Shown here: positions 1 to 20,050 of the stretch, one piece after another | How positions within the stretch are numbered: the first letter of the stretch is position 1 | How the letters are laid out: every line of letters starts with the position of its first letter | NCBI GenBank assembly: GCA_964496765.1 | Contig: CAZCAP010000007.1 | Span: forward strand, 17,759-37,808 | Length of the DNA stretch: 20,050 nt | From: an uncultured archaeon | GTDB taxonomy: Archaea > Iainarchaeota > Iainarchaeia > Iainarchaeales > CSSED10-239 | Direction: 5' to 3' | The notes under the pieces: model-generated | Told to the model about the DNA's origin: nothing | Databases searched by the model: none | Seen by the model: the letters and a program-made list of their open reading frames with translations, nothing else | Program-made: the position numbers and the translations under genes

Positions 1-52
1 TTTTTAAAAAACAGTTCTATTTTTAAAAGCTTATTTTAAATATCTATAATAT

Positions 53-727
53 ATGATAAAGATAGATAACTATTATAAGTTTGTAGGATCCAGTTTTGGA
101 CTTGCATACTTTATTGGGCTAACAATTGCATTAATATATATTCTACTTGGAGCAAGCTATCCAGTTCCTGAAAGCTTTACTGGTTCTCTTCATCTAACTT
201 CTCAGATTTATTTTAAAACAACCTATTTGGAGATGTCAAACACTTCTTTTAATTTAGCAATAATACCTTTTTCCTATCTAATTGAAGCAGTTAACTATGG
301 TTTCACACACATGGTGCTATTGACCTCATCCTTTTTAGGGCAAATCAAATTATTTGTTCAACTACTACCACAACTTCTTTTCTTCTTGAGCTTCATTATA
401 TTCTCAACAATTGGATTAAAAGTAGTACTTTATATAATTAAGAATATTGTTAATTATTTATTACAGAAGAAAGATAAATATAGAAAGCTTGAATTAAAAA
501 TATTTTCAAAGGATGATATTATTTTTTGTTTTATAGGAATACTGAGTCTGTTGGTTGGAACCCTATTTCAATTAAAGCTAATTAAGATTATGTTTATATT
601 TTTAATTAATTTCAAAGCAATTACGTTTGTATTAATTTTATTATTGTATATTATTTTAATTTTAATTTCTGGATATACTTTGTATAATCTTGGATTTGAC
701 GTTTATAATGAATTAAATAAAAAATAA
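53..727 (+). CDS. polytopic membrane protein, unknown function
   Basis: 224-aa ORF with several long hydrophobic segments (FGLAYFIGLTIALIYILLG, LLFFLSFIIFSTIGLKVVLYII, ITFVLILLLYIILILISGY). It stops 14 nt before the same-strand ATPase gene, which suggests an operon. Confidence 0.6.
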   Translation: MIKIDNYYKFVGSSFGLAYFIGLTIALIYILLGASYPVPESFTGSLHLTSQIYFKTTYLEMSNTSFNLAIIPFSYLIEAVNYGFTHMVLLTSSFLGQIKLFVQLLPQLLFFLSFIIFSTIGLKVVLYIIKNIVNYLLQKKDKYRKLELKIFSKDDIIFCFIGILSLLVGTLFQLKLIKIMFIFLINFKAITFVLILLLYIILILISGYTLYNLGFDVYNELNKK

Positions 728-741
728 ATTAGGAATTAAAA

Positions 742-2037
742 ATGGGAATTGATTTTAAAGAAGAAGATGTCATAGTTGGAAGATCACAAAATCAGATTGA
801 TAAGTATGGGTCTAAGGGAACAGGATATATTGGTAAGGTTGTTGTTTCTGCTGGTGATGATCCAGTTCTTGGTAAAAAAGTATTAATGGATTTATCAAAA
901 TCACATGTTATGATTATTTGCGGAAAAAGGGGTGGGGGAAAATCGTACAGCACATCAGTAATTATTGAAGAATTCTGCAAACAACCCTTCGACATTAAAG
1001 AAAGATTATCAGTTATTGTTATTGATACTGTTGGTATATTCTGGACAATGAAGTATGCAAACAAGGGAGAAGATGAAAGTCTTTCAAAATGGGATCTTAA
1101 GGCAGAAGGAGTAGATATTAGAAACATGATTCCTTTTGGTAAACAAGATTTCTATAGAGAAAAAAATATTCCATTCGATATCCCTTTTTCAATTAGAACA
1201 TCACAGATGGATTTAGAAGATTGGCTTGGAATGTTTCGTTTAAGCTGGAAAGATCCAGAAACATCTCTTCTTTCAAGAACAATGGAAGCAATCAGAGAAA
1301 AGGTTGGAACACTCTATGATATTGATGATATTATGAAGGTCGCATTAAAAGATGAAGAAACAACAATTGATGTTAAAAATTCACTGGTTAATAGATTAAA
1401 GGTTGCTAAGGGCTGGGGACTATTTTCAAAACAAGGAACAACTACTAAAGAGTTTGCAAGACCAGCAACAATTACTGTTATTGATGTTTCAACCTACAAA
1501 CAAACAATTGGAATGGAAGCAGTTTCTGAACTCATTGTTGGATTGCTTGGAAAAAGATTATACGAAGAAAGAATGCTCTATAGAAAGGAAGAAGAAATGA
1601 ATCTTCTATCTGGAAAAAAGAAAGAAAGTGAAATGCCTATTATTTGGATGATGATTGATGAGGCACACATGTTCATGCCCCAGGATAGACCAAGTATGGC
1701 TCTAGATGTTCTTCTCCAATGGATTAGGGTTGGTAGACAACCAGGACTTTCTTTACTTCTTGCAACCCAGAGACCAAACAAGCTCCATTCAGAAGCAATT
1801 TCCCAATGTGATCTATTCCTTTCAATGAGAATGACAGCCCAGGAAGACATTAATGCAGTATCTGCAATCAGACCAAGCTATCTAAACTTACCAATAGACA
1901 AATTTTATGCTCAAATGCCAAAATCCCAGGGATATGCTATTCTTCTGGATGATAATTCTGAGAAGATGATGCTAATTAAGATTAGACCAAGATTAACCTG
2001 GGATGGAGGAAAGACCGCAAACGTTTTTGTTGATTAA
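742..2037 (+). CDS. HerA/FtsK-like P-loop ATPase (DUF87-type)
   Basis: 431-aa ORF. Walker A is CGKRGGGKSYS. The Walker B-like motif WMMIDEAHMF is followed by LLLATQRPNKL, as in HerA/FtsK-clade ATPases. Family assignment is from motif memory only. Confidence 0.75.
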   Translation: MGIDFKEEDVIVGRSQNQIDKYGSKGTGYIGKVVVSAGDDPVLGKKVLMDLSKSHVMIICGKRGGGKSYSTSVIIEEFCKQPFDIKERLSVIVIDTVGIFWTMKYANKGEDESLSKWDLKAEGVDIRNMIPFGKQDFYREKNIPFDIPFSIRTSQMDLEDWLGMFRLSWKDPETSLLSRTMEAIREKVGTLYDIDDIMKVALKDEETTIDVKNSLVNRLKVAKGWGLFSKQGTTTKEFARPATITVIDVSTYKQTIGMEAVSELIVGLLGKRLYEERMLYRKEEEMNLLSGKKKESEMPIIWMMIDEAHMFMPQDRPSMALDVLLQWIRVGRQPGLSLLLATQRPNKLHSEAISQCDLFLSMRMTAQEDINAVSAIRPSYLNLPIDKFYAQMPKSQGYAILLDDNSEKMMLIKIRPRLTWDGGKTANVFVD

Positions 2038-2041
2038 ATAA

Positions 2042-3433
2042 TTATTTTGATCTAATTTTATGAAGTATCCTTCTTTCCTGTGCAGATAGAACATGCCAAA
2101 AGTGCTTAACACTATAGGCAACTGGTTTTTGTAAAATTATGTTTGCATATAGATTCACTGGTTTCTTATTTACATCTTTTATTCTTCTTGAATAAATAAA
2201 CGCAATAAATCTAAACACCATTGATATGATTATTACCAATAGGATTGCCTGCATTTCATTACCATATATAGACTTACCTATTGAAATTATTCCAGCACCT
2301 AGTAGAGAACCAATAACCATAGCGAATGCTTGAAAGATATAAAAGAAAGACATATGATTAATTAGATCAACCTTAACATTTTGATAAAAATAATTTATAA
2401 TTGCATAATTAAATCCTGCAAAAACAATTCCTGATAGGAACTGAAGAATAATTAAAACTGGTAGGTATTGCACAAAGAAGTATTCCACAAATAGAGTAAA
2501 TGGAATAAAGGCAATTGTAGTTTTAATAATCTTAACTGCTCCATACTTATTTGAAATATAACCCCAATAGTATAAACTAAACACAGACCCTAAAACAAAT
2601 GCAGCAAACCATAAAATATAATTGGAATAACTAAATTGTAATACATTTAATAACAAATATGGAAAATATGATGTAGATATATACAATCCAAAGTAAAAAA
2701 GTAAAATGAATATTAAAAAATTTAAAAAGGCTTTATCCTTTAAAACCTCTTTTTTAAACACAGAAAAAATTGGTTTTGCCATTATTTTTGTTTCACTAAC
2801 GATTTCTTCTCTATCCTCTGTTTTGCTCATCCTATTTAAAAATCTAGATGAAATAAATCTAAATAATCCAGCACATAAAAACAATATCACGAATCCAATT
2901 AATTGTGGATCCGATCTAACAACATCAAGAAGAAGTCCAGCAAAAATAATTGGAAGAAGAGAAAACAAATCAAGTATAAGATTCTTTGATGCAATAAACT
3001 TACCGATTTTTTCAGGAGGAAAAATCTTTCTAATCCAATCACGATAAATTGGATCCAGAAGAAGTCCAGAACCAATCAGCAGGGTATACACAATAATAAT
3101 TACCCAAACTACAGTTGTTCCAGTAAATAAAAATTTAACAAGTGCAAGTGGAATCCAAAGGAATGCCTGAAGTGTTATAAAAAAAACAACAGCCTGTCTT
3201 TTTGAATTAAACTTACTTAATATTTTATAGGATATTAATACAAGGAAGGAAGTAACAAAGATAGGAACAGTATCTATTAACCCAACCTGTAACGGAGATG
3301 CACCAAGAGTAATTATAAATGGAACAAGAAAAGATAAACCAATTGAGTTCATTAAAACATAAAATATTCCATCACTAATTGAATATTTTGTGTCTCTTTT
3401 AATCTGTGGATTAGTATTTTGAAAATTTAACAT
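2042..3433 (-). CDS. polytopic membrane transporter, MFS-like
   Basis: 463-aa ORF that is almost entirely hydrophobic, with about 12 helices by eye and a central charged loop (MSKTEDREEIVSETK) like the MFS 6+6 layout. No diagnostic motif was confirmed. Confidence 0.6.
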   Translation of the reverse strand: MLNFQNTNPQIKRDTKYSISDGIFYVLMNSIGLSFLVPFIITLGASPLQVGLIDTVPIFVTSFLVLISYKILSKFNSKRQAVVFFITLQAFLWIPLALVKFLFTGTTVVWVIIIVYTLLIGSGLLLDPIYRDWIRKIFPPEKIGKFIASKNLILDLFSLLPIIFAGLLLDVVRSDPQLIGFVILFLCAGLFRFISSRFLNRMSKTEDREEIVSETKIMAKPIFSVFKKEVLKDKAFLNFLIFILLFYFGLYISTSYFPYLLLNVLQFSYSNYILWFAAFVLGSVFSLYYWGYISNKYGAVKIIKTTIAFIPFTLFVEYFFVQYLPVLIILQFLSGIVFAGFNYAIINYFYQNVKVDLINHMSFFYIFQAFAMVIGSLLGAGIISIGKSIYGNEMQAILLVIIISMVFRFIAFIYSRRIKDVNKKPVNLYANIILQKPVAYSVKHFWHVLSAQERRILHKIRSK

Positions 3434-3512
3434 AAATAATTCTATTTCTAATTAGTTTACTATAAATTGATAGTCAGAAATATTTATAAAGAAGATTTAA
3501 GATCAAAAATAG

Positions 3513-3586
3513 TGCCCGAAGGGGGATTCGGACCCCCGTTATCAGAGTGAGAGTCTGATGTGATTACCGAGCTACACTATTCGGGC
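3513..3586 (-). tRNA. tRNA-Glu (anticodon CUC)
   Basis: The reverse complement folds as a cloverleaf: acceptor GCCCGAA/TTCGGGC, anticodon arm TCAGA-CTCTCAC-TCTGA (anticodon CTC), 4-nt variable loop, T arm GGGGG-TCCGAAT-CCCCC, discriminator A. No CCA is encoded. Confidence 0.9.
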
Positions 3587-3661
3587 AACAATTATCTTAA
3601 AACCTGTTAAAAATTAGATCTCTCACAATATATATTATAAATGTAAATCTATTTAAACCCA

Positions 3662-4279
3662 TTATTTCTTTCTTCTTGAGGACTTTTTAGGAGGACTTAC
3701 TTTGCTTTTCTTCTGTTTTGGTTTTGGTTCCTCAATCTCTTCTTCAAATTCAGGTTCATCTTCGTTATCTTCATTCTCAATTGCCTGATCTTCATCCTCC
3801 AATGATTCTTCCTCAGGAAGTAAACCATCAAGCTCATTGTCCTCTTCTTCAAAGTTATATTCTTCATCTACTTCTTCATCTAATCTTTTTCTGGAGATTG
3901 ATTCTTCTTTCCTAATACCAAGAACATTAGTTTCCTCTGCTTTAATATTTCTAAAGTGAAGCACATAGAACACTATAAAGTTTAATAAAATAAAACAAAT
4001 TATAATTTGATAAAACAAACCTTGGGCATATATTATTAATAGTCTTACAAGAAGAAGGATGCTTGCAAATATCTCAATATATGATAAATATCTTTCTCTG
4101 GAGAACAATTGGGTTGTGTTAACAAAAATAAAACCAAGAACAGCAAGTGAGATAAATAAACCTAATAAAAAAGGATTTGTAAAGAAGAAAGAAAGAACAG
4201 TAAACAAAAATAGTGCATAGGGTGCAATCTTTCTAAATATATTCTTTTTAATTGTAATTGTGGTCATATATTCTTCCAA
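3662..4279 (-). CDS. membrane protein with acidic, then basic, C-terminal tail
   Basis: 205-aa ORF with about 4 hydrophobic helices. These are followed by EEVDEEYNFEEEDNELDGLLPEEESLEDEDQAIENEDNEDEPEFEEEIEE and then KPKQKKSKVSPPKKSSRRKK. Confidence 0.6.
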   Translation of the reverse strand: MEEYMTTITIKKNIFRKIAPYALFLFTVLSFFFTNPFLLGLFISLAVLGFIFVNTTQLFSRERYLSYIEIFASILLLVRLLIIYAQGLFYQIIICFILLNFIVFYVLHFRNIKAEETNVLGIRKEESISRKRLDEEVDEEYNFEEEDNELDGLLPEEESLEDEDQAIENEDNEDEPEFEEEIEEPKPKQKKSKVSPPKKSSRRKK

Positions 4280-4299
4280 ACTTCTAATTTGATTAGAGA

Positions 4300-4307
4300 A
4301 TATTTAA
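4300..4307 (-). promoter_or_regulatory. candidate archaeal TATA box for the 3662..4279 gene
   Basis: The minus strand reads TTAAATAT, centred about 25 nt upstream of the ATG at 4279. The spacing fits a leaderless transcript. Such motifs are common by chance in AT-rich DNA. Confidence 0.3.
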
Positions 4308-4317
4308 GAGAAAAAGA

Positions 4318-4325
4318 TTTATAAA
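4318..4325 (+). promoter_or_regulatory. candidate archaeal TATA box for the 4349..4687 gene
   Basis: TTTATAAA is centred about 28 nt upstream of the ATG at 4349, a spacing that fits a leaderless transcript. It lies in a 69-bp divergent intergenic region. Confidence 0.3.
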
Positions 4326-4348
4326 CCGTACTAGAGATTAATTTAGTT

Positions 4349-4687
4349 ATGGCAATTAACAAGAAAAGAAAAATAGAAGTGAAAAAGAAAACTAATAAAT
4401 CATCTATTAGCAAAGTTAACAAAGAAACTCATTTTAAGTTACTTAATAGAAACTGTAGAAAAGCATTCAATAAAACAATAGGTGAGCTTGTGGGGAACTA
4501 TAATCCATTCTTTGGTTCAAAGTATCCTCTGGAAATTAGAAATAAAGCCACAAAACATATGGTTACTTACATGTATGAAAAAACAAAGGTTAAAGCATTA
4601 CCTGAAACCAGAAAGGAATTCATACAACTTCTTGAAGAAGCAGGAGACTATGCACGTGTTAAGATAATCCAAGATATAAAGAATTAG
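4349..4687 (+). CDS. small basic protein, unknown function
   Basis: 112-aa ORF with a lysine-rich N-terminus (KKRKIEVKKKTNK). No motif recognised. Confidence 0.5.
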   Translation: MAINKKRKIEVKKKTNKSSISKVNKETHFKLLNRNCRKAFNKTIGELVGNYNPFFGSKYPLEIRNKATKHMVTYMYEKTKVKALPETRKEFIQLLEEAGDYARVKIIQDIKN

Positions 4688-4746
4688 TTTCTAATCATTA
4701 ATGCAAAATCACAAACACTATTTTTTGTTTAAAAAAGAAAAAGAAA

Positions 4747-5205
4747 TTAGTTGCTTTTAAATAAAGCAACCATATCCTTTTGTACTTGGAATAAATAGAT
4801 TATCATATATACAATAAACATAAAGTATATTGATATAATCAATGGTAAAAGTCCTACTAATCCTACTTTAAATAAAATTGTGAGGGCAATTATGAAATAA
4901 ATAATAGCTCCTGCTCCAGATATATATAACTGAATCAATAGCATTATTCTACCATAGTTCTTGAACTTCCATAACCCACAGGCCATGATACAAGAATATA
5001 GCCCACATACTAGGAAAAGACCACCCATAAACACTAATAGTCCCTGTGCACCAGTTACTGATAATGCAGACCCAAAAGTACCTATAAAAGTACTTTTTAC
5101 AAAAATGAACAAAAATCCAAATACAACAAGAAATATACCTATAACCCAATTATTTATAGAAACAAATCTTGTAATAAATTGACTTAAAGACCAATTTTCA
5201 AACAT
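4747..5205 (-). CDS. small integral membrane protein
   Basis: 152-aa ORF with 4 clear hydrophobic helices. No motif recognised. Confidence 0.55.
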   Translation of the reverse strand: MFENWSLSQFITRFVSINNWVIGIFLVVFGFLFIFVKSTFIGTFGSALSVTGAQGLLVFMGGLFLVCGLYSCIMACGLWKFKNYGRIMLLIQLYISGAGAIIYFIIALTILFKVGLVGLLPLIISIYFMFIVYMIIYLFQVQKDMVALFKSN

Positions 5206-5289
5206 ATATAATTTCTCCTTTTTTAATTTATATATTATTAAATTTAATTAAATCTGGAGGCATAATATTTAAAAAGAGTATTTTTTAAT

Positions 5290-5790
5290 TTACTTAATGT
5301 ATTTTTTATAATTTTTAACAAAAAAAGGAATATCTCTCCAAATGTTTCTTACCATTTGCCTATCATATATTTCATTTACGAATCCACCAAGTTCATCTAA
5401 AGCTTCATTATTATCTTTAACAGGTACCTTCTTGTTATAGCAAACCTCATAAAATAGAGGAGACTTATAATTAAATTTTTCCTTAATGTATTGCTGGTGA
5501 TTAGTGGCCATGGACACAACCAAATTAGAATTAGTTATTTGCTCCTGGTTTAGCTTTTTTCTTCTATGCTTGGAACAATCAATCCCAAGTGTTAAAAGTT
5601 CTTCCTTGACCTCATAGAGAATGTTTTGAGGGTTATTACCAGTCACCCCAGCAGATGTAACTTCAATGTTTTTAATCTTATTTAGTTCACAGTATTTTCT
5701 AAGACAATACTCTGCAATCATGCTTCTAAAAACATTCCCTGTACAAACAAATAATATTTTAGTTGGTTTCATATATATAATATATAGCAT
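5290..5790 (-). CDS. low-molecular-weight phosphatase family (LMW-PTP / ArsC-like)
   Basis: The N-terminal sequence ILFVCTGNVFRSMIAE contains the C-X5-R-S P-loop signature. The true start is probably the internal MKPTK (ATG at 5772). Confidence 0.75.
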   Translation of the reverse strand: MLYIIYMKPTKILFVCTGNVFRSMIAEYCLRKYCELNKIKNIEVTSAGVTGNNPQNILYEVKEELLTLGIDCSKHRRKKLNQEQITNSNLVVSMATNHQQYIKEKFNYKSPLFYEVCYNKKVPVKDNNEALDELGGFVNEIYDRQMVRNIWRDIPFFVKNYKKYIK

Positions 5791-5838
5791 TATATTTATA
5801 TTATGGAGTAAAATAGAATTAACAAGCCACTAATCAAA

Positions 5839-8475
5839 TCAAGATTCAATTACCCAAAATCTTTTTTTATTGTTTATTGCTTTTAGGATATCAAAAATTA
5901 TAATGAATAGGAATCCAACCCCGATTGCAACCAACCAAGAAGTTATTCCTAAAGGAATGGTTCCAAAAAGCTTATTTAGAGGAGTATAGATAATTGCAAT
6001 TGTTGCTAAAATAGATATTAAAGATGCAAAGAAAAGATATTTGTTTGTAACTAAAGATCTTCTGAATACGCCTTTCCTGAATGATCTATAAATAAAAGCA
6101 CCTAATATTTCAAGTAGGATTAAAGTTAATAGAGCTGTTGTGGTTGCATGAATTGCATCAAATCCAAGAACATTAAAAGTAACATAATAGACTATTAATG
6201 TAAATCCTGCAATTATTATACTTGAAAATAAAAGTAAAAATATTAGATTCTTGGTTAATATATTTCTTTTTTTTGGTCTCTCATCCATAATATCATTTGA
6301 GGAAGGATTAAAACCAAGAGCAATGGCTGGTAGATTATCAGTAACTATATTCATAAACAATATTTGTAAAGGTAGAAGAATTGGTATTGGCCATCCTAGG
6401 CTTGTGGCTAAAATCACACCAAAAATAATTATAAATAATTCTGCAAAATTACAGGACAATTGATAGGTCATAAACTTTCTTAGGTTTGCAAAGATAGTTC
6501 TTCCTTCTTTAACAGCAGTAACTATGGTTGCGAAATTATCATCCTTTAATGTTAGATCTGCAACAGATCTTGAAACATCAGTACCAGTTTTGCCCATTGC
6601 AACCCCAACATGTGCTTCCTTTAATGCAGGAGCATCATTTACCCCGTCTCCTGTCATAGTAACAACTTCACCATGGGCTTTGAGTGCTTTAACTATCCTT
6701 AGCTTATGCTCTGGTCTTACTCTTGCAAAAACAACAACATTTTGTATGATTTTGAATAGTTCATCATCGGTTAATGCATCCATTTCATTACCATCAATCA
6801 CCTCACCATCTAATATTCCAATTTCTTTTGCAATGGCTGTTGCTGTTTCCTTGTTATCTCCAGTAATCATCTTTATTTTTATTCCTGCTTTTTTACAAAA
6901 CAAGATTGTTTCTTTAACTTCTTCTCTTGGAGGGTCTTCCATTCCCACAAATCCAATAAATATTAAATCAGATTCTAGATTTTTACTATCTATTTGATAT
7001 GCAAAGCCTAGTGTTCTTAGTGCTTTTTTTGTCATGTTCCTATTGTTTTCTAGGATTTCATCTTTATCTTTCTTAGTTAACTTTGAAACCCTACCATTTC
7101 TATGAATAGATGTACAATGATTTAATAGAACCTCAACAGCACCCTTAACATAAACTGTTTTTGTGTTTTTTTCTAAAACAAGAACATTCATCATTTTTCT
7201 TTCTGAACTAAACGGAATTTCATTCTCTCTAATAACTTCGAAATCATCTTTGAATATTTCAACCTTTGAAGCAAGGATTAGAAGTGCTGCTTCTGTTGGT
7301 GTTCCGGATATTTTATAACTTAAATCATCTTCAACTTTTCTAATTATTGCATCATTACAAAGAACTGATGATTTTAAGATCAAAGATAATTCTTTATTTT
7401 TATTTAAATCTATTTTTTTATTGTTAAGCAGGATTTCTCCTTTACTTTCAAAACCAATTCCAGTAACATCATATAAATTATTATTTGCAAAAACAGTTTT
7501 TACGGTCATCTCTCCCTTTGTTATGGTTCCAGTTTTATCTGAACAGATAACAGTTGTTTCTCCAAGTGTTTCAATAATTGACATTCTGCTTACAATTGCA
7601 TTTTTTTTTGCCATTCTATAAGCTCCAGAAGATAGGGTAGTAATTAGAACCACTGGTAGGCCTTCAGGAAATGCAGAAACTGAAATTGCAATAACTAAAA
7701 TAATAACATCCACAATAATTGCTTTTGTAATGAAAGGGGTTTTTAATAAAACTAGTACACCAGTTAATACTGCAAGAGACAGAGCAATAAAAGCCATTGT
7801 CTTTGTAATCTTATTTATTTTATCCTGAAGAGGGAGTTCCTTTTCTGCAGATGAAATCATACCTGCAATCTCACCAAACTTTGTGTTCATTCCTGTGTGT
7901 GTAACCTTCACAATACATTTACCACTAACTATGAATGAACCCATATAAACTTTATTTTCATCAACATAGTTTTCTTTATCTTTAGAAACTAGTTTTTTAA
8001 TTTCTTTTGATTCACCAGTTAGAATAGCTTCATTAACTAATAAATTGTTTTCTGATAAAATAACTGCATCAGCAGGAATTCTTTCACCTGTTCTTAATAT
8101 TAGAATATCTCCAGGAACAATTTCTGAGGATAGTATTTCTTTTTCTTTTGAATCCCTAATAACTAAGGTATTTGGTACTATCATTCTCTTAAGTGCAGAC
8201 ACTGCTTTTTCTGCTTTATATTCTTGAATAAATCCAGCACCCACAACAAGTACAATTACTCCAATAATTGTATAGGCAGTTACTGATTTTCCAACTATAA
8301 ATGAGAGAATGGTTGCACAAAGTAATAGATAAACAATGAAATTATTTTTAACTTGTCTTAGAAGAATAGTTAACAGAGATACTTTATTAACATCAACAAT
8401 TTCATTTAAACCAAATGTAGTTAAATTTTGTTTTGCTTCCTGTGCAGTAAGTCCATTATATAGCATAAATATCAA
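5839..8475 (-). CDS. P-type cation-transporting ATPase (P2/Ca2+-type-like)
   Basis: 878-aa ORF with the motifs TGES (LTGESKEI), the phosphorylation site ICSDKTGTIT, MITGDN and the hinge TGDGVNDAPALK, plus N- and C-terminal TM bundles. Confidence 0.9.
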   Translation of the reverse strand: MIFMLYNGLTAQEAKQNLTTFGLNEIVDVNKVSLLTILLRQVKNNFIVYLLLCATILSFIVGKSVTAYTIIGVIVLVVGAGFIQEYKAEKAVSALKRMIVPNTLVIRDSKEKEILSSEIVPGDILILRTGERIPADAVILSENNLLVNEAILTGESKEIKKLVSKDKENYVDENKVYMGSFIVSGKCIVKVTHTGMNTKFGEIAGMISSAEKELPLQDKINKITKTMAFIALSLAVLTGVLVLLKTPFITKAIIVDVIILVIAISVSAFPEGLPVVLITTLSSGAYRMAKKNAIVSRMSIIETLGETTVICSDKTGTITKGEMTVKTVFANNNLYDVTGIGFESKGEILLNNKKIDLNKNKELSLILKSSVLCNDAIIRKVEDDLSYKISGTPTEAALLILASKVEIFKDDFEVIRENEIPFSSERKMMNVLVLEKNTKTVYVKGAVEVLLNHCTSIHRNGRVSKLTKKDKDEILENNRNMTKKALRTLGFAYQIDSKNLESDLIFIGFVGMEDPPREEVKETILFCKKAGIKIKMITGDNKETATAIAKEIGILDGEVIDGNEMDALTDDELFKIIQNVVVFARVRPEHKLRIVKALKAHGEVVTMTGDGVNDAPALKEAHVGVAMGKTGTDVSRSVADLTLKDDNFATIVTAVKEGRTIFANLRKFMTYQLSCNFAELFIIIFGVILATSLGWPIPILLPLQILFMNIVTDNLPAIALGFNPSSNDIMDERPKKRNILTKNLIFLLLFSSIIIAGFTLIVYYVTFNVLGFDAIHATTTALLTLILLEILGAFIYRSFRKGVFRRSLVTNKYLFFASLISILATIAIIYTPLNKLFGTIPLGITSWLVAIGVGFLFIIIFDILKAINNKKRFWVIES

Positions 8476-8632
8476 ATATATTTTAAGTATATAATCTTAT
8501 ATATATGGCTTTATAAATATATAGATTACTAATAAAATAAATCAACTCCATCTCCATATATTTATATTATTATCACATCATATTCTATTATCCGCATCCA
8601 AACAAAGCTTGCTGGGTAATATTTTAAATTAA

Positions 8633-9814
8633 GTGATAAAAATGGGATTTACTAATTTTTTTAAAAAAATAATACGGAAAGAACCAACTGTTGAATATAA
8701 GCCAACTATCAAAGAATTAACTTTCAATGAAATTAAGGATTTAATTAAAAATAAGGAGACAGAAATTAATACTAGGGAAAAGGAAGTTTTTGTTTTAATT
8801 AAAAATAGAGCAAGCTCATTTGTTAGAGATATAAATCACAAAGTTAGAAATTTAGAAAGCACAGATGTCGAATCAAAGGACACCAATGAGAGAATAAAAT
8901 CAATTGTAAAAACAAATTTAAATAAGTATATAGAGCACGTGAAAAAACTTATAGAAGAAATAGATAACCTGAATGAAGATAATTTTGAACATTTTATTAA
9001 ATGGGTAAATAATCTCTTCATTGATTTTGAAAAAAAGTCCTATGTTAATTATCACAGAGCTGTTTTCTTGATAGGGCAAGATTTAATTGACATCAGAAAG
9101 AACATAGCTGACTTTTCTAAATCTTTAATAAGCATATTAGATAAAAACAAAGAAATAATAGGATCTTCTCGTCAGATTCATGCAATTCAACAAAAAATAA
9201 AACAAGTCTTTGAAGCCAATGAAGTTATTAAAGGATTTGATGAAAGAATTAATTTATTAAATGACAAAACAAAAGATCTAGAAAAAATTAATCAAACTCT
9301 GGATAATAAAATTAAAGAAATTAAAGAAAATAAAAGTCATAAAGAAAATATAAGACATAAAGAAAAAATAAAGGAAACAGAAAAAAATTTAAAAGAAGAA
9401 ATACATGAATTTAAAGGATTAATTGACTTTAAAGAATTAGGTAATATATTTCATAGTGAAGAGAAAAAAACAAAAATAATAAGAGCCTATAAAGAAAGGT
9501 TTGAAGAAACCTATTTAGAAGATAATGGAGCAAGCATTCTTCTCCTTCTTGATGAAGCAAAACTAAACACTAGTGGAATCTCACTTAAAATAAAGCAAAT
9601 CAACACTAAAAGAGAAGAACTAATTGTGCAGGAGTCAACCATTAAAAAAGACGAAACAGAAGATTTGTTAATTGAAATTAATAAAATCAAACTAGAAATT
9701 GAAAAACTAAAAACCGAAAAAGACGATGATTTAAAGAAAAGTGAAAAAATTAAACAACAAAGAGAAAAGATAATAAGTTCAATAAAACAAGAGTTAGCAA
9801 AAATGAACAAATAG
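8633..9814 (+). CDS. long coiled-coil protein, unknown function
   Basis: K/E/I/N-rich heptad-like sequence throughout. The track ORF starts at GTG 8633, but the ATG at 8642 (MGFTNFF) is the more likely start. Confidence 0.55.
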   Translation: MIKMGFTNFFKKIIRKEPTVEYKPTIKELTFNEIKDLIKNKETEINTREKEVFVLIKNRASSFVRDINHKVRNLESTDVESKDTNERIKSIVKTNLNKYIEHVKKLIEEIDNLNEDNFEHFIKWVNNLFIDFEKKSYVNYHRAVFLIGQDLIDIRKNIADFSKSLISILDKNKEIIGSSRQIHAIQQKIKQVFEANEVIKGFDERINLLNDKTKDLEKINQTLDNKIKEIKENKSHKENIRHKEKIKETEKNLKEEIHEFKGLIDFKELGNIFHSEEKKTKIIRAYKERFEETYLEDNGASILLLLDEAKLNTSGISLKIKQINTKREELIVQESTIKKDETEDLLIEINKIKLEIEKLKTEKDDDLKKSEKIKQQREKIISSIKQELAKMNK

Positions 9815-9822
9815 TTTATCAA

Positions 9823-10599
9823 TTACCTATTGATTTTATGTACATCAACACCAAATAGTTTAAGTTTAAAATATTTTTGTAATTCAATTCCGGTTTTGTT
9901 AATTTTAAGATTTATTTGCCAATTTTCTATGCCTTTTTTTGCAGCCTGCTTTGCCGCTGTTCTTACAACATTATTTGTATTATCTGATTTTGGAGGAGTA
10001 AATGCAGGTGCATCATAAATGAATGCTAAAAGAACAATTGCTCTGTGATTCTTAATATCTGTAGATAGATCATTAAAATGTTTAATTAGTCTATCAAAAG
10101 AATTAAATTTGGTTTTTGGCTTTTGTAAAATAAAATCAGATTTTGAGTTTTCAAAAGGGAAAGAAATGAGAGGCATCTTAACTTCAAGATAGGTGTTATC
10201 AATTAGGAAATCAATTCTAGAGTTACCTAACCTTTTTTCTCTGGATATATTTTTTCCTGTTATCATTTTAGGCAAACAATTATTTTTTATAAAAAATTCA
10301 ACATAGACATTTATTTTTGTTTGATTTATTCCTATCCAAGTCTTATTTTTTCTACTAATTGAATCAAGAGAAATAGCTTCAACCGTGTATCTTGTTTTTC
10401 TATTAAGATTATCACTTTCAGAAAGAAGACAAGGAACATCAGAAAAATGAATTTCACCAATTCTACCAGTAACTGGACAGTGACATTTGAAAACCCCATT
10501 GCTTATTTGAACATTCATTATAAATCTATTTGGTCTAGATTTTATAACACCTTCAATAAGGGGTTTTTGAAATTTATATATTAAACTCATAGTAAACAA
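9823..10599 (-). CDS. sfsA: SfsA-family protein (sugar fermentation stimulation protein homologue, nuclease-fold)
   Basis: The N-terminal LIEGVIKSRPNRFIMNV matches the remembered SfsA start (..R.KRF...V). The size of about 250 aa and the later RIDFLI...YLEVK segment are also typical. Confidence 0.65.
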   Translation of the reverse strand: MFTMSLIYKFQKPLIEGVIKSRPNRFIMNVQISNGVFKCHCPVTGRIGEIHFSDVPCLLSESDNLNRKTRYTVEAISLDSISRKNKTWIGINQTKINVYVEFFIKNNCLPKMITGKNISREKRLGNSRIDFLIDNTYLEVKMPLISFPFENSKSDFILQKPKTKFNSFDRLIKHFNDLSTDIKNHRAIVLLAFIYDAPAFTPPKSDNTNNVVRTAAKQAAKKGIENWQINLKINKTGIELQKYFKLKLFGVDVHKINR

Positions 10600-10630
10600 A
10601 CCTAAAAGAAAATAAAAAGTAGTTAGAAAA

Positions 10631-10828
10631 CTACTTTTTAAAAACCTTTATTAGTGGTACAATTACAAATAGAATGAATAATATTAGATAATAATACCAA
10701 TCTAAAGACAGAATTACTGGCCATAATTTTGCTAGCATAAGAGCAAAGAAAAGAACTGATAATTTCACCAAAGATATGTCATACCAATGCATAGTTTTTA
10801 TTTTGTCATCAAAAGATTTAAAACACAT
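10631..10828 (-). CDS. small two-helix membrane protein
   Basis: 65-aa ORF with two hydrophobic helices. This is the last chromosomal gene before the left att repeat. Confidence 0.4.
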   Translation of the reverse strand: MCFKSFDDKIKTMHWYDISLVKLSVLFFALMLAKLWPVILSLDWYYYLILFILFVIVPLIKVFKK

Positions 10829-10960
10829 ATAAAATCACCTCAATAAATTAGAATAATCATTTAATTTATAAATCTTTGTTTCAAGCAATTTTAGCAAATT
10901 TTTTGCAATATTTAAATTTTATTCATTTAAACCATCATCTTTTTAATTATTTCTTTTATA

Positions 10961-11251
10961 TTATATAGGATAGTGTTTAAAGCCACTTACAGCAAACTGC
11001 TGACCAGAATTAGAGATGCCTCGAACCAGATTTGGACTGGCGGTCTCCAGATTATGAGTCTGACTTTGACAAGCGTAAGCTGTGTGTAGTGTATAGTCTG
11101 TAGAACCACTGAACAAAGCAACCTTCAACAATTGCCTAACCATTTTAGATATATTAATATGCTTAGCTTTCAAATAATCATACGTATGTTTATCTAAATT
11201 TATTTCAATTCTCTTTAATTCTTGCTCAGATTCAATCTTTTTTTCGGTCAA
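10961..11251 (-). CDS. integrase N-terminal fragment int(N), RHH-like, reading through the att repeat
   Basis: 96-aa ORF. RIEINLDKHTYDYLKAKHINISKMVRQLLKVAL has a strand-helix-helix (ribbon-helix-helix) look. The C-terminal QTHNLETASPNLVRGISNSGQQFAVSGFK is the att sequence translated in the same frame as at the right end. Only the last 4 codons (HYPI) are chromosomal. Confidence 0.8.
   Translation of the reverse strand: MTEKKIESEQELKRIEINLDKHTYDYLKAKHINISKMVRQLLKVALFSGSTDYTLHTAYACQSQTHNLETASPNLVRGISNSGQQFAVSGFKHYPI
10974..11062. repeat. left att repeat (partial tRNA-Met 3' copy plus 43-bp flank)
   Basis: Identical at 89/89 positions to 19957..20045 in a base-by-base comparison. Positions 11017..11062 duplicate the tRNA 3' 46 nt. 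The sequence beyond 11062 is not tRNA-like. Confidence 0.95.
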
Positions 11252-12149
11252 CTCGTTTCTCCTCCTTAGGGGTTATATTTAGTAATGCTATTAATAATAT
11301 GTCTGTTGGGGTAAACATCTGCAATCCTTTTGGAGTTTCTTTTTGCATAATGTCGGAAGCAAAAATAGCAGATAGCTCAGGAAAATGAATGACATCAATA
11401 TTAGCGATATCCATTATGTCTTTATTATTAATTGACCTCAATATCCAACTTAACAATGCTTCATTATAACTGTTTAATTTTAGATTAAGAGAACATTCTT
11501 CGCAGATTTTTTTAATTGCAGATTTTAAATTTCTTTTTTTAATTGCATTAAATTTAAGATTATTAAACTTCTCTCTTGCAGATTCTAATTGTTCTCCAAA
11601 AAAAGCCCTCCCTAAAAAATCAAAAATACAATTCATTTCATATGCTCTTTTAATCAAATCAAGTATATTATTTTTAAGGTCATAAGAAAATCTAGAGCTT
11701 GGAACACGCCTATAGTTAAAAGTTTTAAAATAGTTATATAAATAATCTTTTTGAACAGCTGTTAGTTTAATACTTGGATAAAGTTCTTCTAACCAGTTCA
11801 ATTTAGGAATATACACCCAATTATTTTTTTTCTTATCAATCCAATTGAGCGTCATTTTATTTTTTACAATAGTATATGGTACTTCCTTATTAACATCCTT
11901 GTCAAATATATACTTGCACACAAAACGTTCTTCAGACCCATAATCAAAAAATAACTTTGTTTTATTTAGGTCATTAAAAACAGTTGAAGATTGTCCACTT
12001 CCTTTAGGATATAATATTGCCTTTATATCTTTTTGGGTAAGCCATTTACCTTCTTCAGACCCATACACAAAAATAGTAAACAATATTTTACTAGAGATGT
12101 CATCTTCTAAAAGTTTTAATATATTTTTATTTTCATTCATTAAATTCAC
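11232..12149 (-). CDS. hypothetical protein of the element, possible N-terminal wHTH
   Basis: 305-aa ORF whose stop overlaps the int(N) start by 20 nt, suggesting coupling. The N-terminus ILKLLEDDISSKILFTIFVYGSEEGKWLTQKDIKAIL looks HTH-like. No firm motif. Confidence 0.6.
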   Translation of the reverse strand: MNLMNENKNILKLLEDDISSKILFTIFVYGSEEGKWLTQKDIKAILYPKGSGQSSTVFNDLNKTKLFFDYGSEERFVCKYIFDKDVNKEVPYTIVKNKMTLNWIDKKKNNWVYIPKLNWLEELYPSIKLTAVQKDYLYNYFKTFNYRRVPSSRFSYDLKNNILDLIKRAYEMNCIFDFLGRAFFGEQLESAREKFNNLKFNAIKKRNLKSAIKKICEECSLNLKLNSYNEALLSWILRSINNKDIMDIANIDVIHFPELSAIFASDIMQKETPKGLQMFTPTDILLIALLNITPKEEKRVDRKKD

Positions 12150-12161
12150 TCATTCATTTAT

Positions 12162-12188
12162 AATACTGCTTTTCTTAAAAACAGTATT
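12162..12188. promoter_or_regulatory. inverted repeat AATACTG-N13-CAGTATT in the divergent control region (candidate operator)
   Basis: A perfect 7-bp inverted repeat sits 13-39 nt upstream of the ORF305 start. The 10-mer TAATACTGCT recurs exactly at 12261..12270. Confidence 0.35.
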
Positions 12189-12324
12189 GGACTACTAAAT
12201 TATAAAATTTCAGTAAAATTCTATAGGAATATAACCTTCTTCATACATAAGTTTAATATTTAATACTGCTACAGGTCTAAAAGACTGACACAGTAATATA
12301 ATGTATGCAATGAAAAGTTTTTAA

Positions 12325-12576
12325 ATGGATGTGGGATGCATGAATTTAAATCAAGTTACAGGGTTGCCGATAGGTAGACTCAGAGAGAAATACCTTGTAT
12401 TAATTATAAAAGAACCTAAAAGCTTTATAACAAAATGTAAGTCTCTTGACCTTCCAGTTTATTTTGACCAACAAAAAGTTTATCTTTTTGAGAAGAACAT
12501 CTGTTATTGTTATTTTTATAATAATGATGCTAAGTTTATTCTTGGCGCATTAAAAGGGAGAGGTATAGCTCAATAA
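12325..12576 (+). CDS. small hypothetical protein of the element
   Basis: 83-aa ORF and first gene of the rightward unit. An alternative start is MNLNQ. The segment VTGLPIGRLRE is weakly HTH-like. Confidence 0.45.
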   Translation: MDVGCMNLNQVTGLPIGRLREKYLVLIIKEPKSFITKCKSLDLPVYFDQQKVYLFEKNICYCYFYNNDAKFILGALKGRGIAQ

Positions 12577-12623
12577 GTATGTTACCTATGGGATGTATGT
12601 GACATATGTTTTAAGTTTTATTT

Positions 12624-12631
12624 TTTATATA
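12624..12631 (+). promoter_or_regulatory. candidate TATA box upstream of the helicase gene
   Basis: TTTATATA lies about 43 nt upstream of the ATG at 12671. This is weak evidence in AT-rich DNA. Confidence 0.25.
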
Positions 12632-12670
12632 GAAAAAAGATAAACTAATAGTAACATTAAGAACAAGTGG

Positions 12671-14245
12671 ATGTGTGGATATATGATTGAAGAAGATAGT
12701 ACTAAATTCTTACTAAGAAGAATGGGTGAGCTTAACAAAGATGGGGCATTAGATAGAAAGTTTGAACAAGAACGATTCGAAAGGGAAGCACTTACAATTA
12801 CTAAAAGAAATGAAAGAGGCTTATCCGATTGGGGAATTGGATATCCATTGGAAGAAGATGGCAGATATTCTATGATAGTCCCTCAATTACAAGATTGGAA
12901 GATGCTACAAGAGAAGTATCTTAAAGACAAGCCACTCCTCTTTGACAATCAACAGATATGGTGGGCTTGGAATCCTAAAGATTGTTGCTGGCAACCTACT
13001 GATGAAACAAGCATATTACTTAATTTTGACCAATCTATTACATTATCTGACCAGCACAACAGCATACAACCTCTTACAAAAAATATAATTTTAGAAGCAC
13101 TTAAACGAGCATCCAGAAAAAATTATGATGAAATAAAACCTATAGAAAAAACATGGGTCGTATTTAAAGATACTATTGTAGATTTGTCTCAAAGTTTAGC
13201 ATTCCCAAATAATCCTAAGTATTTTGCAACTAATGTTATTCCTCAAAATGTTTTAAATTTACAATCCACAGAAACGCCAGTAATAGATAGATTGTTTAGA
13301 GAATGGGTTGGAAATAAATACGTTCCAACACTTTATGAAATTATTGCATATTCAATGTTATCTGATTATCCAATCCATAGACTATTTTGTTTGATTGGCT
13401 CAGGTCGAAATGGAAAATCTACTTTCATTAACTTATTATTAAATTTTATAGGTAATCCAAATAGCACATCTGTTGAATTGGAAACGCTGACAAATAATCC
13501 TTTTACATCCTCAAAGTTATACAAAAAATTAATCTGTCTTGTAGGAGAAACAAACTTTAATTTACTTAGGAATACAGAGATTATTAAAAAATTAACAGGT
13601 CAAGACCCTATCCCTGCTCAATTTAAGCATAAGGGGTTATTTGATTTTAAAAACTTTGCTAAAATAATAATTGCAACAAACTCCTTACCTCAATCCCTTG
13701 ATAAGACTGGTGGATTCTATTCCAGATGGCAAATAATCGATTTTCCAAATCGATTTTCAGAAGTAAAAGATGTTTTAGCTGATATCTCAGAACAAGAATA
13801 TGAAAACTTAGCAAGAAAATGTATTCTTATCCTACAAAAGTTATTAGTAACCAGAAAGTTTACTAATGAAGGAACATTAGAACAGAGAATGCAAATTTAT
13901 GAAGATAAAGCTAATCCTTTACAAAAATTCATTAGAGAATATTATGATTACAATAGTCAAGAATATGTGATTGGATTCGAATTTTATAATCTATTTAGTT
14001 ATTTCTTGAAGAATAATGGAAGTAGGGCATTATCAAGAATAATAGTTACACAAATGCTAAGGGAAGAAGGTATTGAACCAAAAAAAGAGAGAGTAGATTT
14101 TAAAGGGGAAGAAAAGCAATGGGTTGTTTATTGGGGATTGAAATTAAAAAACAAGAATCAAGAGGGATTAAATAAATATATTAACACTACAGAAAATAAT
14201 AAAGAAAAAGTGGGTGATATAAATGCAGGACTTCAAGAATCTTAG
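12671..14245 (+). CDS. SF3 helicase, D5 / P4-primase C-terminal family (replication protein)
   Basis: Walker A in the typical context LFCLIGSGRNGKSTFINLLLNFIG. Walker B-like KKLICLVGE. Motif C-like IIATNSLP. The upstream W-rich region (IWWAWNPKDCCWQPTD) resembles the D5_N linker. No primase catalytic motif was seen. Confidence 0.75.
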   Translation: MCGYMIEEDSTKFLLRRMGELNKDGALDRKFEQERFEREALTITKRNERGLSDWGIGYPLEEDGRYSMIVPQLQDWKMLQEKYLKDKPLLFDNQQIWWAWNPKDCCWQPTDETSILLNFDQSITLSDQHNSIQPLTKNIILEALKRASRKNYDEIKPIEKTWVVFKDTIVDLSQSLAFPNNPKYFATNVIPQNVLNLQSTETPVIDRLFREWVGNKYVPTLYEIIAYSMLSDYPIHRLFCLIGSGRNGKSTFINLLLNFIGNPNSTSVELETLTNNPFTSSKLYKKLICLVGETNFNLLRNTEIIKKLTGQDPIPAQFKHKGLFDFKNFAKIIIATNSLPQSLDKTGGFYSRWQIIDFPNRFSEVKDVLADISEQEYENLARKCILILQKLLVTRKFTNEGTLEQRMQIYEDKANPLQKFIREYYDYNSQEYVIGFEFYNLFSYFLKNNGSRALSRIIVTQMLREEGIEPKKERVDFKGEEKQWVVYWGLKLKNKNQEGLNKYINTTENNKEKVGDINAGLQES

Positions 14246-14573
14246 ATTGTGGCAGTTAGCCAGAGAGTTTGTTAGTGATATATATAAGCTAACAACCACC
14301 TTCCCAAGCCACGAGCTCCACTCTATGACTAACCAGCTCAGAAGAGCAAGTTACAGCATACCCTCAAACATAGCGGAAGGCTCTGGAAAAGGTAGCCAAA
14401 AGGAATTTAAGAGATATTTAAGTATAGTTAGTGGCTCAATAAAAGAGGTAGAATGTTTTTTAATATTAGCAAGGGACTTGAACTACATCAATGAACAACA
14501 ACTGACTGAACTTACCCAAAAGTTAGAAATTATTGGAAAGATGAATAGTAAGTTAACAAATAAATTATACTGA
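14223..14573 (+). CDS. four-helix-bundle protein (23S rRNA intervening-sequence / Avd-like family)
   Basis: FKNLRLWQLAREF...LRRASYSIPSNIAEGSGKGSQKEFKRYLSIVSGSIKEVECFLILARDL matches the remembered family consensus (W..A......IY..T..FP..E...L..Q.RRA..SI..NIAEG.....KE...FL.IA.GS..E). It overlaps the helicase 3' end by 23 nt. Confidence 0.8.
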   Translation: MQDFKNLRLWQLAREFVSDIYKLTTTFPSHELHSMTNQLRRASYSIPSNIAEGSGKGSQKEFKRYLSIVSGSIKEVECFLILARDLNYINEQQLTELTQKLEIIGKMNSKLTNKLY

Positions 14574-15710
14574 ATCTTTAGATTCATTAATCTGTGATTT
14601 TATTTTAGGATAATTGTTAACAAAACTATCTTCTCCGAACCAGTGGCTAACTTTTTCAAATAAATTACAAGCCATTTCATCTAAATTAGAATAGTCTTTA
14701 CAGTCGATACCCTCTATTATATAATTTATATCTATCCCAATTAATTTATTTTGATTAGGTAAAATTATGTTTTCAGGATTAACAAAACCAATTTTAAGAG
14801 ATATTTGCGGATTCCTATTAATCTTTTTATAATAACTTCTATAGGATTTTAAAAAGAAACCTAATGATATATACATTGCATCAGAATCCAATTTATATTT
14901 ATTAGATGGGGTTGTTTGCGGAATTGTTCTTATCAATAATAACTCACCTTTATCTAAAAAAGATATGATGCCATTATCACCCATTCTTTTAAATTTGATT
15001 TTTACTCCAAAATAATCTTTATTATAATCTGACAACTCAAACCCACCATTTATAGATGATGTCATGATTCTAATTATCTCAGAACTCAAAAGAAAATTAT
15101 CCATTTCAAAAGCAGGTTGAATAAGAAAAAAGAAAGAAGGACTTATTCCATTAAATTTTAATATAACATTTTCTAAAATAAATTGTTCTCTTTTTTTCAG
15201 AACTTCTCTTAATTCTAATCTATCTTTATATAGATTATATATTTCTCTTTCAGATAATGGTATATATTTACCTTTTACTTGAGTTGATAAACTTCCTATA
15301 GATGTACCTTCTCGCTTATAATAAATATAATCCTTCAGATGCATATGTGGGGCAAGATTACTTCTTGGGATATCAATAATTAAATAAAATAAATTTTGGT
15401 CATCATCTTTTGAAATTTCATATGTTTCATAAAAAACAGTTCCAGAAATCCCGTTTCTTATCCAATCACTAATTTTTCGTTTATACAAATCTAATTTCGC
15501 TTTATCTATCCCTATTAGTACACCCTTATCAGATACTCCAAAAATAATAGAACCCCCTTTTTCAGAATTTGCAAATCCGGAGACGTATTTCATTATTTTA
15601 GTGTTTGCATCTAAATTTATTAAAAATTGCTCATCTTTATATTCAATATCATCTTGTTCGTCATGCTGTACAATTTGTTTTAAATGTTCAAAATCTTTAA
15701 TATAACTCAT
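14565..15710 (-). CDS. AlbA_2 / Schlafen-core (divergent AAA) domain protein with unknown C-terminal half
   Basis: The N-terminal 140 aa read EQDDIEYKDEQ...IMKYVSGFANSEKGGSIIFGVSDKGVLIGID...YYKREGTS. This fits the AlbA_2 pattern E.K......I.AFAN..GG.I.IGV.D.G...G....R.G..T. The remaining ~230 aa are unrecognised. Confidence 0.7.
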   Translation of the reverse strand: MSYIKDFEHLKQIVQHDEQDDIEYKDEQFLINLDANTKIMKYVSGFANSEKGGSIIFGVSDKGVLIGIDKAKLDLYKRKISDWIRNGISGTVFYETYEISKDDDQNLFYLIIDIPRSNLAPHMHLKDYIYYKREGTSIGSLSTQVKGKYIPLSEREIYNLYKDRLELREVLKKREQFILENVILKFNGISPSFFFLIQPAFEMDNFLLSSEIIRIMTSSINGGFELSDYNKDYFGVKIKFKRMGDNGIISFLDKGELLLIRTIPQTTPSNKYKLDSDAMYISLGFFLKSYRSYYKKINRNPQISLKIGFVNPENIILPNQNKLIGIDINYIIEGIDCKDYSNLDEMACNLFEKVSHWFGEDSFVNNYPKIKSQINESKDSV

Positions 15711-15855
15711 AATATCAACTCATATTATATATATTACGATTAGGTTTAAATACATTGTTTTTGAGTTATAATTAATAATTTATTACATCTCATACAATAA
15801 ATTATCTTCCAGTTTCAATTATTGTTTTCGATAAATTACAGAGTTTATAATTGCG

Positions 15856-17238
15856 TTATAAAAAATTAATTTCTATGAAAATTCTATAATCTTTGATTAA
15901 TGTGTGCGAGGACTTATACACTATAAAACAATTGTAACAATTATTTTTTATAGCATTAATAAGTTTTGATTTATTTTCAAAATTTTTAGCAATATATCCC
16001 AAAAGTTTACCTTCATACAATATTTTGATTGCTGTCGAATCATATTTGTTAGTAGGTTCATATTTTAATATCAAATTACTCTTATCTAAAATTGAATCTA
16101 AATAATTCACGGTTAAATCTCTATATTGAATTCCTTTAATTATAGTTATGTGAGACAATGGTATTCTTTCTGGTGTAATATTATTAATTTTTAATAAAAT
16201 ATATTTAATATTTGATTTAAATTTAATGAATTCATTAAACCAATATTTTTGAAGCACAGATAATTGGTCTGTTTGTGATTTAACTTCTACAAAATATACT
16301 TTATTTTCTTTTTTATTGTATATAAATAAATCAGGCATACCTGCAGTGTGAGTTGCCAAAAAAGTAATGGTTTTATTTGGTAACTTATCAACACATCTTT
16401 TTAATTCATTATCAGAAATAGCTAACGTTGAAAACACATTCTCTAGTGTTTGATTATTGGAAATAACAGAATAAATTGCTAAATATTTATTATTTTTATA
16501 ATATTCAATTGCATAATCTTCTAAATTACATATTTTATTACTGTATTCAACCAGAAATTTACTTCTAAACCATTCTTTGTTTATTCCAACATATTTAATA
16601 GTTATGATTTCAGATTTAATTAATTTTTTATTTTTTTCAAAAGTGTTAAGTATTTCTGCTTCATTTTCAAATTGTATACTAAAATTTAAATCAAAATTAA
16701 TATCTATTTTACCATTATCAAAAGGTAGTTGATTACGTTTTTGTTTAATATTTTCTGTAAATATTAAATTGCCTTTTTTATACTTTTCTTTGATATAATT
16801 TATATCTTTTTCAAGAGTAATTGACTTATCTATAAAATTTTTTCTTTTATTATTTATAACATTCCCAAAATCAGTAATGTACTCAATTTTATCTTCATTA
16901 ATAGGATATTTTTTTACAAATGGTTTAATGGTTATATTTTTTGATTCGTTCTCAATTTTTAGTGATAATTGGTTATTTTGTCTTACTAATACATCTTCTT
17001 GTTCCTGTTGTTGTTTTTGTTTTTCTAATCTGTCTTTTTGCTTTTGCTTTTCAGAGTTTTTATATTTAATAAACTCTTTAATTGATGCAATTAATATTGA
17101 AGGTCCAATAAATATTAACCAAAATAAAACCCAACTGCTGTGGTTTAATCCTACAACTGCACCAATAGTTAACCCAAAGAATAATAATACCAAATATACC
17201 CCGAACATTTCCATATCAATTACCAATTTATTAAACAC
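15856..17238 (-). CDS. membrane-tethered FAN1-like VRR-NUC nuclease fused to a C-terminal HIRAN domain
   Basis: Two N-terminal TM helices are followed by a basic/QK coiled segment. The nuclease motif is HTAGMPDLFIYNKKENKVYFVEVKSQTDQLSVLQKYWFNEF (PD...EVK...Q, VRR-NUC). The C-terminal IKGIQYRD...LILKYEPTNKYDSTAIKILYEGKLLGYIAKN fits HIRAN (L.REP.N.YD..AI.V......GY). Confidence 0.75.
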   Translation of the reverse strand: MFNKLVIDMEMFGVYLVLLFFGLTIGAVVGLNHSSWVLFWLIFIGPSILIASIKEFIKYKNSEKQKQKDRLEKQKQQQEQEDVLVRQNNQLSLKIENESKNITIKPFVKKYPINEDKIEYITDFGNVINNKRKNFIDKSITLEKDINYIKEKYKKGNLIFTENIKQKRNQLPFDNGKIDINFDLNFSIQFENEAEILNTFEKNKKLIKSEIITIKYVGINKEWFRSKFLVEYSNKICNLEDYAIEYYKNNKYLAIYSVISNNQTLENVFSTLAISDNELKRCVDKLPNKTITFLATHTAGMPDLFIYNKKENKVYFVEVKSQTDQLSVLQKYWFNEFIKFKSNIKYILLKINNITPERIPLSHITIIKGIQYRDLTVNYLDSILDKSNLILKYEPTNKYDSTAIKILYEGKLLGYIAKNFENKSKLINAIKNNCYNCFIVYKSSHTLIKDYRIFIEINFL

Positions 17239-17374
17239 AATTCAATAAAAATAAACTTATCTAATTAGTTTTATTTAAATCTAATCTTATCAGTTACTTT
17301 TGCAATATAGTCAGTAACTTCTCTTCCTTTAATTCTTATTTCTACTAGATATTTTTTATTTTTAAAATTTGAAA

Positions 17375-18487
17375 TTATTGTATTGCAATTACTTTTGAAG
17401 TAGTTGCAATAATATTTTGGTCAGCACCTGTTCTTAAATCCACTTTCAATACATATTGCCCTTCAGATAAAGTTAACAGTCCTTTATTGACATCATTTCT
17501 ATCATAACCAATTAGATAATCTGACTGTGACCCATTATACTGGGCAGGAATTGAATGTAAATCAAAAGGTGCATTTATATCTTTATTTACAATGACCCCT
17601 TCTTTTAAAATAGAAACATCAAAATTTGGATTAGATAATTTGAAAAAACCATTATTTTTAATGTTAATTTTAAAAACTATAAGAACACAATCACCTGATT
17701 CTTCAAAACAACGAGGAGTATAATCTATAATAGACAATTCAACAACAGGATTTGGAGTCATTTCTTTTATTACATTAGATTTAGGAATCTGCTCTTGAAA
17801 TAATTTTATATATGATTTAATATCTTCTTTAATTGGGATAATATCAAAGTTAAAAATAGAGTTAAATAAATCTGTTTGGTCACTAGTATAATTATTTAAT
17901 CGAGTTAATTCAGTATTATTTACTGTAACTGTTTGATTTAAAAGTTCTAACTGTGTATCAATATCTTCAACAGATTCTAATTTATTATAAATTGCATTTA
18001 TATTTTCTGAAAAATTATCTGCACTATAAATAAAATCCACAAATTCTTTGTAAATATCCATATTATAATCATTACTTAATTTAGTTACTGCTTTATTCAT
18101 TTGTTCGACTCTAGTTTTTCTAATATCGTAATTTGTGGTGATATCATAAATATCATTGGATTCAAGATTAATTGAAAGCCATGCTGAAAGCATATCTTTA
18201 TACTCTTTCGTTTCTTCTAATTTTAATTTAACACAAGTATTAATATTTTGATTATTTTGTTGTAATTCTTTACATACAAAAAACGTATCACAAGGAACAT
18301 CCAAACAACAATTTTCTTGTGTTTCTCCTTTTTCTAGGATATTATTTCCACAAATTGCTTTAGAACTCGGTTTGGAAAATTTATCTGCATTGCTTAAACT
18401 ATTAAATAAAATAAATAATATAATTCCAACTAAAATTACAGCCCCAACAATTATACCAATCAATTTTAAATTTTTATTTTTAGCCAC
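17375..18487 (-). CDS. membrane-anchored, Cys-rich extracellular protein
   Basis: The N-terminal anchor is LKLIGIIVGAVILVGIILFILF. It is followed by the cysteine cluster CGNNILEKGETQENCCLDVPCDTFFVC...C and a beta-rich-looking C-terminal domain. Confidence 0.6.
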   Translation of the reverse strand: MAKNKNLKLIGIIVGAVILVGIILFILFNSLSNADKFSKPSSKAICGNNILEKGETQENCCLDVPCDTFFVCKELQQNNQNINTCVKLKLEETKEYKDMLSAWLSINLESNDIYDITTNYDIRKTRVEQMNKAVTKLSNDYNMDIYKEFVDFIYSADNFSENINAIYNKLESVEDIDTQLELLNQTVTVNNTELTRLNNYTSDQTDLFNSIFNFDIIPIKEDIKSYIKLFQEQIPKSNVIKEMTPNPVVELSIIDYTPRCFEESGDCVLIVFKINIKNNGFFKLSNPNFDVSILKEGVIVNKDINAPFDLHSIPAQYNGSQSDYLIGYDRNDVNKGLLTLSEGQYVLKVDLRTGADQNIIATTSKVIAIQ

Positions 18488-18599
18488 ATTTACCCCTCAC
18501 TGTATATTATAACTATTTACCATAACATTTTTAACTTAATCCTTAACTTAACTCAGAGCTTGTTATTGGTTATTATATTTCGAAGTCAGTAATAGTATT

Positions 18600-18872
18600 A
18601 TGGATAACAGCCAGCTAATAGCAAAGATACTTAGAAGTAAACTTAAACAAAAAGTATTATTAGAGATAAGTAAAGAAAAGGTTACACAAGCACAGTTATC
18701 CAAAAGATTTAATCTATACAGAAGTCATATTAATGAACTAATTACTGACTTATTAAAATCTAATCTAATTATTTGCCTTAATCCTAAAGATAGGGATTAT
18801 AAATTTTATGAGATAACCAAATTAGGCAAAGATATCTTAGCTTCTGTGGATAAGATAAAGAAAGAATTATAG
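18600..18872 (+). CDS. small winged-helix transcription regulator (ArsR/MarR-like)
   Basis: 90 aa. VTQAQLSKRFNLYRSHINELITDLLKSNLI reads as an HTH and YKFYEITKLGKDIL as a wing. It is divergent from the surface-protein gene. Confidence 0.6.
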   Translation: MDNSQLIAKILRSKLKQKVLLEISKEKVTQAQLSKRFNLYRSHINELITDLLKSNLIICLNPKDRDYKFYEITKLGKDILASVDKIKKEL

Positions 18873-18987
18873 TTTATAGATTAGGACTACCTACTCTCAA
18901 GGAGAGGTCTTCTATCTCCATTATTTGCTTCTTTTTGAGTGTTTATGTTTGTTAACTAATAGGTAATCTACAATTGTCTCTATATAT

Positions 18988-19020
18988 ATTGCGTGTATAT
19001 ATCTTATTGTGTGTATATAT
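18988..19020. repeat. two 15-bp direct repeats ATTG(C/T)GTGTATATAT within a TA-alternating tract
   Basis: 18988..19002 and 19006..19020 differ at one position. (TA)n runs flank them at about 18979..19032. They lie in a 312-bp non-coding gap between convergent gene ends. Confidence 0.7.
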
Positions 19021-19184
19021 TATATATATATTAGACTGTTGATTTATGTTCTCTTATTCTCTAGTTTGTTTACTTTTTCTAAGAGATTACCTTACCCAAT
19101 ATATTAATTACATAAATTACACTATTTGCTAATAGTTAATAGTTGGGCATCTCCTTCTAAGATACACTGCCTTCACAAGCTACA

Positions 19185-19856
19185 CTAATTACTAATAAAA
19201 ATATTCAAATAAGCTATTAACTTCTCTGAATAGAACTTATCTGCTAACATCTGTCTTGAAAGATAATGATTACTACCTACTGAATTAGCAGTTCTGCCTT
19301 GATAATAATCTGCTATTGATTCTGGAACCCCTAATTCAATACATTTAGTATAGAACCACTTTCTACAATATTTTATTGGTATTAATTTCTTTCTTTTTAT
19401 TTCTGCTTCTAAGCTTCCTACAGATAATTGCTTGTGGTCTGTGGACAATCTATTATATACTCCCAAAGGTAGATAACAAAAGTAACTATTCTTATTATGT
19501 CTTAGATAGTTCATAGTAATCTTAGTGAATCCATCTAATTGTTGACACTTCAAGCTATCTATTTTTTCTAAAAGATACTCTCCCTCTACTTTTCTTACTC
19601 CTGATACAAGATACATTAGATATATTAGTTTATTTTTAGTAGTTAGTTTGAATAGGGTTTGTTGTATCTCATTATCTGTTGGAACATAAGTATCTTGCTT
19701 TGATGGATTAGAAAAGTTAAGTAGTTTCTTTATAGGTAAGATATCTGTTTCTGTGACTTTATGTTTCTCTTGTAGATATTTCAATAACAAGGATACAAGA
19801 ATAACTGTATATCTTGTTTCTTTTATCTTACTTATGTTCTTCAGTAGATAATCCAT
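19185..19856 (-). CDS. integrase C-terminal catalytic fragment int(C), tyrosine recombinase (SSV-type)
   Basis: The track ORF is 223 aa from an internal ATG. The frame has no stop upstream, through 19857..19956, through the att repeat and on to the window edge. Candidate catalytic residues are SGVRKVEG (Arg), KYCRKWF (xxR), YQGRTANSVGSNHYL (Arg ... Tyr nucleophile). Confidence 0.8.
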   Translation of the reverse strand: MDYLLKNISKIKETRYTVILVSLLLKYLQEKHKVTETDILPIKKLLNFSNPSKQDTYVPTDNEIQQTLFKLTTKNKLIYLMYLVSGVRKVEGEYLLEKIDSLKCQQLDGFTKITMNYLRHNKNSYFCYLPLGVYNRLSTDHKQLSVGSLEAEIKRKKLIPIKYCRKWFYTKCIELGVPESIADYYQGRTANSVGSNHYLSRQMLADKFYSEKLIAYLNIFISN

Positions 19857-19956
19857 TAGTTCTTGAAAATCATACGTATGTTTTGGGAAAATAAGAGGTA
19901 TTTTGTTGATTAGGTCTCTCTTGTATTGCTTACAGAAGTCTTGGTCGTTAATCCAC

Positions 19957-20045
19957 TGTTTAAAGCCACTTACAGCAAACTGCTGACCAGAATTAGAGAT
20001 GCCTCGAACCAGATTTGGACTGGCGGTCTCCAGATTATGAGTCTG
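19957..20045. repeat. right att repeat, embedded in the intact tRNA-Met gene
   Basis: Identical at 89/89 positions to 10974..11062. It continues at 20046+ into tRNA-like sequence (..AGCGC). Confidence 0.95.
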
Positions 20046-20050
20046 GCGCT
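20000..20050 (-). tRNA. tRNA-Met or Ile2 (anticodon CAU), 3' two-thirds; 5' part lies beyond the window
   Basis: The reverse complement reads AGCG-CCAGA-CTCATAA-TCTGG-AGACC-GCCAG-TCCAAAT-CTGGT-TCGAGGC-A. That gives an anticodon arm with CAT, a 5-nt variable loop, a T arm, the acceptor 3' strand and discriminator A at 20000. It is not initiator-like: there are no three G-C pairs in the anticodon stem. Confidence 0.75.

Follow-up and report, generated by a model that had tools for sequence, protein, structure and literature searches.

Suicidal integrases of the SSV type, whose active site is marked by the signature R...KxxR...Y (PMC8371274), have been presented as proteins of mainly hyperthermophilic archaea, with a few examples from the Methanosarcinales (PMC7253208, PMC8371274). 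Integrative plasmids such as pT26-2 and pTN3, together with related integrated elements, are distributed in the Thermococcales, Archaeoglobales and Methanosarcinales (Badel et al. 2020, PMC7253208). No account of SSV-type integrases in DPANN archaea was found in the searchable literature, and the element reported here, contained in a stretch of 20,050 nucleotides (the window), is of a known kind in a host group for which that literature yielded no description. Very probably, positions 11063-19956 plus one att copy, which amount to 8,983 bp as a circle, represent a mobile element integrated in the genome of a tiny, uncultured archaeon, AT-rich and of the DPANN type, inserted by an SSV-type integrase and probably plasmid-like. 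With respect to the host, the order of o205, tRNA-Glu and an MFS gene recurs in a "Candidatus Iainarchaeum" MAG, and the flank from RpiA to tRNA-Met is syntenic with another contig (L021); judged from this synteny, at 42-68% protein identity, the host appears to resemble Candidatus Iainarchaeum, a DPANN-like archaeon.

The direct repeats bordering the element, described as perfect in the initial annotation, are indeed identical at 89 of 89 positions. Identity breaks at their edges (G versus C at position -1, ACTTT versus GCGCT at positions +1 to +5), and the duplication reaching beyond the 89 bp that had been named as a possible refutation is absent. The chance expectation for such a pair in the window is about 4e-39, the runner-up direct repeats being at most 47 nt long with about 70% identity. 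The tRNA-Met(CAU) into which the right copy was said to run was recovered on the parent contig of 110 kb (ena:ERZ27248961:k141_165059, L001), where ARAGORN calls a complete 73-nt tRNA-Met(CAT) at window positions 20000-20072 on the minus strand. This sequence folds into a cloverleaf, and its part inside the window, deprived of the 5' end, reaches 34.8 bits with Rfam (gathering score 29). The att identity begins within the anticodon stem, at position 28 of the tRNA, and tRNA calling at attL finds none, only the 3' 46 nt being there. The complete gene at attR and its fold thus agree with the proposed site-specific integration, which targets the 3' part of a tRNA gene and regenerates this gene in the process. 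The left copy does consist of these 46 nt plus 43 nt, but the latter, taken for tRNA-downstream flank, turned out to be integrase-gene sequence.

Coordinates of the features of the element and of its target (window positions)
Feature	Position	Strand	Basis or remark
attL, left 89-bp direct repeat: 43 nt integrase-derived (10974-11016) and promoter-less tRNA-Met 3' 46 nt (11017-11062)	10974..11062	-	sequence identity; no tRNA called there
int(N), first 63 codons of the split integrase	11063..11251 (ORF as listed 10961-11251)	-	
305-aa protein, N-terminal winged-helix-like domain	11232..12149	-	AF2, Foldseek
78-83-aa ORF, first in the rightward operon	12340..12576	+	
524-aa replication protein, P4-family primase C-terminal domain (D5-like SF3 helicase)	12671..14245	+	
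116-aa four-helix-bundle protein (23S rRNA IVP / Avd-like)	14223..14573	+	PF05635 1.1e-36; TIGR02436
381-aa cargo protein, N-terminal Schlafen/AlbA_2 domain	14565..15710	-	PF04326 9.5e-17
460-aa cargo protein, VRR-NUC nuclease domain	15856..17238	-	PF08774 4.8e-10
370-aa membrane-anchored, Cys-rich protein	17375..18487	-	few homologs
90-aa winged-helix (MarR/HTH_45-like) regulator	18600..18872	+	adjoins int(C) in relatives
int(C), catalytic part of the split integrase	19185..19956 (stand-alone ATG ORF 19185-19856)	-	PF16795
attR, right 89-bp direct repeat: 43-nt integrase-derived module (19957-19999) and functional tRNA 3' 46 nt (20000-20045)	19957..20045	-	sequence identity
tRNA-Met(CAU) target gene	20000..20050, on to 20072 past the window	-	ARAGORN, Rfam, fold

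Joined on the minus strand (19956-att-11063), the ends of the element give a single ORF of 349 aa devoid of any stop or frameshift, in which att spans codons 64-92 and extends two bases into codon 93; the recombinase halves noticed earlier at both ends thus belong to one SSV-type integrase. The rejoined protein matches PF16795 (Phage_integr_3) over residues 182-337 with 97.1 bits for a cut-off of 27, and phrog_5127 ("integrase") at 4.3e-34. Its catalytic residues are R214, K288-xx-R291, R314 and H323-Y324; of these, R214, K288-Y-C-R291 and Y324 show no variation when the protein is aligned to 20 relatives and to SSV1 Int. The N-terminal fragment carries an RHH-like N-terminal segment (RIEINLDKHTYDYLKAK) and is homologous to the N-termini of an intact relative (P0067) and of the pT26-2 integrase. 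Among annotated proteins, the closest to it (24-34% identity) are integrases encoded by SSV1 and further SSVs, by Aeropyrum viruses, by pT26-2 and by one small Sulfolobus plasmid. The enzyme is accordingly predicted from its sequence to belong to the archaeal SSV-type (type I, "suicidal") family and to have been split by integration as in SSV1, and this split-recombinase anatomy is the textbook one for the archaeal suicidal system. Intact int genes occur only in distant relatives (L015, L017); the protein search found no full-length protein at least 90% identical to the rejoined integrase, and the scans with att flanks of two DNA collections, other than the source samples, gave no match to a circular (attP) junction, so that an episomal stage is something we infer.

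Ten genes account for 89% of the element as coding sequence. The replication protein, an SF3 helicase as initially annotated, is documented by PF19263 (1.4e-18), by PHROG "DNA primase" families (up to 2.4e-47), by TIGR01613 (131 bits, cut-off 108.7) and by the structure PDB 7ola, itself labelled "DNA primase" (1.4e-14), and no primase or prim-pol domain is detected in its residues 1-160 with Pfam, PHROGs or NCBIfam. An origin of replication was likewise not recognised. Its end is overlapped by the gene for the Avd-like protein, of which copies with 74-81% identity occur in three relatives (L028, L051, L064) and another one at the same position in a fourth (L127). A diversity-generating retroelement, to which the Avd-like gene drew attention, was rejected: no RT domain is found in any protein of the element, no suitable repeat pair exists within it, and the Avd equivalog model scores 32.9 for a cut-off of 80. 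The gene for the 305-aa protein is probably in an operon with int(N), since it overlaps the int(N) start. This protein has no family match in Pfam, PHROGs or NCBIfam, and a search of 1.8 billion proteins gives only 9 remote homologs for it; its AF2 model (pLDDT 64.9, pTM 0.68) comprises a winged helix and a helical domain, for which Foldseek returns weak wHTH-type matches only (E >= 0.4), and it may be a regulator or bind the origin. The 78-83-aa ORF is similarly devoid of any family match in these three collections.

In the middle block, the 460-aa protein combines a pair of hydrophobic helices at its N-terminus with a charged coiled region, the VRR-NUC domain and a weak HIRAN match (PF08797 at 4.9e-4, below cut-off). 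The 370-aa protein has one homolog (P0074, 34%) in another MGE-like region and a 28% match in L051, and its AF2 model is unusable (pLDDT 36.7). PADLOC gives no significant defence-system match on the element; a defence role of the cargo is suggested by the domain names and by the cargo of relatives, which comprises Shedu, a type III R-M system and a NucS-like protein in L028 and Mrr in L127. An AlbA_2 protein also occurs in a complete relative of 9,650 bp inserted at tRNA-Met (L079), and homologs of the 90-aa regulator lie next to int(C) in seven relatives (L023, L025, L028, L047, L051, L075, L079). More generally, a tRNA abuts int(C) in 33 of 54 metagenomic relatives, co-oriented in 31 of these 33, the tRNAs targeted being those for Thr, Ser, Met and Asp. 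Fragments corresponding to int(N) are located at the far ends of L079, L086, L072 and L108, of which L079 and L072 are complete, and in one intact relative a tRNA 3' end is situated inside the int ORF. Depending on the relative, other replication proteins occur, such as an AAA_25 helicase (L079) or a weak primase-like match (L017).

The search for an empty site proposed in the initial annotation was successful: the predicted 663-nt sequence is present with 100% identity in two independent assemblies (L012, L014), in which both flanks overlap in a single att and the tRNA is intact. The element is therefore polymorphic in the population, and each of the two samples also yields a contig with the element (L041, L005). 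Owing to the 99.9-100% identity of the flanks of occupied and empty alleles over kilobases, its gain or loss must have been very recent. The element is real and recently mobile.

Taken together with the described systems, these features suggest the following course of events. The attP site would reside inside the integrase's own gene, from codon 64 onwards, at the same place as in SSV1, and would recombine with a matching chromosomal site that begins in the anticodon stem of tRNA-Met(CAU), comprises the rest of the gene and continues for 43 nt past its 3' end. The crossover presumably takes place at the tRNA-proximal end of the identical stretch, within the anticodon stem-loop. As an outcome, the tRNA would be regenerated, int(C) would follow directly downstream in the same orientation, and int(N), with its 63 codons, would come to lie at the opposite border. 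The free form would be a small plasmid replicated via the P4/D5-type SF3 helicase, the Avd-like and winged-helix proteins possibly serving as replication accessories, whereas the AlbA_2 protein, the membrane-anchored VRR-NUC/HIRAN nuclease and the surface protein of the middle block may constitute exchangeable accessory or defence-like cargo. Excision could be achieved by an intact integrase acting in trans, or by host homologous recombination across the 89-bp repeats.

In this respect, the 43 repeat bases beyond the tRNA deserve attention. They are integrase-gene sequence and are present in the empty site too, so that the "empty" site already holds an integrase fragment, and this 43-nt module shows DNA-level conservation in relatives that use other tRNAs. 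It is conceivable, if rather doubtful, that the chromosomal target is not naive and that the module, as a functional arm or binding site or as the remnant of an earlier occupant, might enable the element to be excised through homologous recombination by the host. If so, it would extend the repeats on either side from about 49 bp to 89 bp, offer an integrase-free exit from the "suicide trap" that puzzled work on suicidal integrases, and allow elements to mark a site for re-use. It provides a concrete lead on how a split integrase gets out.

As noticed initially, no capsid gene is recognisable: capsid, portal, terminase and packaging genes have no match in Pfam, PHROGs or NCBIfam, and an integrative plasmid is therefore the most likely reading. 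SSV-type integrases are, on the other hand, typical of fuselloviruses, guttaviruses and one pleomorphic provirus, 9 kb is within the size range of small archaeal viruses, three genes lack a function assigned by the same collections, and a distant intact relative (L015) shows a weak A32-like ATPase match. A small temperate archaeal virus, e.g., pleomorphic or spindle-shaped, with virion proteins too divergent to be recognised and with the 370-aa and 305-aa proteins as structural ones, could account for these observations, but appears unlikely: the element yielded neither a spike nor a packaging ATPase nor a small hydrophobic capsid protein with two helices, its gene density leaves no room for hidden small ORFs, the model of the 305-aa protein has no viral structural match, IMG/VR contains no relatives of the helicase and a single distant one of the integrase, and relatives exchange replication genes and bear defence cargo in the manner of plasmids or islands. 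Fuselloviruses are defined by a small hydrophobic, VP1-like major capsid protein and conserved morphogenesis genes; this group and other spindle-shaped viruses were rejected for want of a PHROG or Pfam structural match and of a small two-helix ORF. A pleolipovirus-like core (spike, internal membrane protein, NTPase) was likewise rejected, having no PHROG or Pfam match, although very divergent versions are conceivable. A self-replicating and self-integrating satellite, spread through packaging by a co-infecting virus, would equally be small and lack virion genes while having a replication protein of its own and an integrase of the SSV type. The Sulfolobus elements pSSVi and pSSVx are helper-dependent satellites of this kind, pSSVi having the same make-up, and the integrase of a small Sulfolobus plasmid (H23) is among the nearest annotated relatives; however, neither a possible helper virus nor a homolog of any gene of known helper viruses was identified, and such a dependence is quite improbable.

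The integrase gene is split, fragments of such integrases are inactive according to published work (PMC8371274), and no circular form was found in the collections scanned, which did not include the source samples. These points would suit an island that is trapped and no longer mobile, the empty-site contigs then deriving from an ancestral, never-occupied lineage. Such an explanation has little probability in view of the perfect repeats, of a rejoined ORF still intact over 349 codons, of flanks similar enough to imply a very recent event, and of the occurrence of element and empty-site contigs together in two samples. An assembly artefact or a larger segmental duplication might be suspected from the Logan k=31 contigs, which all break 30 nt inside the repeat, but is hardly imaginable: the repeat/tRNA arrangement recurs at 99.9-100% identity in independent ENA, JGI and Logan assemblies and is therefore not artefactual. 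Contiguous sequence across attL, across both atts or across the empty site is given by independent assemblies (megahit k141 and JGI), which, with the abrupt ends of the identity, rules out an artefact as well as a larger duplication, and the junctions make biological sense, with a complete tRNA and an in-frame integrase.

An integrative, plasmid-like element thus remains the preferred reading, and it offers a clean case, with occupied and empty alleles in one population and with dozens of related elements located at tRNA genes for Thr, Ser, Met and Asp. Small integrative elements with suicidal-integrase chemistry are common in Candidatus Iainarchaeum-like genomes, and would move nuclease and restriction-type cargo among very small genomes. 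The polymorphic population represents a natural system to study by which route a split integrase gene can escape again.

Compared to SSV1 and other fuselloviruses, the element displays the same PF16795 catalytic domain and R...KxxR...Y signature, an attP within the int gene (the annotated 44-bp SSV1 site also starts at codon 64), a tRNA 3' part as target, and int(N) and int(C) left at the two borders. It differs by a protein identity of only 23-30%, the absence of fusellovirus structural genes, a low-GC DPANN-like host instead of a thermoacidophilic crenarchaeon, and an att identity of 89 bp versus the annotated 44 bp. With pT26-2, pTN3 and the related integrated elements it has in common the plasmid-type organization with a suicidal integrase (the match with that of pT26-2 covering 93% of the protein including the N-terminus), tRNA 3'-end targets, closely related integrases at different tRNAs, as documented for pT26-2, and a variable att-encoded protein segment. 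In contrast, integrase identity to pT26-2 is 24%, the host phylum is another one, int is antiparallel to the tRNA in pT26-2 and co-oriented here, and pT26-2 measures 21.6 kb versus 9 kb for the present element with its P4/D5-type helicase. The Sulfolobus plasmids of the pSSVi/pXZ1 type are similarly small (6-9 kb) non-conjugative replicons with an SSV-type integrase and tRNA insertion but without virion genes, and the integrase of the 6,970-bp S. islandicus plasmid (H23) matches the rejoined one, whereas no relationship exists for the replication protein or for any other gene. The P4-family primase-helicase replicons of phages, satellites and plasmids, finally, resemble the element in a helicase that passes the TIGR01613 cut-off and matches PDB 7ola, but differ in that no primase or prim-pol is detectable here in the N-terminal 160 residues.

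The two att copies that bound the element at its tRNA-Met(CAU) target, attL and attR, are identical over all 89 nt and represent by far the strongest repeat of the window, with a chance expectation of ~4e-39 for such a pair. Their neighbouring bases diverge immediately on each side, in keeping with the initial annotation, which had described perfect 89-bp repeats. A tRNA had also been expected past position 20050, and ARAGORN calls it complete on L001, the 110-kb parent contig (ena:ERZ27248961:k141_165059; L001 position = window position minus 8599), which was located through the 90-aa protein of the element. Its in-window part is recognised by Rfam and the whole sequence folds as a cloverleaf. 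Identity between the att copies begins at tRNA position 28, in the anticodon stem, and attL comprises the final 46 nt of the tRNA followed by 43 nt beyond it; no tRNA is called at attL, as anticipated for a copy holding the 3' part only. Owing to its G1-C72 pair and non-initiator anticodon stem, the CAU tRNA is of the elongator type, and may be either tRNA-Met or the archaeal tRNA-Ile2, in which CAU is modified to agmatidine.

Coordinates of the features of the element, its surroundings and related loci
Feature	Sequence	Coordinates	Strand	Remarks
attL	window	10974-11062		
attR	window	19957-20045		
43-nt module beyond the tRNA	window	10974-11016; 19957-19999		
tRNA-Met(CAT), complete, 73-nt	window	20000-20072 (L001 11401-11473)	minus	ARAGORN on L001
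Rejoined integrase ORF	window	11251-11063 + one att + 19956-19185	minus	349 codons
Inverted repeat	window	12162-12188		12-nt palindrome
116-aa four-helix-bundle gene (23S rRNA IVP/Avd-like)	window	14223-14573		overlaps helicase gene end
393-aa host ORF	window	8633-9814		
Non-aligning contig end	L014	2221-2339		last 119 nt; window ~9625-9743
MGE-like region	L043	2663-12733		
Avd-like gene	L028	9436-9783		
Avd-like gene	L051	9851-10174		
Avd-like gene	L064	5354-5701		
Avd-like gene	L127	14081-14434		
Cargo	L028	223-9419		
Cargo	L127	7768-14036		
Full tRNA-Ser(GGA), two copies	L072	115-198; 5742-5826		
46-nt att repeat	L072	4950		
Tandem array at tRNA-Thr(GGT)	L064	2173-11049		
First element, int(C)	L064	2253-2903		
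First element, int(N)	L064	10001-10204		
Second element, int(C)	L064	10213-10998		

The recombinase halves previously noticed at the ends of the element rejoin across one att copy into a single ORF devoid of any stop or frameshift, whose product matches PF16795 ('Archaeal phage integrase') with 97.1 bits (cut-off 27) as well as PHROG integrase family 5127. Its closest annotated relatives, 24-34% identical, are integrases from fuselloviruses (SSV1 among them), Aeropyrum viruses, an Archaeoglobus pleomorphic provirus and three plasmids, namely pT26-2, one from Pyrococcus and a small one from Sulfolobus. Upon alignment with SSV1 Int, the R...KxxR...Y signature, as listed in PMC8371274, is kept as R214, K288-xx-R291 and Y324. 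In SSV-type 'suicidal' integrases, attP lies within the int gene and integration gives rise to an N-terminal fragment, int(N), and a catalytic fragment, int(C) (PMC7253208, PMC8371274); the present arrangement is of this type.

Two contigs retrieved by a search with the neighbouring SfsA protein, L012 (ERZ27248895) and L014 (ERZ27248953), carry RpiA, the tRNA-Met, a 65-aa ORF and SfsA side by side without the element. The empty site that had been proposed as a check is thereby found, the predicted 663-nt sequence occurring in both assemblies with zero mismatches, and in blastn the flanks have precisely one 89-bp att as their overlap. At least five further assemblies contain occupied copies that are 99.9-100% identical, and both empty-site samples also contain element contigs (L005, L041). 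Given this co-occurrence of near-identical occupied and empty alleles, the gain or loss of the element is very recent. The far end of L014 does not align with the window inside a host ORF, pointing to variation between strains or an error at the end of the contig. With respect to the circular form, the protein collection yielded no full-length integrase of this element, and an exact scan of metagenome_contigs and viral_contigs with the 43-nt att flank returned nothing, these collections being evidently without the source samples and silent on attP. Contig ends were rejected as a sign of an episome: all Logan contigs stop 30 nt inside att, as expected at any repeat with k=31, and L041 stops 4 nt before att, so that neither is informative.

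The 43 bp of att past the tRNA had been regarded as tRNA-downstream flank; they instead encode integrase residues 79-92 (ISNSGQQFAVSGFK), among which F86 is invariant, SSV1 included. Matching DNA follows the tRNA in the int(C) of relatives located at other tRNAs, namely tRNA-Ser(GCT) or tRNA-Ser(GGA) (L051, L056, L072, L126). Measured in 30-nt windows, DNA identity reaches 80-96% in this module versus 63-68% over int(C) as a whole and 50-56% in the windows that follow. In complete relatives, the repeat stops 2 nt past the tRNA and the module occurs on the element side only. The empty-site contigs already contain the 43-nt integrase fragment and, since conservative site-specific recombination is unable to make such a duplication, the chromosome must have had this integrase piece before the present insertion. 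A search for a further integrase remnant to the left of attL found no similarity past the 43 nt. The module would be either the footprint of an earlier occupant or a site that is functional at the DNA level.

Ten genes occupy 89% of the 8,894 unique bases. The 524-aa protein, initially described as an SF3 replication helicase, does contain a P4-family primase C-terminal domain, i.e., a D5-like SF3 helicase, scoring above the TIGR01613 cut-off, with further matches to PDB 7ola, PF19263 and PHROG primase families; the searches detected no primase domain in it. Interpretation of the adjoining Avd-like gene as part of a DGR was ruled out because no reverse transcriptase occurs. The middle block encodes a Schlafen/AlbA_2 protein, a membrane-anchored VRR-NUC protein with a weak HIRAN match, and a membrane-anchored, Cys-rich 370-aa protein. 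The matches from PADLOC were marginal only (E >= 6.6e-4, 15-18 bits) and concerned unrelated models, so that no known defence system is assigned to this cargo. The single-sequence AF2 model of the 370-aa protein was too poor for a fold search (pLDDT 36.7); the single homolog of this protein adjoins a 543-aa DUF4352 protein in another MGE-like region, in an archaeal MAG (L043, GCA_043824355.1), where an HNH protein and an integrase of the classical PF00589 type also occur. A 90-aa winged-helix protein gene adjoins int(C), and the start of int(N) is overlapped by the gene for a 305-aa protein, a near-orphan for which a search of 1.8 billion proteins gave nine remote homologs. The AF2 model of the 305-aa protein is moderate (pLDDT 64.9) with a winged-helix N-terminus, and Foldseek against PDB and BFVD found nothing below E = 0.4, with generic winged-helix resemblance only. 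The search for iterons or an origin returned only a 12-nt palindrome and weak AT-rich repeats; the palindrome, with arms AATACTGCTTTT / AAAAACAGTATT, is a possible operator, as the intergenic region that contains it separates the 305-aa gene from the divergent helicase operon.

The integrase search collected 72 proteins, all of them (72/72) with PF16795 and two named 'Candidatus (I)ainarchaeum sp.'. In species-representative genomes, relatives with 45-80% identity occur in Candidatus Iainarchaeum and other archaeal MAGs, and remoter ones (27-37%) in Thermoplasmatota MAGs. A tRNA abuts the 5' end of int(C) in 33 of the 54 metagenomic loci examined and is co-oriented with it in 31 of these 33, distributed among Thr(GGT) (10 loci, L091 being counted as tRNA-Thr), Ser(GCT) (8), Met(CAT) (5), Asp(GTC) (3), Ser(GGA) (3), Arg(CCT) (1) and Gln(TTG) (1). 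Among the complete relatives, in which int(N) lies at the far end, are L079, inserted at tRNA-Met (9,650 bp; 49-nt repeat), and L072. The latter contig contains two full tRNA-Ser(GGA), one at the int(C) end and the second ~750 nt past the int(N)/att end, the att repeat occurring separately. In P0067, a distant intact integrase from L015, a tRNA 3' end lies in frame within the ORF. The recurring backbone consists of a winged-helix gene beside int(C) and of the Avd-like gene beside a ~520-aa protein. Apart from the integrase, the Avd-like gene is the best conserved of the family (74-81% identity); it is located at the end of this putative replication gene, in surroundings that contain no reverse transcriptase. 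The middle block varies among relatives: L079 carries an AAA_25 helicase along with an AlbA_2 protein. In L028 and L127, defence genes are recognisable in the stretch from the integrase end to the Avd-like gene. That of L028 contains Shedu (SduA_C), a NucS-like/DUF5655 protein and a type III restriction-modification pair (methylase and Res), and that of L127 an Mrr-type endonuclease together with LemA, NUDIX and a 2'-5' RNA ligase.

As to the nature of the element, profile searches revealed no capsid, portal, terminase, packaging ATPase or small hydrophobic capsid protein among its genes, in agreement with the early remark that no capsid gene was recognisable, and the predicted structure of the 305-aa protein matched no viral structural protein. 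IMG/VR contained zero relatives of the helicase and one distant relative of the integrase. A small integrative plasmid family with defence-like cargo is favoured for the element and its relatives, because of their modularity, swapped replication genes and lack of virion genes. A provirus appears less likely, and a satellite dependent on a helper less likely still.

The host flank has a GC content of 28.5% and the element one of 26.9%. The order o205, tRNA-Glu(CTC), MFS is common to a 671-kb Candidatus Iainarchaeum archaeon contig (46% identity for MFS), and the right flank, with RpiA plus four further genes, is syntenic with L021 (41-68% identity), in which an element with a 72-75% identical integrase occupies the orthologous tRNA-Met. 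Gene order thus designates a DPANN archaeon near Iainarchaeota as the most likely host. A 2021 review of archaeal tyrosine recombinases leaves DPANN unmentioned (PMC8371274), and no link between SSV-type or suicidal integrases and DPANN was found in the searchable literature.

Taken as a whole, the initial reading of the element is supported, with a classical anatomy and an already known integration mechanism, that of SSV1, pTN3 and pT26-2. The annotated 44-bp integration site of SSV1 begins at int codon 64, and att likewise begins at codon 64 here. In the tandem array of L064 (Ga0172371_10009210), the int(C) of the second element directly follows the int(N) of the first in a different frame, giving a hybrid int(N)-att-int(C) junction such as Badel et al. 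2020 (PMC7253208) proposed in their hybrid-integrase model. The element differs from pT26-2, in which int is antiparallel to the tRNA and identity extends over 51 bp (PMC7253208), whereas int and tRNA are co-oriented here and the identity covers 89 bp.

What the first reader, a model, noticed from the sequence alone, without database searches (positions are those of the whole stretch)
14565..17238. AlbA_2/Schlafen-core protein adjacent to the nuclease-HIRAN gene: candidate two-gene exclusion/defence module
The 381-aa gene lies immediately downstream on the same strand, after a 145-bp gap. It has a clear AlbA_2 (Schlafen-core) N-terminal domain and an unassigned ~230-aa C-terminal half. AlbA_2 domains occur in nucleic-acid-sensing or -cleaving proteins and in regulators. 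A putative sensor/binder next to a tethered nuclease, both as non-essential cargo of a mobile element, is a typical layout for an immune or abortive-infection system. I cannot match this pair to any named system from memory.
Basis: inference. Interest (0 to 1): 0.65.

Follow-up and report, generated by a model that had tools for sequence, protein, structure and literature searches.

The report
Archaeal Schlafen nuclease, not a gene pair
The 381-aa gene encodes a Schlafen-type RNA-cutting enzyme joined to an unknown sensor-like domain, a kind of single-gene antiviral protein described in bacteria in 2026; here it sits on a small mobile element of a tiny archaeon, and the membrane-anchored DNA nuclease next to it is a chance neighbour, not a fixed partner.

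Summary
Two same-strand (-) genes lie 145 bp apart. One encodes a 460-aa protein with two TM segments, VRR-NUC and a weak HIRAN match (15856-17238). The other encodes a 381-aa protein with an N-terminal AlbA_2/Schlafen domain and an unassigned C-terminal half (14565-15710). Both are cargo of an 8,983-bp integrated element in a 738-kb archaeal genome.

The two-gene module is not supported.
- Only two homologues of the 381-aa protein exist in 5.8 billion proteins. In both, a polytopic membrane protein lies upstream, not a nuclease.
- Both homologues of the nuclease lie away from any AlbA_2 gene.
- Neither family recurs in 214 other genomes of the phylum.
- DNA similarity to the two related elements covers only 14214-15715, which is the AlbA_2 gene plus the convergent bAvd-like gene.

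The AlbA_2 protein is probably an effector, not just a binder. It keeps the Schlafen catalytic motif E18-x4-E23-x-K25. Its C-terminal half evolves faster than its N-terminal domain. Its distant relatives lie in or beside type I R-M operons, like the published 'Cluster 4' prokaryotic Schlafens.

Most likely it is an autonomous pSlfn sensor-tRNase: a new member of a known kind, untested. The scan has reported similar pSlfn genes on other DNA.

The parts
14565..15710 (-). 381-aa prokaryotic Schlafen (pSlfn) gene, P0001
   Evidence: ORF, translation. PF04326 match at E 9.5e-17. Only two homologues exist, at 60% and 55% identity.
15261..15710 (-). N-terminal AlbA_2/Schlafen nuclease domain (aa 1-150)
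   Evidence: Pfam match over aa 18-137. The AF2 model has block pLDDT of 76-93 up to residue 130, then 63 and 73 for 131-150. Foldseek matches SLFN13, SLFN11, SLFN5, SLFN12 and SLFN14, SAMD9 and DIP2311 at probability ~1.0. The family profile matches the CbCash nuclease domain at E 1.1e-19.
15636..15659 (-). Catalytic motif E18-QDDI-E23-Y-K25, an instance of Ex4(E/D)xK
   Evidence: The profile alignment places E18, E23 and K25 on CbCash E17, D22 and K24. Those residues are required for tRNA cleavage (PMC13462974). Across 27 relatives: E in 26/27, E or D in 27/27, K in 27/27.
15162..15251 (-). Long linker helix (aa 154-183)
   Evidence: DSSP on the AF2 model, pLDDT 81-91.
14568..15155 (-). C-terminal ~195-aa alpha/beta domain of unknown family (aa 186-381), the putative sensor or regulatory domain
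   Evidence: No Pfam, PHROG or PADLOC match. Predicted order is beta-alpha-beta4-alpha (192-296), then beta-beta-alpha-alpha (303-375), at pLDDT 50-87. Identity among the three family members is 43-57%, against 72-84% for the N-terminal domain. There is a weak colinear profile match to the C-terminal halves of the R-M-associated relatives (hhalign P 0.004).
14223..14573 (+). 116-aa four-helix-bundle gene (23S_rRNA_IVP / bAvd-like), convergent with the pSlfn gene; the 3' ends overlap by 9 bp
   Evidence: PF05635 match at E 1.1e-36. It is 79-82% identical in L001 and L002 and keeps the same convergent, overlapping layout there.
14214..15715 (.). 1.5-kb block shared with the two sister elements (pSlfn plus IVP cassette)
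   Evidence: In this part of the element, blastn finds 71% and 70% nucleotide identity to L001 and L002 over exactly this span. The flanks on both sides are unrelated.
15711..15855 (-). 145-bp AT-rich gap between the nuclease gene and the pSlfn gene
   Evidence: Sequence. TATA-like hexamers lie at -40..-35 and -23..-14 from the ATG, but these are not discriminating at ~23% GC. The sister elements have no such gap: the upstream gene abuts or overlaps the pSlfn start.
15856..17238 (-). 460-aa membrane-anchored VRR-NUC plus HIRAN-like nuclease, P0002; a neighbour, not a conserved partner
   Evidence: The PD-(D/E)xK residues D303, E318 and K320 are invariant in the alignment with P0008 and P0009. 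Those homologues lack the TM anchor and lie in other contexts.

Best explanation
P0001 is a prokaryotic Schlafen (pSlfn) protein carried as cargo by a 9-kb integrative element of a small-genome archaeon. Its N-terminal AlbA_2 domain is a metal-dependent RNase module with the intact Ex4ExK active site. A long helix joins it to a fast-evolving ~195-aa alpha/beta domain, which most likely senses a trigger or controls oligomerisation.

By analogy with RorSlfn5 and CbCash, a trigger from an invading virus or competing element would switch on the nuclease. The nuclease would cut tRNAs and stall translation, which excludes the invader (abortive infection or superinfection exclusion). It works as a self-contained one-protein sensor-effector.

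The upstream VRR-NUC/HIRAN membrane nuclease is a separate cargo gene in a variable 'membrane-protein slot' of this element family. It is not a component of the same system.

Shown here: the domain, the motif, the architecture, the lack of conserved pairing with the nuclease, and the cassette boundaries. Inferred: tRNase activity, the trigger, and the defence role.
For: 1. Family and active site. PF04326 scores 62 bits. The family profile hits the CbCash nuclease domain at E 1.1e-19 and SLFN13, SLFN5, SLFN14, SLFN11 and SLFN12. Foldseek matches Schlafen N-domains at probability 1.0. E18, E23 and K25 align with the experimentally essential CbCash E17, D22 and K24. They fit the Ex4(E/D)xK motif of 5,930 pSlfns (PMC13056530) and are conserved in 26-27 of 27 relatives.

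2. Architecture. According to that paper, 97% of pSlfns are fused to putative sensor domains; 17% of these are unannotated and 1.5% are TBP-like. P0001 has a modelled C-terminal alpha/beta domain (whole model pLDDT 77, pTM 0.71). That domain diverges faster than the nuclease domain (43-57% against 72-84% identity).

3. Context of distant relatives with the same length and layout. P0160, P0161 and P0163 lie inside or beside type I R-M operons, together with AbiEii, DUF4917/PDC-S21 and Ymh genes. This matches 'Cluster 4' of Weickert et al.: Schlafen plus an unknown C-terminal domain, associated with R-M.

4. Independence from the nuclease.
Against: - No biochemical or genetic test exists for this protein or for its three-member family.
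- Homology of the C-terminal domain to the R-M-associated group is weak (hhalign P 0.004, probability 8%). An HMM of the C-terminal half alone finds nothing significant.
- No known defence gene is detected in the window by PADLOC for the five element proteins scanned.
- About 30% of pSlfn genes are not defence-associated.
- The gene is conserved in all three sister elements next to the replication module, which could mean a core element function rather than defence.
- An intact motif is necessary for activity but not sufficient.
Confidence: 0.6

Rival explanations
1. The real two-gene unit is the pSlfn gene plus the convergent four-helix-bundle (23S-IVP/bAvd-like) gene. The small protein would act as a regulator, inhibitor (antitoxin-like) or cofactor of the nuclease. 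Alternatively, the overlapping 3' ends provide antisense control.
For: The pair is kept in all 3 known elements, with 3' ends overlapping by 9-14 bp. The nucleotide homology block 14214-15715 covers exactly these two genes, while both flanks are replaced. The replication genes beyond the IVP gene are not detectably similar between elements.
Against: There are only three observations and they are related by descent. Two overlapping genes are unlikely to be separated by recombination anyway. IVP homologues (48-79% identical) occur in 13 other genomes of the phylum that have no P0001-like gene, and their neighbours vary (terminase, integrase, HNH-repeat protein). None of the 7 distant pSlfn relatives has an IVP gene nearby.
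Confidence: 0.18
2. One reading: the VRR-NUC/HIRAN membrane nuclease and the AlbA_2 protein form one two-gene exclusion system. A looser version is a first-line DNA nuclease backed by a Schlafen that senses DNA-cleavage products.
For: The genes are adjacent on the same strand in this element. Sister element L001 also carries a membrane-anchored nuclease: Mrr_cat with an N-terminal anchor 50% identical over 36 aa. Published surveys note that over half of defence-associated Schlafens sit beside R-M systems or other nucleases, and speculate that they sense DNA-cleavage products (PMC13462974).
Against: No co-occurrence appears in any of the 16 other contexts examined: 2 close and 7 distant pSlfn relatives, 2 close nuclease relatives, and 5 VRR_NUC genomes. 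L002, a nearly complete 10-kb sister element, has no recognisable nuclease. In L001 the nuclease is about 3.8 kb (five genes) away and of a different family. Homology ends 5 bp upstream of the pSlfn ATG. The 145-bp gap is absent in the sister elements.
Confidence: 0.07
3. P0001 is not an immune nuclease. It is a nucleic-acid-binding regulator or replication/maintenance accessory protein of the element.
For: The gene is present in all three sister elements, directly beside the replication module. AlbA_2 proteins are routinely annotated as HTH or regulator proteins (names). About 30% of pSlfns lack any defence association.
Against: The catalytic E-E-K triad is intact and conserved. No HTH, HATPase or other DNA-binding domain is found. 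The fast-evolving C-terminal half fits a sensor under an arms race. The adjacent replication proteins differ between elements, so the gene is not tied to one replicon type.
Confidence: 0.13

Closest known systems
pSlfn phage-defence proteins (RorSlfn5 with an Ig-like sensor; EcoSlfn7 with DUF262), Perez Taboada et al., Nat Microbiol 2026 (PMC13056530)
   Same: An AlbA_2/Schlafen nuclease domain with the Ex4(E/D)xK motif, fused in one polypeptide to a variable, faster-evolving domain. A single-gene layout carried among accessory or mobile DNA.
   Different: The C-terminal domain is not Ig-like or DUF262 and has no Pfam match. The host is a small-genome archaeon and the carrier is an SSV-type-integrase element. 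No activity or trigger is known.
CbCash (CRISPR-associated Schlafen-Csx15; PDB 9ylu), Weickert et al., Nat Commun 2026 (PMC13462974)
   Same: It is the best sequence match among solved structures (profile E 1.1e-19 over the nuclease domain). The catalytic E/D/K residues align.
   Different: Cash has a Csx15 cA4-sensing domain and sits in type III CRISPR loci. P0001 has neither, and no CRISPR genes were found among the window ORFs scanned with Pfam.
'Cluster 4' prokaryotic Schlafens (unknown C-terminal domain, R-M-associated), Weickert et al. 2026
   Same: About 400 aa, with an N-terminal Schlafen domain and an uncharacterised C-terminal domain. The distant relatives P0160, P0161 and P0163 found here lie in or beside type I R-M operons. 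There are shared weak C-terminal landmarks: P199, G255 and the terminal 'F..FG' helix.
   Different: No R-M system lies next to P0001. Homology of the C-terminal domain is only suggestive (hhalign P 0.004). I could not check membership against the paper's own tree.
RnlA/LsoA (RNase LS) anti-phage toxins
   Same: An RNase effector combined with TBP-like-fold regulatory domains. The whole-model Foldseek search gives weak hits to RnlA, TBP and AdoMetDC. The C-terminal domain has beta-alpha-beta4-alpha order.
   Different: The nuclease is HEPN in RnlA and Schlafen here. The fold assignment here is tentative, and no RnlB-like antitoxin has been identified.
Classical AlbA_2-HATPase_c_4(-HTH) proteins (e.g. 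DIP2311, PDB 3lmm; second copy in this genome at G000:C8)
   Same: The same N-terminal AlbA_2 domain.
   Different: P0001 lacks the HATPase_c_4 and HTH parts entirely. The C8 copy shows the classical sequence.

Membership tests
Prokaryotic Schlafen (pSlfn) family | Schlafen/AlbA_2 (PF04326) domain above the curated threshold | tested here: met
   62.1 bits against a cut-off of 25.3. Foldseek matches SLFN N-domains at probability 1.0.
Prokaryotic Schlafen (pSlfn) family | Catalytic Ex4(E/D)xK motif | tested here: met
   E18-x4-E23-x-K25. It aligns with CbCash E17, D22 and K24 and is conserved in relatives.
Prokaryotic Schlafen (pSlfn) family | Fusion to an additional (sensor) domain of more than 40 aa | tested here: met
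   About 230 aa lie beyond the Pfam domain. They are modelled as a linker helix plus an alpha/beta domain.
Prokaryotic Schlafen (pSlfn) family | Location within about 10 kb of known defence genes | tested here: inconclusive
   PADLOC finds no credible hit among the five element proteins scanned. The neighbouring nuclease is defence-like but unnamed. Three of 7 distant relatives lie in type I R-M islands.
Prokaryotic Schlafen (pSlfn) family | Trigger-activated tRNA cleavage and protection against viruses | not testable with these tools
   Needs biochemistry and genetics.
Weickert 'Cluster 4' (Schlafen plus unknown C-terminal domain, R-M-associated) | Homologous C-terminal domain | tested here: inconclusive
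   hhalign of the C-terminal halves gives 117 colinear columns, P 0.004, probability 8%. P199 is shared in 11/15 and G255 in 13/15 sequences. An HMM of the C-terminal half alone is not significant.
Weickert 'Cluster 4' (Schlafen plus unknown C-terminal domain, R-M-associated) | Adjacent restriction-modification genes | tested here: not met
   No R-M genes in the window.
pSlfn fused to a TBP-like domain (1.5% class of Perez Taboada et al.) | C-terminal domain with a TBP-like fold | tested here: inconclusive
   Secondary-structure order beta-alpha-beta4-alpha over 192-296. Only weak whole-model hits to TBP, RnlA and AdoMetDC (probability 0.6-0.8). No domain-only search was possible.
   0 of 16 other contexts. 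Neither family is found elsewhere in 214 genomes of the phylum.
AlbA_2-HATPase_c_4-HTH regulators | C-terminal HATPase_c_4 and/or HTH domain | tested here: not met
   No such Pfam match at E <= 0.1.
Schlafen-APAZ/short pAgo systems | Associated Argonaute gene or APAZ domain | tested here: not met
   Only a 15.5-bit, 38-residue match to the Schlafen part of a PADLOC pAgo model. No pAgo in the window.

The most novel reading that the evidence does not exclude
The 1.5-kb pSlfn plus four-helix-bundle (bAvd/23S-IVP-like) block is a portable two-gene immune or addiction cassette of DPANN mobile elements. In this reading the small helical protein gates the Schlafen tRNase. That would be a Schlafen regulatory partner not described so far, and it would also give a first function to the widespread IVP family.
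Probability: 0.15. Interest if true: 0.6.

Novelty: new member of a known kind. Interest (0 to 1): 0.3.

Why it matters
Prokaryotic Schlafens were shown to be antiviral tRNases only in 2026, and only in bacteria. This locus is an archaeal example, carried by an SSV-type integrative element of a reduced-genome (DPANN-like) archaeon. Its C-terminal domain exists in only three sequences among billions. It adds one uncharacterised putative sensor to the catalogue, and it suggests that such elements carry defence or exclusion cargo in these hosts.

The main practical result is negative. The proposed nuclease-plus-sensor pair should not be pursued as a system. If any partner is tested, it should be the convergent four-helix-bundle gene.

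Tried and rejected
Searches for more family members:
- The search for related loci with the three-member alignment found no relative in genome contigs, viral contigs or metagenome contigs.
- A back-translated FANSEKGGSII pattern found nothing in the same three collections.
- The family stays at three members.

Structure:
- The first AF2 run, with 3 sequences, was useless (pLDDT 32).
- The second run, with 15 sequences, was usable.
The whole-model Foldseek results are dominated by the N-terminal domain.

Other dead ends:
- An HMM of the C-terminal half, run against the 149 other proteins listed by the full-library search (own cluster excluded), was not significant.
- The G044 hit from the phylum search was a spurious match inside a tRNA-synthetase fragment.
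- PADLOC hits to pAgo and PDC-M03B were rejected as short and sub-threshold.
- A literature search on the defence role of IVP/four-helix-bundle proteins gave nothing useful.
- The promoter reading of the 145-bp gap was abandoned as non-discriminating at ~23% GC.
Full report
**Observation**

The window has two same-strand (-) ORFs. One is 15856-17238 (460 aa, P0002) and the other is 14565-15710 (381 aa, P0001). The gap between them, 15711-15855, is 145 bp.

- P0001 matches Pfam SLFN_AlbA_2 over residues 18-137 (E 9.5e-17, 62.1 bits). Nothing matches the remaining ~230 aa.
- P0002 has hydrophobic segments within residues 4-58.
- P0002 matches VRR_NUC over 271-342 (E 4.8e-10).
- P0002 has a sub-threshold HIRAN match over 369-419 (20.3 bits against a 24.7 cut-off).
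- Its PD-(D/E)xK residues D303, E318 and K320 are invariant in the alignment with its two homologues.

Both genes lie in an 8,983-bp element bounded by perfect 89-bp direct repeats at 10974-11062 and 19957-20045. The element also carries:
- an SSV-type integrase fragment;
- a wHTH gene;
- a 370-aa single-pass membrane protein;
- a DUF5906 SF3 helicase;
- a 116-aa 23S_rRNA_IVP/bAvd-like four-helix-bundle gene.

The genome is 738 kb in 26 contigs. It is archaeal, since ribosomal protein S28e is present.

**Is the pair a module?**

P0001 is extremely rare. The word-index search of 5.8 billion proteins found only two homologues, P0005 (60% identity) and P0006 (55%). A full HMMER search of 1.84 billion representatives found only the query's own cluster below E 1e-30. 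Scans of genome, viral and metagenome contigs found nothing more. No full-length homologue exists in 214 other genomes of the phylum.

The two homologues lie on contigs L001 and L002, which are sister elements. In both:
- the gene directly upstream of the AlbA_2 gene encodes a 391- or 379-aa polytopic membrane protein, which abuts or overlaps the AlbA_2 start;
- that gene is preceded by a 243-aa membrane protein;
- neither protein has a nuclease domain.

In the other direction, the nuclease has only two homologues, P0008 and P0009. Both lack the TM anchor.
- P0008 sits beside a PLD-SNF2 helicase and an Eco57I-type methyltransferase.
- P0009 sits beside small ORFs.
- Neither has an AlbA_2 neighbour.

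The nuclease family is absent from the rest of the phylum. Five other genomes of the phylum carry a VRR_NUC domain. Where those genomes also have an AlbA_2 gene, it lies on a different contig.

At the nucleotide level, the window resembles L001 and L002 in this part of the element only over 14214-15715 (71% and 70% identity over 1.5 kb). That span is exactly the IVP gene plus the AlbA_2 gene, and it ends 5 bp upstream of the AlbA_2 ATG. The nuclease gene, the 145-bp gap and the helicase side have no counterpart in the sister elements.

The sample is small but consistent in every direction.

One point remains in favour of a looser link. L001 carries a different membrane-anchored nuclease (Mrr_cat, 498 aa) about 3.8 kb from its AlbA_2 gene. 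Its N-terminal anchor is 50% identical to that of P0002 over 36 aa. L002 is a nearly complete 10-kb element and has no recognisable nuclease.

**What the AlbA_2 protein is**

A profile of P0001 and its relatives was searched against solved structures.
- The best hit is the nuclease domain of CbCash (PDB 9ylu, E 1.1e-19).
- Next come SLFN13, SLFN5, SLFN14, SLFN11 and SLFN12.
- The alignment places P0001 E18, E23 and K25 on CbCash E17, D22 and K24.

Weickert et al. (PMC13462974) show that E17Q/D22N and K24A abolish cA4-triggered tRNA cleavage and toxicity. Perez Taboada et al. (PMC13056530) define the same Ex4(E/D)xK motif across 5,930 prokaryotic Schlafens. They also show phage defence by RorSlfn5 and EcoSlfn7. 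In my 27-sequence alignment these positions are E in 26/27, E or D in 27/27, and K in 27/27. P0001 is therefore more probably a nuclease effector than a passive binder.

*Structure.* An AF2 model built on 15 sequences has pLDDT 77 and pTM 0.71. It shows:
- the AlbA_2 domain (about residues 1-150);
- a 30-residue helix (154-183);
- a C-terminal alpha/beta domain ordered beta-alpha-beta4-alpha (192-296), then beta-beta-alpha-alpha (303-375).

Foldseek hits for the whole model are dominated by Schlafen N-domains, SAMD9 and DIP2311 at probability ~1.0. TBP, RnlA and AdoMetDC appear only weakly, at probability 0.6-0.8. The beta-alpha-beta4-alpha order is that of the TBP-like fold as I recall it, and a TBP-like class of pSlfn fusions exists (1.5%). 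This assignment remains tentative, because I could not search the C-terminal domain alone.

Within the three-member family the N-terminal domain is 72-84% identical and the C-terminal domain only 43-57%. That is the pattern expected of a conserved effector joined to a diversifying sensor.

**Distant relatives and their contexts**

A profile that included distant hits of similar length recovered 29 proteins. A subset of about 400 aa shares C-terminal landmarks with P0001: P199, G255 and a terminal 'F..FG' helix.

The profile-profile match of the C-terminal halves alone is weak (117 colinear columns, P 0.004, probability 8%). An HMM of the C-terminal half alone is not significant.

I examined seven contexts of these relatives.
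- P0160 lies between hsdS and hsdR, together with a DUF6088-AbiEii pair.
- P0163 lies directly after hsdR, next to a Ymh-type gene.
- P0161 lies after hsdS and a DUF4917 gene that matches PADLOC PDC-S21.
- P0115, P0162, P0166 and P0178 are in uninformative contexts.
- None of the seven has a VRR-NUC, HIRAN or IVP neighbour.

**Mechanism proposed**

P0001 acts as a one-protein sensor-effector. The C-terminal domain detects a cue from an invading virus or rival element, or else controls oligomerisation. The Schlafen domain then cleaves tRNA and arrests translation, which benefits the resident element through exclusion. The family, motif, architecture and contexts are shown here. The substrate, trigger and phenotype are inferred from RorSlfn5 and CbCash.

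**Rival explanations**

1. *A pSlfn-IVP two-gene cassette.* The pair is convergent, with 3' ends overlapping by 9-14 bp, and it is retained as a sharply bounded block in all three elements. Against this, IVP homologues occur in 13 other genomes of the phylum without any P0001-like gene, and their neighbours vary (terminase, integrase and others). The three observations are also related by descent.

3. *A non-immune regulator or maintenance protein.* This is disfavoured by the intact active site and the absence of any HTH or HATPase domain. It is not excluded, because the gene is present in all three elements beside the replication genes.

**Novelty and verdict**

This is a new member of a recently established kind, prokaryotic Schlafen defence nucleases. 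It has an orphan C-terminal domain and sits in a new setting: an SSV-type integrative element of a reduced archaeal genome. The two-gene module idea is not supported.

Earlier notes of this scan describe comparable pSlfn genes beside R-M systems or on islets in other genomes, and they reached similar verdicts. I did not test those notes. They agree with this reading but do not count as independent support.

Noticed in passing
L001:4740-6236 (+) compared with window 17065-17229 (-): Sister element L001 carries a 498-aa membrane-anchored Mrr_cat nuclease. Its N-terminal TM anchor is 50% identical over 36 aa to the anchor of the VRR-NUC/HIRAN protein. The same anchor therefore carries different nuclease heads, suggesting a modular family of membrane-tethered nucleases on these elements.
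   Followed up: partly
window 14223-14573 (+); loci L034-L042: The 23S-IVP/bAvd-like four-helix-bundle gene has 48-79% identical homologues in 13 other genomes of the phylum. They are usually convergent with a variable gene, and twice lie directly after a large-terminase gene. The family looks like a promiscuous small gene of DPANN viruses and elements, of unknown function.
   Followed up: partly
L022:932-8497: The closest TM-less homologue of the VRR-NUC/HIRAN protein lies upstream of a 1,061-aa PLD-SNF2 helicase and a 1,080-aa Eco57I/MmeI-type methyltransferase, on the same strand. This is a defence-island-like context for the nuclease family.
   Followed up: no
L026:5165-8426 and L027:871-4132: In two contigs the distant pSlfn relative P0160 is embedded in a type I R-M operon. 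A 278-aa gene lies upstream, its stop overlapping the pSlfn start, and a 378-aa gene lies downstream. Neither has a Pfam or PADLOC match. This may be an unrecognised three-gene unit.
   Followed up: no
G000:C8:1-1128 (locus L003): The same genome has a second AlbA_2 gene, cut by the contig end. Its sequence is that of the classical long AlbA_2 'regulator' type and is unrelated to P0001 beyond the N-terminal domain.
   Followed up: no
window 12671-14245 (+) compared with L001:12015-13601: The replication proteins next to the shared cassette are not detectably similar between elements. The window has a DUF5906 SF3 helicase, and L001 and L002 have a 528-aa protein with no Pfam match. The element family is therefore strongly mosaic.
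   Followed up: no
window 17208-17238 (-): The listed GTG start of the nuclease ORF is followed by in-frame ATG codons at residues 9 and 11, just before the first hydrophobic segment. The true start may be one of these.
   Followed up: no

Follow-up and report, generated by a model that had tools for sequence, protein, structure and literature searches.

The gene at positions 15856 to 17238 on the minus strand of the window (the whole 20,050-nt stretch of DNA analyzed here) encodes a 460-amino-acid protein that is, to judge from its sequence, a membrane-anchored nuclease with predicted catalytic competence; the gene is accessory cargo of a small archaeal element integrated at a tRNA gene. We consider it somewhat probable that the protein acts as a membrane-held, DNA-end-directed exclusion or defense nuclease. 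The reading frame begins with GTG and ends with the stop codon at 15856 to 15858; codons 9 and 11 are alternative in-frame ATGs, and the first transmembrane (TM) segment is retained from either. From the N to the C terminus, the protein comprises a two-TM hairpin, a lysine-rich helix and linker, a pre-core region, a VRR-NUC domain, and a HIRAN domain. The identical protein (P0001) is found on seven metagenome or MAG contigs.

RESULTS

The nuclease domain and its relationship to FAN1

The VRR-NUC (PD-(D/E)xK) domain spans residues 239 to 353 (16180 to 16524, minus strand), as judged by Pfam, the family alignment, and Foldseek. The match to Pfam PF08774 (residues 271 to 342) scores 39.9 bits against a cutoff of 23.8 (E = 4.8e-10). 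Among solved structures, FAN1 is the best match both in the profile search (E = 7e-6) and in Foldseek (E = 8.7e-6, probability 1.0), where the local alignments cover 80 to 98 columns at an rmsd of 2.2 to 4.6 Å, mostly below 3 Å; the model of this region has a pLDDT above 90. The predicted catalytic residues E240, D303, E318, and K320, together with Q330 and W333, show little or no variation across 13 family members, and D303/E318/K320 align with D960/E975/K977 of FAN1 (motif GLPDL...VEVK...Q), so that the PD...ExK...Q motif is common to both. The conserved Gln of VRR-NUC domains contacts the catalytic Lys (PMC4103454). The preliminary description of this DNA had proposed a FAN1-like VRR-NUC nuclease with a PD-(D/E)xK core near the FAN1/VRR-NUC signature, and both points hold up, with E240, D303, E318, K320, and Q330 intact.

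The stand-alone VRR-NUC resolvases (PDB 4QBN) belong to the same Pfam family and have the same catalytic core, but their fold match is far weaker than that of FAN1 (E = 0.095), and they are dimers of approximately 100 residues per chain, whereas the protein studied here adds conserved N-terminal elements, a HIRAN domain, and a TM anchor. Unlike these compact enzymes, it has approximately 60 residues, including helices, between E240 and D303, apparently as in the inserted form found in FAN1. The helices of the model lie at residues 268 to 296, between the first strands and the strand carrying D303, which, by comparison with the published description, appears to be the position of the FAN1 insertion. 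In FAN1, a helical insertion between β1 and β2 of the nuclease blocks dimerization (PMC4103454). We considered and rejected orthology to FAN1, given that the UBZ, SAP, and TPR domains are absent from the protein and that no FAN1_TPR match was obtained in Pfam. FAN1_TPR is present in P0017, a true FAN1-like match. The pairing of HIRAN with VRR-NUC is already known, for example from plant FAN1-like proteins (PMC5704218). Here, in contrast to FAN1 and its plant relatives, HIRAN lies C-terminal to the nuclease, and the protein is predicted to be membrane anchored and is encoded by a mobile element.

The nuclease domain is preceded by a pre-core region (residues 170 to 238; 16525 to 16731, minus strand) that is conserved in the family according to both the alignment and the AlphaFold2 (AF2) model. 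It consists of an LP motif (residues 171 and 172), a helix (193 to 206), and a β-hairpin (207 to 238), and L171, P172, I196, F200, and I207 are invariant among close homologs. Identity between orthologs is 41 to 44% in this region, and its pLDDT is mostly above 84, with a weaker 10-residue block at residues 181 to 190 (mean, 61).

The HIRAN domain and its predicted 3'-end pocket

The HIRAN domain (residues 361 to 460; 15859 to 16158, minus strand) was assigned by comparing the family profile with the PDB and by Foldseek. The query alone scores 20.3 bits against Pfam PF08797, below the cutoff of 24.7. Eight of the nine scanned VRR-NUC-HIRAN homologs exceed this cutoff (P0005 to P0010, P0031, and the L006 ORF; 27.7 to 42.6 bits), and P0004, at 23.6 bits, falls under it. 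A profile of the HIRAN segment of the family matches lp_0118 (E = 1.8e-7) and HLTF (E = 1.1e-6 to 1.6e-6) in the PDB, and Foldseek retrieves the HLTF HIRAN domain (E = 3.4e-5; target TM-score, 0.57 to 0.61) as well as lp_0118 (target TM-score, 0.71). The HIRAN module proposed earlier is hence backed by agreement between the family profile and solved structures and by the fold, though the query alone falls below the Pfam cutoff. For HIRAN and VRR-NUC alike, profile searches and the AlphaFold model support the assignment.

In HLTF, D94, Y72, and Y93 hold the 3'-OH and the terminal bases (PMC5773155). By profile alignment, Y72, Y93, and D94 correspond to Y372, Y399, and D400 of the protein, respectively. 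D400 is invariant in the family, the position of Y372 is Y, F, or H in all members, and 10 of 11 have an aromatic residue or His at the position of Y399; the 3'-OH pocket is predicted to be kept. Besides these pocket residues, the domain shares its fold and the motifs GLRY...NxYDxxAIKV...GY with HLTF/Rad5 HIRAN and lp_0118. It differs from HLTF/Rad5 in lacking an associated SNF2 translocase or ubiquitin ligase and in being fused to a nuclease that is predicted to be membrane tethered.

A conserved membrane hairpin on a lysine-rich stalk

The two N-terminal TM helices of the preliminary description are borne out by hydropathy, by the AF2 model, and by conservation. The hairpin (residues 12 to 53; 17080 to 17205, minus strand) consists of TM1 (residues 12 to 31) and TM2 (residues 36 to 53) joined by a four-residue loop, NHSS. 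Kyte-Doolittle 19-mer peaks reach 2.39 for TM1 and 2.07 for TM2, and the remainder of the protein never rises above 0.6. AF2 models a helical hairpin with a pLDDT of 81 to 85, in which TM2 runs on as one helix (residues 36 to 99). The hairpin carries the conserved motif FFG.xIGAxVG...S.xLFWxIFxGP and is 38 to 47% identical to those of the orthologs L022 and L023, a level of conservation close to that of the catalytic core (47 to 56% in the same orthologs). Against Pfam 2TM (PF13239), it scores 15.5 bits (E = 0.019), failing the gathering cutoff of 24.8. It is better described as a small family of its own, common to P0012, P0015, L022, and L005.

The helix continuing TM2 forms a lysine-rich stalk that contains QKQKQK (residues 54 to 99; 16942 to 17079, minus strand), a single helix in the AF2 model. 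It is followed by a net-positive, poorly conserved, low-confidence linker (residues 100 to 169; 16732 to 16941, minus strand) delimited by pLDDT, which is below 50 across residues 99 to 164, and by the ortholog alignment. Taken as a whole, stalk included, residues 54 to 169 are only 17 to 25% identical between orthologs yet K rich in three of three. What had been described as about 190 residues of unknown sequence can now be divided into the helical stalk up to residue ~99, the low-confidence stretch at 99 to 164, and the well-modeled pre-core at 170 to 238. The net charge is −1 for the N-terminal tail, 0 for the loop, +4 for the 20 residues past TM2, and +10 for the linker (residues 54 to 169). 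The linker is indeed net positive, but to call it "strongly" basic, as was done at first, is somewhat overstated. Hydropathy, charge bias, and the model favor a cytoplasmic C terminus, as predicted by the positive-inside rule; the charge distribution agrees with the earlier placement of the C-terminal part inside the cell.

The gene is cargo of an element integrated at tRNA-Met

The nuclease gene lies within an integrated element of 9.07 kb flanked by direct repeats of the 3' end of tRNA-Met that match perfectly over 89 nt; these, together with an archaeal-type integrase, confirm the earlier reading of the gene as element cargo. The first att copy (19957 to 20045, minus strand) contains the 3' portion of tRNA-Met(CAT) and the 43 nt that lie downstream; this tRNA extends beyond the edge of the window, positions 20000 to 20050 being inside it. 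The second copy, found by an 89-nt repeat search, marks the distal end of the element (10974 to 11062, minus strand). The copies are 8,983 nt apart, and the perfect 89-nt repeat was detected in L001. Forty-five nucleotides of the att repeat were found again in the window, where zero matches are expected by chance. We infer from this structure that the element is probably mobile; a search for the empty att-site pattern returned zero matches in JGI metagenome contigs, which is weak evidence as an exact match was required.

The element encodes an integrase of the PF16795 "Archaeal phage integrase" family (19185 to 19856, minus strand; Pfam E = 4.4e-28; PHROG integrase E = 3.9e-34) and a replication protein of the DUF5906 primase/helicase type (12671 to 14245, plus strand; Pfam E = 1.4e-18; PHROG "DNA primase" E = 2.4e-47). 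The downstream neighbor of the nuclease gene encodes an SLFN_AlbA_2 protein (14565 to 15710, minus strand; Pfam E = 9.5e-17), and the upstream neighbor encodes a 370-amino-acid protein (17375 to 18487, minus strand) with a predicted N-terminal TM helix and a Cys-containing domain, which had no family matches in Pfam, PADLOC, or PHROG and has no counterpart in the sister element L013. Both neighbors were considered as dedicated partners and rejected, the 370-residue TM protein for want of a counterpart elsewhere and the SLFN protein because it also adjoins an Mrr variant of the nuclease in L013, where its counterpart is 60% identical; SLFN_AlbA_2 belongs to the backbone of the element family and is not specific to the nuclease.

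A sister element carries a different nuclease on the same hairpin

In L013, the integrase (80%), wHTH (83%), SLFN (60%), and IVP (82%) genes are shared at the amino acid identities indicated, and the HTH-to-SLFN interval equivalent to that of the nuclease gene is occupied by P0015. P0015 and its relative P0012 share with the query the 2TM and coiled-coil N terminus and nothing else: the hairpin and coiled coil are homologous (41% identity over 75 residues and 50% over 36 residues; E = 7e-6 and 7e-5 in the whole-library search), but these proteins end in an Mrr-type restriction endonuclease (Mrr_cat; E = 2e-33 and 6e-32), whereas the query ends in VRR-NUC and HIRAN. The nuclease gene sits in a variable region of the mobile element family. 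A word-index search with the two-TM hairpin profile returned a 63-residue ORF of L005 alone, that is, no fused effectors beyond Mrr_cat.

The family is rare and lies in mobile islands or near candidate defense genes

An exhaustive search of 1.84 billion proteins yielded 11 family representatives at E ≤ 1e-10 and 30 at E ≤ 1e-3. Three lineages have full-length 2TM fusions, namely, the window, L022 (453 residues), and L023/L006 (427 residues). Among more distant members, there is either a single TM segment that stands out at the N terminus (P0009, P0010, and P0031; P0008 weakly) or several such segments (P0005 and L024). Predicted membrane anchoring thus recurs in the family in two-TM, one-TM, and multi-TM forms, but P0004, P0006, and P0014 have no TM segment, which implies that the nuclease core does not require anchoring. 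In L005, the gene is split into the 63-residue 2TM ORF and a 322-residue nuclease; we rejected this as a two-component version and attribute the split to a frameshift or an assembly error, since the near-identical L022 has one intact 453-residue ORF.

The assignment of the element to archaea is based on the integrase family and on relatives found in archaeal MAGs, one of which is a Nanoarchaeota MAG. Among GTDB species representatives, the single-protein query found no match and the alignment query found this already-known Nanoarchaeota contig alone. No family member was found among IMG/VR viral contigs, the sole return being a generic match to the VRR-NUC core (L014), and the viral matches in a BFVD fold search were single-domain only, either HIRAN or VRR-NUC. 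Against PADLOC-DB v2, the query gave at most a marginal match in its HIRAN region (PDC-M03B; E = 0.0013; 16.4 bits).

The neighbors of homologs include HKD+Snf2 and a type IIG restriction-modification (R-M) enzyme; N6-MTase/HATPase, RtcR-CARF, and FRG; ArdC-N/M78; HsdM and PIN/RelB; C5-MTase and PDC-M33A; and an SLFN-g3/DUF2075-type helicase with a MazG-like gene. One homolog lies in another integrase+RmuC island, which is also seen with different flanking genes. Homologs are accordingly encountered outside housekeeping contexts, in mobile islands or beside R-M, toxin-antitoxin, or candidate defense genes.

DISCUSSION

A role in defense is suggested by guilt by association across about nine neighborhoods. 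In the exclusion or defense mechanism that we regard as somewhat probable, the hairpin would leave both termini in the cytoplasm and the nuclease would be held about 100 residues off the inner face of the membrane, clear of the resident chromosome. Linear foreign DNA, such as a virus genome or a transferred plasmid or element, would enter through the membrane, and HIRAN would capture it by a free 3' end or by one located at a replication intermediate. The FAN1-type nuclease beside HIRAN would then cut the captured DNA, and the outcome, entry exclusion or defense, would benefit both the element and its host. Self and non-self would be told apart not by sequence or modification but by membrane location together with recognition of DNA ends.

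This arrangement is reminiscent of SNIPE, in which a TM region, a DNA-binding domain, and a nuclease are combined, membrane localization prevents self-cleavage, and phage DNA is cut during injection (bioRxiv 10.1101/2025.11.03.685801). In both cases, and here by prediction, one polypeptide carries an N-terminal TM anchor, a long linker, a DNA-binding domain, and a nuclease in the C-terminal half that is predicted to be cytoplasmic. SNIPE homologs have zero, one, or two TM helices and highly variable N termini with a conserved nuclease (bioRxiv 10.1101/2025.11.03.685801), and our family likewise varies in TM number and N terminus; both occur in defense or mobile contexts. SNIPE consists of DUF4041 and GIY-YIG, however, whereas the protein described here consists of VRR-NUC and HIRAN, has no DUF4041 or GIY-YIG match in Pfam, and shows no homology to SNIPE. 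The order of domains differs as well, the nuclease preceding the DNA binder, and the DNA-binding module is, unlike that of SNIPE, a predicted reader of 3' ends. SNIPE is bacterial and has ManYZ and the tape-measure protein as partners, while the present protein is probably archaeal. We infer that the two, which are not homologs, may be functional analogs. A membrane-anchored HIRAN-nuclease fusion on an archaeal element had initially seemed without precedent; the anchor on an archaeal element stands, but SNIPE provides an experimental precedent in bacteria for a membrane-bound defense nuclease. More tentatively, as a possibility that falls somewhat short of probable, the protein might have arisen independently as a counterpart of SNIPE that is probably archaeal (DPANN-associated), with two filters (the membrane and the HIRAN-bound 3' end) in one polypeptide and with the hairpin as a portable adaptor swapped among PD-(D/E)xK nucleases (VRR-NUC/HIRAN or Mrr).

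DNA-end sensing is itself a known principle of self/non-self discrimination in Shedu and Ppl (PMC12904381). Here, too, DNA ends would mark linear invader DNA, and Shedu likewise relies on a PD-(D/E)xK nuclease, one whose N-terminal domains vary (PMC12904381). Unlike Shedu, the protein has no homology to the PADLOC Shedu models and would read ends by HIRAN (3'-OH) in combination with a membrane anchor.

The conservation of the hairpin sequence, with its GxxxG-like and GP motifs, exceeds the needs of a passive anchor, which raises the question of whether the protein is instead an abortive-infection or addiction effector. Two-TM modules are membrane-disrupting effectors in other conflict systems. 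The protein could be a latent nuclease toxin parked at the membrane, to be released or activated upon infection or element loss and to degrade the DNA of its own cell; alternatively, the DNA-binding domains could act as sensors and the hairpin could oligomerize and damage the membrane. SNIPE without its TM region is highly toxic through cleavage of self-DNA (bioRxiv 10.1101/2025.11.03.685801), and PIN/RelB toxin-antitoxin genes lie beside one homolog. The match to Pfam 2TM at an E value of 0.019, while marginally in favor, amounts to 15.5 bits and is well under the cutoff. Moreover, no conserved antitoxin or immunity gene adjoins the family in the neighborhoods examined, and the invariance of the catalytic residues speaks against a nuclease domain that serves only as a sensor. 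We consider such an effector unlikely.

A role in processing the DNA of the element itself, in which the nuclease would resolve or trim intermediates of replication, recombination, or transfer (flaps, stalled forks, or junctions), possibly at a membrane-associated site, is also improbable in our view, although several points favor it. VRR-NUC proteins of the stand-alone type, from bacteria and phages, resolve Holliday junctions, and FAN1 cleaves 5' flaps (PMC4103454); HIRAN binds 3' ends where forks have stalled (PMC5773155) and has been linked to the machinery with which caudate bacteriophages replicate, and both HIRAN and VRR-NUC have been linked to bacterial selfish elements (PMC6222260). 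In addition, the element encodes its own primase/helicase. However, L013 shares the backbone of the element without a VRR-NUC/HIRAN gene and carries a 2TM-Mrr_cat gene, which indicates that the protein is dispensable for the life cycle of the element family. Homologs also occur with unrelated backbones or outside recognizable elements, beside R-M genes, and it is not obvious what a membrane tether would contribute to the processing of replication intermediates.

Some bacteria use membrane-associated nucleases in DNA uptake, and the Nanoarchaeota relative and the strong divergence of the window's host proteins from curated families (NCBIfam matches all lie far below the cutoffs) would suit a membrane-held nuclease that degrades imported DNA for nucleotides in a reduced-genome DPANN-type archaeon, but this is very unlikely, as extreme rarity and a location on accessory elements and islands do not fit a core salvage function, the rarity already suggests that most genomes of the lineage lack the gene, and uptake-machinery genes are absent nearby.

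If the preferred reading of a membrane-held, end-directed exclusion or defense nuclease is true, the cutting of invader DNA at the membrane would extend beyond SNIPE to an unrelated architecture, probably in archaea. HIRAN would then be an explicit reader of DNA ends that provides a second discrimination step, and prokaryotic HIRAN would gain a concrete role in defense. As a compact, single-gene, and easily mutated candidate, the protein would offer handles on the logic of self/non-self discrimination in D303/E318/K320, D400/Y372, and a ΔTM variant. More broadly, the finding points to a small family of tRNA-integrating elements in poorly known archaea that may exchange membrane-anchored nucleases as cargo.

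Domain architecture of the 460-aa protein

The ORF list reproduced the preliminary gene call exactly: the target gene lies at window positions 15856 to 17238 (-) and encodes 460 aa from a GTG start, and seven metagenome or MAG contigs carry an identical protein (P0001). In-frame ATGs occur at codons 9 and 11 after the called GTG (17208 to 17238 (-), with the region considered extending upstream to ~17279), a GGT-containing stretch is found a few bases upstream, and a TTTAAATA box precedes the GTG by ~34 to 41 nt. Translation may actually begin at an ATG; the first transmembrane (TM) helix is kept in either case.

The proposed FAN1-like VRR-NUC nuclease is borne out by both profile and fold. 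Pfam VRR_NUC matches aa 271 to 342 with 39.9 bits (cut-off, 23.8), a profile built from the closest homologues matches FAN1 chains (E, 7e-6), and FAN1 is the best Foldseek match (E, 8.7e-6) to the nuclease part of the AlphaFold2 model, which has a mean pLDDT of 80.4 and mostly exceeds 90 from residue 190. K320, D324, Q330, and W333 are invariant in the 13-member family alignment, and E240, G300, P302, D303, E318, and S321 show conservation of 90% or more. In pairwise alignment, D303, E318, and K320 fall on the FAN1 PD...ExK motif (D960, E975, and K977). Because the catalytic residues are conserved and aligned with this motif, the predicted nuclease is very probably active. Q330 is the counterpart of the conserved VRR-NUC glutamine that touches the catalytic lysine (PMC4103454). 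In the model, ~60 residues with short helices at 268 to 296 separate E240 from D303, an insertion that would place the protein closer to the inserted monomeric FAN1 form than to the compact dimeric stand-alone resolvases (PMC4103454). The protein belongs to the VRR-NUC and HIRAN domain families but is not a FAN1 orthologue.

On its own, the HIRAN segment (aa 369 to 419) scores 20.3 bits, slightly under the Pfam cut-off of 24.7. Its identity is nevertheless secure, since, of nine VRR-NUC-HIRAN homologues scanned, eight exceed the cut-off within the aligned region and only P0004, at 23.6 bits, narrowly misses it, the family profile of the segment matches the bacterial lp_0118 structure (E, 1.8e-7) and human HLTF HIRAN (E, ~1e-6), and Foldseek retrieves the same folds (HLTF HIRAN, E of 3.4e-5 and TM-score of ~0.6 on the target; lp_0118, TM-score of 0.71). 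In HLTF, the 3'-OH is recognized by D94 while Y72 and Y93 pinch the two terminal bases (PMC5773155). The D94 counterpart, D400, is invariant in the family; Y372 is Y, F, or H in all members, and 10 of 11 members have an aromatic residue or His at Y399. As these residues align with those of HLTF, the predicted 3'-end pocket is conserved.

Both N-terminal TM helices are recovered by hydropathy analysis as strong hydrophobic segments (aa 12 to 31 and 36 to 53) joined by the four-residue loop NHSS, with no further membrane-helix candidate in the protein (maximum 19-mer hydropathy outside the N terminus, 0.6). The net charge is -1 in the N-terminal tail, 0 in the loop, +4 in the first 20 residues after TM2, and +10 in the whole linker (aa 54 to 169). 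From this charge distribution and the positive-inside rule, we infer that both termini, and hence the nuclease and HIRAN, are cytoplasmic. The stretch that had been described as about 190 aa of unknown sequence does not hold as a single unit. It comprises a lysine-rich helix that is continuous with TM2 in the model and runs to about residue 99, a low-confidence segment (aa 99 to 164; pLDDT, <50), and a confidently modelled, family-conserved pre-core (aa 170 to 238) that begins with an invariant LP motif and continues to the nuclease's first helix.

A rare family with variable N termini

Searching 1.84 billion representative proteins exhaustively with HMMER gave only 30 matches at an E of ≤1e-3 and 11 at ≤1e-10. 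All clear members share the pre-core, VRR-NUC, and HIRAN unit, and their N termini vary. A 2-TM hairpin is present in our protein, in the 453-aa protein of contig L022, and in the 427-aa protein of L023/L006; P0009, P0010, and P0031 have a single N-terminal TM helix, as may P0008, where it is weak and under the hydropathy threshold; P0005 and the 802-aa protein of L024 have several TM helices and an acidic linker; and P0004, P0006, and P0014 carry non-membrane N-terminal domains. Gene calls hid two anchors. P0003 is actually a 427-aa ORF with a hydrophobic N terminus, and the L005 gene looks split into a 63-aa 2-TM ORF (539 to 730) and a 322-aa nuclease (932 to 1900), whereas the near-identical L022 (521 to 1882) has one intact 453-aa ORF; the split is probably a frameshift or an assembly error in the Lys/Asn-rich low-complexity linker. 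Among the three full-length 2-TM orthologues, identity is 38 to 47% in the hairpin, 47 to 56% in VRR-NUC and HIRAN, and 17 to 25% in the linker, which is weakly conserved yet always long and net positive.

Sources of the relatives include a Nanoarchaeota MAG and an "archaeon" MAG. The 802-aa member (L024, LFCJ01001199.1, 8420 to 10828) has a multi-TM N terminus and very acidic linkers, a composition that suggests a halophilic host; other archaeal lineages may thus have family members as well.

The integrated element and its variable slot

As had been proposed, the gene is element cargo. A perfect 89-nt direct repeat, consisting of the 3' part of tRNA-Met plus 43 nt, occurs at 19957 to 20045 and 10974 to 11062 (8,983 nt apart), bounding a 9.07-kb element; the tRNA-Met(CAT) is intact on the longer contig L001, just past the right edge of the window. 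The element contains a gene of the "archaeal phage integrase" family (E, 4.4e-28), a small winged-helix gene, a gene for a 370-aa membrane protein directly upstream of the target gene on the same strand (17375 to 18487 (-)), an SLFN_AlbA_2 gene (14565 to 15710 (-)), a 23S-rRNA-IVP/bAvd-like gene (14223 to 14573 (+); four-helix bundle, E of 1e-36), a DUF5906 primase/helicase-type gene, and unassigned ORFs. No capsid or packaging genes were recognized in the element, and an exact-match search of JGI metagenome contigs found no empty attachment site. From structure only, we infer that the element is mobile.

In the 370-aa protein, a TM helix at the N terminus leads into a Cys-containing segment and then a large domain, for which Pfam, PHROG, and PADLOC gave no match; the protein may be a surface component encoded by the element. 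A 96-aa ORF at 10961 to 11251 (-), which matches CcdA weakly (E, 0.0046), crosses the distal repeat, so its 3' end is encoded by tRNA-derived sequence; the ORF could be an artifact, or integration may create or change it. Outside the element, an unannotated 224-aa ORF precedes a HerA/FtsK-type ATPase (DUF87; E, 1.8e-9) at 53 to 727 (+) and 742 to 2037 (+). The ATPase is weakly similar to NCBIfam "anti-phage-associated helicase HerA" models (E of 3e-15, far under cut-offs), and the two genes may form a defense-like pair.

Two further proteins, P0012 and P0015, match ours over the 2-TM hairpin and following coiled coil only (whole-library E, 7e-6 and 7e-5; by tblastn, 41% identity over 75 aa and 50% over 36 aa) and carry at the C terminus a restriction endonuclease domain of the Mrr type (E, 2e-33 and 6e-32). 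P0015 is encoded on L013 (Logan SRR8925820; 17.7 kb, 1 to 17691), a sister of the window's element with the same gene order (integrase, 80% identity; winged helix, 83%; SLFN_AlbA_2, 60%; IVP, 82%). Its 2-TM/coiled-coil/Mrr_cat gene (7039 to 8535) occupies the same HTH-to-SLFN interval as our gene, and related elements therefore carry alternative membrane-anchored PD-(D/E)xK nucleases in one variable slot. Such a pattern is expected of accessory conflict genes, not of element-replication genes. L013 also has a second HTH_45 gene and lacks a counterpart of the 370-aa protein. Its start inside the integrase and its end close to the att-proximal ORF are what an assembly break at the att repeats would produce. 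The IVP-like gene converges on SLFN_AlbA_2, overlapping its 3' end by 9 nt, and this arrangement is also kept in L013.

Across the family, no housekeeping operon was found at any locus examined, which answers the concern that homologues might occur only in core contexts. The neighborhoods, a qualitative association across about nine contexts, include an HKD+Snf2 helicase and a type IIG restriction-methylase (L005/L022); an N6-MTase/HATPase gene in the same operon, with RtcR-CARF and FRG nearby (L007); an ArdC-N/M78 anti-restriction-type gene (L008, Nanoarchaeota MAG); HsdM and a PIN/RelB pair (L015); a 1,059-aa AAA_22 NTPase (L016); a PD-(D/E)xK nuclease, a MazG-like gene, and an SLFN-g3/DUF2075-type helicase that is PDC-S41/AbiO/Nhi-like in PADLOC (L023); and a C5 DNA methylase and a PDC-M33A homologue (L024). 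Contigs L019 (7142 to 13462), L020 (6986 to 13306), and L021 (1397 to 7717), from the same ENA study as the window, share an island of AEP-TOTE/tyrosine integrase, RmuC, a 254-aa gene, the TM-less family member P0006, and three unassigned ORFs. Because its flanking genes differ between contigs, this island looks like a second mobile carrier for the nuclease core.

Possible function

The most economical reading is that the nuclease is kept at the membrane and targets DNA ends. Anchoring would come from the hairpin and basic stalk, HIRAN would grip a free 3' end of foreign DNA, entering or replicating, and the FAN1-type nuclease would then cut. The components, how far they are conserved, and their genomic context are established here; topology, substrate, and biological role are predicted. 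Comparable logic has been demonstrated experimentally for SNIPE of E. coli, which combines a TM anchor, the DNA-binding DUF4041, and a GIY-YIG nuclease, resides in the inner membrane, cuts phage DNA during injection, and becomes toxic to the chromosome without its TM; its homologues have zero, one, or two TM helices and very variable N termini (bioRxiv 10.1101/2025.11.03.685801). Our protein is not a SNIPE homologue. A review treats membrane localization (Zorya, Kiwa, and SNIPE) and DNA-end sensing (Shedu and Ppl, the latter detecting 3'-OH ends) as separate principles of self/non-self discrimination (PMC12904381); here, the two would be joined in one chain.

The likeliest of three rivals is a latent toxin, an abortive-infection or addiction effector, in which the conserved hairpin itself may damage the membrane. 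Second comes a role in processing DNA intermediates of the element itself, a reading weakened by the sister element's lack of a VRR-NUC/HIRAN gene. Least likely, for a gene that is rare and in an accessory location, is DNA uptake or nucleotide salvage by a reduced-genome archaeon.

The pairing of HIRAN with VRR-NUC is already known from plant FAN1-like proteins (PMC5704218), and a "selfish element" provenance has been discussed (PMC6222260); viral structure libraries contained only single-domain relatives. What appears to be new is the membrane-anchored form, the repeated occurrence of anchoring within a rare family, the exchangeable 2-TM module, and carriage on tRNA-integrating, probably archaeal, elements. 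Compact and open to direct testing, the protein is a candidate for a "cut at the membrane" defense of independent origin with a DNA-end reader.

What the first reader, a model, noticed from the sequence alone, without database searches (positions are those of the whole stretch)
19185..20045. Integrase gene is split by its own att site (SSV-type partitioning); excision would rebuild a 349-aa ORF
I translated the minus strand upstream of the annotated ATG (19856). The frame stays open as ...QTHNLETASPNLVRGISNSGQQFAVSGFK-QWINDQDFCKQYKRDLINKIPLIFPKHTYDFQEL-MDYLL... The underlying att segment gives exactly the same peptide at the C-terminus of the 10961..11251 ORF. Recombination between the repeats would therefore join 92 aa (left end), 34 aa and 223 aa in frame, giving 349 aa. 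To my knowledge, partitioning integrases with attP inside int are described for Sulfolobales fuselloviruses and a few other archaeal elements. One in an AT-rich, DPANN-like genome would extend that family.
Basis: partly seen in the sequence, partly recalled or inferred. Interest (0 to 1): 0.8.

Follow-up and report, generated by a model that had tools for sequence, protein, structure and literature searches.

The report
Self-splitting integrase in a DPANN archaeon
A 9-kb mobile element sits in a tRNA-Met gene of a small DPANN archaeon, and inserting there cut its own integrase gene in two, a known archaeal trick (SSV-type or "suicidal" integrase) seen here in a host group where the literature I could read had not described it.

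Summary
A perfect 89-nt direct repeat (10974-11062 and 19957-20045) bounds an 8,983-bp element.

- **What the repeat is.** It is the last 46 nt of a tRNA-Met(CAT) gene plus 43 nt downstream.
- **Empty site.** Contigs from sibling samples carry the unoccupied site, joined exactly at the 89 nt.
- **Rebuilt gene.** In-silico excision fuses a 63-codon N-terminal piece, 29 att-encoded codons and 257 C-terminal codons into one 349-aa ORF.
- **Family membership.** The C-terminal domain matches Pfam PF16795 (E 1e-27) and the solved SSV1 integrase catalytic domain. It carries the SSV-type R...KxxR...Y signature (R214, K288, R291, Y324).
- **Relatives.** Their C-terminal halves start in-frame inside tRNA genes. 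Their N-terminal halves are small ORFs ending in tRNA-derived peptides. One distant homologue (337 aa) is unsplit and colinear across both junctions.
- **Host.** Named homologues of a flanking host gene come from DPANN genomes.
- **Not found.** No attP junction or unsplit gene of this element turned up.

Verdict: a new member of a known kind, well documented and moderately interesting.

The parts
20000..20050 (-). tRNA-Met(CAT) gene, 3' 51 nt. The gene runs to 20072 in the parent contig, beyond the window end.
   Evidence: ARAGORN finds it at L001 9785-9857. The window is the reverse complement of L001 from position 9807. Sequence.
19957..20045 (.). attR core, 89 nt. 20000-20045 is the tRNA part (anticodon stem to discriminator base) and 19957-19999 is the 43-nt extension. 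The anticodon loop at 20035-20041 is the inferred crossover region.
   Evidence: The crossover position is inferred from the usual behaviour of tRNA-targeting integrases and was not tested.
19185..19956 (-). int(C): codons 93-349 plus the stop, comprising the core-binding and catalytic domains. The annotated 223-aa ORF (ATG at 19856) is a truncated call. Catalytic residues: R214 (19593-19595), K248 (19491-19493), K288 (19371-19373), R291 (19362-19364), R314 (19293-19295), Y324 (19263-19265).
   Evidence: Pfam PF16795, PHROG 5127, PDB 3UXU/3VCF/4DKS, structure model and Foldseek. Homologues align from query residues 66-104 onward. Coordinates.
11063..19956 (.). Body of the integrated element: 8,894 nt, or 8,983 bp as a circle with one att copy.
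   Evidence: Bounded by the repeats. Absent, with an exact junction, from contigs L071 and L075.
10961..11251 (-). int(N) ORF of 96 codons. Codons 1-63 (11063-11251) encode the N-terminal domain, codons 64-92 are att-encoded, then 4 codons of host flank and a stop. TTG start at 11251; AGGAGG box at 11261-11266.
   Evidence: Homologues are small ORFs with a conserved first ~60 residues and tRNA-derived tails. There is a weak CcdA/ribbon-helix-helix signal.
10974..11062 (.). attL core, 89 nt. 11017-11062 is the duplicated 3' part of the tRNA and 10974-11016 is the 43-nt extension. The anticodon-loop copy is at 11052-11058.
   Evidence: Rfam gives a partial tRNA match at 11017-11074(-), 17 bits, below threshold.
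11177..11189 (-). ACATACGTATGAT, containing the palindrome CATACGTATG. Copy 1, inside int(N); it would lie 114 nt before the core in attP.
   Evidence: Two copies in the window against 0.01 expected. The same DNA is present in the int(N) genes of relatives.
19869..19881 (-). ACATACGTATGAT, copy 2, inside int(C) upstream of the annotated ATG; it would lie 75 nt after the core in attP.
   Evidence: AAACATACGTAT occurs at the same place in L011, L013 and L014.
11232..12149 (-). Cargo ORF of 305 aa with no family match. It overlaps the int(N) start by 20 nt on the same strand, so the two are probably co-transcribed.
12671..14245 (+). Primase/helicase-like replication protein of 524 aa (DUF5906; PHROG DNA primase families).
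   Evidence: Pfam E 1.4e-18; PHROG 864 E 2.4e-47.
14223..14573 (+). 116-aa protein of the 23S rRNA-intervening-sequence / Avd-like four-helix family.
   Evidence: Pfam PF05635 E 1.1e-36.
14565..15710 (-). 381-aa protein with a Schlafen AlbA_2 domain.
   Evidence: Pfam PF04326 E 9.5e-17.
15856..17238 (-). 460-aa protein with a hydrophobic N-terminus, a VRR-NUC nuclease domain and a weak HIRAN match.
   Evidence: Pfam PF08774 E 4.8e-10; sequence.
17375..18487 (-). 370-aa protein with an N-terminal membrane anchor and no family match.
18600..18872 (+). 90-aa winged-helix DNA-binding protein.
   Evidence: Pfam HTH_45 E 5e-5, just below its cut-off.

Best explanation
Window 10974-20045 is an integrated 8,983-bp plasmid- or virus-like element of a DPANN archaeon. 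It encodes an SSV-type ('suicidal', type I) tyrosine integrase whose attP lies inside the int ORF.

In the free circle, int is one 349-codon gene with three parts:
- an N-terminal domain of about 60 aa, possibly ribbon-helix-helix;
- a disordered linker that includes residues 64-79, encoded by a copy of the 3' part of tRNA-Met;
- a core-binding domain and a catalytic domain (R214, K248, K288xxR291, R314, nucleophile Y324).

Int recombines attP with attB, which is the 3' 46 nt of the host tRNA-Met(CAT) gene plus 43 nt downstream. The crossover is probably in the anticodon loop. Integration leaves an intact tRNA gene at attR, its 3' part now supplied by the element and followed in frame by int(C). 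The 96-codon int(N) fragment ends up 9 kb away at attL. Excision would need a full-length integrase from a related incoming element and would restore the 349-aa gene.

Shown: the repeats, the tRNA identity, the frames, the family membership and catalytic residues, the same split in relatives, an unsplit distant homologue, and an exact empty site in the same population. Inferred: the crossover position, enzymatic activity, the route of excision and the role of the N-terminal domain.
For: 1. Perfect 89-nt direct repeats; one 349-codon ORF in the in-silico circle.
2. The repeat is part of a tRNA-Met(CAT) gene found by ARAGORN in four independent contigs.
3. Empty site: L071 and L075, from other samples of the same study, match the two flanks at 100% and 99.9%. 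The two matches overlap by exactly the 89 nt.
4. Pfam PF16795 at 97 bits against a cut-off of 27. In PHROG integrase 5127, residue 153 aligns to profile position 169 of 355, so the rebuilt length fits the family.
5. SSV1 integrase structures 3UXU, 3VCF and 4DKS match at E about 1e-19. AlphaFold mean pLDDT is 81, and Foldseek ranks 3uxu first with TM 0.78.
6. R214, K288-x-x-R291, R314 and Y324 align to SSV1 R211, K278-x-x-R281, R304 and Y314. This is the R...KxxR...Y signature that PMC5861418 gives for SSV-type integrases.
7. Homology continues upstream of the annotated ATG to residues 66-104 in dozens of homologues. Many of their called N-termini are translations of tRNA 3' ends, such as VAGSIPARS, GGSNPLWS, VRTRSGVQIPS and GSNPILC.
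8. Five of the closest loci in reference genomes have a same-strand tRNA gene abutting or overlapping the start of the match.
9. All 11 complete int(N) homologues in metagenome contigs, and all 31 significant hits among 1.84 billion representative proteins, are ORFs of 48-109 aa. They share a conserved N-terminus and a variable tail that usually looks tRNA-derived.
10. P0067 (337 aa) aligns to the rebuilt protein in a single BLAST match, query residues 14-347. It holds a T-arm plus acceptor-strand fragment inside its ORF, on a contig with no tRNA gene.
11. The tRNA-encoded residues 64-79 fall within the only disordered stretch of the model, residues 49-80.
Against: - No attP junction of this element was found in JGI metagenome contigs.
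- No full-length 349-aa protein is in the 5.8-billion-protein collection; the best hit is the 223-aa fragment.
- No protein over 109 aa carries this N-terminal domain at E below 0.001 in 1.84 billion representatives. The fused form is therefore attested only by the distant P0067.
- The empty sites could be ancestral rather than excision products.
- The N-terminal fold assignment is weak. CcdA matches are below Pfam's cut-off, and the model draws this region as helices at pLDDT about 70.
- Why attB carries 43 nt that encode a conserved integrase segment is unexplained.
Confidence: 0.88

Rival explanations
1. The integrase is classical (att beside the gene, not inside it). The real integrase would start at or near the annotated ATG. 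The 96-aa ORF would be an independent small ribbon-helix-helix gene, such as a regulator or excisionase, that merely reads into att.
For: The small ORF has its own AGGAGG box and start codon. It weakly resembles the CcdA ribbon-helix-helix domain. It is only ever seen as a stand-alone ORF in public data.
Against: None of about 40 int(N) homologues has a stop before att; the stop always falls just after the att-derived tail. The frame through att is the same on both sides here, and also in element 1 of L052. The 34 codons upstream of the ATG are conserved and fold with high confidence. P0067 has the same three parts fused. The catalytic domain belongs to the family that the review equates with self-splitting integrases (PMC8371274).
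Confidence: 0.06
2. The element did integrate as described but is now an immobile remnant. The two halves are pseudogenes that will never be rejoined, and the empty sites are simply lineages that were never invaded.
For: No attP or unsplit gene was found. The literature says split integrases cannot excise on their own (PMC8371274). Related loci show decay, such as the truncated int(C) in L052 and a frameshifted one in L065.
Against: Both att copies are 100% identical over 89 nt, and both int halves are free of stops and frameshifts. Occupied and empty sites coexist in populations at least 99.9% identical, which points to a recent event. Rescue in trans by related elements is documented for SSV2 and pTN3 (PMC8371274), and several related elements exist in similar hosts.
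Confidence: 0.25
3. The repeat and the apparent split are an assembly artefact, with a chimeric contig joined at a repeated tRNA fragment.
For: Some contigs break near the repeat (L073 and L076 start within or next to it).
Against: The same arrangement was assembled independently in several ENA and JGI samples. Contigs span attR (L003, L004), attL (L069, L072) and the whole element (L001, L002). The empty site is also assembled (L071, L075).
Confidence: 0.01

Closest known systems
SSV1/SSV2 integrase of Sulfolobales fuselloviruses (type I archaeal integrase; PDB 3UXU, 3VCF, 4DKS)
   Same: The catalytic domain is in the same Pfam family (PF16795), with a matching fold and active-site residues: R, K-x-x-R, R in place of the third His/Trp, and Y. 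attP lies inside int, attB is the 3' part of a tRNA gene, and integration yields a short int(N) and a long int(C). Overall length is similar (349 against 335 aa).
   Different: Identity to the SSV1 catalytic domain is only 23-27%. The host is an AT-rich DPANN archaeon whose tRNAs have 55% G+C, which I read from general knowledge as suggesting a non-hyperthermophile. The N-terminal domain looks ribbon-helix-helix-like. The att identity is 89 bp and runs 43 nt past the tRNA, against the 40-50 bp stated as usual for suicidal integrases in PMC8371274. No capsid gene was recognised in the element.
pT26-2-like and pTN3-like suicidal integrases of Thermococcales, Archaeoglobales and Methanosarcinales (Badel et al. 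2020, PMC7253208; Cossu et al. 2017)
   Same: Self-splitting integrases with PF16795, carried by small integrative plasmids and viruses of 8-38 kb. Close relatives target many different tRNA genes, tandem integrations occur, and att sites can extend beyond the tRNA (PMC8371274).
   Different: My genome scan found Methanosarcinales, Archaeoglobales and Thermoplasmata homologues at only 25-35% identity, so this is a separate clade. I did not test which named subfamily it falls into.
pNOB8-type / SNJ2-type / lambda-type classical integrases
   Same: Tyrosine recombinase chemistry, and tRNA genes as targets.
   Different: Those keep att outside int and stay intact on integration. Their signatures are R...YxxR...Y or R...HxxR...Y (PMC5861418), whereas this protein has K at that position.

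Membership tests
SSV-type (type I, 'suicidal') archaeal tyrosine integrases | Catalytic domain belongs to Pfam Phage_integr_3 (PF16795) | tested here: met
   E 1.3e-27, 97.1 bits against a cut-off of 27, residues 182-337. All but one of 72 homologues carry the same domain.
SSV-type (type I, 'suicidal') archaeal tyrosine integrases | Active-site signature R...K-x-x-R...Y, with Lys where other families have His or Tyr (PMC5861418) | tested here: met
   R214, K288-Y-C-R291 and Y324. K288, R291 and Y324 are invariant and R214 is nearly invariant in 28 sequences. They align to SSV1 R211, K278, R281 and Y314 through the PDB profile alignment (numbering).
SSV-type (type I, 'suicidal') archaeal tyrosine integrases | Fold of the catalytic domain matches the solved SSV1 integrase domain | tested here: met
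   AlphaFold model with pLDDT 81. Foldseek ranks 3uxu, 3vcf and 4dks first, with TM 0.64-0.78 normalised to the target, ahead of lambda Int and XerA.
SSV-type (type I, 'suicidal') archaeal tyrosine integrases | attP lies inside the int ORF, so integration separates int(N) and int(C) to the two ends of the element | tested here: met
   The repeats start at codon 64 and end in codon 93. int(N) is at attL and int(C) at attR, in the same frame, and the circle gives a 349-codon ORF. The empty site confirms the element's boundaries.
SSV-type (type I, 'suicidal') archaeal tyrosine integrases | An intact, unsplit int gene exists in the free form of the element | tested here: inconclusive
   Not found for this element or its close relatives. 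Found for the distant homologue P0067 (34% identity), which is colinear and has an internal tRNA-like fragment.
SSV-type (type I, 'suicidal') archaeal tyrosine integrases | Catalyses integration and excision without accessory factors, while the split halves are inactive | not testable with these tools
   Needs biochemistry. Known for SSV1/2, pTN3 and pT26-2 (PMC8371274).
tRNA-targeting integrative elements | attB overlaps the 3' part of a tRNA gene, and the element restores that part | tested here: met
   tRNA-Met(CAT) is complete at attR in L001-L004 and at the empty site in L071 and L075. The identity block starts in the anticodon stem.
pNOB8-type (type II) classical archaeal integrases | att lies outside int, the gene stays intact on integration, and the signature is R...YxxR...Y | tested here: not met
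   att is inside the ORF, and position II is Lys, not Tyr.

The most novel reading that the evidence does not exclude
The N-terminal domain may be a ribbon-helix-helix DNA binder that recognises the two conserved CATACGTATG palindromes flanking the attP core, at -114 and +75 nt. That would make these DPANN integrases two-site, arm-binding enzymes rather than the 'simple' SSV type. After integration, the intact and well-translated 96-aa Int(N) fragment could persist as a working small DNA-binding protein, for example as a repressor or as a block to incoming relatives, instead of being a dead pseudogene.
Probability: 0.15. Interest if true: 0.65.

Novelty: new member of a known kind. Interest (0 to 1): 0.45.

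Why it matters
Self-splitting integrases have been described as a speciality of hyperthermophilic archaea. [quoted passage not shown] 2020.

This locus gives a clean, fully delimited case in an AT-rich DPANN host. It has attL, attR, an exact empty site, and a sizeable set of relatives: 72 homologues of the whole protein and 31 clusters of N-terminal fragments. That weakens the link between this strategy and high temperature. It also offers a compact 9-kb integrative element and a defined 89-bp target as a possible genetic tool for DPANN archaea, which currently lack one.

There is an annotation lesson too. The many small 'hypothetical' ORFs ending in tRNA-like peptides, and the integrase genes called from inside tRNA genes, are halves of one gene.

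Tried and rejected
- **attP junction scan.** I scanned JGI metagenome contigs for the predicted junction, using both unique arms around a gapped core. There were no hits.
- **Unsplit relatives.** I searched with the N-terminal piece in the 5.8-billion-protein collection, in metagenome contigs, and as a profile against 1.84 billion representatives. Only short ORFs were found.
- **Viral contigs (IMG/VR).** Only one distant hit at 24% identity.
[quoted passage not shown] They come from different tRNA targets, so it is a mixed array and I did not use it.
- **L008/L012 (tRNA-Thr).** No second att copy lies within 10 kb.
- **Circularity of L005 and L007.** No terminal overlap.
- **Rfam on the att fragments.** Only sub-threshold partial tRNA or T-arm matches. 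Identity to the ARAGORN tRNA is the better evidence.
- **Bacterial-type promoter and terminator scan near int(N).** No more sites than in shuffled sequence, and the model is not appropriate for archaea.
- **Target tRNA of P0067.** The tRNA matching its internal fragment was not found among the fetched loci.
- **Literature gap.** The paper most likely to have covered DPANN mobile elements (Wu et al., Nat Microbiol 2024) is not in the held library. I cannot exclude that it already reports this split.

Full report
**1. The observation**

The window holds one long perfect direct repeat of 89 nt, at 10974-11062 and 19957-20045. Its G+C is 46%, against 28% for the window.

The frame containing the annotated 223-aa ORF (19185-19856) stays open upstream of its ATG, through the repeat, to the window end. 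ORF 10961-11251(-) reads the other repeat copy in the same frame, giving the same 29-residue peptide QTHNLETASPNLVRGISNSGQQFAVSGFK.

I joined the sequence as a recombination between the repeats would, that is minus strand 11251 to 11063, one repeat copy, then 19956 to 19185. This gives a single ORF of 349 codons. It starts at a TTG with an AGGAGG box 9 nt upstream. The repeat begins exactly at codon 64 and ends 2 nt into codon 93.

**2. What the repeat is**

The window is the reverse complement of part of a 110-kb metagenome contig, ENA ERZ27248961 k141_165059, fetched as L001. In that contig and three others, ARAGORN finds a complete tRNA-Met(CAT) gene immediately upstream of the integrase fragment.

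The repeat consists of the last 46 nt of this tRNA, from the anticodon stem to the discriminator base, plus the next 43 nt. The window cuts the tRNA gene at 20050, which is why the window scan missed it. The copy at 10974-11062 is a partial duplicate lacking the 5' part of the tRNA.

**3. The boundaries are real: an empty site exists**

I looked up contigs encoding the two host genes to the left of the element, a 65-aa ORF and SfsA. Two of them, L071 and L075, come from other samples of the same study. In both, ribose-5-phosphate isomerase, tRNA-Met, the 65-aa ORF and SfsA are adjacent, with no element between them.

L071 matches L001 in two pieces, at 100% and 99.95% identity. The two pieces overlap by exactly the 89 nt (alignment). 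This is the attB that in-silico excision predicts. Occupied and empty sites therefore coexist in near-identical populations. Other contigs independently span attR (L003, L004), attL (L069, L072) or the whole element (L002), so assembly error is excluded.

**4. The protein**

- **Family.** The rebuilt protein matches Pfam PF16795 (Phage_integr_3, the family built on the SSV1 integrase) at E 1.3e-27. It also matches PHROG integrase family 5127. There residue 153 aligns to profile position 169 of 355, so the rebuilt length fits the family.
- **Solved structures.** A profile of 28 homologues hits the three solved SSV1 integrase catalytic domains (3UXU, 3VCF, 4DKS) at E about 1e-19.
- **Predicted structure.** An AlphaFold model has mean pLDDT 81. 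Foldseek ranks those SSV1 structures first (TM up to 0.78 normalised to the target), followed by full-length lambda Int, XerA, XerH and Cre.
- **Catalytic residues.** Through the alignment to SSV1, these are R214, K248, K288-x-x-R291, R314 and Y324. They correspond to SSV1 R211, the hairpin Lys, K278-x-x-R281, R304 and Y314. R...KxxR...Y is the signature that Wang et al. give for SSV-type integrases, as opposed to YxxR in the pNOB8 type and HxxR elsewhere (PMC5861418).
- **Where the tRNA-encoded residues fall.** The only disordered part of the model is residues 49-80, which contains the whole tRNA-encoded stretch (64-79). The 43-nt extension encodes the start of the well-folded middle domain.

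**5. Relatives show the same split**

Seventy-two homologues were found, and all but one carry PF16795. Their alignments to the rebuilt protein start at residues 66-104. The 34 codons upstream of the annotated ATG are therefore conserved coding sequence, and the ATG call is a truncation.

Many gene calls begin with peptides that are translations of tRNA 3' ends, such as VAGSIPARS, GGSNPLWS, VRTRSGVQIPS and GSNPILC. Among the closest loci in species-representative genomes, L011, L012, L013, L014 and L018 each have a same-strand tRNA gene (Met or Thr) abutting or overlapping the start of the match. L017 has none, and L016 has too little upstream sequence to tell.

The N-terminal piece behaves in the mirror-image way. 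Its homologues are ORFs of 48-136 aa with a conserved first ~60 residues, and most tails look tRNA-derived. Among the closer homologues, the tail types correspond to those seen at the int(C) ends. None has a stop before att.

On L052, a tRNA-Thr gene is followed by a decayed int(C), about 8 kb of element, an int(N), a diverged att copy, and then a second int(C). The first int(C) and the int(N) read the tRNA fragment in one frame (LVRTRSGVQ). The second int(C) reads it in another (LGKDEVGGS). The tRNA-encoded segment thus behaves as a tolerant linker.

**6. An unsplit relative**

P0067 is 337 aa and 34% identical. It aligns to the rebuilt protein in one BLAST match covering query residues 14-347, that is across both junctions. 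Its gene contains a G+C-rich T-arm plus acceptor-strand fragment between a similar N-terminal domain and the rest of the protein. Its 7.6-kb contig has no tRNA gene.

This is the fused architecture predicted for the window's element. For the element itself and its close relatives, no fused form was found in any collection I could search.

**7. Host and element**

- **Host.** Named homologues of the flanking P-type ATPase are all from Nanoarchaeota, Pacearchaeota, Woesearchaeota or unclassified archaeal genomes. The closest integrase relatives are in genomes labelled Candidatus Iainarchaeum or ainarchaeum. The host is therefore a DPANN archaeon, though the phylum is not settled. Its two tRNAs have 55-56% G+C. 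From general knowledge of how tRNA G+C tracks growth temperature, I take this to suggest a non-hyperthermophile. I could not determine the sampling environment.
- **Cargo.** The element carries a primase/helicase-like replication protein, an Avd-like protein, a Schlafen/AlbA_2 protein, a membrane-anchored VRR-NUC nuclease, a winged-helix protein and three proteins with no family match. No capsid gene was recognised.

**8. Mechanism**

The best-supported reading is the standard SSV-type cycle. The circular element expresses the 349-aa integrase, which recombines attP (inside codons 64-93) with the tRNA-Met attB. The tRNA is restored and int is cut into int(N) and int(C).

The identity block starts 4 nt before the anticodon loop. 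The anticodon stem forms a short inverted repeat around a 7-nt loop. This is the usual crossover arrangement for tRNA-targeting integrases, so I infer the crossover there.

According to the literature, split halves do not recombine and excision depends on a full-length integrase from a related element (PMC8371274). Several related elements exist in similar hosts.

**9. Comparison with what is known, and novelty**

Self-splitting integrases are established for Sulfolobales (SSV1/2, pXQ1), Thermococcales (pTN3, pT26-2), Archaeoglobales and a few Methanosarcinales (PMC7253208, PMC8371274). Long att sites that extend outside the tRNA are also on record (PMC8371274). Neither the review nor the other papers I could read mentions DPANN hosts. 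One relevant paper, Wu et al. 2024, was not available.

This is therefore a new, well-delimited member of a known kind in a new host group, not a new mechanism.

**10. Open points**

- attB itself contains the 43 nt that encode a conserved integrase segment. The motif QF[AT]VSGFKQW also occurs in relatives that use other tRNAs. A plausible but untested explanation is a remnant of an earlier related resident.
- A 13-nt sequence containing the palindrome CATACGTATG occurs once in int(N) and once in int(C), against 0.01 copies expected. The int(N) genes of relatives keep ATACGTAT at the DNA level. The Thr codon is ACG in all 12 relatives that have Thr there, while ACG makes up only 3% of Thr codons in the window's long ORFs. 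This hints at a DNA-level site, but shared ancestry could also explain it.
- The N-terminal domain gives only weak CcdA-type ribbon-helix-helix signals.

Noticed in passing
window 20000-20050 (continues to 20072 in L001): A tRNA-Met(CAT) gene is cut by the window end, so the window tRNA scan missed it. It is the integration target.
   Followed up: yes
L071 1847-1962 and L075 875-990 (attB); compare window 10974-11062 and 19957-20045: Contigs from sibling samples carry the exact empty site. The element is therefore polymorphic within a population that is at least 99.9% identical.
   Followed up: yes
window 10974-11016 and 19957-19999; L071 1920-1962: The att identity runs 43 nt past the tRNA, and this stretch is also present in the empty site. 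It encodes SNSGQQFAVSGFK, part of a segment conserved in integrases that target other tRNAs, so the host site seems to carry integrase-derived sequence. The int(N) tail in L059 likewise continues past the tRNA into LTPNDKQFAV. Possibly a remnant of an earlier resident; unexplained.
   Followed up: partly
window 11177-11189(-) and 19869-19881(-): ACATACGTATGAT (palindrome CATACGTATG) occurs twice against 0.01 expected. Both copies encode KHTYD and would flank the attP core at -114 and +75 nt. Relatives keep ATACGTAT using the rare Thr codon ACG (12 of 12, against 3% usage in the window). It may be a protein-binding site.
   Followed up: partly
window 11063-11251(-), residues about 13-45 of int(N): The N-terminal domain weakly resembles the ribbon-helix-helix DNA-binding domain of CcdA. 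Pfam CcdA matches 8 of 12 members with best E 6e-4, below the cut-off, and PDB 2ADL matches at E 0.008. The AlphaFold monomer draws the region as helices at pLDDT about 70.
   Followed up: partly
L052 2194-2927 and 10001-11070: Tandem array at a tRNA-Thr gene: decayed int(C), about 8 kb of element, int(N), a diverged att copy (85% identical), then a second int(C). The two element lineages translate the same tRNA-Thr fragment in two different reading frames.
   Followed up: partly
P0035, P0038, P0039, P0044, P0046, P0049, P0051; L007 5735-6742: A sister group of 314-335-aa homologues (47-51% identical in the C-terminal part) has a different N-terminus (motif IVIVNNIYIN) and no tRNA-like segment. 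L007 has no tRNA gene. Whether these integrases split on integration, or where their att lies, was not examined.
   Followed up: no
window 14223-17238: Cargo includes an Avd-like / 23S rRNA-intervening-sequence protein, a Schlafen AlbA_2 protein and a membrane-anchored VRR-NUC nuclease with a weak HIRAN match. The set could serve defence or counter-defence. PADLOC was not run.
   Followed up: no
L005 6255-7601: The contig with the unsplit homologue encodes a concanavalin-A-like lectin-domain protein with a faint Pox_A32 packaging-ATPase match (E 0.006). This hints that the element may be a virus.
   Followed up: no
L065 1054-1932 and 6189-6395: This contig has a frameshifted int(C) next to tRNA-Thr and, about 5 kb away, an int(N) whose tail comes from a different tRNA. 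It looks like a mixed or rearranged array rather than a single element.
   Followed up: partly
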